IMG/VR virus record: IMGVR_UViG_3300037067_022543 | DNA from: a virus | Length of the DNA: 64,000 nucleotides | Reading direction: 5' to 3' (one strand) | Shown: piece by piece, positions 1 through 64,000 of the stretch | Numbering within the stretch: position 1 is the first letter of the stretch | Layout of the letters: every line of letters begins with the position of its first letter | The notes under the pieces: model-generated | What the model was told of the DNA's origin: nothing | Database searches by the model: none | What the model saw: only the letters and a program-made list of their open reading frames with translations | Translations under genes and position numbers: made by a program

Positions 1-1766
1 CTAACAATATCTATTGGCTTGTTGTTAAATTCTTCAATACCATATTTCTTAATAGAGTTTCTAATCAAAGAGCGAGTGTGATCTGTAAGAAACTTTATAT
101 AGTTTTCAACATTGAACCATTTGTTAGGATCATCTACGAAATTAATTCTATATGACACTGATAACTCAACATCAACAAGATCCTTAGTAGTTGCTGAAAT
201 CTTATCTGACACTTTGTTGTTTTTAACTCTCAAATATGCCGTTTTAATTAACCTATCATCATTTTTAGGGGTTCCAGTTGAAAGTTCAAGAATTTCCGGA
301 TTTTCGTCATATTCAAACAAAATAGTTTTAGGACCAACAACTACTTTTCTGTCGCCGCTATTGTTAACAACTTGAACAGCGTAACCCGTCCAAACTTTAA
401 CTGTAACAGCTCCGTCATATTTACTATTTATTGTTATAGTTCTTGGCTCAGTGAATTTTGTATTTCTACTCATTTCGTCAGCAGCAAAATCCTCTGCTCT
501 GACATTATCAGTACTATACATACTCATGCTTCTACTAAGTTTACGAACATCAACAACTCCTGATTCATTTAAACCAATTGCAGACAAGTCGTTGCCAATT
601 TTTTTATTGTAATCTTTAGCTTCTGAATTGCCAGGGTACAACAAATCAATAACTTTATCAGACAACACCCGTTTAACAATTACTTCTTTTCTTGGATCTG
701 GTAGAAACATTTTTGGACCTTGCACCAGATTGACTTCTCCGTTCTCCTTATTAAGAACATAACGGGCTTCGCCTTTTGGTATGGCTATTGCATACATAAT
801 AGTATCTTTACCATATCTAATAATAGCATGTTCAGCTCTTGGGTAATAAATTTTTTGGTCTTTTCCCGTAATGAACATTTCATCGCCTTCACTATATGAT
901 TTATCGCCATCTTTATCACCATCTTTATAATCTGCAAGAACCTTAATGTGTATTCCCATGTTATCATTAAGTTCTAATGCTTTAAATACTCGCTTGCCGT
1001 CCTTTTCAACAAAAGTTTCTGTTGGTTTTGGAAAAACAACTGATGGTCCACGAACATATCTCTTATCTCCGTTTTCGTCTAGCAACCAACAATATTCCAA
1101 TCGTTCAAGGGTAACAGCTTCGCGAACATATTCTTGACCGTTTTCACTCTTCAATATTTCCAGACCAGTTGGTGGGATATAAAAAGAAACTTCCGTTCCT
1201 TTAATTATAATCAATTGCCCCATTTTTAGTTCTTGCGGATTAATTGCTGTTTTGACAACATTAGTTCCGTCAGTCAATTTAATTACGGATGTTCCCCAAA
1301 ATTTTTTGGCTTGTTCTTCATTATAAACTCTAGCCACCAAATACTGGTTAGATCTTAATTGATGACCTTGCACAACTTCACCAATTTGTCTTGGGAAAAG
1401 AGCAAAAGTGCATGGTCCAGAAATGTTTATTTTTCTCCCCATATCAAGAGAAGGAGATTGTTGCTTGCCTTTTTGCGGACGAGTTTCGTGATTACCAGTA
1501 GGGGGATTGGTCAAAATAATGTATTCGCCTTCATTTGCAGAAGGGCATTGGCGAATAGCTTCTGGCTTAGTAACCTTAACGAACTTACCTTTTTCAGAAC
1601 TATAAACTACTGGAGTATCAGTATCTGCTAAACTTTGTTTACTTGGGCCTACAATACTAAACACATCTCCACTAGAATTGTCTTGAACCAAAGCATATTC
1701 GCCTTGAGCTACGATTAGATCTCCCCCGCGTTCCATACGATTATTAACTTCATAGTCTACTGCCAT
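1..1766 (-). CDS. Major vault protein (MVP)-like protein, N-terminal ~588 aa; C-terminus runs off the window start
   Basis: ATG at 1766-1764 preceded by AAAGGAGAAAAACT. Translation MAVDYEV...YALVQDNSSGDVFSIVGPSKQ and ...KVLADYKDGDKDGDKSYSEGDEMFITG...SYRINFVDDP aligns with MVP repeat segments ([46 protein letters not shown]). Not in the ORF track because the minus ORF is open to position 1. Confidence 0.8.
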   Translation of the reverse strand, partial: MAVDYEVNNRMERGGDLIVAQGEYALVQDNSSGDVFSIVGPSKQSLADTDTPVVYSSEKGKFVKVTKPEAIRQCPSANEGEYIILTNPPTGNHETRPQKGKQQSPSLDMGRKINISGPCTFALFPRQIGEVVQGHQLRSNQYLVARVYNEEQAKKFWGTSVIKLTDGTNVVKTAINPQELKMGQLIIIKGTEVSFYIPPTGLEILKSENGQEYVREAVTLERLEYCWLLDENGDKRYVRGPSVVFPKPTETFVEKDGKRVFKALELNDNMGIHIKVLADYKDGDKDGDKSYSEGDEMFITGKDQKIYYPRAEHAIIRYGKDTIMYAIAIPKGEARYVLNKENGEVNLVQGPKMFLPDPRKEVIVKRVLSDKVIDLLYPGNSEAKDYNKKIGNDLSAIGLNESGVVDVRKLSRSMSMYSTDNVRAEDFAADEMSRNTKFTEPRTITINSKYDGAVTVKVWTGYAVQVVNNSGDRKVVVGPKTILFEYDENPEILELSTGTPKNDDRLIKTAYLRVKNNKVSDKISATTKDLVDVELSVSYRINFVDDPNKWFNVENYIKFLTDHTRSLIRNSIKKYGIEEFNNKPIDIV

Positions 1767-1813
1767 AGTTTTTCTCCTTTGTTTTTAATCTTTGTTTTAT
1801 TTATACAATGAAA

Positions 1814-2011
1814 TTATTTTTTATCAACAAGTATTTTTATCTTTTTTGAATAGTCTTCTATTCCATCTTTTGTAATTATTTGTTTGCCTTCTTTTCTAGC
1901 TATTTTTCTTGCTTCACTTAAAAGGGAAGAATATGTTTTCCAACTCATAGAACCAGTATATCTACAATCAATAGGGCGTTCTGAAACCTTAATTATTTTT
2001 TTCATTATCAT
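1814..2011 (-). CDS. hypothetical small protein (65 aa)
   Basis: Minus-strand ORF, co-directional with its neighbours; belongs to a run of four short ORFs with 4-bp or larger overlaps, which suggests translational coupling. Confidence 0.4.
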   Translation of the reverse strand: MIMKKIIKVSERPIDCRYTGSMSWKTYSSLLSEARKIARKEGKQIITKDGIEDYSKKIKILVDKK

Positions 2012-2270
2012 CCTTCCCGCTCATAAATCCCATAGAATAACAAATGCGACTCATTAGATTAGACAACTCTCCTGCTTGTTTGTCAGTTAATTTTATTTTT
2101 GTTTTATTATTTTCCAATTCAATTTCACAAAAGTTAGGTTCTATTGCTATTACTGTTAGCAGGCCATCAATTTTTTCTCCTGAAGAAGATCCGAATGCTT
2201 TGTGGCATCCTTGTGAATATTCTTCGTAAGACATTTCCTTGTCAATTTCTTCTTGAGACATTACTTTCAT
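1989..2270 (-). CDS. hypothetical protein (93 aa)
   Basis: Minus-strand ORF overlapping both neighbours in ATGA style. Confidence 0.45.
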   Translation of the reverse strand: MKVMSQEEIDKEMSYEEYSQGCHKAFGSSSGEKIDGLLTVIAIEPNFCEIELENNKTKIKLTDKQAGELSNLMSRICYSMGFMSGKDDNEKNN

Positions 2271-2461
2271 TTAAGCATCCTTTCTTCATTGATTTTACTA
2301 TTTTTAGGGCATTTTTTGTTGTCGCAAATCTTACAATATTTACCAGGTTTTTTTATAAAACCAAGCAATCTGCTTTCATCTTCTGAAGTAAACCGTCTCC
2401 CTTCTTTTAATGCTTGTTTTTTAACCCATGCTAAAACTTCTTCTCTTGAATTAAAACTCAT
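2267..2461 (-). CDS. hypothetical small protein (64 aa, CxxC pair)
   Basis: Minus-strand ORF with a 4-bp overlap to its neighbours. Confidence 0.4.
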   Translation of the reverse strand: MSFNSREEVLAWVKKQALKEGRRFTSEDESRLLGFIKKPGKYCKICDNKKCPKNSKINEERMLK

Positions 2462-2640
2462 TTTATATCTCTTGCTCTATTCAATAAAACTTTTAAATCA
2501 ATCTCGTTACTTTTGTGTCTGCCTTTTGGATCATAATCAAAGATCAAATCTCTATTATTTTCAATACATTTTTCTATGGCTTTTTCGGTTTTATCATTAA
2601 AATAGTACCAGGAGTAAGAGTAGCATAATAAAATATACAT
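2458..2640 (-). CDS. hypothetical small protein (60 aa)
   Basis: Minus-strand ORF at the head of the small-gene run. Confidence 0.35.
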   Translation of the reverse strand: MYILLCYSYSWYYFNDKTEKAIEKCIENNRDLIFDYDPKGRHKSNEIDLKVLLNRARDIK

Positions 2641-2767
2641 TGTGCTTTATCTTGCATATATTCTCCTATTATACTTCTTGTTCTATATTTAAACAAAGTT
2701 GCCCTTTATTTGTTAATTTCATTCAATTAGCAACTTATTTATCTCCTAAAAACATATTCATTATTTT

Positions 2768-3082
2768 TTAAAGAACATATTTTAATATAGCTTCGCCTTT
2801 TTTCTTAGCTTCTTGCACAAATTTACTTTGTCTAGCCATTTCCATTATACTAACAAAACTAATGTCTTCAGTTGATTTTTCATCAATAACAACTATAGTG
2901 CCATTTACGCCGTCAGGAGTTAATATACTTTCTATGGGTATGATTTCTAAATATAATTTATCTTGAATTCTGCTAATTGTAACAGAACAGTTTCCTAAAT
3001 TACAAGCAGGAGGTAAATTGCCATTATTAATAGTTATATCCCTATCAAATTGTTCCCATGAGTTCTTGTCTGCTTTATTCAT
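2768..3082 (-). CDS. hypothetical protein (104 aa)
   Basis: ORF preceded on the minus strand by TTGACA-N16-TATAAAT and by AAGGAG 8 nt before the ATG. Confidence 0.6.
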   Translation of the reverse strand: MNKADKNSWEQFDRDITINNGNLPPACNLGNCSVTISRIQDKLYLEIIPIESILTPDGVNGTIVVIDEKSTEDISFVSIMEMARQSKFVQEAKKKGEAILKYVL

Positions 3083-3102
3083 TATATTTTCTCCTTTATA
3101 TT

Positions 3103-3132
3103 AATTTATACAATTTTATATTTAATTGTCAA
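3103..3132 (-). promoter_or_regulatory. sigma70-like promoter (-35 TTGACA, 16-nt spacer, -10 TATAAAT) followed by SD AAGGAG
   Basis: Minus strand reads TTGACAATTAAATATAAAATTGTATAAATTAATATAAAGGAGAAAATATAATG. Confidence 0.6.
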
Positions 3133-3321
3133 CATTATATTATTGGCCTTCTGGCCAAGTAAAGCAATCTGCACTTCCATTAAAAACACACCATGCTTCT
3201 TTTATTTTTTCAAAAAAGGTTCTGTATTTATAATTTATAGGACGTGATGGGACCCACTTCCCGTTAATTTCAGTTGTTGCTCTATTTATACTTATCTGTA
3301 AGTTTTTTAATGTCCACATGA

Positions 3322-4074
3322 TTATTTATCCTTATTACTTATAACAACCCCTTTTTTAAACATTTCTGTTACATCATTATACCATTCTCCAGTAAAATTA
3401 CATTCTAATGTTTGCCTTATCGGTTTTATATTATCAGCTGCTATAATTATATGAAATCTGTATTCACCTTTCTTCAATAAATTACATAAATTAGTAGGAT
3501 CTACTTCCGTATCTAAATATAAAATAGTTTTATAACAATCACAATCGTCTGCATTCTTGTAAACACGTTTATAAACTTTATTATACCATTTGTAGTTATC
3601 TTTAGGATTAATAATATGAAATAAATCACAATATTTTGTTAAACCAGGCGATACCCTGTACATGTTGTTTTTATCATCTATCGTGGATGTTTTAGACCAT
3701 TTTAAATTCATAGGAATATAGTCTTCTTTTTCTCTATAACTTTTATCAGGCTGCTTCTCTTCTATTTTTGCAAGAAAAATTTCTGAATTTTCAATTGGTG
3801 TAAATATTTTAAAAACATTAAAAACATTAGGATAGGTAGATGCTTTAAAAACACTAAAAAACTTAGGATAGACGTTTTCTACCCCAATTCTATAGTAAAA
3901 ACAATTTGAAGATAAATCTTCTCTCTGAATTAAAGTTTTAGAAATATTGTCTAGTGACATCCTTGTTATTGGTTTTATAAAAAATCTTTTTATGTTATCC
4001 TGAAATAAAGCTAAAAATGAAAGAATTAATGAAAGACTTGAAAAAACAATTGAAATCTTTTCTGTTAAAGTCAT
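3322..4074 (-). CDS. hypothetical membrane-anchored protein (250 aa)
   Basis: N-terminal hydrophobic segment (IVFSSLSLILSFLALF); Cys cluster near the C-terminus. Confidence 0.55.
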   Translation of the reverse strand: MTLTEKISIVFSSLSLILSFLALFQDNIKRFFIKPITRMSLDNISKTLIQREDLSSNCFYYRIGVENVYPKFFSVFKASTYPNVFNVFKIFTPIENSEIFLAKIEEKQPDKSYREKEDYIPMNLKWSKTSTIDDKNNMYRVSPGLTKYCDLFHIINPKDNYKWYNKVYKRVYKNADDCDCYKTILYLDTEVDPTNLCNLLKKGEYRFHIIIAADNIKPIRQTLECNFTGEWYNDVTEMFKKGVVISNKDK

Positions 4075-4107
4075 AATATTATCTCTCTTTTTGTTTTAAA
4101 TATATTA

Positions 4108-4380
4108 TTACCATGCTATTTTTTCAAGTTGGTCTTCTAGTTCTTTAATTCGTGCTTGCAACTTTCTGACACGAGAAGGTTCGGTATGTAAACTGTTTGG
4201 CCAACCGCAAAAAGTTTTAATCTGATTCCCACCTTCAGCAGCAGAAGCACAATCTTCTAATGTACGTCCCCATGTTGCAACTTGTTGTTTTTTTTCATGC
4301 TTCTCCCAACCAAAAACTATACACTGATCTAAACCAAATTTAACTGCAAAATCTTTTACGGATTTAATTGATATTCTCAT
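4108..4380 (-). CDS. hypothetical protein (90 aa)
   Basis: ORF with an upstream TTGACA-N16-TATAAAT promoter (4401-4430, minus strand) and AAGGA in SD position. Confidence 0.5.
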   Translation of the reverse strand: MRISIKSVKDFAVKFGLDQCIVFGWEKHEKKQQVATWGRTLEDCASAAEGGNQIKTFCGWPNSLHTEPSRVRKLQARIKELEDQLEKIAW

Positions 4381-4400
4381 TTTGTTTTCATCCTTTCCTT

Positions 4401-4430
4401 ATTTATAACTCAAAATCATATCTTGTCAAT
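4401..4430 (-). promoter_or_regulatory. sigma70-like promoter for 4108..4380
   Basis: Minus strand reads TTGACAAGATATGATTTTGAGTTATAAAT. Confidence 0.5.
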
Positions 4431-4537
4431 AACATTTTTTAATCTTTTTTCAGCATATTCACAATAGTTAGGGCTTATTTCTATCCCCATATATAATTTA
4501 GTTTAAAAATAAATTTTTACATTCATTATTAATTTTA

Positions 4538-4987
4538 TCATAATTTCAAATAGTTTTTAAAAGATATATCTCCAAAATACCCTTTTTGCATTTGAAGAAT
4601 ACAAGTTTGAACTCTAGACCCCTTAAAAACATTCCTCGGAAGATGTGTAATTGATTTTAATCCAAAGTTTATTATATCACTGGTTCTTTTAGTTGAATTA
4701 ATTAGAACTAACCATGGCATTAAGGCTATTATATTGTTACTCATTTCCATGCATCTATATAGTATTTTATATCCTAATTTCATGGGGGTAAACGGAGGAT
4801 TCATTACAATACAATCAAAAATTGATGATGACAGCTGAAAGAAGTCTTCTGGGGCTGTCACATTATAATTACCTAATTCTTTAACAATATTGCCTTCTCC
4901 AGGAGTTGGTTCTAATATGGTTTTGCATCCATTTGGAACTAATGAAACCATATATTTGCATATTTCTGGTGGAGTTTGAAAATTCAT
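4538..4987 (-). CDS. small gamma-class N6-adenine DNA methyltransferase-like protein
   Basis: Motif X QTPPEICKYM, motif I ILEPTPGEGN, motif IV VMNPPF. Confidence 0.55.
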   Translation of the reverse strand: MNFQTPPEICKYMVSLVPNGCKTILEPTPGEGNIVKELGNYNVTAPEDFFQLSSSIFDCIVMNPPFTPMKLGYKILYRCMEMSNNIIALMPWLVLINSTKRTSDIINFGLKSITHLPRNVFKGSRVQTCILQMQKGYFGDISFKNYLKL

Positions 4988-4995
4988 CTAAGAAA

Positions 4996-6102
4996 TTATA
5001 CAACAAAAATATCTTTAATAATATTTTTATTTCTTACAAGCCAATTATAAACATCTGTAACTGTATTTAAAACACTCTTTTTAGGTTTCCATCCACTTTC
5101 ATTCATTATTTTTGAATAATCTGTAACATAAAATGGGATATCTAATTCTCTTTCTTTTTCATCTTCTGATATATTTATTTTGTTATTAGTAACATTTTGA
5201 CATATTTGTGTTAACTCTTTTAATGAAACGCTATTTTCCATGCCACCTCCAACATTATAAACCTTACCATTATATTTTTTAATATTTGAAAGTTGAATTT
5301 TTAAAAGACTATATAAATCATCAATGTGCAAAACATCTCTGACTTGTTTGCCTTTGCCACCAAATCCTATATAACTCAATTTTCCACCAAAAAAGTGTTT
5401 AGCAACCCAAAAAGAAATTATTCCCTGATCATCTTTACCCATTTGCCACGGTCCTGCAATAACTCCACATCTATTGATAATCCCCATTATATCATATGTC
5501 TCTACATATTCCTGTATAATTATTTCAGAAGCTAATTTTGTTGCTCCGTACAAAGATCTCGTACCTTCAAGTGTAAATGATTCTGAAATGCCTTTTTCAT
5601 TTACTCCAACGATGTTCTGATTTTTAGATATTGAAAATCTATGAGGCAATTCATCAAAAGAAATCTTTGTTAATGGTTTTATAGGATAAACTCTGCTTGT
5701 GGAAATAAAAACAAAATCTGCTCCAGTTTGTCTTGCTGCTTCAATACAATTTATCGTTCCCATAAGATTGGTATTAATTATATATGCTGGAGATTCTTTA
5801 AGACCAGCAAGCACAGAAGGCTCTGCAGAACATTCTATGAATACATTTGGTTTTTGAGGGCAAAATTTTATTGCTTGAAATATATCATCTTTATTTCTAA
5901 CATCTCCATATACAAATATAACACCAGCTTGTTTTAGCCTATTGATGTTAATTTCGGAACCTCTTCTTTTAAGATTATCTAATGAAATCACACAATGGCA
6001 AGGGTTATCCTTCTTAAACTTTATTGCAAGGTTTGAGCCAACAAACCCAGCCCCTCCTGTAATAAAAATTGTTTTCAATATTAAATCCTTATATTTTTGC
6101 AA
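4996..6102 (-). CDS. NAD-dependent epimerase/dehydratase (extended SDR, sugar-nucleotide epimerase-like)
   Basis: Rossmann motif [12 protein letters not shown] at the N-terminus; catalytic YGATKLASE (YxxxK). Confidence 0.8.
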
Positions 6103-7147
6103 AGATCTTGTAAAATGCTACTCATGTTATGTTGATATTCCCAATTAGGATAATGATTTTTAAACTTAGAAACATCGGAAATATACCAAATATGGTCTCC
6201 ACTTCTGTTTTGATCAACATATTCTATATTAGCTTTTTTACCAACCATTTCTTCAATTTTAAATATTGCTTCCAGCATTGAAATATTTGAATATCTTGAC
6301 CCACCAATATTATAAACTTCTCCTTTTCTTGGGTTTTGATGAAAACTATCAAAAGCATTTATTAAATCAGAAGCGTGAATATTATCTCTGACTTGCTTAC
6401 CTTTATATCCAAAAATTTTGTATGGTTTTTCTGACTTTATGCACTTAACTAAAAATGCCAAAAAACCGTGCAGTTGTGCAGCAGAATGGCTAGAACCCGT
6501 CAAACAACCCCCTCTAAACACTACTGTTTTTAAGTTAAAATATCTTCCATATTCTTGGCACATAATATCGGCAGCGACCTTGCTTGCACCAAAAACACTA
6601 TGCTTTGATTGATCTATTGACATTGTTTCATCTATCCCATTGAAATATGGGTGGTCTTTTTTAATTTCAAATCTAGTTTCCATTTCTTCAAATGGCAAAA
6701 GGTTAGGAGTATCACCATATACTTTATTTGTTGAAGTAAATATAAAATTAGTTTCTGGAGCATAATTTCTTAAATTTTCTAACATAACCAAAGTACCAAA
6801 AGCGTTTACCCCAAAATCAGTAAAAGGTTCGCGAGCAGCCCAATCATGGGACGGTTGTGCAGCACAATGAACTATAAGCTCCAATTTTTTCCCATATTTC
6901 TTAAAAATGTCACTTATTTTTTCTTTATTTTGTATATTTATATTATAATGTTCATAATTATTAAATTGCTTAATAAGAGATTTTATATTCCAAGAAATAT
7001 TGCCGTCTTTGCCAAAGAAATATTTTCTAAAATTATTATCTATACCTATAACTTTTTTATTTTTTTTAGCATAAAACCTAACTGCTTCAGATCCTATTAA
7101 TCCTCCTGAACCAGTTACTAATATTGTGTCTTTTGTTGAAATAGATA
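6081..7147 (-). CDS. NAD-dependent epimerase/dehydratase (second copy); start codon non-canonical or unclear
   Basis: The track ORF 6081..6884 holds YGASKVAAD (YxxxK). The Rossmann motif [15 protein letters not shown] lies in frame upstream (to about 7147) with no ATG, GTG or TTG; only ATA or ATT overlapping the upstream TAA stop. Confidence 0.65.
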
Positions 7148-7954
7148 TTAACCCTTATGTTTAAAATATAAATCTGCTTGTCTTTTAATAATTTTTGCTT
7201 CTATAGGAGATTTTGAAAATTGAGTTATAGAATGAGGCTCAACCATTGAAACTATTTCTTTTATTGTTTTAATTCCAAATTTTTTATCAAACCAAAAAAA
7301 TAATGTATGCTCATCGTGGAAAGATGGCAAAGGACATTTTATTCCTCTTTTCGTTGTAACATAATACCAAGCATTAGATTTTAAACGTTGATATAATTCT
7401 TCATAAGTGTTTAAATATTCTTCCCACATAGTTTGATCATTACAATATATAACACATGAACATATTAGAGCATTTCTAACTATGCCTTTAATGTTTTCAT
7501 CTTCTGGTTTAATAGGAACTCTTTGGTCACGCCTATAATTACATCTTACGGGACTTTGAAAATGAGTTAAATTATCCTTTTTTAACCCATAAAGATCCCA
7601 CATTCTTTTATCTGGCCATTTTAAAATATTGACATCCATATCTAACAATAGCATTTCAGTACTCTTTCCAAATAGCTTAAAGGCTTCGTTTGCTAAATAT
7701 GTTTTGTTATAATAAATTGGAATTTCTGAGTGCGGTCTTGCATCTGGGTTAGAATTTATTTTAATAATATTTTTAACTTTTTTAGTTTTGAGATATTCTT
7801 CGTTTTTATCTCCTAAAACAAAATAAGTAAAAGGTTGAATATTGGGATTTTCTTTGAAAAAATAGTTCTCATTTGCTAAAGCAGTATCTACCATATTCCT
7901 TAATCTATCATCATAAACATTGCCAAATAAAGTTCTAATTATTATTTTACTCAT
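7148..7954 (-). CDS. hypothetical protein, possible glycosyltransferase (DxD-like LLLDMDV)
   Basis: ORF between the epimerases and the FkbM methyltransferase; weak DxD motif only. Confidence 0.4.
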
Positions 7955-8618
7955 TAAAAATCTCCTTTAAAAAAATACTTATGTGACTCCATCTCCTATG
8001 AGAAGAACAAAAAATCTTGTGACTATTTGAAAACTTATTTGCCCAAACAACTGTTTCCTTTTTGTCTATCACATTGGGAACACAATGATGAACTTCCATG
8101 CTTAGTCCCATGGAATTTCTTATTACATATTCTGAAGGAAAGTGACCAAAAATAACATATTCTCCACCTTCGGTATCAATTTTAATGAATAATCCTTTTA
8201 AATCAATATTGTATTTTTCAATAATACTACTCAACAAAAGAGAAGAACACCTTTCTTGCCCTGATACTTCCTTTGGAATATTAGAAAAAGAATGAGCTAA
8301 TGAACATTTTCCTGATATTTTTACAACTTCATCCCCATTTCCTAAAGCAATATTAAATGTTTCTATATCAAGGTTGGCTGTATTCTTTATTAAATTATTA
8401 TAATTTTCTTTATCTGGTTCTATGCTTATTATTCTAGCATTGGGATGAAAAAATCTAAAAGCAACAGAATACAAACCACAATTAGCTCCTATATCTAAAA
8501 TTGTTTTAATGCTATCCAAGGGGAATAGACCTATGCCATACATATACATATAAGGCAAAGAATAACTCCGCATTTCATTCAATAAAGCATCTTTACTGTG
8601 TTTTGGAATAATCATCAA
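7947..8618 (-). CDS. FkbM-family SAM-dependent methyltransferase
   Basis: DIGANCGLYSVAF motif. Confidence 0.7.
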   Translation of the reverse strand: MMIIPKHSKDALLNEMRSYSLPYMYMYGIGLFPLDSIKTILDIGANCGLYSVAFRFFHPNARIISIEPDKENYNNLIKNTANLDIETFNIALGNGDEVVKISGKCSLAHSFSNIPKEVSGQERCSSLLLSSIIEKYNIDLKGLFIKIDTEGGEYVIFGHFPSEYVIRNSMGLSMEVHHCVPNVIDKKETVVWANKFSNSHKIFCSSHRRWSHISIFLKEIFNE

Positions 8619-8724
8619 GATCCTTTTTCAATTAATATAGTATAATTATTCAACAAGGAAAATATTATGACCTTGAAAAAGGATTTTTTTTGTAAAAAAA
8701 GAATAATAAAAAAGGAGATAAAAC

Positions 8725-9045
8725 ATGAAAATTACCATGTCTAAACGTCAGTGGGAAGAATTAATTAATAGAGAAGAAACTTTAAACAAAAAAGATCAAT
8801 CAAAAGAAACAACTTGGAACAAAAAAGCTCAATCAGAAAATGCAAAAGATGTAATTTGTGATTCTGGTATAAAAGGATGGCAAGATAAATTACAAAATGT
8901 TTATCAATCTTTAGAAGAACTTATTTCTTATGATAATATATATGGAATTTGCAAAAGATTAGGATATGAAGATCCTAAAAAATGTTGGGAAGAAAACCCC
9001 ACTATACAGGGGTCTATTAATCCATCTGATTTAAAAAGGGTTTGA
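8725..9045 (+). CDS. hypothetical protein with conserved N-terminal leader (MKITMSKRQWEEL)
   Basis: SD AAGGAGATAAAAC before the ATG; first of three tandem plus-strand paralogs sharing the N-terminus. Confidence 0.6.
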   Translation: MKITMSKRQWEELINREETLNKKDQSKETTWNKKAQSENAKDVICDSGIKGWQDKLQNVYQSLEELISYDNIYGICKRLGYEDPKKCWEENPTIQGSINPSDLKRV

Positions 9046-9054
9046 AAGGAAAAC

Positions 9055-9381
9055 ATGAAAATTACATTATCTAAACAGCAATGGGAGTTCATCGGAAATA
9101 AAACAGGTTGGATTAAATCTGATAAAAAACCAATAAAAGATATAAATCAAAAAGCCCAACTAATCAAAAAAACCTATTTTTATCACATTAATTTAAATGA
9201 ACGTGGACAATTTTATGCCGATGTAAGAGATGAAAAAGGTAATACCATTTTTGAAATTAAGGGTTTTGAAATATTTGAAGACGGTTTCATGACAAATGTT
9301 AAAGACATGAACGGTTTGAAAAATTATTTAGTAAACCTAAGCTTAATTAGCAAACAAGACGAGTTGAAATATATAGGCTAA
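9055..9381 (+). CDS. hypothetical protein with conserved N-terminal leader (MKITLSKQQWEFIGNKTGWIK)
   Basis: SD AAGGAAAAC; the N-terminal 20 aa are shared with 9383, 61768 and 63338 family members. Confidence 0.6.
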   Translation: MKITLSKQQWEFIGNKTGWIKSDKKPIKDINQKAQLIKKTYFYHINLNERGQFYADVRDEKGNTIFEIKGFEIFEDGFMTNVKDMNGLKNYLVNLSLISKQDELKYIG

Positions 9382-9382
9382 C

Positions 9383-9727
9383 ATGAAAATTACATTATCT
9401 AAACAACAGTGGGAAATACTTGGTAATAAAAAACATATCACATCTCAAAATCTTGAAACAGTCAAAACTCTACCAAAACTTGATGACAGAGAAACAACTA
9501 GAGCAATAAGAGATGCTATTATTGCAGAAGAAGGAGCTATTAAGCAATATGAAGTTGTAGCAGATTCTACAAATAACAAAAAAATTTCTAAAGTTCTTCA
9601 AGATATAGCAGATGAAGAAAGAGTGCACGTTTTTGAATTACAAGAATTATTAAATTTTCTTTTGTCAGATGAAAAAAAGTTTGAACAAGATGGCAAAAAA
9701 GAAATTGCTGACTTAATGAAAAAATAA
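9383..9727 (+). CDS. leader-family protein with ferritin-like / rubrerythrin-like (EncFtn-like) C-terminal domain
   Basis: MKITLSKQQWEILGNK leader; AIIAEEGAIKQYE...ADEERVHVFEL resembles a diiron ExxH motif pair. Confidence 0.55.
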   Translation: MKITLSKQQWEILGNKKHITSQNLETVKTLPKLDDRETTRAIRDAIIAEEGAIKQYEVVADSTNNKKISKVLQDIADEERVHVFELQELLNFLLSDEKKFEQDGKKEIADLMKK

Positions 9728-9819
9728 AAATGGCGTATTGTAATATTCCTGTTGTCTTGCCATTAAGGCCGTACAGAAAATAAAACCTTACGCCATTTAA
9801 TATTTTAAAAACTTTCTAA

Positions 9820-10146
9820 TTAAAAAGGAAGATTGTCAGGGTCTTTATCTTCTATAGAAGGCAAATCTTCTTTTTTAGGTTCTGTTCCAGCAGAAACATT
9901 AGTGTTAGTCTTTGATGAATTTGATGAATTTGATGAAAGGGTTCCTACTGACTTTTCGCTTGGGATACTTAGATTAAGCCAACCGTTCCATTCTGAACCT
10001 ACAGGAAGACCGTTAATCTTAGCACTCAACTGCCCCTTTTCATTTTCAAAAACAGCACCACAAGTAAACCATCTGGCTTTCTTCTCACCATTAGATTCAT
10101 ACTCTCCAACTTTTGCAACTAAGTCATATTTTCTTTTTGAACTCAT
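9820..10146 (-). CDS. hypothetical protein with SSB-like acidic C-terminal tip (DKDPDNLPF)
   Basis: The C-terminus ends in D/E-rich ...LPF like bacterial SSB tails (DDDIPF); the N-terminal part is too short to be a canonical OB fold. Confidence 0.4.
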   Translation of the reverse strand: MSSKRKYDLVAKVGEYESNGEKKARWFTCGAVFENEKGQLSAKINGLPVGSEWNGWLNLSIPSEKSVGTLSSNSSNSSKTNTNVSAGTEPKKEDLPSIEDKDPDNLPF

Positions 10147-10220
10147 CGTTTCTCTCCTTTGTTTGTTGTTTATATATTATACAATATTATCTTGTTTTTT
10201 TATATTTAATTGTAATTTTA

Positions 10221-11249
10221 TTATACATCATCTTTAGGAAAGTTAATTTTTATTTTCACAAAAGATATTGACAATCTATTCCAAGTATATGTTACTCCAA
10301 TTCCATCATTTAGTTCAACTATTGATGGATAAGAAAAACTACCTTCTCCTTCTTGTATATGTACCTGTTTTTTCCAAGTTTTACCGTTATCATTTGACGA
10401 AATAAGAGATAATGGAGTCCTATCAGCCCAATTACCAGAAACAGGGTTATATACCAAAAATAATAAACCTCTGGTTTTAAGAATATCTATTCCACTATTA
10501 TTATTGGGCAATTCTATGGGGTAAGCTTGACTCCATGTTTCTCCATAATCAATAGAATCGCTTCTAAATATGAATCCTGCCGTACTACGCAACAACATGT
10601 GTACATTTCCGTCTGTAGACTCCCATAAGGTCGGCTGAATTACACCACCATATTTTCCATTTTTTAAACCATATCTTTTCCTATCAAAATCTATAAGTTT
10701 AGATTTTTTCCATGTTTTCCCTTCATTCTTACTAATATCAACAAATGATTTCCACACAACATCCTTAGGTTCAAACATATTACTATGAATGGTTTGTTCT
10801 ACTGAAGACGGGGCTACCCAATTACCATTTGACAAAACGATAGGTTTACTTCTAACTGGACCTCTGTCAAATTGGTCGTGAATGTGGTCAAAATCAATTT
10901 CATTTAAATTAATTAGTTCTTTTGGTTGACTCCATTTTTCGTTCTCAAAAACCATATAATATGTCACCCAAGCATCTATGGAAGTTCCCATTTTAAAAAA
11001 AAGATATGTTTTGTTTTTAAATGTAAACAAAACTGGGTTCCAATGAGCTACATCATCAACTTTAGCTATAATAGCAGGTTTACTCCAAAACTTTTCATTA
11101 GGAAATAGACACGACATCCATATTGCTGTATCCGGATTAGATTCTCTACTACCAGCAAACCAAGCAACAAATATTCTACCGTCTTTCAATTGAGTTATTG
11201 TTGACGCATGACATTGGGGAAAATATTTTTGTGGTTCAAATATCAGCAT
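10221..11249 (-). CDS. BNR/Asp-box repeat glycosyl hydrolase (sialidase-like)
   Basis: Three Asp-boxes: SKNEGKTW, SIDYGETW, SNDNGKTW. Confidence 0.7.
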   Translation of the reverse strand: MLIFEPQKYFPQCHASTITQLKDGRIFVAWFAGSRESNPDTAIWMSCLFPNEKFWSKPAIIAKVDDVAHWNPVLFTFKNKTYLFFKMGTSIDAWVTYYMVFENEKWSQPKELINLNEIDFDHIHDQFDRGPVRSKPIVLSNGNWVAPSSVEQTIHSNMFEPKDVVWKSFVDISKNEGKTWKKSKLIDFDRKRYGLKNGKYGGVIQPTLWESTDGNVHMLLRSTAGFIFRSDSIDYGETWSQAYPIELPNNNSGIDILKTRGLLFLVYNPVSGNWADRTPLSLISSNDNGKTWKKQVHIQEGEGSFSYPSIVELNDGIGVTYTWNRLSISFVKIKINFPKDDV

Positions 11250-11274
11250 TTAATTAAACCTTTCATAAAACAAC

Positions 11275-11721
11275 TTATATTTTCTTAACATCTTTATTAA
11301 TTTTTTTATTGGCAAAAATGTCGAAAGAACTTAATGCACAACCAGCTATTAAATTATGACCATAGCAGAACATTCTAAGTAAACCACTCTTTGGCAAACA
11401 ATCAATACTCCAAGGCATTATATCAATTTTAAATGGAACACCAATATTTTTTTCTGTCCATTTATAGCCATAACCACCAATACCGTTAATGTGCAAAACA
11501 TCACTACATCCTGAAAGTCTACATATTGGTTCATCTTTTATGCACGCTACAAAATCAATACATCTATAACCACTGTCATGCGTTTTCCTAGTAGGCAAAA
11601 TTACTAAGGAATCAAATTCTCCGATATCTTTATCAAATGATTCCCTATAAGGAAGGCTTTCAAAATCTTTTATGGTCATATTTGTTATTCTTTTTGATTT
11701 TGTTAATTCTTTTTTATTCAT
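11275..11721 (-). CDS. hypothetical protein (148 aa)
   Basis: ORF with AAAGGAAAT SD-like sequence upstream. Confidence 0.45.
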   Translation of the reverse strand: MNKKELTKSKRITNMTIKDFESLPYRESFDKDIGEFDSLVILPTRKTHDSGYRCIDFVACIKDEPICRLSGCSDVLHINGIGGYGYKWTEKNIGVPFKIDIMPWSIDCLPKSGLLRMFCYGHNLIAGCALSSFDIFANKKINKDVKKI

Positions 11722-11832
11722 TTTATTATTTCCTTTAATAATTTATTCATCTAAAGAATACAAACATTTAACATCTAAATCACCAACATTGCTGAAAATA
11801 TCTTTGTGTAGTAAAAATTAACATAATATCAT

Positions 11833-12210
11833 TCACCACCATAATTCTTGAAAATATTTAGAGAACAATTGCATTCCTTCATTATAACTCTTCCATTTGG
11901 CCTTGCAATCATCTCTACTAACTGCTTCATCCTGTTTTAGGTGCCATTCAAATGCAAAAATAATTTTATCCAAAATAATTTGCCATTCTCCTTGTTTTTG
12001 AAATTTGCATGGATAACACGGAGATATGTCTCTAAATCTTTTTAATCTAGGAAGGACAAATGCTGCAATAGTAGTGTTCAAGTTCCATGTTTCTGAATTA
12101 CAAAACCCCATTTCTTTCAATTGTTTTTTATACTTTTTATATCTTTCATCATGCTTATCTAAAAACATAGGGCATTTCATTGACCATTGCCATTTTTTAT
12201 CTGATTTCAT
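11833..12210 (-). CDS. hypothetical protein (125 aa)
   Basis: Minus-strand ORF in a co-directional array. Confidence 0.45.
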   Translation of the reverse strand: MKSDKKWQWSMKCPMFLDKHDERYKKYKKQLKEMGFCNSETWNLNTTIAAFVLPRLKRFRDISPCYPCKFQKQGEWQIILDKIIFAFEWHLKQDEAVSRDDCKAKWKSYNEGMQLFSKYFQELWW

Positions 12211-12221
12211 AAATACTCCAT

Positions 12222-12650
12222 TTATTCTTCAGAAACATTTAAACAAACAATATTTCCAGAAGATATACTATTATCTATTATTTCTCTAATTTCTTCATTA
12301 TGACGAGAAATTCTAATAGCAGCCAATTCCCAATCTTTTTTAAATTTATAATTGTCAACACTTTTTATCATTTCAATTGTTTCTTTATATTCTTTATCAA
12401 AATAATTGTCAATAAATTTCTTAACATCATCTATTCCCATAGCTTCTACGCGATTGCTGTCTGAATAGACTTCTGCTGTTTTAATCAGTTTTATAATGTT
12501 TGGATCTTTTCTGCCGCAATGGATACAAGGTTGAGAATTCTTAAAAGCAATAATAAAAGATGTTGAACTACTGTTAGAAACAAAGTTTTCTCTAATTTTC
12601 ATTTTTATCCTTTTGTTTTTTTTCTTCATTATTAAAGACATAAATTTCAA
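12222..12650 (-). CDS. hypothetical protein (142 aa)
   Basis: Minus-strand ORF. Confidence 0.45.
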   Translation of the reverse strand: MKFMSLIMKKKNKRIKMKIRENFVSNSSSTSFIIAFKNSQPCIHCGRKDPNIIKLIKTAEVYSDSNRVEAMGIDDVKKFIDNYFDKEYKETIEMIKSVDNYKFKKDWELAAIRISRHNEEIREIIDNSISSGNIVCLNVSEE

Positions 12651-12807
12651 AAAACTCGTTCAGTGCTTTAAAATCTCCATTTTTAGTTCTATCCCTTAAT
12701 TCTTTTAAATTATCCACAAATTCATTAATGGAAAACTCATAATATTGCTTTTCTTCTTTTTTGCAAATTAATGCATTTTTTAAACAATTTTCTATATTAC
12801 TTCTCAT
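12592..12807 (-). CDS. hypothetical small protein (71 aa)
   Basis: ORF overlapping the 3' end of its neighbour; weak call. Confidence 0.3.
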   Translation of the reverse strand: MRSNIENCLKNALICKKEEKQYYEFSINEFVDNLKELRDRTKNGDFKALNEFFEIYVFNNEEKKQKDKNEN

Positions 12808-13162
12808 TCCATTTCCCCGTTTCTTTAATTGCCCTAATAACTCTGTAGACTAGTTCTCCTTGATGTCCACCACGCTCTAACATTTCTTTTTCTTTTTCCC
12901 ATATTTTGCCAACCATATCTTTGCATTCTAGACACGTTATTATCTCGTTATAATAGTTTAGATTATCATAATCTTCATTAGTAGCATAACATTTTTCTAA
13001 AAACAAATATCTATGTTCCTTGCAAACATCCTTTTTACAAACATAGCAAGTTTCTATGGTAGCAAAACCACCAGCACGTCTATAATTTTTATCTGAAGAA
13101 CAATTACAAAAATCGCATTTGCATTCCTCAATTTTGACTTCAATTTTTTTATTGACCCTCAC
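12797..13162 (-). CDS. Cys-rich (zinc-finger-like) hypothetical protein
   Basis: GTG start; multiple CxxC pairs (CKCDFCNC, CYVCKKDVC). Confidence 0.45.
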   Translation of the reverse strand: MRVNKKIEVKIEECKCDFCNCSSDKNYRRAGGFATIETCYVCKKDVCKEHRYLFLEKCYATNEDYDNLNYYNEIITCLECKDMVGKIWEKEKEMLERGGHQGELVYRVIRAIKETGKWNEK

Positions 13163-13299
13163 TATTTATCCTTTAAAAATTTCTTTACTTTTTTATACAA
13201 CCTGCTATAAATTATACAAATTTAAATTAATTGTCAATAAATAAAAGATTATTAATTAAAAGTAAAGTATAATACTGATAAACAACAGGAGTATATGTT

Positions 13300-13602
13300 A
13301 TGGATAAAAACAAACACAAAGCTCTTATTGATGAATTCGTTGAAACCTGTCCTTGTAAGGATGAATATTGCTCTTTAAGGGAACTTATAATGCATCTTTT
13401 CCAAGATCCAAGAACTCTTGTACAAGCAAAATGTTTGGAAAAGTTTAAATATGAGCGTTCAAAAGAACTTGGTAAAGATATAGGAAGTGCAGCAGTAGCA
13501 GAATGGATAGATCTAGGTTTTGCAAAGAAATTTTCTGATTGTTATAGTGAAGATAAAACTATTAATCAAATTTATAAAGAAATAAAAAATAGCAAGGTTT
13601 GA
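13300..13602 (+). CDS. hypothetical protein (100 aa)
   Basis: Plus-strand ORF with SD AGGAG 7 nt before the ATG and TATAAT at 13268-13273. Confidence 0.5.
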   Translation: MDKNKHKALIDEFVETCPCKDEYCSLRELIMHLFQDPRTLVQAKCLEKFKYERSKELGKDIGSAAVAEWIDLGFAKKFSDCYSEDKTINQIYKEIKNSKV

Positions 13603-13614
13603 AATTATTATATA

Positions 13615-14061
13615 TTAATCCTTATGTTTTCCATATAACTGTCTATAACACTTAAAATACTTTATGGCATCTTTAACCCCGTTTAATATAGTAGCATCAT
13701 ATAGACAACCCTGAATCCATCCTGGGACATCCTGTATAGTTATATCATCAAAATAACAAACAATGGGTTTATTGTAAATAGCAGCAAAAGTTATTTCGCT
13801 TAATGTTCCTGCTCCTTTAAGAACTGCAGAATCTATTTTTACAAGAAAATGCTCGCAACGAATCAAGTTGTTAATGTCTCTAATAACAATATTATTAATT
13901 ACTTTTTGTTTATACAAAAAAGAACATTTTTTAGGAACCTTTATCTTGTCTGGAATAATGACATCATAATATTGCAAAAGAGATTCCTTAACTTCATTCC
14001 TCCAATTGAAAGGATCTTTTGATTTTTCTATTGCTCCTGACAAATATATACTTGGTTTCAT
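13615..14061 (-). CDS. nucleoside 2-deoxyribosyltransferase-like protein
   Basis: IYLSGAIE at the N-terminus and DSAVLKGAGTLSEITFAAIYNKPIV, matching the NDT/Rcl-type Rossmann motifs. Confidence 0.55.
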   Translation of the reverse strand: MKPSIYLSGAIEKSKDPFNWRNEVKESLLQYYDVIIPDKIKVPKKCSFLYKQKVINNIVIRDINNLIRCEHFLVKIDSAVLKGAGTLSEITFAAIYNKPIVCYFDDITIQDVPGWIQGCLYDATILNGVKDAIKYFKCYRQLYGKHKD

Positions 14062-15233
14062 AATTTACTTTCAATTTTTCCGCCACTAGTAATCTCTATA
14101 AATTCACATTTTTCCTGAAATTCTTTTAAGTTTTTAGCCCCAACATAAGAAAATGATGATTGCAAGCCATGTTTAATATGTTTTAAAATATGTTTAACAT
14201 GCCCCCTAAAAGGAGCCATTTTTGCAACTCCTTCTACAAATTCATTTGCATTTCCATTTGAAACTTTATTTTCTCCGCTAGCAGAACCAGCATAAACTTT
14301 ATAAAACTCCCCTCTTTCTCCTGTAAAAACATTTCCTGGAGTTTCTGTTGATCCGGACAACATGGAACCGAGCATAACTGCATGAGAATATTTTAAGCTC
14401 TTTGCAATATCTCCTATTGATGACATGCCTCCATCTGCAATTATCTTTATGTGTTTAATGCCTTGTCTTATAAACTCTTCATTAATTGATTCCAAAGCAT
14501 AAAGTTGAGGAACACCAACCCCCGTATTTTTCCTCGTTAAGCAGGCCGAACCAGGACCGACGCCGCACTTAATACAATCTGCTCCCCATTCTGCAATATC
14601 GTAAGCACCTTCTGGAGTTGAAACATTACCTGCTATAATATATATATCTTTTAATCCTTTTTCTTTTATCCATTTTAATATATTTTTCATTACTAAAGAA
14701 TGGCCATGGGCAATATCTATGCAAAATATTTTTGCTCCAGCTTCGTATAAACTGTCAAACCTTTTTTTATCTTCATCTTGAACTCCTATTGAAACTCCAA
14801 TTTCATGGTCTTTATTACAAATACTTTTAATATTAGGATGTATATTAAAAGTACTACTATTAAAACTACTACAAGATTCTGAATATTTATCTTCATCTTT
14901 TAAAATAACAGTTGAGTTTCCTAAACTAATAGTATTACTTATAAGCCCTTCATTAACAGAAAAATGGTTTTTAACTTCTAAAAAATCTTCTACAGCTTGT
15001 TCAATACTGCAAAATCTATGTAAAATTCCCATACCGCCATTTTCAATCATTGCTATTGACATTTTAACGCCGCAAATAGTCTTCATATTTGCTGCTATAA
15101 TTGGCAAATTTATCTTAAAAAATCCAAAATCACTAGATAAATCAACACTTCTTCTAGACTCTATTTCAGAATATTTGGGGACAATTAGTACGTCACTAAA
15201 TGTATATGCTTCTTTATTTATTTTTTTATCCAT
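14058..15233 (-). CDS. IMP dehydrogenase / GMP reductase family protein (no CBS insert)
   Basis: CIDIAHGHS and the catalytic loop GVGPGSACLTR of the IMPDH/GMPR TIM barrel. Confidence 0.8.
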   Translation of the reverse strand: MDKKINKEAYTFSDVLIVPKYSEIESRRSVDLSSDFGFFKINLPIIAANMKTICGVKMSIAMIENGGMGILHRFCSIEQAVEDFLEVKNHFSVNEGLISNTISLGNSTVILKDEDKYSESCSSFNSSTFNIHPNIKSICNKDHEIGVSIGVQDEDKKRFDSLYEAGAKIFCIDIAHGHSLVMKNILKWIKEKGLKDIYIIAGNVSTPEGAYDIAEWGADCIKCGVGPGSACLTRKNTGVGVPQLYALESINEEFIRQGIKHIKIIADGGMSSIGDIAKSLKYSHAVMLGSMLSGSTETPGNVFTGERGEFYKVYAGSASGENKVSNGNANEFVEGVAKMAPFRGHVKHILKHIKHGLQSSFSYVGAKNLKEFQEKCEFIEITSGGKIESKL

Positions 15234-15248
15234 AATTGTGCTCCTTTA

Positions 15249-15620
15249 TTATCCACCCATTTCAATATAATCTCTAGTAAAATTACGATAGGCATACCCG
15301 TCCTCATCAAATTTAATTGGATATTTTTCGTTGAAAACGCGGTCTTCTGCATCGTGTCTGCTCGTTGCTACTCTTGCTCTTGCTAAATTAACTTCCATTT
15401 CTTCTATTATCTTCCAATAATCTTCCCATTGTTTTTCCGTCAATTCACTATTGGATTGCCGCATATTTAGTAAAATTTCTTCTGACGGAAATATTTGCAA
15501 TAACTCTGCACTTGTGCCTATAGAGTTGAAACCCATGAGGTCTTCACATATGCCTTTAAGTTTTCTATAATGACTAATTAAATGATTGAAATATTTGTTC
15601 TCAATGTCAGTAATTTTCAT
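15249..15620 (-). CDS. hypothetical protein (123 aa)
   Basis: Minus-strand ORF. Confidence 0.45.
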   Translation of the reverse strand: MKITDIENKYFNHLISHYRKLKGICEDLMGFNSIGTSAELLQIFPSEEILLNMRQSNSELTEKQWEDYWKIIEEMEVNLARARVATSRHDAEDRVFNEKYPIKFDEDGYAYRNFTRDYIEMGG

Positions 15621-15630
15621 TTATTTTCCT

Positions 15631-15915
15631 TTAGAAGGAAGTCCACGCTAACTCTTTAAGTCTGGAATCCAAAACAGAGTTTTTAGTTGTTGTTTTTTTA
15701 TAAACCTTACCAGCTTTACTTTTTAATAAAGGGCATTTTTCTGGAAATCCAGTATCGCATTCTGGATGACTAATAACATAGGCGTTTTCTAGTTTGGTAT
15801 TATCAATTGAAGGGTGTTTGCATATCATCGCTGGGCCAGTACCGCCGTCAATTCCGTGAAAAGGGCATTGGTTACAATTCTCTATTTCTTTTTCTACTAT
15901 CATTTTTAATTTCAT
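15631..15915 (-). CDS. Cys-rich hypothetical protein (94 aa)
   Basis: CNQCPFH...CKH...CDTGFPEKC. Confidence 0.45.
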   Translation of the reverse strand: MKLKMIVEKEIENCNQCPFHGIDGGTGPAMICKHPSIDNTKLENAYVISHPECDTGFPEKCPLLKSKAGKVYKKTTTKNSVLDSRLKELAWTSF

Positions 15916-15982
15916 CGTGTTCTATCCCTTCTATTATACCAATTCCACGAAGTGTTTTTATATTTATTTATTCATAATCACA

Positions 15983-16681
15983 CTAATTGCTTATTTTTTC
16001 TGGTGGTCTTAATTTTTCGTCGCATTTATGATGCCATATTTTGTCACCATCCCAATTAGAAATTGCACTTTCTCCCCATTTAAATCCCTTCTTACAAATA
16101 GCACATCTATCAAACAAGAATCTCTTAATTTTCTCTAACGGATGAATTTGTAACTTCCAATGCCATATATGCCACTTTGGATGTTTATACCATGGGCGAA
16201 TCATTCTTAAATAAGATCTAACACATAAATAAAATAGATTTTCTACATCTTCTTTATTTTTAGTCATAGCACAATGTCTCAAATTATCTACAGGATTAGT
16301 ACATACATTTATTATTTCAACCATTTCCTTTGGAGAAATATTCCTTTTAAAACAACGCCACGATATTATTTGAAAAGTAGCTATAATAGTAGAAAAAGTG
16401 TCCATAATTGGCATATAATTATGGAACATCCCGCCAACACTACTTTCAAATTCAGCTTCTTTTTTAGATAATTCTTTTAGTTTCTTTGTTACTTTAGGAT
16501 AGCTATAGCCACAACTATCATCACTACCGTCTTTTTCAGGATCAACATGCCAAATAGTAATAAATGGCGTATGGTATTTTCTATCTTTACTATTAATTCT
16601 TAATAATTGATTCTGCGTAAGCCAAAAATCTTTATGCCAAAAGTAATGTATTTCAAATGCTACTGTCATAGGATCATGCAT
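15983..16681 (-). CDS. hypothetical protein with C-terminal zinc-binding motif
   Basis: CAICKKGF...HHKCDEK. Confidence 0.5.
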   Translation of the reverse strand: MHDPMTVAFEIHYFWHKDFWLTQNQLLRINSKDRKYHTPFITIWHVDPEKDGSDDSCGYSYPKVTKKLKELSKKEAEFESSVGGMFHNYMPIMDTFSTIIATFQIISWRCFKRNISPKEMVEIINVCTNPVDNLRHCAMTKNKEDVENLFYLCVRSYLRMIRPWYKHPKWHIWHWKLQIHPLEKIKRFLFDRCAICKKGFKWGESAISNWDGDKIWHHKCDEKLRPPEKISN

Positions 16682-16693
16682 CTATATTTCTCC

Positions 16694-17206
16694 TTACTCA
16701 AACCATTCGTTATTATAATCTTCAAGATATTTCATGCTTTCAAAATCTATATTTTTAACCATTTTGTTATATCTAACCAGTTGATTAATTGAAGGAATGC
16801 AATCAACCCATTTAGAAAAATGTTTATTTTCATCACAATAGTTTTCATCATTATCTTCGTTGAAACCACAAAGCTCATTATATTCATCTATTGACATAGT
16901 TGCTGGTTTGTTCTTGAATATAACATAAAAAGAATGTTTGTGATTATCACTACCGTCTTTATTCATATCGCAACAACCTTTTTCCAATCCATTTTTAGCT
17001 GTATCTTCTGATATTTCTTTAATCCCATCTTCTCTATAAAAAGTGAAATATGTTTTGCATTGGTTACATTGCATCAAACGAAGCAACCAGTTACCAACTT
17101 TGTAAGGAACTACCTCATTAGAGTTAATAACATCTGGTTGTTTACATTTAGGACAAATTACGACTCTCAATTCCGAATCGTCTCTGCAAACAGTATAATA
17201 TGACAT
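16694..17206 (-). CDS. Cys-rich hypothetical protein (170 aa)
   Basis: CPKCKQ...CNQCK zinc ribbon. Confidence 0.5.
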   Translation of the reverse strand: MSYYTVCRDDSELRVVICPKCKQPDVINSNEVVPYKVGNWLLRLMQCNQCKTYFTFYREDGIKEISEDTAKNGLEKGCCDMNKDGSDNHKHSFYVIFKNKPATMSIDEYNELCGFNEDNDENYCDENKHFSKWVDCIPSINQLVRYNKMVKNIDFESMKYLEDYNNEWFE

Positions 17207-17208
17207 AA

Positions 17209-17559
17209 TTACTCCTTATTTTCAAAACTGATAGCACCTTCTATATAAAATTTTCTATAATCACAAAGTGTTCTCCATTCCATATCACCATTTTCGTTTA
17301 AAAATTCTACCATGACTCCATGATTATATTGAACAGGAATAAGCCTAATTGTTCCTTTTTTACAATTTGGATAATCTGTATGGCTAACAATATCTACATA
17401 ACCACCTTTTTTAAGCACATCTACAAATTTACCTTTCTTAAATTCTGGTAGTATAGAACCAGAAAAACCATCTATTTTAATACCGTAAAAAACCTTATAG
17501 TACAAACTCCGTAAATCTCTCTTAAACCAAATCCATCTTAATTTTAATTTATTAATCAT
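17209..17559 (-). CDS. hypothetical protein (116 aa)
   Basis: Minus-strand ORF. Confidence 0.45.
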   Translation of the reverse strand: MINKLKLRWIWFKRDLRSLYYKVFYGIKIDGFSGSILPEFKKGKFVDVLKKGGYVDIVSHTDYPNCKKGTIRLIPVQYNHGVMVEFLNENGDMEWRTLCDYRKFYIEGAISFENKE

Positions 17560-17925
17560 TTAATCGATGTCCCATTTTTGTTGACCGCATTTTGGACATT
17601 TTAATTTGTCTTTATTTTTCTTGAATTCTTCATATGTCCTAACTAACATATTTCTAATCCTTTTTGCCCTTCTTTCTAAGTCCCAAGCCGTCAAATCTTG
17701 TCCTTTACAATATATTCCTTGATCATCTTTATAACTTATAATTTCAGGATTGCACCTAAAAAAAGATGAATCCATGTAAATTTTATCTTTAAACAAATCC
17801 TTTTCCATACCATCAATCAAATCTCTTCTAAAAGGGGTATATTTTCCAATTTCCCAAAAATCATCTTGAGACCAACCGCAATTTTTTCCATTGGGCAGTT
17901 TACCATGACAATGTAAGTAAGCCAT
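17560..17925 (-). CDS. hypothetical protein with C-terminal zinc ribbon (CPKCGQ)
   Basis: Minus-strand ORF. Confidence 0.45.
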   Translation of the reverse strand: MAYLHCHGKLPNGKNCGWSQDDFWEIGKYTPFRRDLIDGMEKDLFKDKIYMDSSFFRCNPEIISYKDDQGIYCKGQDLTAWDLERRAKRIRNMLVRTYEEFKKNKDKLKCPKCGQQKWDID

Positions 17926-17980
17926 TTTATTCCTCGTTTTTTAAATCACGGTCACATTATAAAAGTTTTTAGTTTTTATT

Positions 17981-18175
17981 TCAATTCTTTTTTGACTCAT
18001 GAACTGGTTTAAGAGATTTAATTTGTTTAGTTGTGTACGTTCCAAGACGTTTAATTTCATAATGACCACGTTTTCCAGTATATTCACCTTTATCGTCAAT
18101 ACAACACCAACAATCCACTTTCTCGGTATATAATTTTCCACAATCCTGACATTCCCATATAGTTAAATAAGCCAT
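17981..18175 (-). CDS. small zinc-ribbon protein (64 aa)
   Basis: CQDCGK...CWCC. Confidence 0.4.
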   Translation of the reverse strand: MAYLTIWECQDCGKLYTEKVDCWCCIDDKGEYTGKRGHYEIKRLGTYTTKQIKSLKPVHESKKN

Positions 18176-18176
18176 T

Positions 18177-18374
18177 TTATTCCTCAGTTTTTAAATCACA
18201 ACCACATTTTTGGCAGATGCCCTTTTCTTGAGCACATTTTGAACATGGTTCTTTTAACATTTTTATGGGCTCGTTTATATTGGCAACAAAGGATTTTTCG
18301 CCACAAATTTTACAAAAATACATTCCGTCACAAAATCTTGGCATATATTCAGAACACTTTTCGCACAATGTCAT
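18177..18374 (-). CDS. small zinc-ribbon protein (65 aa)
   Basis: CEKCSEY...CKICGEK...CSKCAQEKGICQKCGC. Confidence 0.4.
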   Translation of the reverse strand: MTLCEKCSEYMPRFCDGMYFCKICGEKSFVANINEPIKMLKEPCSKCAQEKGICQKCGCDLKTEE

Positions 18375-18590
18375 TTAATATTTCTCCACATCTTCGCATT
18401 TTGGGAACTTTTTTGCATTATTATAATTTTTCTTGTAGCACAAACAAATATGCCCTTCTGATAAGTGAGCAGTACACGCCCATTCTTTATTTTCTTTGCA
18501 TTTTATTTGCCACTTACAGAATTTTTTCATTCCCAAACCTCGTCTATTAATTCGTAAATCAAGTCCTTCTGTTCGTCGGTAAATTTCCAC
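18375..18590 (-). CDS. small Cys-rich protein (71 aa)
   Basis: ORF overlapping 18527..19120; weak call. Confidence 0.3.
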   Translation of the reverse strand: MEIYRRTEGLDLRINRRGLGMKKFCKWQIKCKENKEWACTAHLSEGHICLCYKKNYNNAKKFPKCEDVEKY

Positions 18591-19120
18591 CTTATGTTAA
18601 CATTCTTGTCTGCCCAATCTTTAGGATTGCTTTTCTTCTCTTCAGACATTGCACACCAATCTGCCACCATCTCAGCTAAAGATAAATCTGGCATATTAGT
18701 AGCATCAATTAATTTTCTAGGCTCATCTCTATCTTCGCGGTTAATTAAACCAATTTTTTCTCCACAATAAAATTCCGGATGATGCTTATTCTTACAAACA
18801 TGATGATTTGTTGCAGCGTTCATTTTTTCTTTCATATCTTCTGAAATTTCAAATTTTTCCCCATCATCCTTACATTTGTATTGCCAAGTTATGTAGATAT
18901 AGGGTTCTTTTTCTGGGTCTTTAAATTTGCTATCATCATGAACCTTGCCCCTTTCAACTAATTCCCCAAATCTTTCCTTGTCATAATCTGAAATTTTTTG
19001 GCAATATTTTCTAACCAAATCAATATGCAAATTAGTTCTTTTTTTAAAAAAATCTAACATTTCTTTTTCTATTTTTGTGATCTCGTCTTTTGATAAAGTT
19101 GCCGTTTTATACCATGTCAT
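18527..19120 (-). CDS. HD-domain phosphohydrolase (YfbR-like 5'-deoxynucleotidase family)
   Basis: LHIDLVRKY ... RGKVHDDSKF (H...HD motif pair). Confidence 0.5.
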   Translation of the reverse strand: MTWYKTATLSKDEITKIEKEMLDFFKKRTNLHIDLVRKYCQKISDYDKERFGELVERGKVHDDSKFKDPEKEPYIYITWQYKCKDDGEKFEISEDMKEKMNAATNHHVCKNKHHPEFYCGEKIGLINREDRDEPRKLIDATNMPDLSLAEMVADWCAMSEEKKSNPKDWADKNVNIRWKFTDEQKDLIYELIDEVWE

Positions 19121-19178
19121 TTATTATTCTCCTAATAACCTTATTGATAACCAATTTCAATAGCATGGGATCATGCTG

Positions 19179-19385
19179 CTATGTTGTTTTTTTCAACGGT
19201 TGGGATGTCCATCCGCACCAAGCGCAACTACCCGTAGCAACTGCCGGTGCCCAATTCTCTCTACCTCTTTCTGGTTCGCAATTGAAACATCTGACTAAGA
19301 ATAATTTTCCAGATTTGTCTCTAAAATTTGGATGTTTATCTTGAATACACTTATTTCGTATTTTCATGAAATGATTATACAACAA
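19179..19385 (-). CDS. small zinc-ribbon protein (68 aa)
   Basis: CFNCEPERG...CAWCGW. Confidence 0.35.
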   Translation of the reverse strand: MLYNHFMKIRNKCIQDKHPNFRDKSGKLFLVRCFNCEPERGRENWAPAVATGSCAWCGWTSQPLKKTT

Positions 19386-19418
19386 ATATAAAAAAACAAT
19401 GAATTTTAAAAAAATAAA

Positions 19419-19739
19419 TTATATGACATTATCAGGATTTAGAACTTCTCCCCATCTAATTTTATCTATGTCTATGTCATTAGAAGAAAGACCATCCAAT
19501 GTTATTTGTATGCCGCTACCGGACATGGCTTCTCTCAATTTACCATAAGCTATTTCTGCACACAGTTCTTTAATAGCTACTATTTTTTGTTCATTGGTCA
19601 TGTTTTTATCTAAAATAACTTTTGCACATCTATCGTCAGATTCAATTTCCCATTCTTCCATAAAAATCTCAACTCTGGCTTCTTTATCAAATCTCATAAA
19701 ATCTTGTGATGAGTCCCTAGATATTTTCTTTATATTCAT
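19419..19739 (-). CDS. hypothetical protein (106 aa)
   Basis: SD TAAGGAGAAGAC before the ATG. Confidence 0.5.
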   Translation of the reverse strand: MNIKKISRDSSQDFMRFDKEARVEIFMEEWEIESDDRCAKVILDKNMTNEQKIVAIKELCAEIAYGKLREAMSGSGIQITLDGLSSNDIDIDKIRWGEVLNPDNVI

Positions 19740-19785
19740 GTCTTCTCCTTAACCCACAAATTTAATGCAGGATTTGTGACTTACC

Positions 19786-20148
19786 ATGTATAATGATTAT
19801 TATGATTCAATATTTTTAATGAAAATACCTTTCAAAAAAATGAAATATAGAATTAAAAGAAAAATACAAAAAAAAATTAATAGTTCTGGAAAGCAACCGT
19901 GTGAGATATGCCATGAGACTTCTATACTAATCAATCATCATATAAATGGCAGAAACATCCCAGATGCTAATAAGGAATGGAATATTGTTGCTATTTGCGA
20001 TAATTGCCATAAATTAATACACACAGGTAAAAAAATTATAGAGGGTTGGTTTTTGACTACAGATGGCAAAAAACTGTTATGGCATTATAAGGACAAAGAA
20101 AGCATAACTGGAAAATCTTCAACCCCTTACTTAATACCACAAAACTAA
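19786..20148 (+). CDS. HNH endonuclease
   Basis: CEICHE...HHINGR...NIVAICDNCHKLIH. Confidence 0.7.
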   Translation: MYNDYYDSIFLMKIPFKKMKYRIKRKIQKKINSSGKQPCEICHETSILINHHINGRNIPDANKEWNIVAICDNCHKLIHTGKKIIEGWFLTTDGKKLLWHYKDKESITGKSSTPYLIPQN

Positions 20149-20150
20149 TT

Positions 20151-20519
20151 ATGAAAAAACACATACAAGCATTGACCAGTTCTATTTCAAAAAATAGATC
20201 TGCCTGGTTAATGGGTATATTAAATGTAATTGCGTCTATTATAATAGCAAGCGGTGGAGTAGATATTGCTCAAAATAAAACAGAAATAACCCAAAATAGA
20301 AGCGAAATATTCCAAAGCAAAGAAACAATTGCAACATTACACAAAAGAATAACCAATCTAGAAACAGAATTGAAAGAACGCGATACAAAGAATGAAGTTC
20401 AATTAGCAAAATTATTAATAGAAATTAATTGTCTTAAGGTTCACAGAATAGAATTGCGTGAAGATATTAATAGTTTGTCTCACAGAATAGACAGCATTAT
20501 GAGAAACAACTTGCAATAA
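20151..20519 (+). CDS. hypothetical membrane/coiled-coil protein
   Basis: N-terminal hydrophobic helix and heptad-like repeats; follows the HNH gene. Confidence 0.45.
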   Translation: MKKHIQALTSSISKNRSAWLMGILNVIASIIIASGGVDIAQNKTEITQNRSEIFQSKETIATLHKRITNLETELKERDTKNEVQLAKLLIEINCLKVHRIELREDINSLSHRIDSIMRNNLQ

Positions 20520-20525
20520 TTAGCT

Positions 20526-21653
20526 TCAAAAATCAAATAATGTTGATTTTTCTTTTGTTTCATTTTTTTCAACAATAGAAACAGAAGGAGAAACAGTTGA
20601 TTCTTCTTGTCTTTTAAAGATAATAATTTCTTTGCTCAATGATTTAATACTGTATTTTTCAAAATATTCTTGCAATTTATCAATTTGTGATTCATTTTCT
20701 TTTATTTCTGGTAAATCATTAATATCATCATCTACTTTTTTTAAGGAATATGCCACATCTAATCTATCTTGATACATTAATAACATTATTGCCTTTTGAG
20801 GTATAGGATCAATTTTCTTCCATTCTATAGCCAATGCAACTCCACTAAAAGGCATACCGTAATAAACATCTGGATATTTTTGCTTACCTGACTTGGTTTT
20901 TTGTAATCTTAAACTCTCTAAATCCAACATTGATTCTATTGCAGGGAAACTATCTTCTAAATGAGAATATTTTTTAACATAATAATTTAAAACATTTTTA
21001 TATGAAATGTGTTTTTGTATTTCTTCAAAAGACGTTTTATCCCCCCAAGATGGAATCCCAAAAATGTTATCTCCATTATCCCCCATTAATGCCCCTACAT
21101 CAACATATTGTTCCGGAGTTATCTTGTTATCTTTTTCAAAATCTTGCTTGGTAATTATTCTAAGGCGAAGCCCATCCCAAATGGAAACATTATCATGTAA
21201 AATTTGATAATAATCATGGTCTGTTGTGGAAACAATTATATTGTTATAGTCTCTCAATAATTTGCAATAGCTAGATATAACATCATCGGCTTCAAATTCG
21301 GGAAGATAAACCTGTTGAATCCCAGTATAATTAACGGCTTCTTGTAGTTGAGGAAGCTGATTATAAAAATCTATAAACTTTTCATCAGTCTTATTCTTTT
21401 CCCTGTTTGCCTTATATACTGATGGTATAATTTGCATTTTGCATTTTTCGGAAGATAGTTGCATTCTTCTTTTAGATTTGCCATCCCAACAAATAACAAA
21501 AGTACGATCCCTGAAATTCTTTTTTAGAGAAATTAGTGCCTTAAAAAATCCATAATGAATTCCAGTATGAATTCCCATGGAATCTTTTAAATCCCAAGAA
21601 CCAAAGGCCGATCTTATTGCCAAATTGTTTCCATCAATTAATAAATATTGCAT
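20526..21653 (-). CDS. 5'-3' exonuclease / flap endonuclease (T5 D15 / Pol I N-terminal type)
   Basis: MQYLLIDGNNLAIRSAF N-terminus (PIN-like FEN motif); size 375 aa. Confidence 0.8.
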   Translation of the reverse strand: MQYLLIDGNNLAIRSAFGSWDLKDSMGIHTGIHYGFFKALISLKKNFRDRTFVICWDGKSKRRMQLSSEKCKMQIIPSVYKANREKNKTDEKFIDFYNQLPQLQEAVNYTGIQQVYLPEFEADDVISSYCKLLRDYNNIIVSTTDHDYYQILHDNVSIWDGLRLRIITKQDFEKDNKITPEQYVDVGALMGDNGDNIFGIPSWGDKTSFEEIQKHISYKNVLNYYVKKYSHLEDSFPAIESMLDLESLRLQKTKSGKQKYPDVYYGMPFSGVALAIEWKKIDPIPQKAIMLLMYQDRLDVAYSLKKVDDDINDLPEIKENESQIDKLQEYFEKYSIKSLSKEIIIFKRQEESTVSPSVSIVEKNETKEKSTLFDF

Positions 21654-21667
21654 AGTTTGTTGTCCTT

Positions 21668-22852
21668 CTAATTAATTCTATGTTTTTTAACATAAACTTT
21701 ATCGTTGTTGGTAAGTTTTAAATGAACAAATTTAAAGTTTGACTTTAAAATATTTTCAACATGTTTTTTTTTATTGTTAATTTTATTCATATATTTATTG
21801 AAAATATATGCCTTTTTACCCCACCCTCGTGACATTTTATTATAACTAGTTACCTCAAAATAAGTATTTATTTCAGGAATATAAAAATCATATCTCTTTT
21901 TTCCAAAACCTTTATAAAGTCCATTTATTTTTATTTCTTTGTATTTATTTTTTAATGAAGTTAAATAAAAATATGCCTCGGTAAAAGAATCAAATTTGGT
22001 ATTGTCATCTAAAATTATTTTTACGCATAACGGACATCCATTTCCTCCGATAGACCTATTACATATTGCAGACTTCCATTCGTGCCCAGCCTTACACTTC
22101 CACCACACCTTTTTACGCGATTTACTTACTACATCTTTTGGAGTTAATTTGTTATTTCTATCATAATTCCATTCTTTTGCTAATTCTGGATTCTTTGTTA
22201 CTAAACAAGTTTCACTACAAACTTTGTGGCCGGAACAATAAGGGCAACCCCCTCCGCTAGCCCTGTAGCTAATATTAGCTTCCCATTCGTGCCCCTTTAT
22301 GCATTTCCACCATACTTTTTTATTACTAGTTGCTCCAACATTTTTCGGCATTAAATCTTTATTCTTAACATAATTCCACTCCCTACATAAATTTTTATTT
22401 AAAAATGCTAAAGAATTATCTTTACATATTTTTTGATTACAACAATATGGGCAACATCTTCCATCGTTTCGATTATTTATTTGTGCCACCCATTCGTGAC
22501 CATTTTTGCATTTCCACCATACTTTTTTATTACTACCTGTCGTAAAATCTTTTGGTGAAATTCCAATATTTTTTTTATAATTCCATTCTTTTACCAATTT
22601 TGGATTTATAGTAGCCAAACAATTGTCTGGACACACTTTGTGGCCAGAACAATAAGGACAACTACAACCATTATTTCTATCATTTATTTTGGCTCTCCAA
22701 CTATGACCATTTTTGCATTTCCACCATACTTCTTTATGACTACCAAAACTAACATCCTTGGGAGTTAAACCCATGTTCTTTTCAACATCCCACTCTTTGG
22801 AAAAATCCGGCCTAACAATTGATAATCTGTTTTTATTATTTAGTTTTTTCAT
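21668..22852 (-). CDS. zinc-ribbon repeat protein (4-5 repeats of WWKCKNGHEW...CPYCSG; DUF4379-like) with C-terminal Vsr/DUF559-like nuclease-fold domain
   Basis: Repeats GSNKKVWWKCKNGHEWVAQINNR..CPYC; C-terminal RYDFYIPEINTYFEV resembles the DUF559 core. Confidence 0.6.
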   Translation of the reverse strand: MKKLNNKNRLSIVRPDFSKEWDVEKNMGLTPKDVSFGSHKEVWWKCKNGHSWRAKINDRNNGCSCPYCSGHKVCPDNCLATINPKLVKEWNYKKNIGISPKDFTTGSNKKVWWKCKNGHEWVAQINNRNDGRCCPYCCNQKICKDNSLAFLNKNLCREWNYVKNKDLMPKNVGATSNKKVWWKCIKGHEWEANISYRASGGGCPYCSGHKVCSETCLVTKNPELAKEWNYDRNNKLTPKDVVSKSRKKVWWKCKAGHEWKSAICNRSIGGNGCPLCVKIILDDNTKFDSFTEAYFYLTSLKNKYKEIKINGLYKGFGKKRYDFYIPEINTYFEVTSYNKMSRGWGKKAYIFNKYMNKINNKKKHVENILKSNFKFVHLKLTNNDKVYVKKHRIN

Positions 22853-22945
22853 TTATACTCCTATATTATATAGGATTATTCTATATATGCCTATAAAATT
22901 CCTTTATTGGTAAGTTGTTTCCGTCAATCAATAAATAGTTCATTT

Positions 22946-23887
22946 CTACTCCTTGCTATTAATTAAAACTCCACCATGCAAATTTGAAAGTGTTTCTTCA
23001 TCTATCCTTTGAGAATCTATTAAATCTATATATTGCTTTGAATTACCCCAATTCTTGTGTTCTTTAAAAAATGATTCCTTATAATGTTTAAGAGTTGGAT
23101 CATTTAATTCTCCTATGTAACTCATGGTTGTGCAAATACTACTACTGTTTAGGCCATGCACAAAATCAAGTATATCATTTCCTTCTCCAAGAAAATCATC
23201 CATGCAAATATTATTATAAGAACCAATAGATATTTCTTTTTCAACAACATCTTTCTTATCTGGATTAACAAGATGGTTTTCAAGTTCTTTTATATCTAAT
23301 ATTGGCTCTATTATAGAATAATTATATTTCTCAAACATTTCTAATTTATGTTCCAAATGCTTTTTAAGAGTTTCTTTTTTAAAAGAAAAAGAAGACAAAT
23401 AAACATGGGGCATTGATTTAATAAAACCATAATAAGTAATAAAACAAGTGTTATTTTGACAATAGGTTAATTCTTTATTTTCTATCAGTTTAGATACTGT
23501 TGAAATGTAGTTCTTGGGATACAAACAATCATGTTCCATTAAAATAATAATATCTCCATTACACTTATTTAAAGAAAATATAAGTTGTTTAATAATAGTT
23601 TTAACAGAATACTCCATTTTTCCAAGAACATATGCCTTGCAATTAACATCATCAATATTAACTATAATATTCTTAGATATACAATTGTCAAACTTTTTAC
23701 TTTTGCTTTTACAGTCCCTTAAATTGGCATACTGAAAACCATTAGTTACAGGATAATGAGATGTAACTATTAATTCACAGTTGTTTTCCCTGCAATGACT
23801 AATACAAGATTCCAATGTAAACTTTAGAATACTTGGGGAAATAAGGTTATGGGTATAATAGAATACTGAAGTTTTAATTGATTTCAC
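22946..23887 (-). CDS. hypothetical protein, possible nucleotide-sugar glycosyltransferase
   Basis: Adjacent to the GT11 gene; MEHD and IDDV acidic motifs; weak. Confidence 0.4.
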   Translation of the reverse strand: MKSIKTSVFYYTHNLISPSILKFTLESCISHCRENNCELIVTSHYPVTNGFQYANLRDCKSKSKKFDNCISKNIIVNIDDVNCKAYVLGKMEYSVKTIIKQLIFSLNKCNGDIIILMEHDCLYPKNYISTVSKLIENKELTYCQNNTCFITYYGFIKSMPHVYLSSFSFKKETLKKHLEHKLEMFEKYNYSIIEPILDIKELENHLVNPDKKDVVEKEISIGSYNNICMDDFLGEGNDILDFVHGLNSSSICTTMSYIGELNDPTLKHYKESFFKEHKNWGNSKQYIDLIDSQRIDEETLSNLHGGVLINSKE

Positions 23888-24737
23888 CTTTGGCTATTTT
23901 AAATATGGTTTCTCTTTTTTCAAAAAAATAATCGCTTTCTTTTGGTATTTCTCTAACATAATTATACCTATTTTCGTCGTCTACTATTAAATTAACTTTA
24001 CCTCTTTTTATCCATCTTTCAGACCAATTTCCTCCAGAACTAAATGGAAGATAAATTTCTTTTGCGTTAGATAACCATGCAATCCACCAAGAATATGTGC
24101 TTTGACTAATAATCATTCTGTTGAAAAATGATGCAAAACTATAATGAACAAATGCATTGCCAAATAAGAAAATTGGATTATAATCATTAAACTTGTTAAA
24201 TGTTTCAGATTCAATTTCATCTGAAATTATAAATATTCTATTGAATTTAATATTCTTAAGTATTTTATCAAAATAATTAAACTTCAAATCTAATCTTAAA
24301 TCAATAAAATCACCTAACCTTTGAACAATTATAATATCATCAATATTTATTTTATCAACATTTATTTTCTCAAAAGAATTGTTTTTTCTTATTCTAAAAT
24401 CCAAATCTGAAATATTATTTATTTTCAAATCTGGTTTTAACCATTGTTTTATTTTTTCTTTGTGATTTTTATAAAATCTATATTGCTGCAAACTATATGG
24501 CATAACAAGTTGATGATGCTTATTATTTTCTATATCTTTTATAGTTTCGTCTACATTATGAAGATCTATTCTGATTTGGTTTTCTTTATGTTCTTCTCCA
24601 ACTATTGGAATTGTATTTGAAAAGCCTTCTATTTTTTTACAACGCAAAGCATAACCGAATCGTTCGGACAATATTCTGCCCAGACAATAAACAAAAAACC
24701 TATTTCCCATTCCCCCACGATATTTAAGTTGAATCAT
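23874..24737 (-). CDS. glycosyltransferase family 11 (alpha-1,2-fucosyltransferase-like)
   Basis: N-terminal GGMGNRFFVY matches the GT11 GGxGNQxFQY motif. Confidence 0.6.
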   Translation of the reverse strand: MIQLKYRGGMGNRFFVYCLGRILSERFGYALRCKKIEGFSNTIPIVGEEHKENQIRIDLHNVDETIKDIENNKHHQLVMPYSLQQYRFYKNHKEKIKQWLKPDLKINNISDLDFRIRKNNSFEKINVDKINIDDIIIVQRLGDFIDLRLDLKFNYFDKILKNIKFNRIFIISDEIESETFNKFNDYNPIFLFGNAFVHYSFASFFNRMIISQSTYSWWIAWLSNAKEIYLPFSSGGNWSERWIKRGKVNLIVDDENRYNYVREIPKESDYFFEKRETIFKIAKGEIN

Positions 24738-24895
24738 CTTTTCACTTTATTTAAAATATTTTATTTTTATAAGCTGAAACAACAAAATCATTATTACTGA
24801 AATAATTTACTATTTTATTAATTTTATCTTTTCTCTACTTGAAAATTCTTTAGGATTACTAATAAATAGCCACTTACATCCCAGATATGAATGTT

Positions 24896-25864
24896 TCATG
24901 GTTTTATGCTCTGGGAACAAATAAGATCTTTATTATCCCAGAAATGTTTTAATGCTACCTGTGTCAATCTCTCAACAAATTGTGCAGGACTATCACCTTC
25001 TCCCTTTTCTACTATTTTATCAATAAACTCAGGACAATCTGACAATATCCTTTTAGCTATTTTTATCCTACAATCCTTATCTAATTTCTTTAATTCAAAT
25101 GCCCTATCTATTCTGCCTGGTCTAGTTGAAATATTTGTTCCGTTAGGATCTTTATCAGTTCTTGGCTTCCCTAACGCTTCATCTAATAATTCTACTCTAT
25201 TCGTAGTTACTATGAGAAATAATCCATCTGTATTTTGAACACCGTCTATGCAATTTAAAAAACAATCAAATGTTAATAAATCTAAATTATTATTTCTATT
25301 TCTAACATTTTCTCTGCCGTTAAAAACAGCATCAACATCTTCAATTAATGCTATACATGGAGTACTTCCTAACATATTTGACCATTCTTTGCAAAATTCA
25401 TAATTAGACATACCAGAAATATCAAAAAAATGAATTGGTAAATCAAGATGCTGACCTATTGCCTTAGCTAAAGAAGTCTTACCTGTATTATGAGAAACTA
25501 TATGATTTGAATAATAACTATGTGCGTTGCTTTTTACTTCAATGTCGTAAGTATCTTTAATGCCAATATATTCTTTTGCAATTACTTTATCTAAACCAGT
25601 TTCTGTTAAAACAGAGTCTTTCCCAACCACAATGTCTTCTGCCGATTTCCATTTTTTATTTTTGCTCATAACCAAATGATCATCGGAACATCCTAAAGAT
25701 AGTCCACCATTAGTTCTCAATATGTATGCATTTTTATTTTTTTTATTATAAACATCTCCTATTTCCATCCACCCATCGGGAGTTTCTATTTCGTATATTC
25801 CGTCTTCATCAACTATTTTAAAAAAATCTTCTATTGAAATTTCTTTTTCGTCTCCAATTTGCAT
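24896..25864 (-). CDS. C-terminal intein fragment (~129 aa) fused to the C-extein of a BCS1-like AAA+ ATPase
   Basis: Intein block B LGCSDDHLVMS and blocks F/G DTYDIEVKSNAHSYYSNHIVSHN, followed by +1 Thr and TGKTSLAKAIG (second half of Walker A); sensor LIVTTN; SD AGGA 6 nt before the ATG. Confidence 0.7.
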   Translation of the reverse strand: MQIGDEKEISIEDFFKIVDEDGIYEIETPDGWMEIGDVYNKKNKNAYILRTNGGLSLGCSDDHLVMSKNKKWKSAEDIVVGKDSVLTETGLDKVIAKEYIGIKDTYDIEVKSNAHSYYSNHIVSHNTGKTSLAKAIGQHLDLPIHFFDISGMSNYEFCKEWSNMLGSTPCIALIEDVDAVFNGRENVRNRNNNLDLLTFDCFLNCIDGVQNTDGLFLIVTTNRVELLDEALGKPRTDKDPNGTNISTRPGRIDRAFELKKLDKDCRIKIAKRILSDCPEFIDKIVEKGEGDSPAQFVERLTQVALKHFWDNKDLICSQSIKP

Positions 25865-25902
25865 ATTATATCCTAATCTCTATTTTTATACTTGTCTACA
25901 AG

Positions 25903-26784
25903 CTACTGGACTATTATTTTTTTGTGCTTGCCATCATTGGACTTTTTTCTTATTTTTATCTTTGTTTCAGCAAGAACACATCCAGGGCTTCCGAAAAGTA
26001 GCCACCCTCTTTTCCAAGGGATAGATTTTGACCTATACCACTTCTCGCTATCCTTCCATCTTTCCATTTCTCCTACTAATGCATCTATTTCTTTTGGAAA
26101 AGCTAATACTTGCAAACTTCTTTTTTCGTCTTGATCTTCTCCTATATCATCAACTTTATATTTTAATATTCTTTTATCTCCAAGAAAAACATCTACATTG
26201 CATGTTATTGTTGCCATTCCTCCATCAGATGGAGCATACTTAGCTGTTTTTTCATCACCATTGCAAGATCGTCCTATGTGTCTATAAATCGTAAATCTAG
26301 ATCTTTTATCATTTTTAATACTCCTTTGATTTAATAACTCTATAGCGTCTATCATTAATTGTTCAATATCAAATGTTCCTCTAATAAAAGAAATAGATGC
26401 AGAACGTTGTTCTCCAATTTCAGATGATGTAACGGGCCTGTTATCATCCTTATTATCAGACATTGAAATAATTAATGGTTTCCAACCCTTCCAAAAAATT
26501 GTTTTGTCTTTAAAATTGACTTCTTCATATCCAATTATATGATGCTTTTTTATACTTTTGATATAATCTCTAAATGTTGAAAAAGAAAGCGGTTGAAATG
26601 GTGATCTTCTAAAATTTTTGACTAAATATACTTCCATCGCTTTTGGCAAATTTCTATCAATTCTAATAGTGACAATAAATAAACTTGATACTCTAGAAAA
26701 TAAAAACTTAATTTTACTCCAAACCAAACCAATAGTGGTAAATATTGCAGCTCCACCAAATACTGTTTCTAAATTATTTAACAT
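25903..26784 (-). CDS. N-extein of BCS1-like AAA+ ATPase (TM anchor, ...KRGWLLFGSPG) fused to a 25-aa N-terminal intein fragment (CVLAETKIKIRKKSNDGKHKKIIVQ)
   Basis: The extein ends in the first half of Walker A (GSPG), directly followed by Cys1 and block-A-like CVLAET; stop after 25 intein residues. Confidence 0.7.
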   Translation of the reverse strand: MLNNLETVFGGAAIFTTIGLVWSKIKFLFSRVSSLFIVTIRIDRNLPKAMEVYLVKNFRRSPFQPLSFSTFRDYIKSIKKHHIIGYEEVNFKDKTIFWKGWKPLIISMSDNKDDNRPVTSSEIGEQRSASISFIRGTFDIEQLMIDAIELLNQRSIKNDKRSRFTIYRHIGRSCNGDEKTAKYAPSDGGMATITCNVDVFLGDKRILKYKVDDIGEDQDEKRSLQVLAFPKEIDALVGEMERWKDSEKWYRSKSIPWKRGWLLFGSPGCVLAETKIKIRKKSNDGKHKKIIVQ

Positions 26785-26865
26785 AATATTTCTACAAAAT
26801 TAAAAGATAATTTATAAAGTTTATTGAACAATTATACAACAAAATATGAAAGGGAGATATTATTT

Positions 26866-27066
26866 ATGAGCATAGATACAGGTCAGGAAATTCCAAAAGA
26901 AATGGACATATTTTATAGTTCCTTAAGTTCATTTATTCCAACCGGCAAAACTTGGTCTGATTTAACTCCCCAAGAACAAGAAGAAATAAAAAATAAATAC
27001 AGATTTTCACCCATGAAACCTGGTATATATCAAGGTATCACAGGTATTGGAACAGATCCTTGCTGA
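26866..27066 (+). CDS. hypothetical small protein
   Basis: ATG at 26866 preceded by GGGAG; the track ORF 26824..27066 starts at an upstream TTG. Confidence 0.4.
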   Translation: MSIDTGQEIPKEMDIFYSSLSSFIPTGKTWSDLTPQEQEEIKNKYRFSPMKPGIYQGITGIGTDPC

Positions 27067-27083
27067 AATATCCGTTATTTAAA

Positions 27084-27293
27084 TTATTTCACAATATTGC
27101 CCAATAATTTGCCTAAATAATCAACAGCTTCTTTTTTTACAATCTTCCCTATACGATCTTTATATCCGAACAAACTTTCTTTATAATGATCTATAGGTGG
27201 CTTCTCTATATCTCCACAGAAATCTTCCCACTTATCATATGCTGGTTCTATTCCAGAAATTATTCCCAATGCCAATATTATTTTTGTTTTCAT
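27084..27293 (-). CDS. small secreted protein (signal peptide MKTKIILALGIISG)
   Basis: Hydrophobic N-terminus. Confidence 0.4.
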   Translation of the reverse strand: MKTKIILALGIISGIEPAYDKWEDFCGDIEKPPIDHYKESLFGYKDRIGKIVKKEAVDYLGKLLGNIVK

Positions 27294-27325
27294 GTTGGCT
27301 GTTATTCAACATTTTGAAAATCTTA

Positions 27326-27775
27326 CTACATATTTTTTCTGCAATAAAAAAACGCCACAATTCCTCCAATAACAAAACATATAAAAAATATTAAAAATGG
27401 AAGATTATCATTCTGTTTTTTAATTAACTTTGCGTTTTCAATTGTTGGGCCAATAGTAATATTATTATCTATATTAGTTTTTAAAATATGGGAATGTGCC
27501 GAATGATACAAAAATATTGGGACAACATTATAAAATTGTTTATACTGCGATATTCTGAAATTATAATACATAGGATTGTTTATAATTGGTTTTCTTACCA
27601 TCCTATATGGTTTTACCATTTTAGAAGGGTTTGGTCTATTAACATGTATAGAACGATTAATATGGGTTGAATGATTAATATGTACGGAATGACTAATATG
27701 TACCGGCCTAGCAAAACAAATAGTTCCCCAAATAAACATAAATATAATTAATGTCTGTGTATTTATTGTTTTCAT
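27326..27775 (-). CDS. secreted/membrane His-rich repeat protein
   Basis: Signal peptide, repeats VHISHSVHINHSTHINRSIHVNR, C-terminal TM helix. Confidence 0.5.
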   Translation of the reverse strand: MKTINTQTLIIFMFIWGTICFARPVHISHSVHINHSTHINRSIHVNRPNPSKMVKPYRMVRKPIINNPMYYNFRISQYKQFYNVVPIFLYHSAHSHILKTNIDNNITIGPTIENAKLIKKQNDNLPFLIFFICFVIGGIVAFFYCRKNM

Positions 27776-28875
27776 AAATATTTTTTATAAAAGTCTCCTC
27801 CTATTTTACCTATTGATCTAATAGCACTTGAAGAAATGTAATCGTATTCTCTACCACAAGGAATAAAAACAACCGAAATATTACCACCATATTTATCCTC
27901 AATAAATCTCAACTGATTAATCTCATAGTTGAAATCGTAACCATTTCTTAAGCCACGAATTAGTGTAACATTTGCATAGGCTTCTATTGATTTGATATAA
28001 TCTGACAAAAAACCAGAAAATGAGTCAACTTCATGAAAAGGAATTACAGATCTAATTTTATCTATATTATCATCTATATTGCCTTCTTTAAGGTTGTCTT
28101 TTTCTGGATTGCGACCAACAGCAATAATTACCTTATCAAAAAGCTTTTCTGCTTTTTCTAAAATATTACTATGCCCAATATGAAAAGGATTAAATGATCC
28201 AGCATAAATCCCAATATTTGGCACATAATTTTCTACATGTTTTATCAATAAAGAAATATTATGACGGTTTTTAAAGCACTTATCATGATTTTTCATTGAG
28301 TTTAAAAATTTAATTCTGCCTTCTTTATACTTATTATAATTATAAAATTGATATTCTTTTAAAATAAGATTATCATCTCTCAATAGTTCGTTAACATTAC
28401 CATAAATAAATGTCCATAAATCTGCCTCATTAAACCATTGAGATAATTTTGTTGTTCCTTCTTGATTTCCATACTGAGTTTCAAGAATCATTTTTTTAAT
28501 AATATTGGTATTAGATTTGTTGGCTTTCCCTGAAACAGAGCTTACAGCAACAAACCAATCTGATGAAAGTTCTTCATTATTGCTCACCCTATCTGAAGTT
28601 GGTCTTTTAGGATCATAAACCACATCATGGAAAAGAGCTACAAGTTGTAAAATTTCTCTTTCTCTGGAAGTATGATGAAATGAATCAATAAGATTAAACA
28701 AAAAACTTATGTGTTTAATATCGTGATAATACCTGTGTTTTTGTTCATAAGCATTAAGAGCATCATTAACAACTTCATTAATTCTTCCGCCAAAAAGATT
28801 ATTGGCAATTGAATTATGAAATAAAAGTTCTTCAATTGATTTTCTAATTGTTCTTTTGTCTAATAAACTTCCCAT
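27772..28875 (-). CDS. HD-domain protein fused to a phosphopantetheine adenylyltransferase (CoaD)-like nucleotidyltransferase
   Basis: N-terminal H...HD motifs (HDIKHISF, ALFHDVVYDP); C-terminal GIYAGSFNPFHIGH, LIRGLRNGYDFNYE and ISSSAIR, colinear with CoaD motifs. Confidence 0.7.
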   Translation of the reverse strand: MGSLLDKRTIRKSIEELLFHNSIANNLFGGRINEVVNDALNAYEQKHRYYHDIKHISFLFNLIDSFHHTSREREILQLVALFHDVVYDPKRPTSDRVSNNEELSSDWFVAVSSVSGKANKSNTNIIKKMILETQYGNQEGTTKLSQWFNEADLWTFIYGNVNELLRDDNLILKEYQFYNYNKYKEGRIKFLNSMKNHDKCFKNRHNISLLIKHVENYVPNIGIYAGSFNPFHIGHSNILEKAEKLFDKVIIAVGRNPEKDNLKEGNIDDNIDKIRSVIPFHEVDSFSGFLSDYIKSIEAYANVTLIRGLRNGYDFNYEINQLRFIEDKYGGNISVVFIPCGREYDYISSSAIRSIGKIGGDFYKKYL

Positions 28876-28901
28876 ATAATCTCCTCAAAACCATAGTCAT
28901 T

Positions 28902-29660
28902 TTAAATCCATTGTTCAATATAATTTCTGTCTTGTGTAAAAATTGGAATTGTGCGATCTTCAATAATATCTGTTCTGAAAACATCGTGATCGCTAATGTT
29001 TTTTTTAGCCTGTTTTTTATATAAGCAAATGCCGCGTTTCTTCCATATGTCTATATTATTCCAATTTATGCCTTTTTCTTTAAAAAGTTTTTCCTGAACT
29101 TGATCGTTATTTAATCCAGACATTTCCTTATGAGAAAAGTTTGCTTGTCCAAGTCCCTGAATACTATTTCTGGTACAATCATTTTGTCTCCAAATAAAAT
29201 AGTTGCAAACTTCTTCTTTAGGCAATACAAAGGCTCTGGAATCAAATAGTCCACAATCACTAATTTCTGGTGATTTTAAATTTAGAAATATAAAACATTT
29301 ATTAAAGCATATAGTAGCAATGGATGCAGATACACTAACAATTTTTTGAAGATTCTTTTCAAACCAAGCTTGCGTGTAAATATTTTCGTAATCTGTTGCC
29401 AAAATGCTGATTTCGTCAGATTGAATATAAGCTAACTTTGAACCTTGAATTTCTTCAAGCAAACCCCTGCCTGTATCAACCATAGCCATTGCAAAATCTT
29501 CATCGAAAGGCTTTTGAAATCCACTCCTTTGTGTAAAACTATGAAACGCCTTTCCATCAACTCTAATAATTAAAGGCATTCTACGAGTAAGATAATGAAG
29601 ATTAACTTCCTCGTACTGCTTCATACGATTTCCTAAAGAATCTGTTTCTATTGTTTTCAT
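28902..29660 (-). CDS. Thg1-like protein (tRNA-His guanylyltransferase / 3'-5' polymerase family)
   Basis: LIIRVDGKAFHSF, IQSDEISIL and FDSRAFVLP match Thg1/TLP catalytic motifs. Confidence 0.8.
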   Translation of the reverse strand: MKTIETDSLGNRMKQYEEVNLHYLTRRMPLIIRVDGKAFHSFTQRSGFQKPFDEDFAMAMVDTGRGLLEEIQGSKLAYIQSDEISILATDYENIYTQAWFEKNLQKIVSVSASIATICFNKCFIFLNLKSPEISDCGLFDSRAFVLPKEEVCNYFIWRQNDCTRNSIQGLGQANFSHKEMSGLNNDQVQEKLFKEKGINWNNIDIWKKRGICLYKKQAKKNISDHDVFRTDIIEDRTIPIFTQDRNYIEQWI

Positions 29661-29668
29661 TATTTTTC

Positions 29669-30514
29669 CTAATTATTTATAACAAAAATTTCTTCATTTT
29701 CATCAAATTTGCCATCATCCCACCAACGAACATCTGGAAAACACCAATTCAATTTCATTTCGTCATATATCATTTTGTTAGTTTCTGTGTTCTGAATATA
29801 TAACCTTATAGGCTTTATTTTCATAATGTCAACATATCTCGTCCTCAAATGTATAAAAGTATTCCAACTATGAACACTAATTCCAATGCCATCAATGTAG
29901 CCGTCAACCATCTTGACAAAGTTTTTAGTTAGAAATATTCCATTCGTTTGAAGATAAATTGGAGTATCCTTTGCAGCTTTCCGTCTCAAACAGCAAAGTA
30001 TAGCAACTAATTTAGGATAAAGCAAAGGCTCTCCACCAGAAACAATAATAGTTCTATATTTTTTTAAGTCAACTTCCTTCCCATCAAGATTAAAAATTTT
30101 TCCATTAAAATCTTGAAGTGGAATCCACTTTTTACTATATTCTTCCAACTTATTAATGCAATACTCGCACTTTAGATTGCAAGCCAAAGTAACCTTAATT
30201 CGGCATTTTGTTTTTTTAACAAAATTAAATTTGTTTTCTGTTTCCTTTTTCCGACCAGTATATAATTCCCAACAAATTGGACAACACTCATCTTTCGTAT
30301 GAAACTTACCTTGACTCCCGCTCAAATGATAATCCTTGCCAATTTTACCGCATAATGTTTTGCTATGTACTAACAAAATTGGTTCTATTGGTGAAATAGG
30401 AATATGCACCCATTTATCGTCAGAATAACAAAGTTCCATATATGGCATTATTTTTCTCCCATCAATCATAACATAAATCATAATTATTTTATGCACCAAT
30501 ATTGTATCCCACAT
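29669..30514 (-). CDS. radical SAM domain protein
   Basis: CNLKCEYC (CxxxCxxC) and SGGEPLL. Confidence 0.7.
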   Translation of the reverse strand: MWDTILVHKIIMIYVMIDGRKIMPYMELCYSDDKWVHIPISPIEPILLVHSKTLCGKIGKDYHLSGSQGKFHTKDECCPICWELYTGRKKETENKFNFVKKTKCRIKVTLACNLKCEYCINKLEEYSKKWIPLQDFNGKIFNLDGKEVDLKKYRTIIVSGGEPLLYPKLVAILCCLRRKAAKDTPIYLQTNGIFLTKNFVKMVDGYIDGIGISVHSWNTFIHLRTRYVDIMKIKPIRLYIQNTETNKMIYDEMKLNWCFPDVRWWDDGKFDENEEIFVINN

Positions 30515-30696
30515 GATGTTTTTTGCCAGGTTTCACGCTTTTTAAAATTATCGGAGGCATACATTGCCTATCAACATAATATTTTTCTTTAGAACTTCTA
30601 CCTAAAATAATAATCACAACTTACAAAGCTCTTTTTGTGTATCCATACTCCATACTCTAAACACTTTACTCTTACTAAAGTTCTCCACATTTCATC

Positions 30697-31196
30697 ACTA
30701 TGTTTTTCTTTCATTTGATTTTTCCCATTTATAAACTGGAATATTTTTCTTAAACCAGTTATGTTCTCTGCCTAGATTCAAATCTCTGATAGCTCTCTCC
30801 AAAAGATCTTCTCTTTCTCCTTCTGGTGGGCTATTTATGGAAATTCTATCATATATATAAGCTTCAAGTATATCATCAAAAGAAATCCGAATGGCAGCAT
30901 GTCCATCTAAAATAGATAGACAATTTTCTTCTGGTTTCCAACCCCAAATAGTACCAATATATTCCCTATTTTTAGTTTTTACAACTGCTATCCCAGGACC
31001 ATATTTATTTTCTGTTTTGTTTTTTATGTTGTTGATTTATTTCCTCCGCAATAACAGACTTAATTCTATGAACAGCATCCGATATTCCCTCATTTGGCAA
31101 TAATTGAGAAACAGCAAAAATTTCGTGTGCCAATCCATCAAGATTAACAATCCTATTAAGATTAGCAATTGTTATTGTTGTGTTTTTTTTCTTCAC
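30697..31196 (-). pseudogene. gene split by a frameshift in an A-rich tract (N-part is track ORF 31005..31196; C-part ~97 codons with no start, 30697..~31004)
   Basis: Downstream frame YGPGIAVVKTKNREYIGTIWGW...RKT has no ATG, GTG or TTG start; the junction sits in cataaaaaacaaaacagaaaataaata. Confidence 0.4.
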
Positions 31197-31416
31197 AATT
31201 ACCGTTCCTTTGATAAAAAACGTAACAAATAATAAAACAATGTCAAGAAAAAAATTACAAATTTACAACATGCCCATACTCTTTAAATACTTTACAGCAT
31301 TTATATATTTTAATGGAGTTCCCCAATTCTGAATAGCATTAATATGTATTCCAGCCGTCATATTTTTAAATTATACAAGAAAAGGATAAATATTTTAAAA
31401 ACAAGAATATAATAAC

Positions 31417-31874
31417 ATGAAAATTACACCTTGCGGCTCAAAAATACAAATAAATAGCGACAATCTCAATCGTTTTATAACAGCACAATCAGAAAATTAT
31501 AACAATGCCATTTCCGAATTAAAAAATGGGCAAAAGAGAACACATTGGATATGGTTCATCTTTCCACAAATTGATGGTTTGGCCATAGTTCAACGACAAA
31601 ATACTATTCTATAAAAAATTCAGAAGAAGCCAAACGATATTTGGAACATCCTATTCTTGGAGCAAGACTTCTGGAATGTGCCAAAACTCTTCTTGCTATT
31701 GAAGGACAACCAATCATTAAAATACTCGGAACGCCAGACGACTTGAAACTAAAATCTTCTATGACATTGTTTGCATCTATCTCAAATGGAGAAAATATAT
31801 TTAATGAAGTCATTGATAAATACTTTAATGGCAAATATGATGATGCTACGATTAGGTTGCTGGACAAGGTTTAA
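31417..31874 (+). pseudogene. DUF1810-like gene with an apparent -1 frameshift (track ORFs 31417..31614 and 31641..31874 are one gene)
   Basis: Frame a carries HWIWFIFPQIDGL and frame c continues GHSSTTKYYSIKNSEEAKRYLEHPILGARL. Re-reading one G at ggtttggcc restores ...FPQIDGLGHSS... Confidence 0.6.
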
Positions 31875-31916
31875 TAGTTGTCTAATTGAAAGAATATACC
31901 ATTAAATACAATAATA

Positions 31917-32783
31917 TTATAACGAATTATTATGCCTTACCCTATAATAAGAAACATATTTCTTTAACTTTTCAATACTTCTTTTAGAAAGATTAGAACG
32001 ATCTATCCCATATTTTTCAACTAATGCTTCAATCAAATCATTTGCAATTTCTTCATTAGATTTATTCCAGTCTACCTTAGACCAATCATATTTTCTGTTT
32101 GGACTATACTGCAATGTTTCAGGAGCGTATAAAGTTCTATATCTAGAAACCAATGATCTACTAATATTATATTCTTCTGCAATTTCTCTATTAGACTTAC
32201 TCCAATCAACTTGCGGTCCTAAAACAGACCAATCATATTGAGTGGGAATTGAATGAACTGTATTTGGGGCAAAAGTCTTCCTATTTCTTGGAACTGAACC
32301 AATAGAAACACCATTTTCTATGGCAATTTCTTCATTAGGCTTATTCCAGTCCACCTTAGACCAATCTATATTTTTTGGTCCAGAATTAAGTTTTGTATCA
32401 GGGGCTAATTTTGATCTCATTCCAGATATATGATCATAGCTCAAACCAATTTCTTGTGCAATTTCTTCATTAGATTTATTCCAGTCCACCTTAGACCAAT
32501 CTGGTTTTACTATTGTATTTGGGGCTAGTTTTCTCCTCATAAAACTAACATATCCCATGGGGGCTCCTATTTCTTGAGATATTTCTTTGTTTGTTTTATT
32601 CCAATCAACCTTGGAAAAATTATATTTCGGTTGCATTGTTTCTGGAGCGTATCTCTTTCTCATTCTAGAGACATAAACAGAAGACGCCCCTGATTCTTTT
32701 GCAATTTCTGATGTTGATTTGTTCCAATCAACCTTGGAAAAATCATATTCAGAAGCTATTTTATACATTGTGTACCAGTTCAT
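31917..32783 (-). CDS. tandem HTH-like repeat protein (MNWYTMYK...; repeats DWSKVDWNKSNEEIAQEIG..S.....MR.K.AP.T)
   Basis: About seven ~35-aa repeats; paralog of 34102..35052. Confidence 0.55.
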   Translation of the reverse strand: MNWYTMYKIASEYDFSKVDWNKSTSEIAKESGASSVYVSRMRKRYAPETMQPKYNFSKVDWNKTNKEISQEIGAPMGYVSFMRRKLAPNTIVKPDWSKVDWNKSNEEIAQEIGLSYDHISGMRSKLAPDTKLNSGPKNIDWSKVDWNKPNEEIAIENGVSIGSVPRNRKTFAPNTVHSIPTQYDWSVLGPQVDWSKSNREIAEEYNISRSLVSRYRTLYAPETLQYSPNRKYDWSKVDWNKSNEEIANDLIEALVEKYGIDRSNLSKRSIEKLKKYVSYYRVRHNNSL

Positions 32784-32938
32784 ATATTATATTTACTTCA
32801 AAAGTAGGTAGAATCCTTGCTTCTCTTTAAATATATTTTAAGAGATTGTTATTTACATTCAAAACACTAAAAGTGTTGTAATTTTACAATTAAAGAAATA
32901 AACTTAAATCAATAATATATTGGGGTAAAAAAATAATT

Positions 32939-33955
32939 ATGAATAATAAAGTCCTGTTAATATGCAAAAAACGTACAGTAGAATATGGTGTTTCTATAGG
33001 GCTAGTCAATTCTGCTACCTTCGTTGCAAATTTTTTAATAGCCAATGGCATACCTTCTAAAGTAGTTTCTGTTATAGATTCAAATTCAATAGACAAAGAA
33101 GTTTTTAACTACAAACCAACACATATTTTTATACAAGCCATATGGGTTCCACCATATAAAATGAAAGAACTTGTCATTAGATATCCAAAAATTAAATGGC
33201 AAATAAGAGTGCATAGTAAAATACCGTTTTTAGCCAATGAAGGAATAGCCATTAATTGGTTGTCTCAATACAATAATATAATAAAACAATTTAATAATTT
33301 AAGTGTTTCTGGAAATAGCATGGCTTTTGCAGACGCTATGCAAAAGTCAATGAATATGCCGGTTTATTATCTTCCAAATTTGTATTTTCTTAATCATAAT
33401 CCACCACAGAGAAAACCTATGGAAAATAAATATATTAATATTGGATGTTTTGGGGCTATACGCCCTCTTAAAAATCACTTATTGCAAGCCATGGCAGCTA
33501 TTTATGTTGGTAACAAAATAGGCAAACCAATAAGGTTTCATATAAACGGCGGAAGACCTGAACAAGGTGGAGAACAAATATTGAAAAATTTAAAATCTCT
33601 TTTTGATGCTTCATCTCCACATGAACTAATAAGCCATAAGTGGGAAGAGCATAATAAATTTTTGGAACTTGTTGCTAGTATGGACGTAGGTATGCAAGTT
33701 AGTATATCAGAAACCTATAACATTATTGCAGCTGATTTTGTAAACGTAGGAGTTCCAATTATCGGTTCACAAGAAATTTATTTGTTACCGTTTTTTAGAA
33801 AGGCTTGGGCGTTGAATATAAGCTCTATTATTTGCCATCTTTATGCAGCCTATAAAAGAGATAATTTCATAAAGAGATTCATTTGCAGCCAAAAACTGAA
33901 GGCTGACACTAGATCAGCAGGTAAGAAATGGTTGCTTTTTTTAAAAAAACAATAG
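32939..33955 (+). CDS. glycosyltransferase, GT-B (family 1-like)
   Basis: C-terminal SISETYNIIAADFVNVGVPIIGS resembles the GT1 nucleotide-sugar binding motif (E..G....EAmA.G.PVI). Confidence 0.45.
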   Translation: MNNKVLLICKKRTVEYGVSIGLVNSATFVANFLIANGIPSKVVSVIDSNSIDKEVFNYKPTHIFIQAIWVPPYKMKELVIRYPKIKWQIRVHSKIPFLANEGIAINWLSQYNNIIKQFNNLSVSGNSMAFADAMQKSMNMPVYYLPNLYFLNHNPPQRKPMENKYINIGCFGAIRPLKNHLLQAMAAIYVGNKIGKPIRFHINGGRPEQGGEQILKNLKSLFDASSPHELISHKWEEHNKFLELVASMDVGMQVSISETYNIIAADFVNVGVPIIGSQEIYLLPFFRKAWALNISSIICHLYAAYKRDNFIKRFICSQKLKADTRSAGKKWLLFLKKQ

Positions 33956-34101
33956 ACTTCTCAATGCTACTGAGATGCCTTGATACTACAATAATCTACT
34001 GGTTCAACTTGAGCTAAATTTAGTCTACCAGAAGAATAGTGAAATGGAAAAATTGTGGGACAGAAAAACAGGATCTTATCGTTAATAACAAACCCAATAA
34101 T

Positions 34102-35052
34102 TTAAAGTTGAAAATTATTGTCTAATTGAGAAGATTTATACCAGTTGAAAGAAGAAAACAATGATTTTAACGGTTCGGTCTCTTGTGGATTTGGTTTGTG
34201 AAGATAATGTCTAACTTTTCCAACATATGCTGTTAATTTTTCAAGATATCTTTCTGGAAGTTTAGACGGATCAAAATCTGGTTCTTTTTTTAACTCTTCA
34301 ATTAAAAATTCTGCTATTTGTCTATCTTTTTTATTCCAATCTACCAATTCCCATTTTAATTTTCTAGGTTGTTTTCGTAATGTCCATGGAGCATATTTTT
34401 TTCTATATCTAGAAATATATGCTGGATCAACATCTTTTTCTTCTGCAATATCTGTTGTTCTTCTAATCCCCCATGCAATTTGTGGACCTTCAGTTGTCCA
34501 GTCTGTTTCCTTCTCATAACGCTTAATAGTATCATTAGCCCAAAACGCCCTCATAGCGTGAACATAATGTATATTTCTATCGGTTTCTATTGAAATTTCC
34601 TTATCGGATTTTACTTTCCATTCCACTTTTGCCCAGTCAACTTTAGCTATTGTATCTGGAGCACATCTCCTCCTCATGCGAGAAACACTAGTGGGATGAA
34701 GTCCTGTTTCTTGAACAATTTGCTTTGTTGATTTGTTCCAATCAATATCGGAACATTTTAAATATTCTTTTATTGTATCTAAAGCAAAACGTCTTCTCAT
34801 TTTTCCAACTTGGTTTTCTCCCTTCCCAATTTCTTGAGATATAACTTTGTTAGACTTGCTCCAGTCTATTTTTGACCAATCAAAATACTTAGTTTTTGTT
34901 TCAGGAGCACATATTACTCTTAAATGATAAATATAACTCATACTTAGTCCAGTTTCTTGCGAAATTTCAGCAGTGGATTTGCTCCAATCTATATCTGAAC
35001 AATCATATTTTGGTTTGCTGTATGTAGTTTTATATAATGTATACCAATTCAT
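34102..35052 (-). CDS. tandem HTH-like repeat protein (MNWYTLYK..., paralog of 31917..32783)
   Basis: Same repeat unit (IDWSKSNKVISQEIG...). Confidence 0.55.
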   Translation of the reverse strand: MNWYTLYKTTYSKPKYDCSDIDWSKSTAEISQETGLSMSYIYHLRVICAPETKTKYFDWSKIDWSKSNKVISQEIGKGENQVGKMRRRFALDTIKEYLKCSDIDWNKSTKQIVQETGLHPTSVSRMRRRCAPDTIAKVDWAKVEWKVKSDKEISIETDRNIHYVHAMRAFWANDTIKRYEKETDWTTEGPQIAWGIRRTTDIAEEKDVDPAYISRYRKKYAPWTLRKQPRKLKWELVDWNKKDRQIAEFLIEELKKEPDFDPSKLPERYLEKLTAYVGKVRHYLHKPNPQETEPLKSLFSSFNWYKSSQLDNNFQL

Positions 35053-35094
35053 ATATTGATATTACAAAAAAATGAGTTGATAATCCTTTAAAAA

Positions 35095-35171
35095 TGGTGA
35101 TCTCGGAGGAATTCGAATCCCCAATTTCTTCCACGTCAAGGAAGCACATTAACCAATTATGTTACGAGACC
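35095..35171 (-). tRNA. tRNA-Val (anticodon GAC), CCA encoded
   Basis: Manual fold: acceptor GGTCTCG/CGAGATC, anticodon arm CTTCC-TTGACGT-GGAAG, T-arm GGGGATTCGAATTCCTC. Confidence 0.65.
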
Positions 35172-36214
35172 AAACTGGTGCTCCTGGCAGGAATTAAACC
35201 CACTTCTACGGGATGAGAACCAGTCGTTTTATTCGGTAAACTATAGGAGCCAAAATTCTTAATCCTATCTAAAAAACTGTCCAATTTGTTTTCTGGATAT
35301 AAATCTGACGGTATTATTTCTATAAATTTTAAATTGTTGTCTTTTACTATTTTGCGTTTGAGTTCTACTACTTTATCATATTCTTCCACCTGCCCTATTA
35401 AACCGAAATATTCTACCAATATATTATAATATGGTAAATAAAAATCACAATCCATATTGCTATTGGGATATTTTTTATTTCTTTCGTGATTTATTTTATT
35501 TATAAAAAACCAATCGTCTACTATTTTTTCAGATATGCTGTCTGCCATATGATTGTCTTGACATTTCAATCTAGTTTTTTGAAATTTACTTTTGTTTGGT
35601 TTTAATCCGCAAAAACTAACGGCTTTATTCCATGTTCCAAAAAATCTTATGGTAGCAGACAATAATCTTATTAAACAATCTCTTTTTTGAGGAGTTCTAT
35701 TAATTTTTTGAGATAATTGTATTATTTTATTAATTACTTCGTCTTTGGTATATGGAGAAAATCCAAACTGATATATTTTTCCGCATTTTGCAGAACAACA
35801 CTTGATTCTTTTTCTCGATGGATGGAATTTTTTTCCACAAATAACGCAGTTCATTTCTTCAAGCATTATTTTATTTTGTGTTTTAAGATATTTTCTAATT
35901 GAATTTCTAGTTTTTTCTGATATTTCTTTTCTTTTTTCATCACTAAAAATTCTATTTTTATTATTTACTACTGCTGCACAAGAATTGCAACAATAAAATT
36001 TCTTTGTTTTACTTCTTTTATAATCACAATTTCCAACCACAATATCTTTTCCACAGTTATAACATTTTAGATTTTTAGATTTTGTTTTAAATTGTATTCT
36101 GCATTCTTTGCTACAAAAAAACTTCCATTTTTGTTTATTCGACCAATTATAATTCCTAGCTGGCATACCAAAATGATGGTGGCAGAAAGAACACTCGACA
36201 TCAATATCTACCAT
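35162..36214 (-). CDS. N-terminal zinc-ribbon repeats + C-terminal DUF559/Vsr-like endonuclease-fold protein
   Basis: Multiple CxxC pairs; DCDFYLPYYNILVEYFG matches the DUF559 core. The ORF as called reads through tRNA-like 35176..35251, so the true 3' end is uncertain. Confidence 0.5.
   Translation of the reverse strand: MVDIDVECSFCHHHFGMPARNYNWSNKQKWKFFCSKECRIQFKTKSKNLKCYNCGKDIVVGNCDYKRSKTKKFYCCNSCAAVVNNKNRIFSDEKRKEISEKTRNSIRKYLKTQNKIMLEEMNCVICGKKFHPSRKRIKCCSAKCGKIYQFGFSPYTKDEVINKIIQLSQKINRTPQKRDCLIRLLSATIRFFGTWNKAVSFCGLKPNKSKFQKTRLKCQDNHMADSISEKIVDDWFFINKINHERNKKYPNSNMDCDFYLPYYNILVEYFGLIGQVEEYDKVVELKRKIVKDNNLKFIEIIPSDLYPENKLDSFLDRIKNFGSYSLPNKTTGSHPVEVGLIPARSTSLVS
35176..35251 (-). tRNA. 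tRNA-like element (possible Glu, anticodon CTC) with acceptor and anticodon-stem mismatches and a non-canonical T-loop
   Basis: Manual fold GCTCCTA...CAGGAGC A CCA; T-loop TTTAATT lacks C56. Confidence 0.3.
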
Positions 36215-36312
36215 AAGAATAACTCCTTTTATATAATTATTCTTTAATATGTCGGCAATCTCCTACTTGAACCTTCAATTATTTGTATTATTTTTTAGGA
36301 CGGTTCAAAAAA

Positions 36313-36390
36313 TGGTGTCGCCATCGGGACTCGAACCCGAACTTTTCAGGATGAAAACCTGATGTGTTAGCCAGTTACACCATGGCGACA
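36313..36390 (-). tRNA. tRNA-Glu (anticodon TTC), CCA encoded
   Basis: Acceptor TGTCGCC/GGCGACA, anticodon arm TCAGG-TTTTCAT-CCTGA, T-arm GGGTTCGAGTCCC. Confidence 0.7.
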
Positions 36391-36395
36391 TAAGT

Positions 36396-36487
36396 TGGTC
36401 AGAGGGGTGGGATTTGAACCCACGATTACCTTGCGGTTTTCCTCCTGCGCCCAAGGCAGGCGTTCTACCAAGCTGAACTACCCTCTG
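36396..36487 (-). tRNA. tRNA-Pro-like (anticodon TGG, G37) with a 20-nt variable region containing a GNRA-capped hairpin (ACC-GCAA-GGT)
   Basis: Perfect acceptor CAGAGGG/CCCTCTG, Pro-type D-loop AGCTTGGTA, anticodon arm CCTGC-CTTGGGC-GCAGG, T-arm GTGGGTTCAAATCCCAC; variable region AGGAAAACCGCAAGGTAATC. Confidence 0.55.
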
Positions 36488-36495
36488 TACAAAAT

Positions 36496-36572
36496 TGGCA
36501 CTCCTGACAGGACTTGAACCTGCACAATCCCACGTTCGTAGCGTAGTGCCCTTCCAATTAGGCCACAGGAGC
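36496..36572 (-). tRNA. tRNA-Arg (anticodon ACG), CCA encoded
   Basis: Acceptor GCTCCTG/CAGGAGT, anticodon loop CTACGAA, T-arm GCAGGTTCAAGTCCTGT. Confidence 0.7.
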
Positions 36573-36606
36573 ATTATACATTAAATTTTCAAATATCAAT
36601 AAAAAA

Positions 36607-36686
36607 TGGTGGGCATGGTGGGATTTGAACCCACGACCTTCTGTGTATCAGACAGACGCTGCTAAAACCAGCTGAGCTACATGCCC
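36607..36686 (-). tRNA. tRNA-Ile (anticodon GAT), CCA encoded
   Basis: Acceptor GGGCATG/CATGCCC, anticodon arm TCTGT-CTGATAC-ACAGA, T-arm GTGGGTTCAAATCCCAC. Confidence 0.7.
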
Positions 36687-36729
36687 ATAATTATGCATTA
36701 TTAAGTTTTCAAATAACAAAACTAAAAAT

Positions 36730-36804
36730 GGTCCGGACCATCCAGAATCGAACTGGAGCCTTCAAGTTCACAGCATGACGGGCTACCACTACCCCATAGT
36801 CGGC
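36730..36804 (-). tRNA. tRNA-His-like (anticodon GTG) with genomically encoded G-1; one C.C mismatch in the acceptor stem
   Basis: Anticodon arm TCATG-CTGTGAA-CTTGA, T-arm TCCAGTTCGATTCTGGA, G immediately 5' of acceptor CCGACTA; the 3' side is TGGTCCG-G-ACCA. Confidence 0.45.
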
Positions 36805-36813
36805 ATCAAAAAG

Positions 36814-36900
36814 TCGGGAAGGTCGGATTTGAACCGACAATGCATTATTTCAGCTCCTGCTTCCAAAGCAGGTCGAGTACCAGTTATCTTCTACTTCCCG
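36814..36900 (-). tRNA. degenerate tRNA-like element (anticodon TGG, A37; irregular D-arm; 17-nt variable region), no CCA
   Basis: Acceptor CGGGAAG/CTTCCCG and T-arm GTCGGTTCAAATCCGAC are intact; the anticodon stem CCTGC/GCAGG is identical to that of tRNA-Pro-like 36396..36487. Confidence 0.35.
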
Positions 36901-36937
36901 TTTTATTCTTATTTTTCAAAGATCACTCATCAAAAAG

Positions 36938-37011
36938 TCGAGCAGGACAGCTTCTCTCCAGCGACCTTCACATCACAAACGTGCCGTTCTACTGAACTGA
37001 ACTACTGCTCG
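36938..37011 (-). tRNA. degenerate tRNA-like element (pseudo-tRNA; anticodon TGT region; T-arm destroyed)
   Basis: Acceptor CGAGCAG/CTGCTCG and D-stem GTTC/GAAC are present; T-loop replaced by AGAGAAG; shares the 3' trailer ACTTTTTGATG with 36814..36900. Confidence 0.3.
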
Positions 37012-37050
37012 TTAAATTCTTATATTTTCCACTCTTCCTTCCGTTAACCC

Positions 37051-37096
37051 CCTACAATCTCCTACAATCTCCTACAATCTCCTACAATCTCCTACA
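37051..37096. repeat. 10-bp direct tandem repeat CCTACAATCT x4 plus a partial copy
   Basis: Read directly from the sequence, immediately next to the degenerate tRNA-like elements. Confidence 0.85.
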
Positions 37097-37100
37097 CGCA

Positions 37101-37142
37101 AAAAGCCACCTTATATGGGTTTCCCCTTACAAGGTGGCTTTT
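37101..37142. terminator. bidirectional intrinsic terminator-like hairpin (AAAAGCCACCTT ... AAGGTGGCTTTT)
   Basis: 12-bp perfect stem with an 18-nt loop, flanked by an A-tract on one side and a T-tract on the other. Confidence 0.55.
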
Positions 37143-37432
37143 AGAAGGCTATGGGCTATTCCAGACCCCTTCCATGCCACCTTGTGATGGGTGGTTCTTC
37201 ATGGCGAATAGGTTCTGGAATAATTAATTTCATTTTATTTTTTCTTTCAGTTCTTTATTTATACAACAAATATAAAAAATATCCTTCTTTTATTACATTT
37301 TTTTTATCACTTATTATTCATAACGTCTTATACTTTAAATTCAGGCATTTTATCAAAACAACCAACATATCCCCCTTAAAATATCTAATAGTGTTCCCGT
37401 TTTTTTCTTTTCTATTAAACTGTTACGCTTTA

Positions 37433-37460
37433 CTTATACCATAAAATATTTTATTGTCAA
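37433..37460 (-). promoter_or_regulatory. sigma70-like promoter (TTGACA-N16-TATAAG) directed toward the tRNA cluster
   Basis: Minus strand reads TTGACAATAAAATATTTTATGGTATAAG. Downstream lie a 16-codon ORF with SD AAGGGGGA, then the hairpin, the tandem repeat and the tRNAs. Confidence 0.4.
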
Positions 37461-37497
37461 CATTTATTTTAAAAAAAATAACATCATAAAAACATTT

Positions 37498-37857
37498 TTA
37501 AATTATGCCAGATTTATGCATAATTTCCATCATCATCCCCCAAAAATTGCCCATGCAATGTTCATATGTTTCTTTGTCTAATAACTTAAGATCAACAATA
37601 GACACATCTAATAATCCGTGACGGCAAACCACATCGTCCCAGAAAAATTCAGTTTTCCATATAATGTATTTAACTTTTTCTAGACGTTTATCTGTCAAAC
37701 CATTTGGACGATAACTTTTGGGTAAAGATACAAAGTGTTTCCATACTTCATTTTTCTTTTCGTCATTTATCATCATAATTATTCTTATTATTAAATATCC
37801 TACTAATTCTTCAATCATTTTGTATCCAATATAATAAATTATTATTTTTTGCAACAA
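37498..37857 (-). CDS. hypothetical protein (119 aa)
   Basis: Minus-strand ORF. Confidence 0.45.
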   Translation of the reverse strand: MLQKIIIYYIGYKMIEELVGYLIIRIIMMINDEKKNEVWKHFVSLPKSYRPNGLTDKRLEKVKYIIWKTEFFWDDVVCRHGLLDVSIVDLKLLDKETYEHCMGNFWGMMMEIMHKSGII

Positions 37858-38030
37858 CTACAAGAACAGTTACATTTGGGGGCATCAGAATCTTCTTTAA
37901 TAAAAAATCCAGAATTGCCTAATTCTTTTTGTTCAACTCTGTATCCACAATCACCGCACCAAATTGGACCAGTAGGTTGCCTGTATTGGCAAACATTTTT
38001 ACTATTGCATCTGGGACATTTAACTTTCAT
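37842..38030 (-). CDS. small zinc-ribbon protein (62 aa)
   Basis: CPRCNSKNVC...CGDCGY...CNCSCSCC. Confidence 0.4.
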   Translation of the reverse strand: MKVKCPRCNSKNVCQYRQPTGPIWCGDCGYRVEQKELGNSGFFIKEDSDAPKCNCSCSCCKK

Positions 38031-38247
38031 ATTTTTACTCCAGTACTATTTTGCCATCTATACTACAGGATGAAAATTTTGCATCATTTACTTGTGATAA
38101 TACTTTTTTAATCATAATTTCTTGTTCTTCAGAGAGTTCATTATTGTTTATATATCTAATAAGATATTGGACAATTATCTTTTCATCTTCGCACATCAAA
38201 CCTTGTACTAATTCATTTAAAGTCTTCGTTTTATTTCTCCTAAAATA

Positions 38248-38649
38248 TTACAAATTATCTAAAGTTCTAAAAATCATAAATAAATTGATAAGGTTTCTTT
38301 TGTCAGTTTCTTTGTACTCGTTATCTCCTCCAAAAGAAACAAAACCTTTTAGAGAAAGTTCTTTGTACCATTGTTCTTCTGCCTCCGGCGTAAGATTAAT
38401 AAACTCTCCAATACACTCTTTTATATCTAAATTAAGTGGATCTGATAATTTTTCTATTGCATCTCTATTAATCCAAGAATATTGTTTTCTAACTATACCT
38501 ATAAATACTTTACAATCAATATCAACTATATCTGGCAAACAAATAGCGACATCCCCAGTCATCTTTTCTAATGACCTGACAATTGCTTCTCCAAATCTTT
38601 TCTTTACTCCAATTTTGCCATCTTTTACGTAGTCAAATATGTTGAGCAT
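38248..38649 (-). CDS. hypothetical protein (133 aa)
   Basis: Minus-strand ORF. Confidence 0.45.
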   Translation of the reverse strand: MLNIFDYVKDGKIGVKKRFGEAIVRSLEKMTGDVAICLPDIVDIDCKVFIGIVRKQYSWINRDAIEKLSDPLNLDIKECIGEFINLTPEAEEQWYKELSLKGFVSFGGDNEYKETDKRNLINLFMIFRTLDNL

Positions 38650-38668
38650 AAAAAAATACTCCTTTTTA

Positions 38669-38896
38669 TCACCATCGGTTTGAATTAATAATATTCTGTG
38701 TTTCTTCGGATTCTATAATTTTTTCTAAATCTTTTCTATTAATACCCTCTGCAAATACAACATCAATACCACATTTTTTACATTTATCTCTAAAGGATTG
38801 AGTGTCCTTATCAACTAAACCAAATGTTTTAGAAAGTTTATTAAAATATTTTTTTCTTTTAATTAATAGTTTTTTAAGGTCAATAAACATAAACAA
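38669..38896 (-). CDS. hypothetical small protein (75 aa)
   Basis: Preceded by promoter 38928..38955 (TTGACA-N16-TATAAA) and SD AAGGA. Confidence 0.45.
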   Translation of the reverse strand: MFMFIDLKKLLIKRKKYFNKLSKTFGLVDKDTQSFRDKCKKCGIDVVFAEGINRKDLEKIIESEETQNIINSNRW

Positions 38897-38927
38897 AATC
38901 CTTTATTTAGTTCTTATTTAATTCTTA

Positions 38928-38955
38928 TTTATACATTAATTTCCTGTATTGTCAA
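38928..38955 (-). promoter_or_regulatory. sigma70-like promoter with A/T-rich upstream element (AAAATAATCCTTGACA)
   Basis: Minus strand reads TTGACAATACAGGAAATTAATGTATAAA; the shared upstream motif also occurs at 51853, 61738 and 63329. Confidence 0.55.
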
Positions 38956-39002
38956 GGATTATTTTTGACCATCTTTCTGACATAATCATCAATAATACTT
39001 TA

Positions 39003-39563
39003 TTAACTATTTTTATTTAATTCTTCTCCAATTCCAATTTCTTTTAATATAGCCATCAGAAAGCTTGTCATTTTAGGAGTGAATCCTCTACGAACAATAA
39101 TTTCATTAAAATCATCAGGAGAAACCATCCCATGTTTATATTGAAATTTTTCACAATCTAAAAATATATTAGTAAAACAGCACAAACTAATCCACATTTC
39201 TATTTCTTGCTGTATTAAATGTCCCCATTTAAATAAAATATTATTATCTTCGGGATATTGTTTGGAATCATCAGTCAAACAATTCTCTAAAAATAATAAT
39301 TCTTTATTCCATACTTCACAATACTTTTCAAACATTGTCTTGTAAGTTAATTCCATTTTAGATTGCAAATCAATAATAAACATACCTTTTTTCCAAGTCG
39401 CATCTATATCTTCTTGTATTTTTTCTTTATTTTCTGGAAATAGTTCTCTAATATATTTTTGATTAGTCAAGCAGTTCAATAGGTTTTCAAGATATGATTT
39501 TGATATTGTTATTGTATCTTGGTATTTACCATTTTGCCATTCTCTATCATAGATCTTTTTCAT
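39003..39563 (-). CDS. hypothetical protein (186 aa)
   Basis: Minus-strand ORF. Confidence 0.5.
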   Translation of the reverse strand: MKKIYDREWQNGKYQDTITISKSYLENLLNCLTNQKYIRELFPENKEKIQEDIDATWKKGMFIIDLQSKMELTYKTMFEKYCEVWNKELLFLENCLTDDSKQYPEDNNILFKWGHLIQQEIEMWISLCCFTNIFLDCEKFQYKHGMVSPDDFNEIIVRRGFTPKMTSFLMAILKEIGIGEELNKNS

Positions 39564-39571
39564 ATAATCCT

Positions 39572-39778
39572 TTATTTTATGTTAAATATTAAAAACGTAA
39601 TTATAAAAAAAACTATTCCTAATATTAAAATTATTGCTTGTATTTTATGAGAAAATTCACAATTTTGTTTCCATTTCCATAGTTCTGGATCTATTTCTGC
39701 AATGGTTCTAGCCCCAGCTCTTATTCTCTTTTCAAATTCTGATTTACCTATTGGTAGCGGAGGCGGCATATAGCTCAT
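39572..39778 (-). CDS. small membrane protein (68 aa, C-terminal TM helix)
   Basis: ILILGIVFFIITFLIF. Confidence 0.35.
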   Translation of the reverse strand: MSYMPPPLPIGKSEFEKRIRAGARTIAEIDPELWKWKQNCEFSHKIQAIILILGIVFFIITFLIFNIK

Positions 39779-40167
39779 TTTATGTCATCTTCCCATATAT
39801 CTTGTTCATATTTAATTCCAGCACAAAAAGAAATGAATAACAATTTTAATACATCCTCACTAAACACTTCTTTATTTCCAATTTCGTTTTTAAACCATTT
39901 TAAAAATGCTTTTTTTTCTGATAGCATGGCATTATAAGGTAAGGGTATATGCTTTTCGCAATAAACTTTACCTTTTTTAATAGCATCCATACAACCTTCT
40001 GGTCCATTCTGTCTAGAAATTCCCCAATCAGCCCTTTCAGAACAAACAACGCAACTATCAGCGTATAAATCTCCTAAGCTTATTAATACTTCTCCAGACA
40101 TGTTGATTGGATAATAAAATTTTAATAACTCAGCAGCATCAGTTAAATTTGTTACATTTTTTTCCAT
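39775..40167 (-). CDS. hypothetical Cys-containing protein (130 aa)
   Basis: Minus-strand ORF with a 4-bp overlap to its neighbour. Confidence 0.45.
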   Translation of the reverse strand: MEKNVTNLTDAAELLKFYYPINMSGEVLISLGDLYADSCVVCSERADWGISRQNGPEGCMDAIKKGKVYCEKHIPLPYNAMLSEKKAFLKWFKNEIGNKEVFSEDVLKLLFISFCAGIKYEQDIWEDDIK

Positions 40168-40191
40168 ATGTTCACTATGTATTATATGATT

Positions 40192-40449
40192 CTAAATATA
40201 TCTACCAATTATTTTTTTTAAACAATGTTGGCAAATGTCACATTTAACTGAAACACCATCGCCAAATACAGATCCATAACCACCAACAAAATCAATGTTA
40301 TGAAATTCTTGTACTTCTGAAATATTTTCTTCTTCGCATTTGTATTCTTTTAGGCATATATCACAAATAATACTTGATGGTATTTTCTCAATTCTTGTTG
40401 CTTCTTTGTATTTAATCATGTTCGTCTGTCTCCATAATCGGTCTTTCAA
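40192..40449 (-). CDS. small zinc-ribbon protein (85 aa)
   Basis: CDICLKEYKC...CDICQHC. Confidence 0.4.
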   Translation of the reverse strand: MKDRLWRQTNMIKYKEATRIEKIPSSIICDICLKEYKCEEENISEVQEFHNIDFVGGYGSVFGDGVSVKCDICQHCLKKIIGRYI

Positions 40450-40663
40450 CTTTTTTAACGGCTGGTGTTCCTATTAGACCGTCAACAGAATATTTTAAAT
40501 ATGGATTACAATTATCATAAGCACAGCCCTTGCCCCAAATGCCGTCCACAACTTTGGCATAGCATTCGTGAGCTTTTCTGTCTTCTCTAATCTCAGGGTC
40601 AATCCAGTTAGATACAGCAGTATTTGTTAAGCCACCACATTTTGCACATTCAATTACAGGCAT
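40412..40663 (-). CDS. small Cys-containing protein (83 aa)
   Basis: CAKCGG... N-terminus. Confidence 0.4.
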   Translation of the reverse strand: MPVIECAKCGGLTNTAVSNWIDPEIREDRKAHECYAKVVDGIWGKGCAYDNCNPYLKYSVDGLIGTPAVKKVERPIMETDEHD

Positions 40664-40674
40664 AATTTATTCTC

Positions 40675-40896
40675 CTATGAACACTGTAACATAAAACCAG
40701 CTTCTTCCATTGGTTTTCTATGTAATTTAACCATTTGTTGAGCAAGGGACGGATTAAATCGCCCCTTAGTTTCCTTCATAATCTTACCCACGACATAACT
40801 TTCACAATCTTCTTGTTTTTTGTTATTAGGATTTTTAAATATAAATTCTTTCATACCAGAATCTATCAAACAGGCAATACTTATTATATCTTTCAC
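40675..40896 (-). CDS. hypothetical small protein (73 aa)
   Basis: Minus-strand ORF. Confidence 0.35.
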   Translation of the reverse strand: MKDIISIACLIDSGMKEFIFKNPNNKKQEDCESYVVGKIMKETKGRFNPSLAQQMVKLHRKPMEEAGFMLQCS

Positions 40897-40905
40897 AATT
40901 TCTCC

Positions 40906-41463
40906 CTATTCAAATTTTTTAATATCTTTGAAAGTGTATGGTTCTAAATAATCAGGATTATCAATTAAGATTTGCTTGCCATAATTGTTTTTAGGATTAA
41001 TAACTAACGGAGATTTAATAATTATAACTCCTTCTGAAAAGACTCCTTTAGCTATATTTCCCTTATCTACTTTAACAATAGTAAGAAAAACAAGATCATC
41101 TGAAGATGATGCATTTAATGCCATTTTATCTTCTTCGCTTGGAGTTGGCTTATAATCCTTAAAAATAAAAAAGGGATCAATACACATAAAGCTAAGTTTT
41201 GTTTCTCCACAAAAGTTCATTATAATAAAAGGGTTACTTTTATCATTAAAAACAAAAGCAAATTCCTTATTGTCTTTAAAACCAGGTAAACCGTCTGGAA
41301 AGTAAAACATCTTTTCTGAAAATCCCCTATTAGAAATAAGATTTTTGTAAGGAATTTTCTTCTTCTGATTTTTACCAAGATATCCCAACATATTTAACTG
41401 AACTAAACTCATTTTAATTCTCCTTGTATTAAAGAAACTTTTATTTGAACCATTTATAACCAA
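40906..41463 (-). CDS. fliW: FliW homolog (flagellar assembly factor / CsrA antagonist family, DUF180)
   Basis: FYFPDGLPGFKDNKEFAFVF, FMCIDPFFIFKDYKPTPSEEDKMALN and IIKSPLVINPKNNYGKQILID are colinear with the FliW motifs (F.P.GLPGF, ID.PF.IF.DY.P...EED, AP.IINL.N..GKQ). The true start may be the internal MSLVQLNML. Confidence 0.7.
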   Translation of the reverse strand: MVINGSNKSFFNTRRIKMSLVQLNMLGYLGKNQKKKIPYKNLISNRGFSEKMFYFPDGLPGFKDNKEFAFVFNDKSNPFIIMNFCGETKLSFMCIDPFFIFKDYKPTPSEEDKMALNASSSDDLVFLTIVKVDKGNIAKGVFSEGVIIIKSPLVINPKNNYGKQILIDNPDYLEPYTFKDIKKFE

Positions 41464-41475
41464 TAGTGTTGCATT

Positions 41476-41892
41476 TTAATCAAATACCATCATTTCATCC
41501 CATAATTTATATTTGTCTTTATTTATACAAAAAACAATTGTAAAATCATCAGAACATTTATCTATTTTATCTAATGATTCTCTTGCAGCTCTAACAACCA
41601 AACAATCTTTCCATAATAAGTTTTCTCCTAACTCCGGAACAAATACTATCTTTTTGTTTAATTTAATTGCTTTATTTATTGATGAAACATATGAATTAAC
41701 AAGTTCTTGCCAATCATTTTTATTAATTTGAGAAGAAGCATTAGATGAACATGATGGAACAGATACAAGTATTATATTAAATTTTTCTTTATATTCACAA
41801 AAAGGTTCAAATTGTGATGGATTCTTATTTTTTTGTACAATTTCAATGTCATAATTTTGATCTTTTTTACTGGTTGTAATTTTAACTTGCAC
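41476..41892 (-). CDS. hypothetical protein, weak macro-domain-like features
   Basis: NIILVSVPSCSSNAS ... KIVFVPELGENL is loosely reminiscent of macro-domain motifs; low confidence. Confidence 0.35.
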   Translation of the reverse strand: MQVKITTSKKDQNYDIEIVQKNKNPSQFEPFCEYKEKFNIILVSVPSCSSNASSQINKNDWQELVNSYVSSINKAIKLNKKIVFVPELGENLLWKDCLVVRAARESLDKIDKCSDDFTIVFCINKDKYKLWDEMMVFD

Positions 41893-41901
41893 CCTAATGG
41901 A

Positions 41902-42099
41902 TTATGCTCCATAATCTACAACTTTAATAAAACCACATTCATAACATCCTTTAAGACATAGTGTATTATGTTTACCCATCCTTTTGCCATTTGATTCCCA
42001 CATAGCATTGTCTAAAAAGTAAGTAAACGTATGACCATGATTGCATAAAAGTTGTTTAAATATCTTTTTAACTCTATTTAAAAATTGTAATATATTCAT
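41902..42099 (-). CDS. small Cys/His protein (65 aa)
   Basis: Minus-strand ORF. Confidence 0.35.
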   Translation of the reverse strand: MNILQFLNRVKKIFKQLLCNHGHTFTYFLDNAMWESNGKRMGKHNTLCLKGCYECGFIKVVDYGA

Positions 42100-42108
42100 G
42101 AAAATTCC

Positions 42109-42573
42109 TTATATTTTGCTAAACCAAATGTTGCAAGCCAATTTCTCTTTACAACTTGGGCACGTAATCCCGTTTTCTCTAGCTTCATCTGCTGTAATTA
42201 ATCTTTCTTTGCATTTATCACAATACATATCAGTTATGCCCTTATCATAATATGTCCTATTGTTCTTGTCAACAATTTCTCTTTCCCATATTATACCGTC
42301 TTTTTGACAAAATAGCTGTATTCTTTTGCCTATTATTTTAATATTTTCCGTGTTGGGAAGAGTAACAAGAGCATATTCTCTTCCTTCTTGTTTATTTTTA
42401 TATAAATGGTCTTTAATATCTTGAGTTATAGATTTAGAATTGATAATATGGTCTATATAAGCAATTGGCCATTCTTTATATAGTGAAAACCCAGTATTAA
42501 AGCATTTGCATTTTTCGTTCTTACAAACAAATTCATATCCTGCTACATTTCTATTTTCTTTAGATTGGCTCAT
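42109..42573 (-). CDS. Cys-rich zinc-ribbon protein (154 aa)
   Basis: CKNEKCKC...CDKCKERL...CPSCKEKLAC. Confidence 0.45.
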   Translation of the reverse strand: MSQSKENRNVAGYEFVCKNEKCKCFNTGFSLYKEWPIAYIDHIINSKSITQDIKDHLYKNKQEGREYALVTLPNTENIKIIGKRIQLFCQKDGIIWEREIVDKNNRTYYDKGITDMYCDKCKERLITADEARENGITCPSCKEKLACNIWFSKI

Positions 42574-42585
42574 TTATTCCTTTTC

Positions 42586-43146
42586 TTAATTATATTCAAC
42601 CATCCAATCATCGGCTAACATATCTTTAATGTCACAAAAAAGTTCATGATCTTCTATATAATTTTCACTTTCCCTTACCAACAGCAGTTCGCCGTCTTCA
42701 GATCTGGAAACAGCAATCATATCCATGCCTTCTCCTCTTGTACGCCAACCTTTTCTACAAGCTCTTTTACCATTAAGAATTTCACGCAATGGAAACTGAC
42801 GACAAACAACCCAACCTTCTAGTTCACAATGCGAATCACGTGAATCACTTAGACCTAATTTATTAATTTCCCAAGGATGTCTTATTCCATTTAAAAAATC
42901 ATCATCTATCCAAATTTCAACAGAACTAATTTGTTCTATATCTGATTTATATTTCCTACCATCAAAATATTCAACTCCTATAACTACTGTTTCTTTTCCT
43001 GTTAAATTGTCATGAACTTTTTCACCAACAAAGAAAGGAAGATTTATGGTTTTAGATGGTGGTAGATTAATTTTAGTTTCTATAACAATATTATCCCCAA
43101 CATTATAATTTATAGTTTTATTCATAGCAATGATATTATTTCCCAT
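42586..43146 (-). CDS. hypothetical protein (186 aa)
   Basis: Minus-strand ORF. Confidence 0.45.
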   Translation of the reverse strand: MGNNIIAMNKTINYNVGDNIVIETKINLPPSKTINLPFFVGEKVHDNLTGKETVVIGVEYFDGRKYKSDIEQISSVEIWIDDDFLNGIRHPWEINKLGLSDSRDSHCELEGWVVCRQFPLREILNGKRACRKGWRTRGEGMDMIAVSRSEDGELLLVRESENYIEDHELFCDIKDMLADDWMVEYN

Positions 43147-43607
43147 TGATCTGATTCCATTATTCTGTCTATTTCTCTTTCACCCATCATGCAACTAACA
43201 TCTACAAAAGCATATGAATTTGGTATATGTTGCCAACCATGTTTTATTTGTCCGAAAGTATATACAAAAATATTAGAAGACTTTCTATTAATTTTTGTTC
43301 CGTTATACTCTTCCATTAGTTTCCAAAAACGTTCTGCCATACTTAAATTAATAAAAAAGCAAAAGCAAATTCTTTTATCAATAATTGCTAATTTAACACA
43401 CTTATTTATTATAAAAAATGTGTTACCAGTTCTTCTACCAAAATCAAGGTGAAGAGTTCTGAAATCCTTATTGACACATTTTATATCATATTTAAGTAGA
43501 TGATTAACACTATTTTCCATATATTCTAACTGTTTTTCTTTTGCAGACCAAGCAAATTCTCTTGCCGCTTCAAATCTATATAAATAACATTTATTAGTTA
43601 CATCCAT
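43122..43607 (-). CDS. hypothetical protein (161 aa)
   Basis: Minus-strand ORF. Confidence 0.45.
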   Translation of the reverse strand: MDVTNKCYLYRFEAAREFAWSAKEKQLEYMENSVNHLLKYDIKCVNKDFRTLHLDFGRRTGNTFFIINKCVKLAIIDKRICFCFFINLSMAERFWKLMEEYNGTKINRKSSNIFVYTFGQIKHGWQHIPNSYAFVDVSCMMGEREIDRIMESDQWEIISLL

Positions 43608-43649
43608 TGGAACGTCTCCTTGCCCTGACTAGGGACTATTTTTAACATA

Positions 43650-44135
43650 TTATACACAATATTTTTTTATTTTTAAATAGAGCTTGTAGAAGTTTTTATC
43701 ATTATATAAAATTCCTATTCCACCATTTTTAATCCATTCTTGAATATTATCTTCTCTATCGTCTATTAAAACAGAAATTGGTGTTGCATATCCCTGCTTT
43801 TCTTCTCTCTGACAAAAAAATGAAGTTAAATTACCAAGGTTGTTTTTTATCCACATTTTCTTACCTTCAAGAGTGTATATTCCATCTTTTTTGTAAGCAG
43901 ACAAAATAATTGGACTGCTTTTGCTGACTAATTTGTAGAGATCTTTTCCATTTTTAGTCCAAGCCATTTCAGACCAAAATTTAACTCCTTGCTTATTAAC
44001 AGTATTCCAAAAAACATCTTGATTTATTTTCTTTTCTTTTATTTCTGATTCAGTCCACATTCCCAAACCAATAAGTGAACCCATTAAATCAGTTATAACA
44101 TCATCCATATCTAAATATATCTGAAACCTTCTCAT
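43650..44135 (-). CDS. HAD-superfamily 5'(3')-deoxyribonucleotidase (NT5C-like)
   Basis: N-terminal IYLDMDDVITDL (DxDxV HAD motif I); size ~160 aa typical of NT5C. Confidence 0.5.
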   Translation of the reverse strand: MRRFQIYLDMDDVITDLMGSLIGLGMWTESEIKEKKINQDVFWNTVNKQGVKFWSEMAWTKNGKDLYKLVSKSSPIILSAYKKDGIYTLEGKKMWIKNNLGNLTSFFCQREEKQGYATPISVLIDDREDNIQEWIKNGGIGILYNDKNFYKLYLKIKKYCV

Positions 44136-46030
44136 TTAGTCAAACCTGCTTCCTTTAAAAATTGACTTGGGTAACAAATCCTATAATTATCTCCAAATCC
44201 ACCTATTTTTCTTTTTCTACAAGATGAAACAAATAGCATTTTTTCAGCCCTAGTCATTGCAACATAAAACAACCTTCTTTCTTCTTCCTCTCCATCTGGT
44301 TCTGTCATTGCTCTTGCGTGTGGCAATATTTCTTTTTCTACACCAACAACAAGAACAACCGGAAACTCTAACCCCTTAGCAGCGTGAATAGTCATTAGTG
44401 TAATCTGATTTTTATTACTACTATCGTCAGATGATGTATATAAGGATATTTTTTGCAAAACTTCATCACAGCTTAACTTTTTATTTTCTTCTGTATTAAT
44501 AGAATTAATAAACTCGTAAACGTTTTCTATTCTATCATTAACATCTTTCCTATTACTATTTTCTAAAACTCCTTCATAATGGATAGACTTAATTATGTGA
44601 GTAAGTATATGAGACGCTTCTTTGTATTGGCAACCATATGCTTCTTTTAGTAAATCAACAGATGCTTGAGACCTTCTTGACAACTTACTATAAACCTTTT
44701 GACAAACATTAACGAATCCTATTTCTCCTTTATGAAATTCTTCTTCTATTATTTTAATTGTTTTTGGACCTATTCCGTCCAATAAGTTAGCCACTCTTGA
44801 AAAAGCGACAACATCTTTATCATTAGCAAAAAGCTTTAGCATAGCCATGCAATCTTTTATTTCAGATCTTTCATAAAAACTAAATCCACCTACTATTTTG
44901 TAAGCCATCCCCATTCTAACGCATGTTTCTTCTAATATTCTGCTCATGAAGTTGGTTCTATATAAAATTACAAAACTATTAGGAGAACAATTAGATGAAG
45001 TTAATAGGTTTGAAATCTTGTTTACAATAAAATTAGCTTCTTGTTCTGGATCTAAAAATTCATTATATTGAACAGGATGACCGTCTTTATTTAGTGTTTC
45101 AAAAACCTTATCTATTCTTTTTTTATTTCTTTTTATTAAGTTATCAGATACCTTAACTATTTGTGGGGTTGAACGATAGTTATAGGTTAATTTTATTATT
45201 TTAATATCTTTATTTTCTTTAATAAAATCATCTATGTTTTCATATCTAGCCCCTCTAAACTGATAAATGGACTGGTCTGGGTCTCCTACCACAAATACAT
45301 TTTTATGTTTTTCTGACAAAAGTTTAATTAAGGCAAATTGAGCGTAATTGGTGTCTTGAGCTTCATCTACCTGCAGATATTGGTGAGAGTTTTGAATTTT
45401 ATTTCTTGGCAAATCATTGTTTTGCATTAATATTATTGATTCATATAACAAACCAGAAAAATCAACACATTTGAATTTCTTTAAATATTCAATATATGTT
45501 TTAGAAACATCTACAAATTTATCTACCATACTTAAATCAGAACAAATTTCAGAAAAAAAATTATTCCAAGAACCTTCTTGTGATAAATCAATTAAATCTT
45601 CTCTGGCTGTATTAATAACATTTGCAATGGCATCAGAATCCATTTCCTTCTTAAATTTTTCATACTTTTGTCTAATAATCTTATTTATTAGATCTTTTTG
45701 TTCTCCAGAATCAAGAATGGTAAAATTCCTTGGCAAATCAGCATAATGTCCAAATTGTCTTAAAACCTTTGCACATAACGCATGAAATGTTCCAACAAAC
45801 ATATTACTGTGATTACTATTTAGTGAAGTGGAAATTCTTTGTTTCATTTCCCTTGCAGCTTTATTTGTAAATGTCAAAGAAATAATATTTTTTGGTTCAA
45901 TACCACTGTTGATTAACCGAACCGTGCGTTCTACTAGTACTCTTGTTTTTCCAGAGCCTGGAACTGCTACAACAAGGCATGGCCCTGTTGTATGGTTGGC
46001 TGCTTCTTCTTGTTTTTCGTTTAATTGCAT
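44132..46030 (-). CDS. UvrD/Rep/PcrA-family SF1 DNA helicase
   Basis: AVPGSGKT (Walker A), TFTNKAAREM, VVGDPDQSIY. Confidence 0.85.
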   Translation of the reverse strand: MQLNEKQEEAANHTTGPCLVVAVPGSGKTRVLVERTVRLINSGIEPKNIISLTFTNKAAREMKQRISTSLNSNHSNMFVGTFHALCAKVLRQFGHYADLPRNFTILDSGEQKDLINKIIRQKYEKFKKEMDSDAIANVINTAREDLIDLSQEGSWNNFFSEICSDLSMVDKFVDVSKTYIEYLKKFKCVDFSGLLYESIILMQNNDLPRNKIQNSHQYLQVDEAQDTNYAQFALIKLLSEKHKNVFVVGDPDQSIYQFRGARYENIDDFIKENKDIKIIKLTYNYRSTPQIVKVSDNLIKRNKKRIDKVFETLNKDGHPVQYNEFLDPEQEANFIVNKISNLLTSSNCSPNSFVILYRTNFMSRILEETCVRMGMAYKIVGGFSFYERSEIKDCMAMLKLFANDKDVVAFSRVANLLDGIGPKTIKIIEEEFHKGEIGFVNVCQKVYSKLSRRSQASVDLLKEAYGCQYKEASHILTHIIKSIHYEGVLENSNRKDVNDRIENVYEFINSINTEENKKLSCDEVLQKISLYTSSDDSSNKNQITLMTIHAAKGLEFPVVLVVGVEKEILPHARAMTEPDGEEEERRLFYVAMTRAEKMLFVSSCRKRKIGGFGDNYRICYPSQFLKEAGLTK

Positions 46031-46075
46031 AAATTTAAATTATACAAATTTTATGAGGTTGTCAATACTTTTAAC

Positions 46076-46504
46076 CTATAAATAAATTGTTATAAATAAA
46101 TTGTGCAAAATAATTAGTAGTGAAATTAGTGGTTTTGAAGAGACGCAAATAGAAAATACAGCAATGATAACAGATGTTAGTGATAAAGATATTGCCCGTT
46201 TTATGTAATTTGATTGTTTTTCATAATAATGTCTAGAAATAAGAGTACCACAAAGACTTTTTTCAACATCAATTACTTCAAGGATAATACTTTTAGAAAC
46301 AAGCAAAATATTATAATCCCATAATTCATCAACACAATATTTTGAAATATTGTCCAATTTTTCTTTATCTTTTATAATATGAACTAATCTTTTCCATTTC
46401 TTTATACGTTCATTTCCATCCTTTATCACGCCTTTAAGATCCAAAAAATCTTTAGTAGATAAAATAACTTCCTGCATATATTGTTTGGCTTCTTTTTCAC
46501 TCAT
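46076..46504 (-). CDS. hypothetical membrane protein (C-terminal TM helices)
   Basis: LTSVIIAVFSICVSSKPLISLLIIL. Confidence 0.45.
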   Translation of the reverse strand: MSEKEAKQYMQEVILSTKDFLDLKGVIKDGNERIKKWKRLVHIIKDKEKLDNISKYCVDELWDYNILLVSKSIILEVIDVEKSLCGTLISRHYYEKQSNYIKRAISLSLTSVIIAVFSICVSSKPLISLLIILHNLFITIYL

Positions 46505-46596
46505 TTATATTTCCTTTTTAAATTGCCTAAAAAAATCTTTAAATCTCTTGCTCTTATAAACTTTATAATATGCCTACTGGAATGTTATTTGTTTTA

Positions 46597-47220
46597 TCAT
46601 ATATTGTCAAATAATCTTGGATAATCATCTTCTTCTTCGCCATTTTCTGATTCTATTTGTTGTTCGTCTACTTTCTTTAAATCACTAATAATTCCCCTAT
46701 CAATATCTACTTTTTCTAACCATTCCTTCATGTTGTTTAACCAAATCTGAACATGATCCGTTGATGCTTTATGGGGAAATTTGAAAGAATAGTCTAAAGC
46801 TCCATTCGGATATCTCCCTTTTGGATGCATTATAGTAGGAGTAGTACTTGTAAAAACAATATTATCGTATACTACCTTAATGTATTCAATAGTTATTTCT
46901 GCATATTTAGAAACTAATTTAAGTAAACGAAGACGACACTCTTTTATATTATCTGACATTATATCAACACCATAAATTGTTTGAAGTGCCCGCAATGGAT
47001 CGTGCCCCTTTTTGAGTTTGCGTTTGAGAACTTCCACCAGCATATTGCCGTTGCCACAAGCTGGATCACAACATGTTTTATCTTCTTCCCACACTTCTTC
47101 AGGAAGCTTGTCTAGCATTTCGTTGATAAGAAATAGGGGAGTAAAATCTTCCGCCGTTTGCTTTTTTCTTTTTTTACGACGCTCATAGTTGGTTGTTTGC
47201 ATTGTTATATTTCTTTTCAA
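46597..47220 (-). CDS. N6-adenine methyltransferase-like protein (motifs X, I, II present; motif IV degenerate)
   Basis: TTG start; FTPLFLINEM (motif X), CCDPACGNGNMLVEV (motif I), IYGVDI (motif II); no NPPY. Confidence 0.5.
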   Translation of the reverse strand: MKRNITMQTTNYERRKKRKKQTAEDFTPLFLINEMLDKLPEEVWEEDKTCCDPACGNGNMLVEVLKRKLKKGHDPLRALQTIYGVDIMSDNIKECRLRLLKLVSKYAEITIEYIKVVYDNIVFTSTTPTIMHPKGRYPNGALDYSFKFPHKASTDHVQIWLNNMKEWLEKVDIDRGIISDLKKVDEQQIESENGEEEDDYPRLFDNI

Positions 47221-47222
47221 TT

Positions 47223-48431
47223 TTAATCAATAAACTTTTTCCAAAAATCTTTGCGAAAATATGGAATAATGTTACGATCAACCACTCCTATTCCTGCTGT
47301 ATTTTTAGTTGTCGTTGCTCTATTTATTTTTTGGAATTTTTCAGATGTTAATGCTTTTACTATTGCGTCGAAATTTTCTACTCTATCAACAATTGCAAAC
47401 GCCCACTGCGTCATTCCATATTCTCCTTTGGTGTCTTTTATAATTCCAAAATTACAACCATCTCCAATAATAATCTTGGGAATTTCAAAATGCCCCTTTT
47501 CAATTGTATTGGAATAATAATATTTAGCTTCGTTTTTAACATTTATTGAATACACACAAGGATATATAAATTTATTTATTTTTTCTTTACTCATCCATTT
47601 TTGTCTACCTTCATATGCAGAAAAACTATGTAGAATTTTAACTTTTTCTTCATCGTCTTTGGCAATCAATGACGAAACTTCATTTAACATAGAATTGGGA
47701 ATGAAAGGCATTTTTTGTAGATCAATTATGCTTTTTAGTCCATTTCTGTCAACAACTGTAGTTTTAATAGGATCGGTGGAATTTCTAATTATATACCAAT
47801 CATAACATGTTGAAGTACCAAAAATTTCCTGCCCATCTTTATTATCGTGCATTTCCAGATAAATAATTTGAAGTTTTGTCATTTTTTTACCAATTTTTTC
47901 TGCAAAAAAACCAGCCCCGCGCCAACCGGGCGGGTTAACAGAAACAACATACCCATTGTCTTTAACTAATGCAAAAGATTTTTCTACAAACCCGTTCCAT
48001 ATTGAATCTTTAGAACCATTTGCTGCTTGATAAGGAGGATTCATAAGAATAAAATCAAATTTTTTACCACCGAAAATTTTCATATTTTTAATTCCTTTTT
48101 TATTAAACTTAACAATTTTATATTGAACTCCATAAAAATTAGGATCTTTTAGCAAATTAACCTTATGTTGACAATCTGTAATAAACCAAATCTTATTGCC
48201 CATTATACCATAATCTTTCAACAATATTTCAATGAACTCAAGATTAAATACTGCAAAATCCTTATCAATAATAGTAGTGTTATTTTTTAGTTCCCCAATA
48301 ATCTGATGACAAAGACAATACGGAGTAAAAACATTTTGTATATTATTTTTGGGACATTTATTAATTCTTTCAATTTGAAACTGCAATTCTTCCTGCCAAA
48401 CTTTTTCAATTTCATTTTTATAAATTTCCAT
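47223..48431 (-). CDS. gamma-class N6-adenine DNA methyltransferase (NPPY), candidate MTase(-TRD) component of a Type ISP/IIG-like RM module
   Basis: VFTPYCLCHQIIGEL (motif X) and ILMNPPYQAANGS (motif IV). Confidence 0.65.
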   Translation of the reverse strand: MEIYKNEIEKVWQEELQFQIERINKCPKNNIQNVFTPYCLCHQIIGELKNNTTIIDKDFAVFNLEFIEILLKDYGIMGNKIWFITDCQHKVNLLKDPNFYGVQYKIVKFNKKGIKNMKIFGGKKFDFILMNPPYQAANGSKDSIWNGFVEKSFALVKDNGYVVSVNPPGWRGAGFFAEKIGKKMTKLQIIYLEMHDNKDGQEIFGTSTCYDWYIIRNSTDPIKTTVVDRNGLKSIIDLQKMPFIPNSMLNEVSSLIAKDDEEKVKILHSFSAYEGRQKWMSKEKINKFIYPCVYSINVKNEAKYYYSNTIEKGHFEIPKIIIGDGCNFGIIKDTKGEYGMTQWAFAIVDRVENFDAIVKALTSEKFQKINRATTTKNTAGIGVVDRNIIPYFRKDFWKKFID

Positions 48432-48448
48432 AATTGACCTTTTTTATA

Positions 48449-51055
48449 TCAAGACATTTTATTTAATAACATTTCAAGAGTGTCTTTGCCACATTTCCAT
48501 GCTGTTTTTCCATTCATGTTTTGCCCAGCAACCACAGAAGCAGCTCCACTGGGAGACTTAAATGAAATATCTTTTACGACAATCCATTTTGAATTTATAA
48601 AACCTTCTTTAATAAGTCTTTCTCTTTCGTTTAAATAGCTTTTAGAAATCCCCATATTAGTATTAGAACTGATCGAAGATCCATTAAGAAGAACAAAATT
48701 GCCTTTGCGGACTACTCCCTTGGCCACTATATTTTTACGAGGAAGGGTTAATATAAAATCATTAGATGCATTAATTGCTGAAAATCCACTAAATTTAGGC
48801 TTAATTTGGTCTATATCACCAACCAATTTTGACAATCTAGAGCGAATTTTAGATCTCTCTATTTCTATTTTTTTATTAAAGTCATTTTGTTTTTTTTTGT
48901 CTTCAATAGAATTTAACACTTGGCAATTAAATTCATATTCAAATAATTCTGGTTCCTTATGTATTTTTTCAATCCTGGGTGGAGCAACAATAATCATCTT
49001 GCCGTCATAAGATTCTTCATTATTAATATTTTCATAAGGACAATAACCTAGGTTGTTTTGAATTTGCTCTACTATTGTTTCTATATTGTTTCTATTAATG
49101 TCTGTAAATCCCAAATACCTAGGCATGATAACATAACAGAAGGGCTTAAAAAATTTACCGCTATAACAATCTGATGGTAGTATCTCTTTCAATAGAATTC
49201 TTTCGCGATCAAAAGGATGTATTCTCTCCCCTCTACCAACAGTTTGGTGCGAAGTTATGTCACTCATATCTCCAAATGGAAGAATAGCGTTAATTCCTGG
49301 AACATCCCACCCTTCTCCTACCATAGCAATATGTAAAATAATAGCTTTTTCATCTGGTTTTTTTTCTAACAACTCTTCCATAAACTTGTTGATATTTTCT
49401 TCATTTGATGGATATTCTACACCATCTCTATAAATCTTCCAGTCACTAGAAATAGCATAAATAGCAACATCTGGTCTATCCTTCTGATATTTCATAAATG
49501 TTTTAGATTTTATAATTTCAGAATACGATTGACCGCCGGAACATTTAACCAACATTTTTATTGCATTCAAATTACTATTAATAGAATGCTTTTCGTTAAG
49601 TTTTTCTACTTCTTGATATGCTCCCCAAACAATGTGGGCATTAATTTCGGCATTCTTTGTAATTTCTTCCTGTGTAGCAGTATGAATATTAATATGTTCT
49701 CCAAGAACAGCGTTGGTAACTGTAAAATGGCAAACCATAGGTCTTACAATTTTACCACAATCAATCATTTCTCTAGGGGACCTTCTGGAAATAACCGGAC
49801 CAAATAACTTGATATTATCCATTCCTTCTCCGTCTAAAACTGGAATGTCTGGAGTTCCACTAAGCCCTTGGGTAGCAGTATAATAAACTATTATTGGGCA
49901 TAAACGCAATGCATTTTCAGAAACCACAATTTTTCTCTTATCCTCTGGGATACTTCTGCCCTTAACTATATTATGTGCTTCATCACAGTTCATGAGTTTA
50001 AATTTAATCTCTGCTTTTATAATTTTAAAAACAGAATGATAAGTTGTAAAAACAAAAACAGGACCATTAGCATCATTAATAGCCTTATTTAATTCTATAA
50101 TATTTGTAGTGTTAACTACATCTTCTATTCCGCGAGACTTTCTTGCTTCATTATCGTTATCATAATCACCAGAAGTAAAATTAATAATTGTACAATTAAA
50201 AATACCGTACTGCATTAATCTATCAATAATCTTGCCGATTCCTTGTTTCCCCAATGTAATTCTTGGAACAACAAAAAGAATTTTAGAGCAAGGATCATTA
50301 TGGATATGTTTTTTAATTAGCCTAATCGAGTGTTCCATCATAATTTCGCTTTTGCCAGTCCCGGTTGGCCAAATGACTTGAAATTTTCCACTTTCAATTT
50401 TGAGTAAGTCTCTTATTGCAGTTTCTTGATATTCATCAGGAATAAATGGCTCCTTCAATGGTGTTATTTCTTTTTTGGCATCTTCAAGAGAATTCTTATA
50501 AGACAACCAAAAATCAATATTATTATTGACCATATTTTTGATTTCTTCTATGCCATAAACTTGAGTTCTTTCGGAATCCACAAAATTCTTTTTAGTGTTT
50601 TCGTGAAAATCTTTAGCATCAGTAAAAATATTAAATATCTTTTCGTTTGAAGAAAGATCAAATCCATCAAGATAATCAGACTGAGCAAAATATTCTGTCA
50701 CCTGACTATTTCCATCTGTCAAAAATTCTTTGCCATTAAAGGCTAAAAAAGTAGTTACAACACAATTACCCCTATTACCTTGTCCATGAGCTTTATATTT
50801 ATGCCTTACAGAATTTATTGTTTCATAATTTTTAATTCCGATAATATCATCAAAATAAAGAATCATTGCTTCAACAAATGACTGAAAACCGCTTTCCGTA
50901 TAGTTCTGGGGATTTTTATCAAATACTGATAGATTTTTTAAGTTTTGACTAAATTTTTCATAAGTGTAATCATTTGGGATTAGTGCTTCTGCTCTTGAAA
51001 CAGTGCCATTATATAATTTAAACTTAAAGACATGACGAGTTTTTATTGTTTTCAT
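48449..51055 (-). CDS. SF2 helicase/translocase (DEAH box; Type I/III/ISP restriction-enzyme-like ATPase)
   Basis: VIWPTGTGKSEIM (Walker A), LMNCDEAHNI (DEAH), QTVGRGERI (motif VI). Confidence 0.8.
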   Translation of the reverse strand: MKTIKTRHVFKFKLYNGTVSRAEALIPNDYTYEKFSQNLKNLSVFDKNPQNYTESGFQSFVEAMILYFDDIIGIKNYETINSVRHKYKAHGQGNRGNCVVTTFLAFNGKEFLTDGNSQVTEYFAQSDYLDGFDLSSNEKIFNIFTDAKDFHENTKKNFVDSERTQVYGIEEIKNMVNNNIDFWLSYKNSLEDAKKEITPLKEPFIPDEYQETAIRDLLKIESGKFQVIWPTGTGKSEIMMEHSIRLIKKHIHNDPCSKILFVVPRITLGKQGIGKIIDRLMQYGIFNCTIINFTSGDYDNDNEARKSRGIEDVVNTTNIIELNKAINDANGPVFVFTTYHSVFKIIKAEIKFKLMNCDEAHNIVKGRSIPEDKRKIVVSENALRLCPIIVYYTATQGLSGTPDIPVLDGEGMDNIKLFGPVISRRSPREMIDCGKIVRPMVCHFTVTNAVLGEHINIHTATQEEITKNAEINAHIVWGAYQEVEKLNEKHSINSNLNAIKMLVKCSGGQSYSEIIKSKTFMKYQKDRPDVAIYAISSDWKIYRDGVEYPSNEENINKFMEELLEKKPDEKAIILHIAMVGEGWDVPGINAILPFGDMSDITSHQTVGRGERIHPFDRERILLKEILPSDCYSGKFFKPFCYVIMPRYLGFTDINRNNIETIVEQIQNNLGYCPYENINNEESYDGKMIIVAPPRIEKIHKEPELFEYEFNCQVLNSIEDKKKQNDFNKKIEIERSKIRSRLSKLVGDIDQIKPKFSGFSAINASNDFILTLPRKNIVAKGVVRKGNFVLLNGSSISSNTNMGISKSYLNERERLIKEGFINSKWIVVKDISFKSPSGAASVVAGQNMNGKTAWKCGKDTLEMLLNKMS

Positions 51056-51057
51056 TT

Positions 51058-51792
51058 TTATTTACTAACCATATTATGAAACGTTTTCCAGAAAATAGGA
51101 TTATCGCCACAAACAGACTTTAAAGACAAAATTTCAGTTGGGTCATTATGGTCATTGTTCTGCATATAAATTCCGCCAGATTCCTCTTGAGCTATAAATT
51201 TTAATCTTCCATGAAAAAATCCTCCAAGAGTCTTCCAATTTATATCGTGAGCAAGTGTAAAAACGAACATTTGATCTTTGCTAGTCTTCCCAACTTTATA
51301 CCTAAATTTTGAAGTCCAATGAAAAGTTCTTAATCTTCGCCTTGTATTGTCTAAACTTTCTGACCAATTGCCATATTTAATTTGAACAGTAACAGTTCTT
51401 TCGTCTTTTGTTATTCCAGTTCCGTCTACACCAACATCTTGATCCTCTCCATCAGTTGTAAAAAACGGTTCATAATTATAAATACCCCAAGTTCTACCAT
51501 ATGCTTTCAAAACATATTCGCCAAAAACTTCAGTTACATCGCCCTTAAAATGTTTTGCCCCTTCTTCACCGAATTTATCAAAAAATTCTACTGTTTCTGA
51601 CTTGCTAATAATTTTAGCATATTTTTCTATTCTACTAATAAAACAAGATAAAGTACTACAATCTTCCAATAGCTCATTCCAACAACTAATTGCCGTTCTT
51701 CTGGGATGAATAATTTCTATTGTAGCAATATCTTTGTCTATCAAAATATTATCTGCAGTATTTTCTGAATTTTTTTTTATTTGTTTTTTCAT
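51058..51792 (-). CDS. PD-(D/E)xK (Mrr-like) restriction endonuclease-domain protein
   Basis: DVGVDGTGITKDERTVTVQIKYG core; stop-AA-ATG junction to the helicase gene. Confidence 0.5.
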   Translation of the reverse strand: MKKQIKKNSENTADNILIDKDIATIEIIHPRRTAISCWNELLEDCSTLSCFISRIEKYAKIISKSETVEFFDKFGEEGAKHFKGDVTEVFGEYVLKAYGRTWGIYNYEPFFTTDGEDQDVGVDGTGITKDERTVTVQIKYGNWSESLDNTRRRLRTFHWTSKFRYKVGKTSKDQMFVFTLAHDINWKTLGGFFHGRLKFIAQEESGGIYMQNNDHNDPTEILSLKSVCGDNPIFWKTFHNMVSK

Positions 51793-51973
51793 TTGTTATT
51801 CCGGGTATCATTACTTATTTATGTAATATAAAGTATTATAAAAAAATAAAAATGTCAAGAATTATTTTAACAAAAAAGAATTATTTCGGATTTTGGATCT
51901 ACATCTTTAAAACTTGTAATATTCACAAATTAAAACATTGGGGCATCTATCATATTTCATCTTTTACCCCTCA

Positions 51974-52180
51974 TTAATCATCAAATCCCCTAAAACTTTC
52001 TGGAAGTCTGGCCTTGAGTTCTAATTTTAATTGTTTAAATTGCCACATTCCTCTTCCAGTAAAAAAACCATCTTGATCATCACCACTTGCTGCATCAATA
52101 GTTTCCAGTAATAAAACATTGTCAGGCATTGCTTTTATACGTTTAATTGCTTCTTTTTGCCAAATAAGTAATTTTTTCAT
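51974..52180 (-). CDS. hypothetical small protein (68 aa)
   Basis: Minus-strand ORF. Confidence 0.35.
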   Translation of the reverse strand: MKKLLIWQKEAIKRIKAMPDNVLLLETIDAASGDDQDGFFTGRGMWQFKQLKLELKARLPESFRGFDD

Positions 52181-52407
52181 CTTTCAACATTTTCCAAAAT
52201 ATTTGTAGGAGGCAAATTGGATTTTAATTCTTTTATCTCTTTGTCTTGGTCAATAGATGCAAGAATATATATTGCACAAGATAATGTCCAAAAAAGAATA
52301 GTAAGATGATTTACTTTTTCATTACAAAAAATAATTCCTGCTATAGATAAAAATACTGAAAAAACACAAGCAACAAGTGTAAATAATGCGAGAGGAACTA
52401 TAAGCAT
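52177..52407 (-). CDS. small 2-TM membrane protein (paralog of 52420..52686)
   Basis: Two hydrophobic helices plus the shared motif ELKSNLPPTN. Confidence 0.45.
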   Translation of the reverse strand: MLIVPLALFTLVACVFSVFLSIAGIIFCNEKVNHLTILFWTLSCAIYILASIDQDKEIKELKSNLPPTNILENVER

Positions 52408-52419
52408 TTTTCTTTCTCC

Positions 52420-52686
52420 TCATTTTTCAATAGATTTAACAACTATTGAGTTTGATGTTATGTTGCTTTCCAAAACTATAGCAGTTTTATTTGTAGTTGG
52501 CAAACTAGATCTTAATTTATTCAATTCTTGATTTTCACAAAAGAATAAAAGTGCCCAAAGCATACAACAAAAAGTCCATATAATGCCACCTTTGTAATTT
52601 GATGGATTGATTATATCATCAAAAATAGACAACCCTGCACATAAAAAAACAACTAACGCTAAAAAACCACTAATAGTTAAAATCAT
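52420..52686 (-). CDS. small 2-TM membrane protein (paralog of 52177..52407)
   Basis: Two hydrophobic helices plus NKLRSSLPTTN. Confidence 0.45.
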   Translation of the reverse strand: MILTISGFLALVVFLCAGLSIFDDIINPSNYKGGIIWTFCCMLWALLFFCENQELNKLRSSLPTTNKTAIVLESNITSNSIVVKSIEK

Positions 52687-53393
52687 AATTTCTCCTTATT
52701 TATTTCAATAATTCTATTATACAAAACATGATACTTACCATCATCAATTTCTTCATGCCAATGACCGCAATAGAATTCTTTAAAAGTAACAGATTGAATA
52801 ATGTTGTCAAGAAAATTACTTACAGAACAATTATTTCTTTTATATGAAAACTTAAAACCAACTTTTTGAACTATAGAATCTGGTAAAGTATGAGCAAAAA
52901 TATAATCAACATTATTGCCATTTTTTTTCAAGTTTGAAATAGCATTATTCTTCTGTTCTTCACTTATTTCTTCTTCCTTCCACCATGATATATCTTCTGT
53001 TCTCCCTTCTTTATCGTGGCTCTTTGCCCCACCAATAGTTAAAATTCTTTTGTTATCAATAGTATATATTTCCCCACGCTTTAGATAAAATATTGAATCT
53101 GACACTACCCCTACCTTACCACCAAGAAAGGAAGATTCATCTAGTTGCAATAATCTTTTATGATTTTCATGATTTCCACATACAAACAAAGTAGTCCAAG
53201 GTTTTTTATCAAACCATTTCTTATAATATAACTCCCATTTCGTTTCTATAACATCCCAAATAAAACCAAAATCACCAAGAATAATTAAATAATCATCCCC
53301 TGATAAGGTTTTTCCTAATGGCCAATTTCTACTGGAAAGCCTTTTATAACCAAGCTCTCCATGAATATCACCAGTTAAAAATATTCTAGACAT
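52683..53393 (-). CDS. calcineurin-like metallophosphoesterase
   Basis: GDIHG, ILGDFGF and GNHENH motifs. Confidence 0.7.
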   Translation of the reverse strand: MSRIFLTGDIHGELGYKRLSSRNWPLGKTLSGDDYLIILGDFGFIWDVIETKWELYYKKWFDKKPWTTLFVCGNHENHKRLLQLDESSFLGGKVGVVSDSIFYLKRGEIYTIDNKRILTIGGAKSHDKEGRTEDISWWKEEEISEEQKNNAISNLKKNGNNVDYIFAHTLPDSIVQKVGFKFSYKRNNCSVSNFLDNIIQSVTFKEFYCGHWHEEIDDGKYHVLYNRIIEINKEKL

Positions 53394-53396
53394 AAA

Positions 53397-54080
53397 TTAT
53401 CTTTTGTAAATATAAAGGTTGTCGTGTATTCCCTCCCATTGTGCCATATCAATTATATTATCTAATTTAAAATTATCAGAAACAAAATCAAAAAAATTAT
53501 CATCAGCCGTACAACCGTATTTATCCTCTCCAATATAGATTAAGGTATTACCATTATATTCAGAAACACAATTATAAGCCATTGGAGTATCATAAGGAGG
53601 CCAACACAAAAACAAGGCTTTATCTTGATGGAGAGAAACAATCTTTCTTTCAGCATTATCAATGGGGTAATAATTTCCAATCAAATTAACTGGATAATAA
53701 AAATGAATGTTTTTATTCTTGCCAATGTCATAAGCAACTATGTCTACCCCATAATCTGCCAAAATACTTGCCCAGTAGCCCCTTCCTGCCCCTATCTCTA
53801 CTATACCCATGTCTTTAGTTGTTTTAACTATTTGGTCAATTGCTTTTTGATCTGTGACTGCCCAAGAATATATTTCTACTAATTTGTTTCTACAAGAGAC
53901 TTTATCACAGAAAGAAAATGGTTCTTTGTTTGATAATGACTCAAAATCAAAGTTAAAAAAATTAGGAAACTTCTTATTCAAAAAGTCTTTAACTTCAGAA
54001 GACTTTTTACCAGAATTATAAATTTTTGTATATAAATCAAAATACGCATTAGTTTTCATAATCAAGATGAAATCTTCCAT
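53397..54080 (-). CDS. class I SAM-dependent methyltransferase
   Basis: VEIGAGRGYWASILADYGVDIVAYD (GxGxG plus acidic residue). Confidence 0.6.
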   Translation of the reverse strand: MEDFILIMKTNAYFDLYTKIYNSGKKSSEVKDFLNKKFPNFFNFDFESLSNKEPFSFCDKVSCRNKLVEIYSWAVTDQKAIDQIVKTTKDMGIVEIGAGRGYWASILADYGVDIVAYDIGKNKNIHFYYPVNLIGNYYPIDNAERKIVSLHQDKALFLCWPPYDTPMAYNCVSEYNGNTLIYIGEDKYGCTADDNFFDFVSDNFKLDNIIDMAQWEGIHDNLYIYKR

Positions 54081-54361
54081 ACATTAGCAGATCTAAACAA
54101 CATAAAAACACCTGTTAAAAAGACAAATATAGAATAACCAATGTTGCTGCCATCAAGTAGAGATACCCACCAAGTTATTCCACAAACAACTAAAAACAAT
54201 AACCAAACATTCTTTTCTCCGTCTATTCCCATATAAATGCCAAAAAAAGACAAAATTAATGCAAGTAGATAAATAAAAAAGCTGGCAATCCAAAAAATAA
54301 AAAACCAAGCAATAGCAAGTATAAATCCCCCCCAAATTAATGCAATAAATATAGCAAACAT
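54062..54361 (-). CDS. hypothetical multi-pass membrane protein (99 aa)
   Basis: Strongly hydrophobic throughout. Confidence 0.4.
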   Translation of the reverse strand: MFAIFIALIWGGFILAIAWFFIFWIASFFIYLLALILSFFGIYMGIDGEKNVWLLFLVVCGITWWVSLLDGSNIGYSIFVFLTGVFMLFRSANVWKISS

Positions 54362-54442
54362 ATTTTTACCTATTTCTATGGTTCTTATTAACTCTCTTTT
54401 GTCAATAAACTACCATGTTTAAGTAAAAAGTCAAGAAAAATA

Positions 54443-54778
54443 TTATTTAATAAATTCATCCATAAGATGCTTTTTTATCTTTTTCTCTAATTTATTAGCA
54501 AGTTCGTGAGCTTCCAAATATTTTAACTTCTTGTATTTCATTTGTTCTCTTTCATACAGTTCATGGATTAAAATAAATCTAAGTTCAAAAAGATCAATAT
54601 GAGCATCAATCCATATTTCTGAATCTGGAATGAATTTTTTAATAGCATTAGTAGAATTAATGCCATATGCTTGATCATTGCCGCCGTCTACAAAATCCAT
54701 CCAAAACTTAACTCCAACTTCACAAGCGTTGACAAAATATATATTAATATCTTCTACAGTACCTATTTTCTTTTGCAA
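54443..54778 (-). CDS. hypothetical protein (111 aa)
   Basis: Minus-strand ORF. Confidence 0.45.
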   Translation of the reverse strand: MQKKIGTVEDINIYFVNACEVGVKFWMDFVDGGNDQAYGINSTNAIKKFIPDSEIWIDAHIDLFELRFILIHELYEREQMKYKKLKYLEAHELANKLEKKIKKHLMDEFIK

Positions 54779-54992
54779 ATTTCTTTATCTTTTTTTGATA
54801 TATGTGAAGAAACATAGTCTTTTATTTCTTGTAAGCCATCTTGTTTAAAAATTTTGTTTACTTCACTTATTATTTTATTAATTTCTATCATTTTATTTCT
54901 CTACGCAAAAAAGGATACATTAATTTTTCCAAAAATGTATCCCAAAAACCTATTCAAATATTATATCTTAACCGTTGCCAACTCAGTATTGC

Positions 54993-55208
54993 CTATCTTT
55001 TCACTGGTACTTCTTTCTTAAAATAAAACATAATATAACCACTTACAGTAACAACTGACACTAATTCTAAACCCTTTTTGCCCATTTCATTCAATATTGT
55101 TTGTTGCTCTTCAGTGTTCATATATTTTGAATTTAATCCTATACCGCCAACAACATATTTAAACTTTTTCATAACTTGTCTCCTTGAACAAACAAGAACA
55201 TTTATCAA
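54993..55208 (-). CDS. hypothetical small protein (71 aa)
   Basis: Minus-strand ORF. Confidence 0.35.
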   Translation of the reverse strand: MINVLVCSRRQVMKKFKYVVGGIGLNSKYMNTEEQQTILNEMGKKGLELVSVVTVSGYIMFYFKKEVPVKR

Positions 55209-55581
55209 TTCTAATACCTTTTTTTATTTTATCTTCTATATATTCTACAGGTATTTTATATTCTTTTGCTAATTTTATTTCTGCTTGAACACCCAGTGAT
55301 TTATTCCATCCCCTTATTTTGAAAACAATTAACCTATCACATTTAGATATAAACTTTTCATCAAAATCCAGCCAATATTTCCAATCTGTAGGCATTTTAT
55401 ATTTTCCAGCCATAACATGACCATAAGCAATTGGAGAAAAAACAAAATTTCCTTTTCTAATAAGATAAGCAGTTAATCTAAGTACTTTCTCAAATCTTTC
55501 ATGCATTACTTTTTTAGATGTGTGAGTATATGGGCTTGCAAGATATATTAATTCTTTATCATTTTTATTATTCATAATCAT
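55159..55581 (-). CDS. nucleoside 2-deoxyribosyltransferase-like protein (DUF1937-like)
   Basis: LIYLASPY ... CDRLIVF ... GWNKSLGVQAEIKLA. Confidence 0.45.
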   Translation of the reverse strand: MIMNNKNDKELIYLASPYTHTSKKVMHERFEKVLRLTAYLIRKGNFVFSPIAYGHVMAGKYKMPTDWKYWLDFDEKFISKCDRLIVFKIRGWNKSLGVQAEIKLAKEYKIPVEYIEDKIKKGIRIDKCSCLFKETSYEKV

Positions 55582-56420
55582 TCAAATAAATTCTTATTGG
55601 TTAATTGATAATTTTTCCACAAACTTTCAACTTTAGTCTTAGGTCTTTCTTTTCCATCTACAGTATGAACATCGAAATCTACCCTAATCCAATTATTGTT
55701 CTTTAATAACCTTTCATATTCATCATTATTATACCCAGAAAGAAGAATTTTTGATTTAGAATTAATAATTTTATCAATAAAAATTTTCTGCTTTTCGTTA
55801 TCCATATCAACCTTATACCTTACATTTGTTCTTCTGGAATGGTGATATGGTGGATCAGCATAAATAAATACATTTTCTGAGTTATATTCGTCTACCATCT
55901 TTAAGGCATCTTTATTAGTTATAATAACTCTTGAAAGCCTCTGATGAACCGGTTCAAGATTATCTACTGTTGACAACATATCTGAAATACTTTTAGACAT
56001 GTTCCTTCTAATAATTAAATTCATTGAAAATCCGCCTATGCCATTTCTAGATGTTCTATTAACAATGAAGTACTTATAAGCCCTGTCAACAATTGAAAGA
56101 CTATCTCTTCTTAATGACTGAATATATTCTTTACGCAATTGTTCTGAATAATATGTTAAATCACATTTTTCTTTGAAAATTTTAAAAAGAAGTGGATCTG
56201 AAATTGATTTAAATAAAGAATAAACATTTTCTTCTAAATCATTATATATTTCAATAGGAGTATTTGGAGATTTTTGAAATAAAATTGAGCCCCCACCACC
56301 AAAAGCTTCCAGATAAGTATCATATGTATCATCAGAAGGAAAGTGCTTTATAATTTCCTTATACATACCACCTTTACCGCCAAAATATCTAATGGGTGAA
56401 TTCATTTTTATATTATACAA
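55578..56420 (-). CDS. Dam-like (D12 class) N6-adenine DNA methyltransferase
   Basis: RYFGGKGGM N-terminus, YLEAFGGGGS (motif I) and YADPPYHH (motif IV). Confidence 0.75.
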   Translation of the reverse strand: MYNIKMNSPIRYFGGKGGMYKEIIKHFPSDDTYDTYLEAFGGGGSILFQKSPNTPIEIYNDLEENVYSLFKSISDPLLFKIFKEKCDLTYYSEQLRKEYIQSLRRDSLSIVDRAYKYFIVNRTSRNGIGGFSMNLIIRRNMSKSISDMLSTVDNLEPVHQRLSRVIITNKDALKMVDEYNSENVFIYADPPYHHSRRTNVRYKVDMDNEKQKIFIDKIINSKSKILLSGYNNDEYERLLKNNNWIRVDFDVHTVDGKERPKTKVESLWKNYQLTNKNLFE

Positions 56421-56428
56421 TATTTTTA

Positions 56429-57259
56429 TTAATCAAACAAATTGATCTTAGCATTTTCTATTCTATCAACTGCTTTGTCTATATATCCTTTATCCCTCTC
56501 TATGCCAATAAACTTTCTCTTAGTCTTAATACAAGCCACTGCAGTTGTTCCTGATCCCATAAAAGGATCCAATACGACATCGCCAACAAAGCTTCCAAGT
56601 TTAATACATCTATATGGGATAGACAAGGGAAATGGGGCTGGATGATCAACTTTTCTTTCAGGAGGGATATTCCATATCTGCATACCAAATTCTTTAAATT
56701 CTTCATTATTCAGTGAAGATAGCTTTCTTAAATCATCACTTATATTTCTAAATCCATTCTTTTTGAACCACAAGATGTATTCAACTTCTTGAACAATTGG
56801 TATTGAGCCTGGGCTACCAAATCTTCCATAACTACCCAACATCCTTAAAGAACCACCAGTAGCATGTTTATTCCTTATTTTTTTCCACAAAATCATTTCT
56901 TTATAATCTATTTTTTTAGAAAGATAAGAAATTAATTCGGCGTGAGTTGGTAAAGTTATATTCTTTTTTAATTCGCTTTTTAGAGATGTATGAGAATCAT
57001 CTATATTAATCCATAAGTGACCTGCATTTTCCAAAATATTTATACAATAATCAAAAATACCATAAAGCATTTTTAGATAAGATTGATAATTTACAAGAAG
57101 ATTATCCCATTTTCTTATATCTTCATATTCTCTGTTGACAAAATAAGGTGGGGATGTAACAACAAGATTAACTTTATTATTTAGTTGGGGAAGAATTTCA
57201 AAACTATCTCCCAAATACAATGCTATATCATTTTTACAATAATACGGAGTAATTGACAT
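56429..57259 (-). CDS. beta-class DNA methyltransferase (N4-cytosine or N6-adenine)
   Basis: VVTSPPYF (motif IV) precedes DPFMGSGTT (motif I). Confidence 0.75.
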   Translation of the reverse strand: MSITPYYCKNDIALYLGDSFEILPQLNNKVNLVVTSPPYFVNREYEDIRKWDNLLVNYQSYLKMLYGIFDYCINILENAGHLWINIDDSHTSLKSELKKNITLPTHAELISYLSKKIDYKEMILWKKIRNKHATGGSLRMLGSYGRFGSPGSIPIVQEVEYILWFKKNGFRNISDDLRKLSSLNNEEFKEFGMQIWNIPPERKVDHPAPFPLSIPYRCIKLGSFVGDVVLDPFMGSGTTAVACIKTKRKFIGIERDKGYIDKAVDRIENAKINLFD

Positions 57260-57430
57260 CTTTCATCCAATAATTTATAACAATTATAAAAGTACAACAT
57301 TAATTATGGTCTTCCGATTCTGTCACCATATCTCCCTTTTGGATACTCTTTGGTATATCCACCATGATCATCGCTATCGGGTATTCTAATTTATTGATCG
57401 TCTACATGAATTAATTAATGTTTAATATTA

Positions 57431-57694
57431 TTAACTTACGTGATTGCACAATTCAATTGCTTGATCTAAATCTTCCTTCATCATCTCAAGACAAACCTTA
57501 ACAGCACGTGTAGCCCACTCTTCTGCTTTTTCTTTTTTGAGATGCAATTTTGAAATATTAAATTTATATTTTTCTAACCAAAACCTGTCATAACCATGTT
57601 CAACAAGAAACGGACAATTTTTAATGTGTTTATAATTATTGAAACCTTCAAGTTTATTTTTTGTTTTTGTTTTTATTTTTAAGTTTCCTTCCAT
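57431..57694 (-). CDS. hypothetical small protein (87 aa)
   Basis: Minus-strand ORF. Confidence 0.4.
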   Translation of the reverse strand: MEGNLKIKTKTKNKLEGFNNYKHIKNCPFLVEHGYDRFWLEKYKFNISKLHLKKEKAEEWATRAVKVCLEMMKEDLDQAIELCNHVS

Positions 57695-57986
57695 TATTAA
57701 CTAAAAAATCATAAAGTTTTTTAGTTGTTGAAAGATCGTGTTTGTTATTTTTTTTGTCCCACCAAGCTTTTTCAACATGTTCGTATATCCACCAACTAAT
57801 CCAATCACCATCATCATTCATAGTTTCTTTTAATAATTCAGAAAGAGCCCAATATTTTTTGTTCTTTGTATTAAACATAACCCAAGAATCACAAACAAGT
57901 TCCAAAGCACGACCAACATCTTCATCAATTTTATCTTGCTCTTTTATAGAACTGATTATCTTGTCAAACAACTCAAATGAGATCAT
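57654..57986 (-). CDS. hypothetical protein (110 aa)
   Basis: Minus-strand ORF. Confidence 0.45.
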   Translation of the reverse strand: MISFELFDKIISSIKEQDKIDEDVGRALELVCDSWVMFNTKNKKYWALSELLKETMNDDGDWISWWIYEHVEKAWWDKKNNKHDLSTTKKLYDFLVNNGRKLKNKNKNKK

Positions 57987-58060
57987 ATTTTTCCTTTAAT
58001 AACTGTATAATGCATCATAACTTAACCATTGTTATAATGCATTATACAAATTATTTAAGA

Positions 58061-59983
58061 TTATTTCTTTTTATCATCAACCATTTCAAAATCAGCATCA
58101 ATTACATCACCTTGTGCATCTTTTTTGTCTTTAATGTTATCAGATGTTTGTTCAGATGTTTTTTCTTTAGAATTCTTTGCTTTTTCATATAATTCAGAAG
58201 AAACAGAATGCATAGATTCATTAAGTGATTCCATTTTTTCCTTAATTGTCTTAACATCTTCAGATTTAATGGCAGATTTCAATTCTTCTATTTTCTTTTC
58301 AACATCTATTTTTTTATCAGAAGAAATCTTTTCAGAATTATCTTTCAGCATTTTCTCTGTTTGATAAACAACATTTTCTGCTATGTTCTTTGTTTCGATT
58401 TTTTCCCTTGAATCCTTATCTTCTTGAGAATGTTCTTCTGCATCTTTAACCATTTCTTTAATTTCTTTTTCAGTCAATCCACTAGATGCTGTTATGGTTA
58501 TCTTTTGTTCCTTATTTGTTCCCAAATCTTTTGCAGAAACATGTAAAATACCATTAGCATCTATATCAAATGCCACTTCTATTTGAGGTGTTCCACGCAT
58601 AGCAGGAGGAATACCATCAAGATGAAAACGCCCTAATGATTTATTACCTTTTGCCATTTGTCTTTCGCCTTGCAAAACATGTATTTCTACGGCAGGTTGG
58701 TTGTCAGCTGCAGTACTAAATATTTCTGACTTGCGTGTTGGTATGGTGGTATTTCTCTCAATCAATTTTGTATAAACTCCACCCAATGTTTCTATCCCTA
58801 AAGAGAGGGGAGTAACATCTAACAGCAACACATCTTTTACATCTCCCTTAATAATACCTCCTTGTATAGAAGCCCCAACTGCAACTACTTCATCTGGATT
58901 AACGCCTTTATGAGGTTCTTTTCCAAATGTCGCTTGAACAACATCTTGAACTTTAGGCATTCTGGTCATTCCTCCAACCATAACAACTTCATTAATATCT
59001 TTATAATCCAAACTAGAATCTTTCACGCATTTTTTGACTGGTGAAAGAGTTCTGCTAATTAAATCATCAACTAGTTGTTCTAGTTTAGATCTGGACAAGT
59101 TAATATTTAAATGTTTTGGTCCAGAAGCATCAGCAGTAATAAAAGGAAGATTAATATCAGTTTGTTGAGATGAAGATAACTCACATTTAGCTTTTTCAGC
59201 AGCTTCCTTCAATCTTTGCAAAGCCATACTATCTTTTGACAAATCAATGCCGTTATCTTTTTTGAATTCAGAAGTCAACCATTGGATAATAAGTTGATCA
59301 AAATCATCTCCACCAAGATGGGTGTCACCATTAGTAGATTTAACTTCAAAAACTCCATCTCCTATATCCAAAATAGAAATATCAAAAGTTCCACCACCAA
59401 GATCATAAACAGCAATCTTTTCATCCTTCTTTTTGTCCATACCATAGGCTAAAGAAGCAGCAGTTGGCTCATTAATTATTCTTAACACTTCAAGACCAGC
59501 AATCTTTCCAGCATCCTTTGTGGCTTGCCTCTGACTATCATTGAAATATGCTGGCACAGTTATAATTGCTTGTGTAACACTTTCCCCCAAATAAGATTCT
59601 GCATCTGTTTTCAACTTTTGCAAAATCATAGATGATATTTCAGGAGGAGAATAAGTCTTGCCATCTACTTCAACATGGGCATCACCATTTTTTGCTTTTA
59701 CTATTTTATATGGTACTAATGATATTTCGTGAGCTACTTCATCATATTTTCTTCCCATAAACCTTTTAATTGAATAAACAGTGTTTTTGGGGTTAGTCAC
59801 TGATTGCCTTTTAGCTGATTGCCCAACAAGCCTTTCTCCGCTTTTAGTGAATGCTACTATTGAAGGAGTTGTTCTACTGCCTTCTGCATTTGGAATAACA
59901 ACAGGTTGCCCGCCTTCCATAACAGCCATACAGCTATTTGTAGTTCCCAAGTCTATACCTATAACCTTATTCGATTTAGCCAT
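58061..59983 (-). CDS. dnaK: Hsp70 chaperone DnaK (bacterial type)
   Basis: [33 protein letters not shown]; full-length 640 aa; TATAAT and AAGGAA upstream. Confidence 0.9.
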
Positions 59984-60024
59984 TTTTTATTTCCTTTCGA
60001 TGTTATTTTTTATTATACAATATA

Positions 60025-60435
60025 TTAATCTATTTTTATTAATGAAACATATGGTTCTTTTTTTGCTTTTGGAATAATAATTTCCAGTACTCCTTCTTTA
60101 TATGAAGCTTTAACATTTTCAATAACTATATCTTCTGGAATTAAAATTGAACGACTAAATGAACCATAAAACCTTTCTTGAATAGGAATATTAACCAGTT
60201 GTTCATTTTCAATTTCATTCTTTTTTTCTCCACTAATAGACAATATGTTATTGTCTTCTATACTAATTTTTATTTCTTCCTTTTTCATGCCAGGAATGCT
60301 AAACTTAAATAAAAATAAATCTTCCCTTTCAATAGCATCCATTTCTGGAAATGTTTTTTTACATTCCATATCACCAAATATACTTCTAGCAATACCGATA
60401 CCGTTAACAGATCTACTACAACTTGAAGAATTCAT
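60025..60435 (-). CDS. Hsp20 / alpha-crystallin family small heat-shock protein
   Basis: Alpha-crystallin domain (SISGEK...ERFYGSFSRSILIPEDI...EGVLEIIIPK); SD AAAGGAGG. Confidence 0.8.
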   Translation of the reverse strand: MNSSSCSRSVNGIGIARSIFGDMECKKTFPEMDAIEREDLFLFKFSIPGMKKEEIKISIEDNNILSISGEKKNEIENEQLVNIPIQERFYGSFSRSILIPEDIVIENVKASYKEGVLEIIIPKAKKEPYVSLIKID

Positions 60436-60622
60436 AAATAACCTCCTTTAATTAATTGTTTGAAAAATATATAAGCATCTATCATGCCAAATAAATACTA
60501 TTATTTATAACTAAATGAATATCAATAAAATAAAATAAAATAGTGTAAATATTAAAAATTAAATACGAGTAAATATGGCACACTTTATATGGGGCAATGA
60601 TAAATAATGGCACAGTTAAAAA

Positions 60623-60700
60623 TGGTAGGTGCGGAGGGATTTGAACCCCCAACCCCCGAGATATAAGCTCGGTGCTCTAACCAGTTGAAGCTACGCACCC
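60623..60700 (-). tRNA. tRNA-Ile (anticodon TAT, AUA-reading), CCA encoded
   Basis: Acceptor GGGTGCG/CGCACCT, anticodon arm CCGAG-CTTATAT-CTCGG, T-arm GGGGGTTCAAATCCCTC. Confidence 0.6.
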
Positions 60701-60712
60701 ATATTTCTCAAA

Positions 60713-60787
60713 TGGCTGCCCGACCAGGATTTGAACCTAGACTAACACGTTCAGAGCGTGTCATGCTGCCAATTACACTATCGGGCA
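60713..60787 (-). tRNA. tRNA-Gln (anticodon CTG), CCA encoded
   Basis: U1:A72 acceptor TGCCCGA/TCGGGCA, anticodon arm ACACG-CTCTGAA-CGTGT. Confidence 0.65.
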
Positions 60788-60793
60788 ATAAAG

Positions 60794-60865
60794 TTGTCCC
60801 GCCTGGAATTGAACCAGGTCTAGAACGTTCAAAGCGTCCTGTGCAGACCTTTACACCACGGGACA
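60794..60865 (-). tRNA. tRNA-Gln (anticodon TTG), no CCA
   Basis: Acceptor TGTCCCG/CGGGACA, anticodon arm GGACG-CTTTGAA-CGTTC, T-arm CCTGGTTCAATTCCAGG. Confidence 0.65.
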
Positions 60866-60870
60866 ATAAA

Positions 60871-61239
60871 TCATATTTTAACATTTAACTCTTCAATATC
60901 AAAATTATGCCTAAACGATTGTTTTTTTAATTTTTCTTCTTCATCTTTTAGTTTTTTAACTTTTTCTTCTGCAAATTCTTTTCTCATAAAATAGCCATGT
61001 TCCATATAATCAATCCATCTTCCTCTACTATCTTCACAGTTTTCTTTAACCCTATATATCTTGAAAGATCCACCTTGAATAAAATGATCTACTAATTCAT
61101 TTATTGAAGCACAGTTGAGACAACCTTCATTATGGCCGTTATAGCTAGTATTTAAGGTCTCCCTCAATACATCTCTTATTGTAACTGGCTTATCTATTAT
61201 AATACCTATTTCTTTTTTACTCTCAACTATTGTTTCCAT
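60871..61239 (-). CDS. hypothetical protein (122 aa)
   Basis: Minus-strand ORF directly downstream of tRNA-Asp. Confidence 0.45.
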   Translation of the reverse strand: METIVESKKEIGIIIDKPVTIRDVLRETLNTSYNGHNEGCLNCASINELVDHFIQGGSFKIYRVKENCEDSRGRWIDYMEHGYFMRKEFAEEKVKKLKDEEEKLKKQSFRHNFDIEELNVKI

Positions 61240-61274
61240 ATTATTTCTCCTTTTTAATTATTATTTTATAAAGT

Positions 61275-61348
61275 TGGCGGGGCCGATGGGAGTTGAACCC
61301 ACGCAGGAAAATAGACAGTTTCCCATTCTACCGTTAAATCACGGCCCC
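61275..61348 (-). tRNA. tRNA-Asp (anticodon GTC), CCA encoded
   Basis: Acceptor GGGGCCG/CGGCCCC, anticodon arm GGAAA-CTGTCTA-TTTCC. Confidence 0.7.
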
Positions 61349-61421
61349 ATTTTTCAAAGAGCATTTGCAATTTTAGTTTAAATAGTCTCAACCACGTAAA
61401 GGTATTGCATATATGAGACCG

Positions 61422-61504
61422 CTCCATCGGTAGGACTTAAACCTACAAACCCTTACGGGCGTCTGGTTAACAGCCAGATGCGGTTATCATTTCGCCACGA
61501 TGGA
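61422..61504 (-). tRNA. atypical tRNA-Asn-like (anticodon GTT) with a 15-nt variable region forming a CCC-GTAA-GGG (GNRA) hairpin; G18G19 and C56 not conserved
   Basis: Acceptor TCCATCG/CGATGGA, anticodon arm TCTGG-CTGTTAA-CCAGA, T-arm GTAGGTTTAAGTCCTAC. Confidence 0.45.
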
Positions 61505-61532
61505 ATTAAATTTTTCAAAGAACGCCACACGC

Positions 61533-61568
61533 AAAAAAACCTTCAGACATCTGCCTGAAGGCTTTTTA
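61533..61568. terminator. intrinsic terminator-like hairpin (CCTTCAG-N8-CTGAAGG + T5), A-tract on the other side
   Basis: 7-bp perfect stem. Confidence 0.55.
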
Positions 61569-61595
61569 AGACTTAACAACAAGAAAGCAGTTAAG

Positions 61596-61620
61596 CCAAA
61601 GCCTTCACGCTTTGGTTTAT
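61596..61620. terminator. second hairpin (CCAAAGC-cttcac-GCTTTGG + TTTAT)
   Basis: 7-bp perfect stem. Confidence 0.45.
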
Positions 61621-61715
61621 ATCCTGATTATCTTGTATTATATTTTTCATTTTATTACTTTTAATCTAACTATCACATACAATTGAATTTATACTATTAT
61701 TCTTTTGATTCTCTA

Positions 61716-61743
61716 TTTATACCAAAAAATCCTTTATTGTCAA
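61716..61743 (-). promoter_or_regulatory. sigma70-like promoter (TTGACA-N16-TATAAA) with the shared upstream motif TTAAAATAATTC
   Basis: Minus strand reads TTAAAATAATTCTTGACAATAAAGGATTTTTTGGTATAAA. Confidence 0.55.
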
Positions 61744-61767
61744 GAATTATTTTAAAATATTTTATTC

Positions 61768-62007
61768 TTAATCTTTTTTAGTATCTTTTCTCCAATCTGT
61801 TGTTCCTTTTACTTTATCAACAATTGATGCACAATAAGCCCCAGGATTACCCTTATCTTTATTTTTATCAATACACTCATCAATAAATCCGTGCTCCTTT
61901 GGGCTATGTTTGTATTTTTTCTTTTTCTTTGCTTCCTCTATTTTTAACCATCCTGTTTTTTCACCAATGAATTCCCATTGACTTTTAGATAATTTAATTG
62001 TTGCCAT
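61768..62007 (-). CDS. leader-family small protein (MATIKLSKSQWEFIGEKTGWLK...)
   Basis: N-terminus matches the MKITLSKQQWEFIGNKTGW family. Confidence 0.55.
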   Translation of the reverse strand: MATIKLSKSQWEFIGEKTGWLKIEEAKKKKKYKHSPKEHGFIDECIDKNKDKGNPGAYCASIVDKVKGTTDWRKDTKKD

Positions 62008-62091
62008 ATTTATCTCCCATTTTGTTTTATAAATACAGTAGACTATTTATTCAATACTTGAGATGGCTAATCCTTTATGAAAATAGCATAT

Positions 62092-62742
62092 TTAAATACT
62101 TTTTTGACATGGATTAATTATCATACTTATTGTGCTTCTAGAACAATCAAAGTGTTTTGCAATATCTATTTGCCTCATTCCATCTTTATACATTTTAAAA
62201 ACTTCGCTTCTACTAAGCGGAGTCCTTTGTTCTTTAAGAGTTATAACTTTTTCATAAATTATTTTTTTCAATTCATTAAATTTATCTACATTTATATGCT
62301 CTTGCCTATGACAATTGGCACAAATAATTTCGCAATTATTTATCTCTTCCATAAAAACATCCAAAGAAACTTTTTTATTTCTATTTATAATATCACTAAC
62401 AATAAAATTTTTTTTCCCAAAATGATGAAAATCTAAACTAGCTAAATTTTCACCTCTGTATCCGCACCTATGACACTTGGTAAATTTATTATCTAAAAAT
62501 ATTTTGGCTTTCTCGTCGTTATGTCTACTGCTAACGCAATGTGTTTCTTTATGACAATTAACACATAATAAAATACATTTGGATATTTCTTTTTTTAAAA
62601 TACTCCATCTATAATGTTTTAATTTGGCTATTATATTTAATTTGTTGGAATTATGGTGAAAATCCAAACAAAAAATATCAGAATTACCGCATTTACTGCA
62701 TTTTCCTCCCAATAAGTTTATGGCTTTTATTTTCTTGCCCAA
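62092..62742 (-). CDS. HNH homing-endonuclease-like protein with C-terminal HTH
   Basis: CSKCGNSD...FHHN...CVNCH and, later, CANCHRQEH; C-terminal IDIAKHFDCSRSTISMIIN is HTH-like. Confidence 0.65.
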   Translation of the reverse strand: MGKKIKAINLLGGKCSKCGNSDIFCLDFHHNSNKLNIIAKLKHYRWSILKKEISKCILLCVNCHKETHCVSSRHNDEKAKIFLDNKFTKCHRCGYRGENLASLDFHHFGKKNFIVSDIINRNKKVSLDVFMEEINNCEIICANCHRQEHINVDKFNELKKIIYEKVITLKEQRTPLSRSEVFKMYKDGMRQIDIAKHFDCSRSTISMIINPCQKSI

Positions 62743-62850
62743 ACAAGAACATAACGCATATCTTCTTTATTTAATGTCATTTTGTTAAACTCCCTTTTAA
62801 ATATTTATTCATAACGCAGTTGAACAAATCCTTTTTATTTTTTATAAAAA

Positions 62851-62926
62851 TGGCAGAAGCGGCAGGCCACGATCCTGCAACTGAGGATTTGGAGTCCCCT
62901 ATTTTGCCCACTTAAACTACGCTTCT
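62851..62926 (-). tRNA. tRNA-Trp (anticodon CCA), CCA encoded
   Basis: Perfect acceptor AGAAGCG/CGCTTCT, anticodon arm GGGGA-CTCCAAA-TCCTC, T-stem GCAGG/CCTGC with an unusual loop ATCGTGG. Confidence 0.55.
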
Positions 62927-62954
62927 ATTGAAATAGCATTTATCCTATCACGCA

Positions 62955-62998
62955 AAAAACCCAACAGATTTTTCCGTTGGGGTTGTTGTCAATCACAA
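62955..62998. terminator. terminator-like hairpin (CCCAAC-N10-GTTGGG flanked by A6 and GTTGTT)
   Basis: Visible inverted repeat. Confidence 0.4.
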
Positions 62999-63306
62999 TC
63001 TGTGAATATAGAATGGCTAACCATCAACCCAAATGATGTTCTGGTTATTTCGCCAATTATCTGTTTTTTTAATTTTCATAATTATTGTATTCTTATATTT
63101 TTTTATTTTTACCTACAAAAAAATGATGTTGCTGTGACCATTTTTAAATTATCATACAACTTTTTAATTAAAACATTAATCCTATTATTATGCCAATTAT
63201 AAACAATAATCTTTTCTCAAAAAATAGCAAGGGCGTATAAATAATATTTATTTTTCCAACTTTTATAACTGTTCTATTATTCACACAATTGTCCTTTTGA
63301 ATTCAA

Positions 63307-63334
63307 AATATACTACTAAACAAGATAATGTCAA
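63307..63334 (-). promoter_or_regulatory. sigma70-like promoter (TTGACA-N16-TATATT) with upstream motif AAAATAAATC
   Basis: Minus strand reads TTGACATTATCTTGTTTAGTAGTATATT. Confidence 0.5.
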
Positions 63335-63337
63335 GAT

Positions 63338-64000
63338 TTATTTTATAGAATTTTGAAACTGTTCTGCTTGTGTAGGCATTGCTTTCATTTCTCCTACATC
63401 TTTCATCATAGACTTTCCAATGAAAATGCCCAAAATAACAAGAATAATAGCAGCAATTAATCTGGCATCAAGCGTTAATGCTTCCTTTGCCAATGCTTTG
63501 CTTGATGCTGTTGTTTTCAATTTATTTATCATTTGATTTGCTTGATTAATAATATCAGATGTTATTCCTGCTTGTTCTGGAGCAACCTTATTATTTTGAA
63601 TATTATCTACTATATCTAATGCTGAATTAAAACCTGGCATTCTGCTAAGAAATTTATAAACTAGTGGATGCTTGTTCTTTAATGTTTCAGCTATGTTTTG
63701 TGAATTTGCAATTTTAATAACATTTAAATTTTTAGCCTGTAATTCTTGGATGGTTTCTGGCATAGCAAAGTTTCTTGCTTTTGCTTCCAAATATATTTCC
63801 TTTAATGTCCCGTCAAACACAGACTCAATTACTCCAGAAGCGTCTCTAATTGTTGCAGTATAAGAAAAATTTGGGTCTAGAACATCTGGTCCTGAAAGGG
63901 TCATGGTTCTGCCTGTATTGTTTTTATCTATTATTCTTTTTGAATTTGCATATTTAATCCAACCTGTTTTATTACCAATAAATTCCCATTGCTGCTTGGA
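63338..64000 (-). CDS. leader-family protein with C-terminal TM helix; N-terminus beyond the window end (in-frame ...SKQQWEFIGNKTGWIKYANS visible at 63940-64000)
   Basis: The track ORF 63338..63904 continues in frame upstream to the window edge and encodes the QQWEFIGNKTGWIK leader. Confidence 0.55.
   Translation of the reverse strand, partial: SKQQWEFIGNKTGWIKYANSKRIIDKNNTGRTMTLSGPDVLDPNFSYTATIRDASGVIESVFDGTLKEIYLEAKARNFAMPETIQELQAKNLNVIKIANSQNIAETLKNKHPLVYKFLSRMPGFNSALDIVDNIQNNKVAPEQAGITSDIINQANQMINKLKTTASSKALAKEALTLDARLIAAIILVILGIFIGKSMMKDVGEMKAMPTQAEQFQNSIK

Follow-up and report, generated by a model that had tools for sequence, protein, structure and literature searches.

A probable S1-type split intein in the Walker A motif of a viral BCS1-like AAA+ ATPase

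In the present study, we analyzed a stretch of 64,000 nucleotides of viral DNA (IMG/VR record IMGVR_UViG_3300037067_022543), hereafter called the window. At positions 24,896 to 26,784, two neighboring genes were found to encode the two parts of an AAA+ ATPase, each carrying one fragment of a candidate intein (N-terminal fragment, IntN; C-terminal fragment, IntC). The features of the locus are as follows.

25903..26784, minus strand: ORF1, 293 aa, with the C-terminal end ...KRGWLLFGSPG followed by CVLAETKIKIRKKSNDGKHKKIIVQ and TAG
25981..26784, minus strand: N-extein, residues 1-268 of the BCS1-like AAA+ ATPase, stopping at the first half of Walker A (...GWLLFGSPG)
25906..25980, minus strand: IntN, 25 aa, CVLAETKIKIRKKSNDGKHKKIIVQ, directly after GSPG
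25903..25905, minus strand: ORF1 stop codon TAG, also the junction of an endonuclease-gene deletion
25865..25902, minus strand: 38-nt intergenic gap, sequence CTTGTAGACAAGTATAAAAATAGAGATTAGGATATAAT
25871..25874, within the gap: Shine-Dalgarno-like AGGA for ORF2, 6 nt 5' of the ATG at 25864
24896..25864, minus strand: ORF2, 322 aa
25487..25864, minus strand: IntC, 126 aa, MQIGDEKEISIEDFF...YYSNHIVSHN, with helix α1 and blocks B, F and G
24899..25486, minus strand: C-extein, 196 aa, with Thr+1, the second half of Walker A (TGKTSLAKAIG) and the remaining AAA+ module
24896..24898, minus strand: ORF2 stop codon

A sequence-only reading of this DNA had proposed that ORF1 runs through the first half of Walker A into Cys1 and a block A-like peptide before it stops, and the ORF coordinates and the translation bore this out. 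The gap was recovered at exactly the 38 nt reported, and the AGGA was located at the expected distance from the ORF2 ATG. As had also been stated, stop codons were present in all three frames of the gap. Fusing the frames would take several indels. The translation of ORF2 showed block B (LGCSDDHLVMS), blocks F/G (DTYDIEV...YYSNHIVSHN) and then TGKTSLAKAIG, as described. The C-intein, previously put at about 129 aa, was corrected to 126 aa, with Thr+1 as residue 127 of ORF2 (nt 25486). The total length of the intein was 151 aa. The predicted join of the two exteins gives a product of 464 aa, in agreement with the earlier estimate of about 460 aa, and its predicted junction tryptic peptide is GWLLFGSPGTGK. 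No terminator-like site was found between ORF1 and ORF2, and a promoter scan returned 12 sites against 13.2 expected.

The host protein was examined by profile and homology searches. The score of the Pfam AAA profile (PF00004) rose from 49.6 bits on ORF2 alone to 63.1 bits on the spliced product, in which both Walker A (GSPGTGKT, split as GSPG/TGKT) and Walker B (IALIEDVD) were present. The best PDB matches of the spliced extein were BCS1 chains (E = 6.6e-20), a match limited to the AAA module (query residues 233-377), with p97/NVL-type AAA proteins only marginally behind. The N-terminal 230 aa of the ATPase gave no Pfam match, and the PHROG match of the host protein was a family of unknown function. 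Compared with the intein-less homologue P0003, the N-extein was colinear with residues 1-265, the spliced product was 79% identical over 455 aa, and ORF2 was 90% identical across the aligned stretch (59% of the query). The P0003 alignment was gapless at GSPGTGKT, and removal of the intein restores a host protein that is colinear with this homologue. Gene content and the IMG/VR relatives indicated that the window probably comes from a large phage: its genes share one orientation, are packed tightly and overlap, tRNA arrays and SD-like motifs occur, and relatives lie on IMG/VR contigs, one of them adjoining a terminase. No hallmark structural gene was found in the window. A giant-virus origin, prompted by HSP70, DUF4379 and Thg1, was considered less likely.

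IntN consists of an 11-aa block-A core (Cys1 to Arg11) and a 14-aa basic tail with an invariant G17-K18-H19. Cys1 lies immediately after GSPG and was kept in 9/9 aligned loci; V2, T6, I8, R11, K12, G17, K18 and H19 were likewise invariant in these loci. When 10 loci were compared, the invariant residues were found to use two to four synonymous codons each, which indicated that selection acts on the peptide. In IntC, block B carries the motif S-D-D-H, and His88 of the fused intein was invariant in alignments A2 and A4, two alignments of homologues. Asp132 in block F and Asn151 in block G were also invariant. H150 was invariant in the nine close loci and was shared by most members of the broader alignment A4. 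The +1 residue is Thr in the window and Ser or Cys in relatives; Cys1 and Thr+1 are found less commonly together as nucleophiles. The net charge was +6 for IntN and -9 for IntC, with -10 across the first 35 aa of IntC, and it ranged in 10 loci from +1 to +8 and from -5 to -16, respectively.

NCBIfam intein_Cterm scored 18.7-20.1 bits, above its cut-off of 15.6, whereas NCBIfam intein_Nterm (15.6-16.6 bits against 24.5) and Pfam Intein_splicing (15.9-17.5 bits against 35.8) remained below theirs. The homology of the N-terminal splicing region was based instead on phmmer and hmmsearch comparisons with solved inteins. Similarity to Hint domains, the lack of which would have argued against the intein call, was evident there: phmmer of the fused intein against the PDB matched VidaL (6VGV) with E = 6e-10 and gp41-1 with E = 4e-7, and the family profile matched VidaL with E = 7e-29. 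An alignment-based AF2 model was built on an artificial single-chain fusion of both halves, as distinct from a two-chain complex, and reached a pLDDT of 93.8 and a pTM of 0.87. Residues 11-30 (block-mean pLDDT of 78 and 73) formed a lower-confidence loop that contains the split. Single-sequence AlphaFold prediction of the fused intein was poor (pLDDT 36), and the alignment-based model was used instead. The best match of this model in the Foldseek PDB search was VidaL (TM 0.84/0.88, rmsd 2.4 Å), and all 50 top matches listed were inteins or related BIL (HINT) domains.

Two natural atypical split sites, S1 and S2, with an IntN of 15-37 aa, have been defined (PMC13014065), and the 25-aa IntN lies inside this range. 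In the fused-intein model, strand β2 comprised residues 7-14, the split between residues 25 and 26 fell in the 15-30 loop, and helix α1 comprised residues 36-45; an 11-residue tail separated β2 from the split. Helix α1 (EISIEDFFKIV) is encoded by ORF2, i.e., it belongs to IntC. According to the model, the split is at the S1 site (VidaL/PolB16), between strand β2 and helix α1. The S2 type (AceL-TerL/GOS-TerL) was ruled out, since S2 needs α1 in IntN. The locus had been likened to AceL-TerL; the short IntN and the atypical split stood, but the subtype was revised to S1 as in VidaL. In the contiguous relatives of alignment A4, residue 11 was joined straight to the Met column of IntC.

The split was seen beyond this one assembly. 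The whole 1889-nt region was identical in two other assemblies (ENA ERZ27247363 and SRR8542065), and the last 1385 nt, gap included, were identical in SRR18595300, and assembly errors are thereby effectively excluded. The two-ORF layout and the split point were also kept in nine diverged loci. Seven of the nine showed 39-78% identity across IntC and the C-extein in protein searches, and the intein of locus L016 gave a 45% match in tblastn. In the nine loci, ORF1 followed the pattern N-extein-GxxG/CV..TKI..RKK..GKH.. and then a stop, and ORF2 was a separate ORF that started with MQ(I/V/T)(G/E)E... and passed from intein to extein at SHN/(T/S)GK(T/S). The start Met of ORF2 was conserved in all loci. 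The length of IntN was 24-27 aa across the family because the conserved basic tail (RKK..GKH..) adds to the 11-aa core. The distance between the halves in relatives ranged from 17 nt to about 1.2 kb, the latter with a whole gene inside, and contiguous or re-fused versions occurred in L017 and P0140. A second homologue search (alignment A2) yielded nine new proteins. Among the best 150 representatives of 50%-identity clusters, 48 S1-type N-terminal IntC domains were found, 34 of which were located in P-loops; distant IntC-profile matches included TerL-type S2-like fragments. In the GenBank phage collection, tblastn with ORF2 returned no record covering at least 80% and every match was below 60% identity, and no cultured or annotated counterpart was found there. 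Comparative, profile and structure-prediction evidence together supported the proposal of a natural split intein with a 25-residue N-fragment in Walker A.

The related loci also gave an account of the gap. In the closest relative, L015, and in L004, L005, L008 and L012, an endonuclease gene lies between the halves, and all five genes exceeded the Pfam thresholds of both NUMOD3 and Tn7_TnsA-like_N. In some diverged loci, the gene between the halves encodes 300-400 aa. The endonuclease ORF of L015 is preceded by a 48-nt spacer and overlaps IntC. The window and L015 match through CAGTAG, past which the window sequence continues directly with the endonuclease gene's 3' end. Of the 38 nt in the gap, 28 matched the terminal 38 nt of the endonuclease ORF in L015, and tblastn over 20 codons from the gap to the start of ORF2 (VDKYKNRD*DIICKLETKKK vs VNKYKNRMEDMICKLEMKKK) gave 75%. 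These alignments show that the gap is what remains of a free-standing homing endonuclease gene, namely its last ~13 codons, after the rest was deleted. The window carries no such gene between the halves, only the 38-nt relic, and is a fractured-gene derivative, not a current example. In other endonuclease-less loci, the relics vary in extent and the intein halves are intact, which indicated at least five independent decay events. No phmmer match to the endonuclease protein was found in the PDB, so that no link to I-Bth0305I or the Vsr-like family emerged; by Pfam, the protein is NUMOD3 plus TnsA-like.

Collectively, the locus very probably specifies a single BCS1-like AAA+ ATPase as two polypeptides that are joined by a class-1, S1, trans-splicing split intein, and it represents a fractured gene that has lost its endonuclease. 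The trans-splicing step is drawn from established intein chemistry and would proceed as follows. ORF1 would yield the N-extein with the basic 25-aa IntN, and ORF2 would yield the acidic 126-aa IntC with the C-extein, translated from its own Shine-Dalgarno/ATG and probably from a common transcript with ORF1. The fragments would associate with the help of their opposite charges, and strands β1-β2 of IntN would complete the HINT fold. A Cys1 thioester would then be attacked by Thr+1, followed by cyclization of Asn151, and the outcome would be an active 464-aa ATPase with the P-loop GSPGTGKT intact. As the comparison with relatives shows, the endonuclease gene was cleanly deleted just after the IntN stop, with the remaining 38 nt supplying the ribosome-binding site of IntC.

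It is unlikely that the locus is instead a decaying ATPase pseudogene, in which endonuclease invasion and deletion left two ORFs behind that no longer splice. A deletion scar with a broken endonuclease tail and an internal stop would suit such a history, as would the curated intein N-terminal profiles below threshold. However, ORF1 and ORF2 were intact and full length in the nine diverged loci and the three identical assemblies, C1, H88, D132, N151 and the +1 nucleophile were invariant, and the IntN residues were held through synonymous codon changes. The exteins were 79-90% identical to intein-less homologues, and the repeated decay hit the endonuclease gene but spared the intein halves.

The invariance of all residues required for the chemistry also argued against association without splicing, in which the intein halves would serve as a heterodimerization module of a non-covalent ATPase or as a regulated, conditional splicing switch. 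The strong charge complementarity of the fragments is compatible with this explanation, and Walker A is broken exactly at the nucleotide-binding loop, so that ATPase activity hinges on the intein. A P-loop holding a 151-aa HINT domain, however, could not bind ATP, and the characterized relative VidaL splices fast, with a t1/2 of about 1 min (cited in PMC13014065). We consider this explanation very unlikely. Ribosomal bypass or frameshifting over 41 nt (stop plus gap), which would produce a single precursor for cis-splicing, is scarcely credible: the ORFs are neighbors on one strand, no terminator separates them, and L017 and P0140 are contiguous or re-fused elsewhere, but all three gap frames are closed by stops, the variable spacing in relatives means that no conserved bypass signal is possible, and ORF2 carries an SD-like motif of its own and a conserved ATG. 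The chance that an assembly or sequencing artefact hides a conventional contiguous mini-intein is negligible, for although the DNA is AT-rich, comes from a metagenomic assembly and has homopolymer runs near the junction, three independent samples and assemblers gave the same sequence, frame fusion would require several indels, and the split point recurs in diverged loci, in some of which a gene of 300-400 aa separates the halves.

The probable trans-splicing intein was further compared with known systems. VidaL resides in a T4-like helicase; the window intein differs from it in its BCS1-like AAA+ ATPase host, its Cys1/Thr+1 pair and its endonuclease-gene relic. VidaL (T4Lh-1; PDB 6VGV/6VGW) is a naturally atypically split S1 intein from the Lake Vida metagenome with a 16-aa IntN. 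It was the closest solved relative by sequence and by predicted fold and shares the short IntN and the split after β2 and before α1 (S1), although the sequence identity was only 24% and the IntN of the window's family is 24-27 aa long with the conserved basic tail. AceL-TerL (25-aa IntN) and GOS-TerL (37-aa IntN, S2) resemble the window intein in their short IntN, long IntC, metagenomic origin and class-1 chemistry, but they are split after α1 (S2) and their host is the terminase large subunit. They were also more distant, with only the engineered consensus CatC among the PDB matches listed (E = 2.7e-9).

Previous work has described fractured genes in the order N-extein-IntN, 27-51 nt spacer, free-standing endonuclease gene and IntC-C-extein, and it also mentions fractured loci without an endonuclease gene (Dassa et al. 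2009, PMC2677866). The layout was identical in L015, L004, L005, L008 and L012, and the spacer of L015 lies within the published range. The published hosts are eight DNA synthesis and repair enzymes, and the terms ATPase and AAA are absent from that paper. Its endonucleases are GIY-YIG, HNH or Vsr-like, whereas those of the window's relatives are NUMOD3 plus TnsA-like PD-(D/E)xK and lie at the S1 site instead of the usual site of the nested endonuclease domain; in the window itself, the endonuclease gene is reduced to 38 nt. PolB16 OarG (PMC10189870) shares the natural S1 split, the short IntN (15 aa) and the metagenomic origin, but it is a cysteine-less Ser1/Ser+1 intein hosted by a PolB DNA polymerase, and its 168-aa IntC contains additional strands. 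Its match to the window intein was weak (phmmer E = 0.65-0.8; Foldseek rank 39).

To our knowledge, only a handful of natural split inteins with a short, synthesizable IntN have been characterized, namely AceL-TerL, GOS-TerL, VidaL and PolB16. Such inteins are valued as tools for semisynthesis and for editing proteins in living cells. The present locus is a confident candidate addition, with a 25-aa IntN and a Cys1/Thr+1 pair, and it extends the type to a new host, a BCS1-like AAA+ ATPase, and to a new insertion site, the Walker A motif of that protein. Its diverged natural variants show which IntN residues matter, and the conserved basic RKK..GKH tail may serve as a module for electrostatic capture. 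The related loci form a natural series of split-intein evolution, from an endonuclease gene between the halves through decay and repeated deletion to occasional re-fusion, in which the split outlasts the decay or deletion of the endonuclease gene. The results of the representative search point to a much higher frequency of such atypically split inteins in phage metagenomes than the 'rare' of the literature implies. More tentatively, the S1 loop of the HINT fold could be a second site at which free-standing homing endonuclease genes (here NUMOD3 plus TnsA-like PD-(D/E)xK) naturally and recurrently integrate, giving rise to a large, mostly undescribed clade of atypically split inteins in large phages, a reading that we regard as plausible yet somewhat doubtful. 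If it is true, the series of loci would represent a full life cycle, with the endonuclease intact, decayed, deleted and the intein re-fused in frame, and the clade might provide new orthogonal short-IntN tools for semisynthesis.

The ATPase gene of the window was divided over two ORFs, ORF1 (N-extein and 25-aa N-intein, IntN) and ORF2 (C-intein, IntC, and C-extein), arranged as follows:

26784..25903, minus strand: ORF1, 293 aa, C-terminal end ...WKRGWLLFGSPG-CVLAETKIKIRKKSNDGKHKKIIVQ, then TAG
25902..25865, minus strand: spacer between ORF1 and ORF2, 38 nt, CTTGTAGACAAGTATAAAAATAGAGATTAGGATATAAT
25864..24896, minus strand: ORF2, 322 aa, N-terminus MQIGDEKEISIEDFF..., further on ...DTYDIEVKSNAHSYYSNHIVSHN-TGKTSLAKAIG

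This layout, with AGGA at 6 nt before the ORF2 ATG and stop codons in all three frames of the spacer, had been described in the sequence-only reading and was borne out by the sequence. The C-intein, put there at about 129 aa, is 126 aa long; the complete intein thus has 151 aa, and joining the exteins gives 464 aa. All 1889 nt of the region were present without any difference in two further assemblies, and a third contained its last 1385 nt, gap included, indicating that the split was no assembly accident. A scan of the window found no terminator-like site between ORF1 and ORF2, so co-transcription of the two is likely.

The intein call was supported by the profile of the C-terminal splicing region, which ORF2 matched at 18.7 bits (curated NCBIfam cut-off, 15.6). 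The N-terminal region profile was matched from position 14 onwards and below its cut-off, as expected if its first ~12 positions lie on ORF1. When IntN and IntC were joined artificially into a single chain (the fused intein), PDB sequence searches returned solved inteins, with VidaL 6VGV at the top (E = 6e-10; 7e-29 with a family profile), gp41-1 (4e-7) and NrdJ-1. The AlphaFold model of the fused intein (26-sequence alignment) showed a confident HINT domain (pLDDT 93.8, pTM 0.87), whose top structural match in the PDB was also VidaL (TM 0.84/0.88, rmsd 2.4 Å). The catalytic set was complete (Cys1, block-B His88, block-F Asp132, Asn151 and +1 Thr/Ser/Cys), and the first four residues did not vary within the family.

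Two kinds of natural atypical split site are distinguished: S1, after strand β2 (IntN of 16 aa in VidaL and 15 aa in PolB16), and S2, after helix α1 (25 aa in AceL-TerL and 37 aa in GOS-TerL) (PMC13014065). In the fused-intein model, β2 spanned residues 7-14, the split between residues 25 and 26 fell inside the 15-30 loop, and α1 (residues 36-45, IEDFFKIVDE) belonged to IntC. The model places the split before α1 and predicts an S1/VidaL-type intein, not the AceL-TerL-type architecture first proposed, although the AceL-TerL IntN has the same length. In alignments of related contiguous mini-inteins (for example P0169, CVLGNTTIRI-LGNDVDRTVSMADFF), residue 11 was joined straight to the IntC Met column, indicating that IntN consists of an 11-aa core and a 14-aa basic tail. 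The protein P0130 (605 aa) carried an S1-type IntC at its start and, further on, another intein of this family, which is contiguous (CVIKGTKVKIRYRGITGNITKKICITEIKNFL...). In the latter, the extended β-hairpin runs on into α1, so this intein offers a natural, unsplit equivalent of the IntN tail in the window.

In silico splicing of the exteins restored GSPGTGKT and increased the score against Pfam AAA from 49.6 bits (ORF2 alone) to 63.1 bits, in agreement with the intact P-loop anticipated by the sequence-only reading. The spliced product was 79% identical over 455 aa to the intein-less homologue P0003, with a gap-free junction. As to the label "BCS1-like", BCS1 chains ranked first among PDB matches of the spliced ATPase (E = 6.6e-20), with the match restricted to the AAA module; family and profile searches assigned no family to the N-terminal 230 aa.

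The ORF2 search returned proteins of similar length starting at the same residue (MQIGE...; 39-78% identity), together with many intein-free homologues of 430-520 aa. The two-ORF layout recurred in nine other distinct loci (L004, L005, L006/7, L008, L009, L010/11, L012/13, L015 and L016), including a different AAA+ host gene with an AAA_lid_3 domain (L012). In these relatives, the upstream ORF ended in GxxG-CV(L/V/T)xxT(K/E)I(K/R)(I/V)RK..GKH.. and a stop, and IntC was encoded by its own, separate ORF. Nine of the first 19 IntN positions were invariant, with 2-4 different synonymous codons used at invariant positions across 10 loci, indicating that selection acts on the peptide. At every locus, IntN had a net charge of +1 to +8 and IntC of -5 to -16, matching the electrostatic complementarity of halves typical of split inteins.

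L015 was the closest relative (78% identity over IntC and extein); its IntN ended as in the window (...KHKKIIVQ-TAG) and was followed by a 48-nt spacer and a 298-aa ORF with NUMOD3 and TnsA-like PD-(D/E)xK domains, both passing Pfam cut-offs. The same gene lay between the intein halves in four further loci (L004, L005, L008 and L012), and its positions at all five are:

Free-standing endonuclease genes (NUMOD3 and Tn7 TnsA-like)
L015:493-1389
L004:647-1540
L005:1862-3082
L008:1345-2325
L012:2623-3528

The endonuclease showed the PD-(D/E)xK signature E...D...EVK and N-terminal CxxC zinc-ribbon-like repeats, and had no match in a PDB sequence search. Its 3' end overlapped the IntC start every time, in L015 as elsewhere (..ICKLE.. 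in one frame being MQIGE in the other). These loci have the layout of fractured genes, which were found mainly in phage loci with spacers of 27-51 nt (Dassa et al. 2009, PMC2677866). However, ATPase hosts and NUMOD3/TnsA-like endonucleases were not reported there, and the present endonuclease belongs to none of the families described (GIY-YIG, HNH, Vsr-like). The window's 38-nt gap matched the final 38 nt of the endonuclease ORF in L015 at 28/38 positions, and the 20 codons from the gap into the ORF2 start read VDKYKNRD*DIICKLE... in the window and VNKYKNRMEDMICKLE... in L015. This alignment indicates that the window's endonuclease gene was deleted, starting directly after the IntN stop codon; its tail was retained because the ribosome-binding site of IntC lies in it.

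The other endonuclease-less loci retained relics of the gene of varying size or had become single ORFs:

L016: last 56 codons
L010: last 31 codons, joined onto the IntN tail
L009: degenerate copy interrupted by stops
L006: scraps
L017:1999-4074 (IMG/VR UViG_3300035698_031462): single ORF, IntN, endonuclease fragment and IntC in frame (..KIFVEYSPDFIVDGKVLVEVKPKHNG..)
P0140: single ORF, IntN to IntC in frame via a short linker, IntC Met kept (..GIDKMHIGEEKE..)

The sequences of the last two suggest cis-inteins that arose secondarily by re-fusion of split inteins. The endonuclease decayed in at least five independent events, with the intein halves intact throughout, which is strong indirect evidence that trans-splicing would be required for making the ATPase. 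Separately, P0145 (653 aa) and P0149 (468 aa) carried the endonuclease or its N-terminal part in frame with IntC and C-extein (..KKYKKNDLQINEEVELT..); these could be artefacts of gene calling or frameshifts, or genuine endonuclease-intein fusions at the S1 site. A related AAA+ host (L017:~3800-4946; P0121, P0131, P0132 and P0133) combined an S1-split intein in Walker A with a second one that begins at the Walker B region (..APC-VVGSTRININGD.., ..APC-ILGETNIIIND..), followed in L017 by a further free-standing ORF (4059..4946), so these host genes seem to be divided into three parts by two inteins.

With a profile built on the IntC part, 13,100 cluster representatives (each standing for one 50%-identity cluster) were matched at E < 1e-3, 69 of them at E < 1e-30. 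Intein domains were classified in the best 150 proteins of the 13,100:

S1-type IntC at protein N-terminus: 48 domains, 34 at N-xGK(S/T) P-loop sites
S2-like N-terminal IntC: 34 domains, 2 at P-loop sites, many with terminase-like flanking junctions
Internal, block A upstream: 92 domains, 4 at P-loop sites
Internal, unclear: 56 domains, 27 at P-loop sites

These counts suggest that atypically split inteins are by no means rare in metagenomes. The IMG/VR relatives were viral contigs of 15-330 kb, one with an adjoining terminase gene; no close counterpart was found in the GenBank phage collection.

The window (30% GC, nearly all genes co-stranded, 13 tRNA genes) carried methyltransferase, helicase, HSP70, IMPDH and Thg1 genes, consistent with part of a large phage genome, but contained no structural hallmark gene. 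The HSP70/DnaK-type chaperone gene (58061..59983, minus strand; 908 bits) was full length in this otherwise large-phage-like setting; IMPDH (14058..15233), Thg1 (28902..29660), one radical SAM and two or three DNA methyltransferase genes were also present. Between a 5'-3' exonuclease gene and glycosyltransferase-like ORFs, a 394-aa ORF (21668..22852, minus strand) carried four repeats of the DUF4379 treble-clef zinc finger (253 bits). A nuclease might be encoded in its C-terminal ~100 aa (..RYDFYIPEINTYFEVTS..), and the ORF may represent a further selfish endonuclease. Abutting a cluster of seven tRNA genes was an ORF of 350 aa (35162..36214, minus strand) that contains a 'homing endonuclease associated repeat' (HNH_repeat); among the tRNA genes at 35095..36900, two tRNA-Pro(TGG) predictions were unusually long (88 and 92 nt).

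Collectively, the split-intein interpretation was supported with corrections: an S1/VidaL-type intein with a 126-aa IntC in an endonuclease-deleted fractured gene. From the conserved chemistry, fold, selection and characterised relative, we infer that trans-splicing of the ORF1 and ORF2 products would rebuild the Walker A motif of the ATPase. The intein is of interest for applications, as a candidate split intein with a short IntN, and the locus for the study of evolution, as one member of a natural series of endonuclease gain and loss.

Follow-up and report, generated by a model that had tools for sequence, protein, structure and literature searches.

An uncultured large phage carries an intact Thg1-like protein gene beside an HD-CoaD fusion and a minimal radical SAM protein

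The 64,000-nt stretch of viral DNA analysed here (the window) belongs to a large, tailed-phage-like genome of 30 % G+C, on a contig of ~103 kb. The ORF listing places three consecutive minus-strand genes at 27772-30514, as an earlier note on this DNA had described, with all the motifs quoted there present: a radical SAM (rSAM) protein of 281 aa (29669..30514), a Thg1-like protein (TLP) of 252 aa (28902..29660), and a 367-aa fusion of an HD domain to a CoaD-like nucleotidyltransferase domain (27772..28875). The proposed domain assignments also held in profile searches. A fourth co-directional ORF of 149 aa (27326..27775, minus strand) overlaps the stop codon of the fusion by 4 nt; its product is His-rich with a hydrophobic C-terminus, has no Pfam, PHROG or PADLOC match, and is kept downstream of the fusion in the relatives L006 and L007. 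The rSAM and TLP genes are 8 nt apart and the TLP and fusion genes 26 nt apart, which, together with the 4-nt overlap, is compatible with co-transcription of all four.

The middle gene encodes a genuine Thg1-family enzyme, predicted from its residues to be active. Its product matches Thg1 PF04446 (2.5e-30, 105.5 bits, cut-off 29.2) and PHROG 4717 (1.8e-87, 294 bits), aligns over its full length with BtTLP (PDB 4KGK, E 1.8e-71), and contains the motifs IIRVDGKAFHSF, SDEISIL and FDSRAFVLP. The catalytic carboxylates were looked for on alignment and are present: D35, D82 and E83 align to D30, D75 and E76 of BtTLP and to D29, D76 and E77 of hTHG1, and are invariant across 9 viral TLPs. Residues of the activation and transfer steps are likewise retained (K50, S81, R33, R142, R158 and E17, with K43 and S74, R28, R131 and R147, and E12 as the BtTLP references), as is H40; the roles of the BtTLP catalytic residues have been described (PMC3701042). 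The carboxylates and the activation and transfer residues are identical to those of BtTLP (PDB 4KGK/4KGM), and both proteins are stand-alone enzymes of ~250 aa.

Human THG1 (PDB 3OTB, E 6.5e-13) shares the palm-domain fold family and the carboxylates, but the eukaryotic HINNLYN motif is absent from the window TLP, which has TRNSIQGLGQ in its place; in the alignment, WRQNDCTRNSIQGLGQ occupies the position of WRQVDCHINNLYNT in C. albicans Thg1. Since the match to Thg1C is also under its cut-off (1.2e-4, 22.8 bits vs. 26.3), we class the gene as a bacterial-type TLP, and assignment to eukaryotic-type Thg1 proper, which performs non-templated G-1 addition to tRNA-His, was rejected. The HINNLYN region in eukaryotic Thg1 reads the His anticodon. 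Because this region is missing, we expect the TLP to need a template and to show no specificity for tRNA-His, and we predict it to be a template-dependent 3'-5' nucleotidyltransferase on tRNA 5' ends.

In phages, TLPs are common genes that stand alone: 164 GenBank phage records carry the annotation, more than 446 IMG/VR stretches contain one, and the proteins have a PHROG (4717) of their own. The window TLP is ~50 % identical to Bacillus phage TLPs and has no family-level difference from BtTLP or PHROG 4717; what differs is its setting, in an uncultured AT-rich large phage beside an HD-CoaD fusion. A tRNA 5'-repair role for TLPs in large (jumbo) phages has already been proposed (PMC7824862, PMC2904730), and for bacterial-type TLPs as a group, repair of tRNA 5' ends is the role conventionally expected. 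Our literature search found no phage TLP, the window's included, that had been assayed. By extension from BtTLP and other TLPs, which supply the activity, substrate and trigger that we attach to the family membership and catalytic residues observed here, the enzyme would activate a tRNA 5'-monophosphate with ATP or GTP and then add Watson-Crick-templated nucleotides in the 3'-5' direction, so that, during infection, host or phage tRNAs with a truncated 5' end would regain a complete acceptor stem.

In the fusion, the C-terminal domain (residues ~219-365, 27781..28221) is of CoaD type. CTP_transf_like PF01467 matches residues 223-354 (2.1e-13), and more than 30 solved phosphopantetheine adenylyltransferase (PPAT, CoaD) structures align with E-values of 1e-11 to 6e-19 and 30-35 % identity. 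Against the CoaD equivalog model TIGR01510 the domain scores 100.2 bits, 3 bits short of the 103.3 cut-off, and other adenylyltransferase models, including NMNAT, score at most 27 bits. The motifs GSFNPFHIGH, LIRGLRNGYDFNYE and ISSSAIR are present, and all CoaD signatures are kept, namely HxGH (FHIGH), K259, RGLR..D..YE (RGLRNGYDFNYE) and ISSSAIR (ISSxxxR in CoaD), each fully or almost fully invariant across 22 homologues. The earlier note had counted robust classification as a bona fide CoaD, together with independent transcription and no activity on tRNA, against its own proposal; the domain largely goes that way, by this score and by the CoaE genes of its relatives, although it stays below the cut-off. 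The N-terminal domain (residues ~40-205, 28261..28758) folds like a cyclic-nucleotide phosphodiesterase (PDE). Its assignment to HD comes from the metal-ligand pattern H...HD...D, in which H51 (and H47, H55), H83-D84 and D152 are invariant, and PF01966 gave no match above the Pfam cut-off.

This constant N-terminal domain distinguishes the fusion from CoaD, and HD-CoaD fusions form a family of their own, with 1,421 homologues, a uniform architecture of 320-390 aa, and representatives in over 300 genomes of bacterial species. The family is large and mostly solitary: 80 cellular fusion loci, taken from 317 stretches that tblastn had confirmed in species-level genomes, had no TLP, rSAM, CoaE or NAD-related gene nearby. 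Dephospho-CoA kinase (CoaE) is the most specific neighbour on viral contigs, where it lies within 500 nt of, or is fused to, fusion homologues in at least nine contigs (L019, L030, L035, L041, L047, L049, L069, L073, L075) and also adjoins a stand-alone CoaD-like gene in L119/L120; PF01121 confirms five of these CoaE genes. Genes of NAD salvage are also over-represented near viral CoaD-like loci. Viral relatives of the fusion together with CoaE thereby recreate the PPAT-DPCK pair of the eukaryotic bifunctional CoA synthase (PPAT plus dephospho-CoA kinase), whereas the window's copy has no CoaE neighbour. Also among the closest known systems are NadD-YqeK pairs and fusions of the NCBIfam NF005519 type, which combine an HxGH adenylyltransferase with an HD hydrolase.

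The CoaE partner, the near-cut-off CoaD score and the PDE-like HD domain together point to coenzyme-A salvage rather than tRNA work. The PPAT-type domain would convert 4'-phosphopantetheine and ATP to dephospho-CoA, and the HD domain would probably hydrolyse a phosphodiester to supply or recycle the substrate, or else trim a by-product; what we observe is a CoaD-like sequence and a CoaE partner that recurs, and from these we infer the substrate and the role of the HD domain.

The rSAM protein matches Radical_SAM PF04055 (3.8e-13, 50.4 bits, cut-off 29.5). Its core spans residues ~100-281 (29669-30217), with the CxxxCxxC motif (CNLKCEYC) at 30158-30181 and the cluster cysteines C112, C116 and C119 invariant, and follows a Cys-rich, low-confidence N-terminal extension of ~100 aa. 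Just 12 homologues were found, mostly 171-185-aa cores. Viperins are the best Foldseek matches (E 3e-5, with only the core aligned) and also lead the NCBIfam and PADLOC matches, with 53.9 bits for viperin (NF038283, cut-off 180) and a partial match to pVip; MoaA gives 51.6 bits (cut-off 284) and the QueE-like PHROG 2076 5.3e-5. Full membership of the viperin, MoaA or QueE subfamily was rejected, there being no full-length match at a subfamily cut-off. The protein has the cysteine motif and SAM-binding core in common with viperin and MoaA, but aligns over only ~175 aa and lacks the C-terminal nucleotide-binding extension, and its family is very small. It is a rare minimal viperin/MoaA-like core, and as such probably acts on a nucleotide.

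The order rSAM-TLP-fusion is limited to close relatives of the window (L006, L174, L175), which, with L007, have 72-82 % DNA identity to it. In L008, a 46-57 % relative, the fusion is followed by two genes and then the TLP, with no rSAM; L008 and the window both carry FliW, a 5'-3' exonuclease and an AAA ATPase, which places them in the same clade, and the proximity of fusion and TLP has outlasted the rearrangement. In an unrelated viral lineage a stand-alone CoaD-like gene, Prs, a small ORF and a TLP stand together (L036, L045, L050, L052, L059, L076), and in L055 and L119/L120 a CoaD-like gene and a TLP both occur within 5-7 kb. Altogether a TLP lies within 6 kb in 9 of 72 CoaD-like loci, which is above the naive expectation for two rare genes but represents only 3-4 independent lineages. 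It seems probable that the gene order is inherited within one phage clade rather than the mark of a general functional module.

We therefore favour, with some confidence, the reading that these are four tightly packed accessory genes, each most likely working alone, among them a TLP, a CoA-pathway fusion and an rSAM protein. The TLP gene is intact and of a common kind, and the HD-CoaD fusion and the small rSAM look like independent accessory genes. Observations that count against this reading are the tight spacing, the fusion-TLP proximity in L008, the second lineage with a CoaD-like gene and a TLP, the lack of CoaE, NAMPT and Prs in the window, and the CoaD score just below its cut-off.

The earlier note had instead joined rSAM, TLP and fusion in a module for repair or maturation of tRNA 5' ends, possibly one that counters host tRNA nucleases. 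In one conceivable scheme, damaged ends would be trimmed or freed of phosphates by the HD domain and activated by the nucleotidyltransferase, after which the TLP would fill them in again and the rSAM would add a modification. The tight same-strand spacing fits such a module, as do the adjacency kept within the clade, the proximity kept in L008, the recurrence of CoaD-like and TLP genes in a second viral lineage, the use of nucleotides by all four domains, and the occurrence of bacterial TLPs beside other end-healing enzymes (PMC2904730). Outside the clade, however, the partners live apart. Among the 80 best TLP loci in IMG/VR, a CoaD-like gene lies within 10 kb in three and is lacking in the other 77, and none of the 80 has an HD or rSAM gene of the window's type in that range; conversely, TLP is absent from ~31 IMG/VR and 80 bacterial fusion loci, and the rSAM, with its few homologues, occurs without a TLP in L172. 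The fusion's recurrent partner is CoaE, and its nucleotidyltransferase domain is near bona fide CoaD. Nor were an RNA ligase, a polynucleotide kinase or a CCA-adding enzyme found among the window ORFs scanned, and tRNA genes are not enriched at TLP loci (21/80, vs. 35/70 CoaD-like loci).

Two premises drawn from the tRNA genes also fared poorly: the genes said to adjoin them are ~6 kb from the cluster, and the imperfect acceptor stems attributed to several tRNAs come down to one, 12 of the 13 ARAGORN tRNAs having a fully paired 7-bp acceptor stem and tRNA-His alone being aberrant at the stem top, at pair 2:71 (one further, Rfam-only tRNA-like sequence has a 7:66 mismatch). What stands of the repair proposal is the TLP as a predicted active family member. 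Because TLPs are already catalogued in phages, the partners occur separately, the fusion domain is CoaD-like, no other end-repair enzymes were found, and the stem premise is limited to tRNA-His, a single three-gene tRNA-repair or maturation module, and the novelty of such a thing, are not supported, and we regard joint function as unlikely.

A second alternative, which we consider quite unlikely, would make the CoaD-like domain an NMN (or related) adenylyltransferase, with the HD domain processing ADP-ribose-type phosphodiesters in counter-defence against NAD+-depleting immunity. PPAT and NMNAT have a common fold and chemistry, and phage NAD+ reconstitution pathways are established. NAMPT, Prs (or Adps-like), Nudix, NADAR or Sir2 genes lie within 10 kb of 22 of 70 non-redundant CoaD-like viral loci, compared with 1 of 80 TLP-centred control loci (Fisher p = 2e-7); ARH genes also occur around CoaD-like genes, and L181 and L012 carry the series Nudix-TROVE-NAMPT-fusion. 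These NAD genes are nevertheless usually kilobases off, as expected of a shared accessory-gene island, whereas the CoaE genes directly adjoin or are fused, which fits synthesis of CoA, not NAD. The gap between the NMNAT and CoaD scores on the same domain also counts against NMN as substrate, and the window contains no NAMPT, Prs or Nudix gene.

The remaining alternative concerns the phage's own tRNA-His(GTG), located by ARAGORN and Rfam on the minus strand at 36733-36803, within the feature 36729..36804, and bearing, as the earlier note had observed, an encoded G-1, at 36804. Where bacteria have the G-1:C73 pair, its acceptor end has either a C2·C71 mismatch, in which case ACCA follows G73, or a bulged C, in which case A73 precedes CCA. 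L176 carries the identical sequence, and since its flanking DNA shares only ~84 % identity with the window, the defect is real and retained; L177 has a canonical tRNA-His.

With G-1 unpaired and the stem top defective, RNase P would leave a 5' end in need of 3'-5' rebuilding or extension, in the manner of mitochondrial tRNA 5' editing or G-1 addition, and the TLP may have been retained for this purpose; in support, tRNA-His is the only tRNA defective at 2:71, L176 shares the defect, and TLPs are reported to edit exactly these acceptor positions in amoebozoan mitochondria (PMC5041481, PMC6471195). As in the mitochondrial 5'-editing of Dictyostelium (DdiTLP3) and Acanthamoeba, the phage carries both a TLP and a tRNA gene with a mismatch among the first three acceptor pairs, but here a single tRNA is affected and a 5'-trimming nuclease was not identified. 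We judge such a need very unlikely, for the related lineage with the canonical G-1:C73 tRNA-His (L177) also has a TLP (L174, same sample), with A73 or G73 as template the added base would be U-1 or C-1 rather than the G-1 required by HisRS, tRNA-His is near only 2 of the 80 best phage TLP loci, and the tRNA, whose anticodon stem contains a U·U pair and whose minimum-free-energy fold is not a cloverleaf, may simply be decaying. We give similarly little credence to the idea that tRNA-His needs the phage TLP to have its 5' end rebuilt or, more loosely, that the CoaD-like/TLP proximity in 3-4 lineages reflects a link between adenylyltransferase and 5'-end activation. If true, the tRNA-His dependence would take TLP-mediated tRNA 5' editing or maturation beyond mitochondria for the first time, and in a virus-encoded form.

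Four consecutive minus-strand ORFs make up the locus: a radical SAM (rSAM) protein (29669-30514, 281 aa), a bacterial-type Thg1-like protein (TLP; 28902-29660, 252 aa), a fusion of an N-terminal HD domain to a C-terminal CoaD-like domain (27772-28875, 367 aa) and a further 149-aa ORF after the fusion (27326-27775). An ORF listing places the first three exactly where the earlier note had put them. The ORFs are separated by 8 nt and 26 nt and then overlap by 4 nt, an arrangement that makes co-transcription of all four plausible; such tight spacing is weak evidence, because the minus strand is densely packed across nearly the whole window. Scans for promoter and terminator consensus sequences were uninformative on operon limits: promoter-like sites numbered 39 where 35 were expected, and terminators were absent.

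At 30.0 % G+C, the window encodes UvrD, DnaK/Hsp70, Hsp20, several DNA methyltransferases, a 5'-3' exonuclease, FliW, an IMPDH/GMP-reductase-like protein and a fragment resembling major vault protein, along with about 15 tRNAs, a repertoire typical of large tailed phages. In the sequence database, the fusion protein comes from one metagenomic contig of 103,289 bp, and megablast of window positions 24-36 kb against GenBank phages returned zero close DNA relatives.

A large minus-strand protein running off the end of the window (1-1766) carries major-vault-protein repeat and shoulder domains (PF17795, PF11978), which are unusual for a phage. A full-length Hsp70/DnaK (908 bits) adjoins Hsp20 (58061-60435, minus strand), and the IMPDH/GMP-reductase gene adjoins a nucleoside 2-deoxyribosyltransferase-like gene (13615-15233, minus strand). 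A plus-strand DUF1810 gene (31417-31874) is a frameshifted or pseudogenised copy in two ORFs: 31417-31614, which matches PF08837 positions 2-44 at 1.7e-18, and 31641-31874. Two minus-strand repeat proteins (31917-32783 and 34102-35052) are built of ~35-50-residue repeats that contain helix-turn-helix-like units, '(D)WSKVDWNKSNEEIA…', and give numerous weak HTH matches. A weak Tad2-like (Thoeris anti-defence 2) domain (42586-43146, minus strand; 22.1 bits vs a cut-off of 25) would, if real, place an NAD-signal sponge within the same phage. An AAA ATPase is spread over two adjacent minus-strand genes (24896-26784; ORFs 25903-26784 and 24896-25864) that match consecutive parts of PHROG 7485. The break falls inside the Walker A motif (…GSPG/C… and …SHN/TGKT…, the slash marking the break), where an intein is split atypically into N- and C-fragments of ~25 and ~126 aa; once joined, the intein has VidaL, an ultra-short split intein, as its best solved relative (6VGV, E 6e-10), ahead of gp41-1 and NrdJ-1.

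The TLP matches the Pfam Thg1 model at 2.5e-30 and PHROG 4717 ('tRNA-His guanylyltransferase') at 1.8e-87, and aligns end to end with the solved Bacillus thuringiensis TLP (BtTLP; 4KGK, E 1.8e-71), with archaeal, fungal and human Thg1 members behind it (1e-11 to 1e-18). Mapping of the residue roles described for BtTLP (PMC3701042) shows none of the catalytic carboxylates to be missing, a defect that the earlier note had named as counting against this assignment: D35, D82 and E83 are kept, as are the activation-step Lys and Ser (K50, S81), the triphosphate-binding arginines (R33, R142, R158) and E17. All of these residues are invariant across nine viral TLPs. The eukaryote-specific HINNLYN segment is absent and, together with the retained catalytic residues, this identifies the protein as a bacterial-type TLP. 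From its sequence, it is predicted to repair 5'-truncated tRNAs by template-dependent 3'-5' addition, and not to add G-1 specifically to tRNA-His.

A TLP in a phage is not new as such. By tblastn, 164 GenBank phage records contain one, nearly all annotated as tRNA-His guanylyltransferase and with hosts that include Bacillus, Prevotella, Caulobacter, Mycobacterium, Erwinia and Vibrio, and at least 446 IMG/VR stretches carry a confirmed TLP. RNA-repair roles have been proposed for Thg1 of large DNA viruses, and bacterial Thg1 genes associate with those for polynucleotide kinase, macro-domain proteins and RNA ligase (Anantharaman et al. 2010, PMC2904730); Thg1 is also counted with the tRNA-repair enzymes by which jumbo phages restore 5' nucleotides (Iyer et al. 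2021, PMC7824862). For this common phage gene, a role in tRNA 5'-end repair is already the accepted expectation, and it is probably that of the present TLP. No published assay of any phage TLP was found in the literature searched, and these abundant proteins are a good target for tests of 5'-end repair against acceptor-stem nucleases.

The earlier note had gone further, proposing that the three genes form a new tRNA 5'-end repair or maturation module near the tRNA cluster. Virus-encoded multi-enzyme repair of this kind would, if true, add a new layer to the phage-host conflict over tRNA. The gene order is indeed kept in a related contig, L006, whose rSAM, TLP and fusion proteins are 56, 92 and 85 % identical to those of the window, and two more (L174 and L175) have the rSAM gene, an 84-aa ORF, the TLP gene and the fusion. 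In L008, a 46-57 % relative, two genes separate the fusion from the TLP that comes after it, and an rSAM gene is absent within 8 kb; FliW, the 5'-3' exonuclease and the AAA ATPase occur both there and in the window, which places L008 in the same broad clade.

Outside this clade the association dissolves. A TLP lies within 6 kb of 9 of 72 non-redundant viral CoaD-like loci, two of them from the window's clade and seven from one other lineage, which has the fixed order Sir2, small ORF, stand-alone CoaD-like gene, Prs, small ORF, TLP. None was found within 10 kb of the other ~31 viral HD-CoaD fusion loci. Viewed from the 80 best TLP loci in IMG/VR, a CoaD-like gene is within 10 kb at three, and neither the fusion's HD family nor a window-type rSAM occurs at any. 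Likewise, TLP, rSAM, CoaE and NAD-related genes were all absent within 6 kb of 80 bacterial fusion loci. Proximity to tRNAs is not distinctive of TLP loci (tRNAs within 10 kb of 21/80, vs 35/70 CoaD-like loci), and the ~50 window ORFs scanned (mostly at least ~115 aa) include no RNA ligase, PNK, CCA-adding enzyme, RtcB or macro domain. What stands of the proposal is a real TLP with a probable role in tRNA 5'-end repair; the three-gene unit is synteny within one phage clade.

The tRNAs themselves bear on the part of the earlier observations that did not hold, namely that several have imperfect acceptor stems. ARAGORN finds 13 tRNAs in the window and Rfam 15; in 12 of the 13 the 7-bp acceptor stem is perfect (at least nine of these 12 with encoded CCA), and it is the tRNA-His that is abnormal. 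This minus-strand gene (36733-36803, within 36729-36804) does encode G-1, at 36804, as had been claimed, and the G is unpaired. In the ARAGORN/Rfam register, the stem has a C2·C71 mismatch and ends in G73 followed by ACCA; in an alternative register, seven pairs form with one C bulged out, followed by A73 and CCA. The anticodon stem contains a U·U pair, and the minimum-free-energy fold is not a cloverleaf.

An IMG/VR pattern search for relatives of this tRNA-His gave 0 matches, and a metagenome scan gave two. In one (L176, 2429-2499), the tRNA sequence is identical within flanking coding DNA that is 84 % identical, and the defect is therefore not an assembly error. The other (L177, 2394-2467), a 77 % relative, has a textbook bacterial tRNA-His with G-1:C73, CCA and a clean fold; its sample also contains the corresponding phage contig (L174), which carries a TLP, so the TLP predates, and is independent of, the tRNA-His defect. 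Templated addition opposite A73 or G73 would not yield G-1. TLP-dependent maturation of this tRNA would be the most novel interpretation of the locus, and is quite improbable. The gene is either decaying or in need of unusual processing, and, being aberrant yet conserved, it offers a cheap test for TLP-dependent maturation. Elsewhere among the tRNAs, two tRNA-Pro(UGG) and a tRNA-Asn(GUU) (36396-36487, 36813-36900 and 61421-61504, minus strand) have long variable arms, giving total lengths of 84-92 nt that are unusual for such isoacceptors, and Rfam alone reports weak tRNA-like sequences at 35179-35250 and 36938-37011.

The rSAM protein has a clear Cys triad (C112, C116, C119) and SAM-binding core. 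A database of 5.8 billion protein sequences yielded 12 homologues, most of which consist of the core alone (171-185 aa); an N-terminal Cys-rich stretch of ~100 residues, modelled with low confidence, is found only in the window and L006. By sequence and fold, its closest relatives are viperins and MoaA, which are nucleotide-acting enzymes, with the core alone aligning and scores far below every subfamily cut-off; a PADLOC search for defence systems returned a partial pVip core match only. A 49 % homologue in L172 lies beside an RF-1-domain gene and a GATase-QueC-like gene, without a TLP. That neighbour and a weak PHROG 2076 match raised the possibility of QueE, of the 7-deazaguanine pathway, which was rejected: QueC, QueD, FolE, Tgt and DpdA were not found in the window, and Foldseek favours viperins. 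No link between the rSAM protein and tRNA was found, and it is an orphan gene.

The C-terminal domain of the fusion (residues 219-365) matches more than 30 solved phosphopantetheine adenylyltransferases (PPATs; E 1e-11 to 6e-19) and scores 100.2 bits against the CoaD equivalog TIGR01510 (cut-off 103.3), vs at most 27 bits for NMNAT, NaMNAT, FAD-synthetase and cytidylyltransferase models. It also keeps the conserved HxGH, Lys, RGLR..D..YE and ISSS..R motifs. The N-terminal part is a divergent HD domain (residues ~40-205; PHROG 19425, 2.6e-17), with PF01966 matched weakly in 11 of 17 homologues and H47, R48, H51, H55, H83, D84 and D152 invariant; an AlphaFold model built from 17 homologues is confident (pLDDT 93.8). 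The HD family comprises 14,421 representative clusters (E ≤ 0.001) and occurs both fused and stand-alone (~180-220 aa; named 'predicted metal-dependent HD superfamily phosphohydrolase' in IMG). The fusion architecture is found in 1,421 homologues, including RefSeq genomes (e.g. Xanthocytophaga, Raineya, Thermonema, Rhodocytophaga, Mucilaginibacter) and many Lentisphaeria/Victivallales, Ignavibacteria and other MAGs, and a bacterial genome scan returned 317 tblastn-confirmed stretches from over 300 species.

A CoA-pathway enzyme of PPAT type with a phosphodiesterase (PDE)-like HD partner is the best explanation of the fusion. On the basis of fold and fusion, the HD domain would most plausibly cleave a phosphodiester, and might thereby supply or recycle the PPAT substrate or clear a by-product. 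An AcpH-like ACP phosphodiesterase was considered for this domain; hhalign against an approximate E. coli AcpH sequence found no similarity (probability 0.1 %), leaving no more than an analogy of function.

PPAT and then dephospho-CoA kinase (CoaE) catalyse the final two steps of CoA synthesis, and among genomic neighbours CoaE gives the fusion and CoaD-like family its most specific signal. Across all ORFs of all fetched loci, CoaE HMM matches occur only within 500 nt of a CoaD-like gene or fused to it: beside or fused to the HD-CoaD fusion in L019 (overlapping ORFs), L030, L035, L041, L047, L049, L069, L073 and L075 (a CoaD-CoaE fusion), and after a stand-alone CoaD-like gene in L119/L120. 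Pfam confirmed PF01121 in five of the CoaE loci. The CoaE gene repeatedly follows, precedes or is joined to the viral fusion (locus positions ~10-11.7 kb in IMG/VR contigs). The viral HD-PPAT-DPCK set thus covers the last two CoA-synthesis steps; an earlier study describes coaD and coaE of viruses as auxiliary metabolic genes (PMC11097641).

At least one NAD/ADP-ribose gene lies within 10 kb of 22/70 viral CoaD-like loci vs 1/80 TLP-centred controls (Fisher p = 2e-7, uncorrected for phylogeny), comprising NAMPT (13), Prs-type (12), Nudix (14), NADAR (5), Sir2 (6) and ARH genes. We read these neighbourhoods as cofactor-salvage accessory islands; in the window, CoaE, NAMPT, Prs, Nudix, NADAR and Sir2 were not found. 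Two arrangements recur: six loci of one viral lineage (L036, L045, L050, L052, L059, L076; e.g. L059 2765-12550) have NAMPT … NADAR … Sir2, small ORF, stand-alone CoaD-like gene, Prs-type gene (possibly Adps-like), small ORF and TLP, and L181 (1-7128) and L012 have Nudix, TROVE (Ro60-like) and NAMPT genes and then the HD-CoaD fusion. Both look like islands for NAD+ reconstitution and RNA quality control.

The evidence reduces the locus to the ordinary: one more phage TLP, a CoA-type auxiliary metabolic gene and an orphan rSAM gene. The fusion of a PDE-like HD domain to CoaD represents a large uncharacterised family, known from over 300 bacterial species and numerous phages; in phages a CoaE gene often comes next, which suggests CoA salvage by a route that starts with phosphodiester cleavage.

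Follow-up and report, generated by a model that had tools for sequence, protein, structure and literature searches.

A phage locus of irregular tRNA-like elements is probably the 5′ end of a tRNA operon under leader-peptide attenuation

What is represented by a stretch of phage DNA in which a mismatched tRNA-His gene, two irregular tRNA-like sequences with a common trailer, a perfect tandem repeat and a long hairpin lie side by side? The question is raised by positions 36,730–37,142 of a 64,000-nucleotide stretch (the window) of IMG/VR record IMGVR_UViG_3300037067_022543. A first-pass annotation had placed these elements downstream of five good tRNA genes and had suggested either a scar of site-specific integration or the erosion of a tRNA array. 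The elements are on the minus strand, however, so RNA polymerase would meet them before those tRNAs, near the promoter of a phage tRNA operon. We think it probable that the flagged region forms the 5′ end of this minus-strand operon and that the operon is subject to ribosome-mediated (leader-peptide) transcription attenuation. The array contains the following features.

36938..37011, minus strand: tRNA-like element 3 (Rfam 32.2 bits; no ARAGORN call).
36814..36900, minus strand: tRNA-like element 2, of the tRNA-Pro type (ARAGORN tRNA-Pro(UGG), 36813-36900; Rfam 29.5 bits over 36817-36898, threshold 29).
36804..36813, minus strand: spacer or trailer CTTTTTGATG, whose last G (36804) is the G-1 of tRNA-His; a second copy lies behind element 3 at 36928-36937.
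36729..36803, minus strand: tRNA-His(GUG) (ARAGORN call, gene body 36733-36803; Rfam tRNA 51.3 bits).
36607-36686 and 36496-36572, minus strand: tRNA-Ile(GAU) and tRNA-Arg(ACG), CCA encoded in both.
36396-36487 and 36313-36389, minus strand: tRNA-Pro(UGG), with an extra variable-arm hairpin, and tRNA-Glu(UUC), CCA encoded in both.
35162-36214, minus strand: HNH-repeat homing-endonuclease-like gene inside the tRNA array (35095..36214).
35179-35250 and 35095-35171, minus strand: degenerate tRNA-Glu(CUC) and tRNA-Val(GAC), after the HNH gene.

Element 2 had been described as a degenerate copy with the anticodon stem of the Pro-like tRNA and an irregular D-arm. Both structural details are seen: the stem, CCUGC/GCAGG, is the same as in the Pro(UGG) gene at 36396-36487, and a regular D stem is missing. 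Element 2 has well-formed acceptor, anticodon and T arms, a long variable arm and no encoded CCA. The description as degenerate does not survive comparison with the relatives, where orthologs of 82–83% identity occur in the contigs L008/L009 and L012 with the anticodon CGG in place of the UGG of the window. Among the three sequences compared, four pairs have changed on both sides yet are still paired, and a 22-nt D region is 100% conserved. Judged by these comparisons, element 2 is a conserved, non-canonical tRNA-Pro gene with which the operon begins.

Element 3 is a different case. It has a Pro-type acceptor (C1-G72, A73), an anticodon loop UUUGUGA and no CCA. As had been annotated, it combines intact acceptor and D stems with a degenerate T arm (T stem with four of five pairs, two of them G.U; T loop AGAGAAG); the D loop has no GG, and the anticodon stem, previously called intact, contains one mismatch. 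The element folds as a rod at −28.2 kcal/mol. No homolog was found in any relative compared, and element 3 is known from the genome of the window only. The relatives, too, carry tRNAs with non-canonical T loops.

The tRNA-His gene has the features first noted, an encoded G-1 (36804) and a C2.C71 mismatch, together with a U30.U40 mismatch. Its 3′ end reads ..UGGUCCGG-A-CCA (..CCGG-A-CCA), so that C73 is missing. In five relatives tRNA-His has the canonical G-1:C73 and C73-CCA, and the copy in the window is alone in being without C73; it also folds poorly (z = +1.0). Mismatches have accumulated in both the tRNA-His and the tRNA-Glu(CUC) of the window.

The common trailer reported behind both tRNA-like elements is present at the two positions given above. 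Elements 2 and 3 both end in CG-A-CTTTTTGATG, with no encoded CCA in either, and have 13 nt in common, CGACTTTTTGATG. At the same position in the relatives, the Pro–His spacer is identical to CTTTTTGATG in L008 and reads CTTTTTAATG in L012; the spacer before tRNA-His in L003 differs (TTTTAATG). An ATG precedes all six tRNA-His genes compared, its G serving as G-1. These alignments identify the shared trailer as the ordinary spacer of genes without an encoded CCA.

The tandem repeat, which the annotation had also described, lies upstream of element 3.

37051..37096, minus strand: 10-bp tandem repeat CCTACAATCT (minus strand GTAGGAGATT), 4.6 copies (TRF).

Its copies are 100% identical and its TRF score of 92 is the highest in the window. 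L003 and L012 carry GTGGGAGATTGTAGG there, amounting to ∼1.5 copies, and two Logan contigs, L001 and L005, break off within the repeat. Compared with its relatives the window has a lineage-specific insertion of ∼160 nt that comprises three extra repeat units, a 39-nt spacer, element 3 and a trailer. On this alignment the repeat is a motif of the post-terminator spacer whose expansion is specific to this lineage, and element 3 and the extra repeat copies belong to an insertion, recent and likewise lineage-specific, that lies behind the terminator and ahead of the first tRNA gene.

Could these elements nevertheless have been left by a site-specific integration event at a tRNA gene, with the partial tRNA copies, trailer, repeat and hairpin as remnants of an att site? 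Two tRNA-like copies with the same 13-nt end, an adjoining perfect tandem repeat and an insertion of ∼160 nt relative to the relatives are what one might cite for it. However, the region is collinear with the window in L003, L008/L009 and L012, where the same spacer occurs once, as the normal Pro–His spacer. The two trailer copies enclose ∼112 nt, namely one spacer and element 2, and no mobile element. A scan of ∼40 ORFs for an integrase elsewhere in the element found none, no empty site was seen, and the 10-bp repeat had no match in the public collections searched, IMG/VR included. The hairpin, moreover, is conserved and belongs to a leader/terminator module that recurs, as described below. 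We give this explanation almost no probability.

Attenuation is suggested by what lies upstream of the repeat, where the following features form a module that we call W1.

37433..37460, minus strand: sigma-70-type promoter TTGACA-N17-TATAAG, upstream of the W1 leader.
37233..37156, minus strand: leader ORF W1, 25 codons and a stop, encoding MKLIIPEPIRHEEPPITRWHGRGLE.
37186..37224, minus strand: W1 regulatory run of 13 codons, ATT ATT CCA GAA CCT ATT CGC CAT GAA GAA CCA CCC ATC.
37172..37205, minus strand: W1 leader pairing segments (ViennaRNA), segment 1 GCCAUGAAGAACCACC at 37205-37190 and segment 2 ACAAGGUGGCAUGG at 37185-37172.
37100..37142, minus strand: intrinsic terminator, consisting of the 12-bp-stem hairpin 37101-37142 and a U tract (−27.6 kcal/mol, ViennaRNA).
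37095..37103, minus strand: post-terminator motif TTTTGCGTG, from motif counts in the window.

The W1 leader ORF sits directly upstream of the 37101-37142 hairpin, and its codons 4–16 specify only Ile (ATT/ATC), Pro, Glu, Arg (CGC) and His. Every codon of this run is read by the tRNAs beyond the terminator, which are Pro, His, Ile(GAU), Arg(ACG), Pro and Glu. Cognate codons make up 18.3% of background codons, giving p^13 = 2.6e-10 for a run of 13, and the W1 run is the longest cognate run in the six frames of the 64 kb window, all others being shorter than 7. The match extends to the choice among synonymous codons. W1 has no ATA for Ile, and it uses CGC although CGC accounts for 3.7% of Arg codons; the ATT/ATC codons correspond to the tRNA-Ile(GAU) downstream and the rare CGC to the tRNA-Arg(ACG).

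Homologs of the W1 leader are found in L003/L012 (MRSIIPEPIRHEEPPITGWHGMGLG and a stop) and in L007/L008/L009 (MRLVIPEPIRHEEPPIMRWHGRVLE and a stop), with length and reading frame identical across the three lineages. Within the 13-codon core all changes are synonymous (CCC/CCT, ATC/ATT, GAA/GAG), and the flanking codons alter amino acids; because an antisense frame is also open across the leader in the W1 family, with wobble positions that coincide with those of the sense frame, the synonymous changes alone do not settle the coding strand. The leader and terminator are 84–86% identical between the window and L003/L008, as compared with 53–79% for the tRNA genes behind the leader. The leaders have A-rich 5′ regions with weak or absent Shine–Dalgarno sequences, and 20 of the 39 long ORFs in the window are likewise without one. 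Three candidates were rejected: a second short ORF within the W1 leader (MKNHPSQGGMEGVWNSP, 37202..37149), which the relatives do not keep; an antisense ORF of 97 aa (37151-37444, plus strand), which has an inconsistent start codon and is closed in other modules, its ‘conserved’ part merely reading promoter and leader in reverse complement; and a sensor based on polyproline/EF-P stalling, since the PP motif is confined to the W1 family.

On the minus strand the hairpin is followed by UUUUU, and this terminator is kept in L003, L008, L009 and L012. A simple terminator scanner missed it because the 34-nt stem–loop is outside the scanner's stem and loop limits. The first-pass annotation had recorded the hairpin with its 12-bp stem, and the leader-peptide attenuator role proposed for it here had been missed. 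In the leader RNA, segment 1 pairs with segment 2, and segment 2 can alternatively pair with 37129-37138 to form a predicted antiterminator. A segment of the W1 ORF is a perfect complement of the terminator's 5′ arm, and the duplex between leader and 5′ arm is worth −22.8 kcal/mol, versus −10.9 ± 2.4 for 1000 shuffles (P = 0.001). The post-terminator motif TTTTGCGTG has exactly three matches in the window versus 0.3 expected, one behind each leader terminator. The promoter type TTGACA-N15-18-TATAA is similarly overrepresented, with 10 occurrences versus 0.67 expected, nine of them on the minus strand, and like promoters stand ahead of the leaders in L003, L007, L008 and L012 and in a second module of the window, W2. 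In the window the full promoter lies ∼190 nt away from the W1 leader, and a copy of the promoter's 3′ half without a −35 element occurs just before the leader (∼37290-37255).

W1 is one of three such modules in the window.

61533..61743, minus strand: module W2, with promoter 61716-61743, leader 61650..61591 (MKNIIQDNQDINQSVKALA and a stop), run 61644..61612 and terminator 61567..61533.
60623..61504, minus strand: tRNAs behind W2, namely Asn(GUU) 61421-61504, Asp(GUC) 61275-61348, Gln(UUG) 60793-60865, Gln(CUG) 60713-60787 and Ile(UAU) 60623-60700.
62851..63079, minus strand: module W3, with leader 63079..63017 (MKIKKTDNWRNNQNIIWVDG and a stop, two TGG codons), terminator 62981..62954 and tRNA-Trp(CCA) 62851-62926.

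The W2 leader uses AAT/AAC, GAT, CAA, CAG and ATA, and its run of 11 cognate codons (background 20%, p^11 = 2e-8) is again the longest in the window. Here Ile is spelled by three ATA codons and the tRNA that follows is tRNA-Ile(UAU) (P = 0.008). When the W1 run is matched against the W2 tRNA set, or the reverse, the number of cross-matches is zero. The W2 leader also pairs with its terminator's 5′ arm better than shuffles do (P = 0.001). In W3 the antiterminator is weak (P = 0.22 versus shuffles), and W3 and the module L013b have two cognate codons each as their sole codon support.

Seven further modules were found in related metagenomic phages, and leader composition follows tRNA content there as well. 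The leader NIPEIHPSEPI of L013 precedes His, Glu, Ile and Pro tRNAs; HSPEEIIHPEP of L112 precedes His, Ile, Pro, Glu, Glu and Pro tRNAs; and IHIPEIHEEEPI of L114 precedes His, Ile, Glu and Pro tRNAs. All three are without a CGN Arg codon in the run and likewise without a tRNA-Arg. In the second L013 module two Phe codons (SFIFT) stand ahead of a tRNA-Phe.

All modules have a stable terminator (−12 to −28 kcal/mol) followed by 5–7 U, although the terminator sequences are unrelated from module to module. The distance from the terminator to the first tRNA is 16–49 nt in the modules checked; in W1 it is 89 nt to element 3. A complement of the terminator's 5′ arm lies inside the leader ORF in nine of ten modules to a degree beyond that of 1000 shuffles (P = 0.001–0.034, with W3 the exception at 0.22), always at about nucleotides 40–65 of the ORF, just 3′ of the regulatory run. 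For full-length transcripts, with a stalled ribosome included, the equilibrium fold is always the terminator. The switch must therefore be kinetic, and for this reason we used truncated, co-transcriptional folds and duplex energies compared with shuffles. The truncated transcripts of W1, W2, L008 and L013a fold the antiterminator even without a ribosome.

A conserved, highly structured RNA of this kind might instead be a small RNA or a riboswitch-like element (recognizing a ligand, a protein or, T-box-like, a tRNA), or the locus might be a micropeptide gene or encode the antisense ORF at 37151-37444. The weak ribosome-binding sites of the leaders and the open antisense frame in the W1 family would be in keeping with such a reading. 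An Rfam search of 34800-37600 and 60400-63400 at E ≤ 1, however, returned nothing besides tRNA, neither a T-box nor a known leader family. No one micropeptide or ligand can explain why W1, W2, W3 and L013b, leaders unrelated to one another, are each written in the codons of the tRNAs that follow them. As for the antisense variant, the corresponding frames outside the W1 family are interrupted by stops or have no start codon, and the genes of the window are nearly all on the minus strand. We regard this family of readings as very unlikely.

Ordinary array turnover is a further alternative. In this scenario the hairpin would simply end an upstream transcript, the small ORFs would be fortuitous, the tRNAs would be transcribed by read-through or from their own promoters, and the oddities would reflect tRNA duplication and decay, perhaps promoted by the HNH endonuclease. 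Element 3, tRNA-His and tRNA-Glu(CUC) do look eroded in the window, an HNH gene is within the array, and promoter-like hexamers occur between some of the tRNA genes. Yet turnover leaves unexplained the cognate runs of 13 and 11 codons, unique in the window, and the split between ATT/ATC and ATA by codon. It also does not account for leaders whose composition tracks tRNA content in other phages, for the antiterminator complement in nine of ten modules, or for leader conservation above that of the tRNA genes. As a complete explanation it is unlikely. The duplication and erosion inferred in the first-pass annotation are borne out in part, by the ∼160-nt insertion and by the mismatches of tRNA-His and tRNA-Glu(CUC), and not by element 2, which is conserved. 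tRNA erosion is real; it adds to the attenuator and is no alternative to it.

The proposal of an attenuator is built on ORFs, codon/tRNA correspondence, terminators, alternative pairings and conservation, all obtained from sequence and computation; from these we infer translation of the leader, ribosome stalling, the resulting read-through and a physiological role. A host-type promoter would give a short transcript coding for the 25-residue leader, in which codons 4–16 are exactly those decoded by the tRNAs beyond the terminator (Pro, His, Ile-AUU/AUC, Arg-CGC and Glu). With charged cognate tRNAs plentiful, the ribosome would reach the stop codon and cover ACAAGGUGGC, allowing the 37101-37142 hairpin to form and RNA polymerase to halt ahead of the tRNA genes. 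If any cognate tRNA were scarce, the ribosome would stall in the codon run, and the freed segment would pair with the terminator's 5′ arm (GCCACCUUGU), so that transcription would proceed into the tRNA genes. Because stalling on scarce tRNAs would open the operon, the availability of the tRNAs that it encodes would turn it on or off.

The modules have been found in one poorly sampled clade, which is seen only in JGI, ENA and Logan metagenome contigs. INPHARED gave only short tRNA-level matches and no close relative; one such match, MT837385, was rejected as coming from an unrelated phage. Searches of IMG/VR and GTDB genomes by the adjacent protein and by W1, L015-type and W2 leader patterns found no relative, and the seven matches to the post-terminator motif in these genomes are all due to chance. 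Alignment of HNH homologs led to three distant loci with no module at any of them, and modules are absent both from these more distant HNH-bearing loci and from 80 Thg1-encoding IMG/VR loci.

Those Thg1-encoding loci bear on another suggestion of the first-pass annotation, which had pointed to a nearby Thg1-like gene and to 5′-end editing of the acceptor-mismatched tRNAs. The gene is present.

28902..29660, minus strand: Thg1-like gene (PF04446, E 2.5e-30; C-terminal domain match weak; function predicted from the domain).

The mismatched tRNA-His, and perhaps elements 2 and 3, would then be substrates of a Thg1-like enzyme, either for 5′ repair or editing or for a G-1 opposite a non-C discriminator, a reading compatible with the attenuator. 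The gene is 7 kb away, and the window's tRNA-His is the only one that lacks C73 and has C2.C71, five relatives having a canonical G-1:C73. The syntenic interval of L003 is without a Thg1 gene, and in IMG/VR phages one of three tRNA-His genes near Thg1 genes has A73. This correlation comes from two genomes, however, and G-1 is already encoded in the window. The U30.U40 mismatch and poor fold (z = +1.0) of tRNA-His fit simple decay, and the acceptor stems of elements 2 and 3 are perfectly paired and thus need no 5′ editing. The 80 Thg1-encoding viral loci show no consistent pattern, with a tRNA-His nearby in three only and mixed discriminators. On balance we consider a role for Thg1 in these tRNAs improbable.

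A broader role is possible, though we lean against it: the leader modules may act as depletion sensors in a phage–host fight over tRNAs, as a counter-defence circuit that is inducible and codon-specific. Particular tRNAs (for His, Arg, Asn, Asp, Gln, Ile, Pro, Glu or Trp) would be depleted by anticodon nucleases of the host or by host shut-off, ribosomes would stall on the matching leader, and replacement phage tRNAs would be switched on. The odd tRNA shapes, by which we mean GNRA-capped extra variable arms, missing D stems, odd T loops and a tRNA-His without C73, might make these tRNAs poor substrates for host nucleases, and the Thg1-like gene adjoining that tRNA-His might encode a repair enzyme.

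If confirmed, the attenuator would represent direct product feedback on the transcription of tRNA genes through a sensor that reads codon by codon, and would indicate how large phages dose their tRNA arrays rather than express them constitutively. Its signature, a small ORF that spells the downstream anticodons and is followed by a terminator, could be used to search metagenomes for regulated tRNA genes and might predict which tRNAs limit translation during infection; the module could also serve as a compact programmable part for sensing tRNA pools. The ‘degenerate’ tRNA copies of this clade need to be reread, as at least one of them is a conserved non-canonical tRNA. In the full-text literature searched, mostly from outside the subscription journals, no account turned up of tRNA genes governed by leader-peptide attenuation.

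Several known systems resemble parts of this locus. As at att sites in tRNA genes, a tRNA 3′ end with its trailer occurs twice, but here the ∼40 ORFs scanned contained no integrase, there is no inserted element or empty site, and the trailer is a normal spacer in relatives. As in Thg1/tRNA-His G-1 systems, a Thg1-family gene and a tRNA-His with a non-C discriminator are present in one genome; here G-1 is genome-encoded, and a functional link between the two is putative. In contrast to bacterial-type tRNA-His, which has an encoded G-1:C73, the tRNA-His of the window has G-1 and no C73.

Phage tRNA clusters with homing endonucleases include the T4 tRNA region (segB) and the T5 tRNA region (HNH endonucleases). 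Like these, the window has a tRNA array in a large lytic-type phage, an HNH-type gene between tRNA genes, fast tRNA turnover and some genes without an encoded CCA. We know of no leader-peptide attenuator in the T4 and T5 clusters, whereas the arrays of the window appear to be gated by leader/terminator modules. T-box riboswitches (RF00230) also sense the state of a specific tRNA and choose between terminator and antiterminator ahead of translation-related genes. They do so independently of the ribosome, a single specifier codon and the T-box bulge making direct contact with the tRNA; W1 and W2 have instead an ORF with 11–13 cognate codons and no T-box match.

In architecture there is a likeness to the classical leader-peptide attenuators of enteric bacteria, such as trpL, hisL, thrL, ilvL/ivbL, leuL and pheL, as well as the pheST leader. 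To our knowledge, every textbook case of leader-peptide attenuation governs amino-acid supply or synthetases. The phage modules have the same components: a promoter, a short ORF in which regulatory codons are clustered, an intrinsic terminator and an antiterminator formed by the leader and the terminator's 5′ arm. The mixed amino-acid composition of W1 has precedents in the thr (Thr and Ile) and ilv (Ile, Leu and Val) leaders. Unlike the enteric attenuators, W1–W3 would govern tRNA genes rather than biosynthesis or synthetase genes, and since the regulated genes are tRNA genes, the molecules sensed would be the operon's own products. The match is moreover at the codon/anticodon level (ATT/ATC versus ATA; CGC), and the modules are phage-borne, with at least three in one genome, and have no Rfam match; no sequence similarity was found between known leaders and the W1-, W2- and W3-type leaders. 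The pheL leader attenuator is treated in PMC3082878. The trn L-array of Anabaena, a supernumerary tRNA array that is off until translation is impaired, is part of a transcriptional stress response, and the paper that describes it makes no mention of attenuation, leaders or terminators (PMC8421152). The arrays studied here would share with it the inducibility of supernumerary tRNA genes, and would differ in that the proposed sensor is cis-acting and codon-specific.

The key feature of the window's tRNA arrays, unseen in the first-pass annotation, is a module, found several times over, in which a leader peptide precedes a terminator and is spelled in codons for the tRNAs that it would control. 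Three such modules (W1, W2 and W3) each precede tRNA genes. All 15 Rfam tRNA hits in the window, 13 of them called by ARAGORN, lie on the minus strand, so the annotated list of elements has to be reversed; every element described is present, and those set downstream of five good tRNAs in fact precede them in the direction of transcription.

Leader ORFs and array elements of the window, the W1 array in order of transcription
37233..37156, minus strand: W1 leader ORF, encoding MKLIIPEPIRHEEPPITRWHGRGLE and a stop
37142..37101, minus strand: hairpin
37096..37051, minus strand: 10-bp repeat
37011..36938, minus strand: tRNA-like #3
36900..36814, minus strand: tRNA-like #2
then, minus strand: tRNA-His, Ile(GAU), Arg(ACG), Pro(UGG) and Glu(UUC)
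then, minus strand: HNH gene, degenerate tRNA-Glu(CUC), tRNA-Val
61650..61591, minus strand: W2 leader ORF, encoding MKNIIQDNQDINQSVKALA and a stop, upstream of tRNA-Asn, with a promoter (TTGACA-N17-TATAAA) before it and a terminator after it
63079..63017, minus strand: W3 leader ORF with two TGG codons, and a terminator, upstream of tRNA-Trp

CCA is encoded in all five good tRNA genes; tRNA-like #2 and #3 end in CG-A-CTTTTTGATG without CCA. The window (G+C ~30%, genes almost all on the minus strand) looks like a piece of a large phage, with genes for Hsp70/DnaK (58061-59983), IMPDH/GMP reductase (14058-15233), a BNR (sialidase-like) protein (10221-11249), FliW (40906-41463), a Tad2-like (anti-Thoeris) domain protein (42586-43146), an HNH endonuclease-like protein, UvrD helicase and DNA methylases. 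Strong sigma-70-type promoters (TTGACA-N15-18-TATAA; for example 3106-3132, 13212-13237, 38929-38955 and 46040-46065) occur 10 times against 0.67 expected, nine on the minus strand, and host RNA polymerase seems to serve many of the phage's transcription units.

Immediately behind W1 lie genes for tRNAs that between them read every one of its codons 4-16 (ATT ATT CCA GAA CCT ATT CGC CAT GAA GAA CCA CCC ATC), namely Ile(GAU), Pro(UGG), Glu(UUC), Arg(ACG) and His(GUG). Such codons make up 18.3% of those in the window's long ORFs, and the per-position probability of a run of 13 is 2.6e-10. Over ~1.3e5 codon positions we infer a chance expectation of ~3e-5 such runs; in all six reading frames of the 64-kb window, every other run is shorter than 7. 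Codons 3-13 of W2 (AAT ATA ATA CAA GAT AAT CAG GAT ATA AAC CAA) correspond likewise to the tRNAs behind it, Asn(GUU), Asp(GUC), Gln(UUG), Gln(CUG) and Ile(UAU), a run of 11 (p = 2e-8) that is the longest in the window for these codons. Neither leader matches the tRNAs of the other. The correspondence holds at the level of the codon: Ile codons are solely ATT/ATC in W1, ahead of tRNA-Ile(GAU), and solely ATA in W2, ahead of tRNA-Ile(UAU) (P = 0.008 given phage Ile codon usage), and the W1 Arg codon is CGC (3.7% of Arg codons), ahead of tRNA-Arg(ACG). Taken singly, W3 (P = 0.045) and the second module of locus L013 are weak evidence.

The W1 ORF ends 14-16 nt before the hairpin (-27.6 kcal/mol), which is followed by a U tract and is, on the folding prediction, the intrinsic terminator of a conserved small ORF. 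Shine-Dalgarno sequences are weak in the leaders, and 20 of 39 long ORFs likewise lack one. Opposite the W1-family leader runs an open antisense frame, with wobble positions common to both frames; it has no consistent start codon and is closed in the other modules. Behind each of the three terminators stands TTTTGCGTG (37095-37103, 61528-61536 and 62949-62957, minus strand; three in the window against 0.3 expected), a motif that may be a processing signal. The sequence GTTCTTTGA(A/T)AAAT comes next, before the first tRNA, in W2 and in the relatives of W1.

INPHARED and IMG/VR searches returned no close relative of the window. Related contigs (L001-L020 and L112-L114) were drawn from JGI, ENA and Logan metagenomes by looking up neighbouring proteins, both as exact matches and as homologs, and by a degenerate pattern from the leader sequence. 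The array-adjacent protein of L003 is only 45% identical to that of the window, yet upstream of the array the two DNA sequences hardly differ. Against L003 and L008, identity is 84-86% over leader and terminator, 53-79% over the downstream tRNA genes and 71-80% over the HNH gene. The leader peptide is MRSIIPEPIRHEEPPITGWHGMGLG-stop in L003 and L012 and MRLVIPEPIRHEEPPIMRWHGRVLE-stop in L007, L008 and L009; differences within the 13-codon core are all synonymous (CCC/CCT, ATC/ATT, GAA/GAG), and amino-acid changes are present outside it. The modules are not universal, being absent from 80 IMG/VR loci encoding Thg1-like proteins and from more distant, GC-richer HNH-bearing loci.

These relatives also bear on the proposal that the repeat and tRNA copies mark site-specific integration. 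Between terminator and first tRNA, L003 and L012 carry GCGTGTGGGAGATTGTAGG(A/C)GTTCTTTGA...; in the window there are 4.6 copies of the unit GTAGGAGATT, behind which come 39 nt, tRNA-like #3 and the shared trailer, and the sequence rejoins that of the relatives at TCTTTGAAAAAT, ahead of tRNA-like #2. By this alignment, the stretch from repeat expansion through trailer is a lineage-specific insertion of ~160 nt. The Logan contigs stop within the repeat, as expected for a 10-nt period at k = 31. The trailer is an ordinary U-rich spacer behind genes without encoded CCA, and in every relative its last G serves as position -1 of tRNA-His. Given the collinearity of the relatives and the lack of an integrase among about 40 ORFs scanned, we reject site-specific integration. 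The W1 promoter lies ~190 nt from its leader (37262-37432, minus strand) versus 45-66 nt in relatives and W2, and a copy of its 3' half, without the -35 element, stands directly before the leader, which suggests that a second rearrangement took place upstream of the leader.

Duplication and erosion account for tRNA-like #3, tRNA-His and tRNA-Glu(CUC), and not for tRNA-like #2. The latter, annotated as a degenerate copy, has orthologs in L008/L009 and L012 (82-83% identity) with which it shares its spacer, its long variable arm and a fully conserved 22-nt D region that forms no regular stem; four anticodon/T-stem pairs have changed on both sides with pairing kept. Judged by this conservation it is not degenerate. 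The window copy has anticodon UGG where these orthologs have CGG; in L003 the position is taken by an ordinary tRNA-Pro(CGG) of 74 nt. For tRNA-like #3, a search of the relatives found no homolog outside the window's genome; with neither GG in the D loop nor UUC in the T loop, and with a rod as its best fold, it is probably a decaying duplicate, though relatives too have tRNAs with non-canonical T loops. Its anticodon loop UGU would decode ACA, which is W1 codon 17 (37185-37183, just past the run) only in the window (ACT in L003, ATG in L008); this agreement is probably coincidence.

Unusual tRNAs recur in the clade. L003 (926-997, Glu) and L012 (~9075-9150, His; 9354-9436, Pro) have T loops AGCGUUA, GGCAGAU and UGCAAGU, and GG is missing from their D loops; the customary elbow contacts between D and T loops therefore seem absent, and ARAGORN misses some of these tRNAs. 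Departures from the usual tRNA shape may be tolerated or favoured in this clade. Several normally short-loop tRNAs carry variable-arm insertions (window 36396-36487 and 61421-61504, minus strand; L008 2149-2240; L013 1417-1501 and 2705-2792), among them small hairpins with a GNRA tetraloop cap in tRNA-Pro(UGG) (ACC-GCAA-GGU) and tRNA-Asn(GUU) (CCC-GUAA-GGG) and an AT-rich insertion in the 92-nt tRNA-Arg of L008. These are lineage-specific, the orthologous tRNA-Pro genes of L003 and L008 being of normal length.

The window array is truly eroded in part, given its aberrant tRNA-His (C2.C71 and U30.U40 mismatches; ..GG-A-CCA versus C73-CCA in five relatives) and the degraded tRNA-Glu(CUC) that follows the HNH gene. 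The presence of a Thg1-like gene is confirmed, and its enzyme was suggested to service such acceptor-mismatched tRNAs by 5'-end editing. L003 has no Thg1-like gene in the syntenic interval and a canonical tRNA-His, a correlation across two genomes only; near Thg1 genes at 80 viral loci, one of three tRNA-His genes has A73 and two have C73. Such servicing of the aberrant tRNA-His may occur, but it is so far unsupported. The Thg1-like gene is grouped with radical-SAM and cytidylyltransferase-like genes (27772-30514, minus strand); L003 (3176-4261) and L012 (11972-13057) have in its stead a T4 Rnl1-type RNA ligase near the array, and both arrangements suggest tRNA repair functions. Two endonuclease-like genes lie within or beside the window arrays on the minus strand: 35162-36214 encodes an HNH-repeat domain, extends into the degenerate tRNA-Glu(CUC) (35179-35250) and has homologs adjoining tRNA genes in every related contig examined, and 62092-62742 encodes an HTH_7 domain together with Cys/His motifs that, by eye, resemble those of HNH proteins. 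IS605-family TnpB (OrfB) and Y1 transposase genes adjoin the L112 array (6700-8413, 13584-14753), and by eye a similar element appears beside tRNA genes in an unrelated faecal phage contig (MT837385; L115 ~700-1100).

In more distant relatives the terminators are unrelated and the leaders diverged, and the correspondence between leader and tRNAs is kept.

Leaders and downstream tRNAs in distant relatives
L013: MIFNIPEIHPSEPISK...; His, Glu, Ile, Pro
L013, second module: ...SFIFT...; Phe
L015: ...IQIPEIHEEEPI...; His, with Ile and Glu beyond an intervening gene
L112: ...HSPEEIIHPEP...; His, Ile, Pro(CGG), Glu, Glu(CUC), Pro(UGG)
L114: ...IHIPEIHEEEPI...; His, Ile, Glu, Pro

Across these four loci tRNA-Arg is absent from the arrays and CGN codons are absent from the leader runs.

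Just past the regulatory run and still within the ORF, W1 ACAAGGUGGC (37185-37176) is perfectly complementary to GCCACCUUGU (37138-37129), which forms the terminator 5' arm, and can alternatively pair with an upstream ORF segment (CCAUG...CCACC). When transcripts ending just before the terminator 3' arm were folded with the regulatory codons masked to mimic a stalled ribosome, the 5' arm paired with a leader-ORF segment in eight of eight modules; in L003, L015 and the second L013 module (L013b) this segment is sequestered in the ribosome-free fold. Compared with 1000 dinucleotide-shuffled versions of each leader ORF, nine of 10 modules have a significant duplex (P = 0.001 for W1, W2 and L008, 0.002 for L013b, 0.005 for L003, 0.007 for the first L013 module, 0.008 for L112, 0.027 for L114, 0.034 for L015 and 0.22 for W3), with the complementary segment at ORF nt ~40-65 in every module. 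Since terminator sequences differ among modules, the complementarity is in effect a case of co-variation across independent instances. Folding of the full transcript always gives the terminator, so the proposed switch must be kinetic. In Rfam, including T-box and known leader families, tRNA is the sole match in the module regions.

The simplest account of these observations, and in our judgement quite a likely one, is ribosome-mediated attenuation applied to tRNA genes. A fast ribosome would cover the antiterminator segment and transcription would stop at the hairpin; a ribosome stalled because any encoded tRNA species is short would free that segment, and transcription would enter the array. 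Leader-peptide attenuation of tRNA genes was not found described in the full-text literature covered, most subscription journals lying outside it; the closest topic found, the inducible tRNA array of Anabaena (PMC8421152), does not involve attenuation. The logic proposed here is that of classical ribosome-mediated attenuation, with tRNA genes as the controlled genes.
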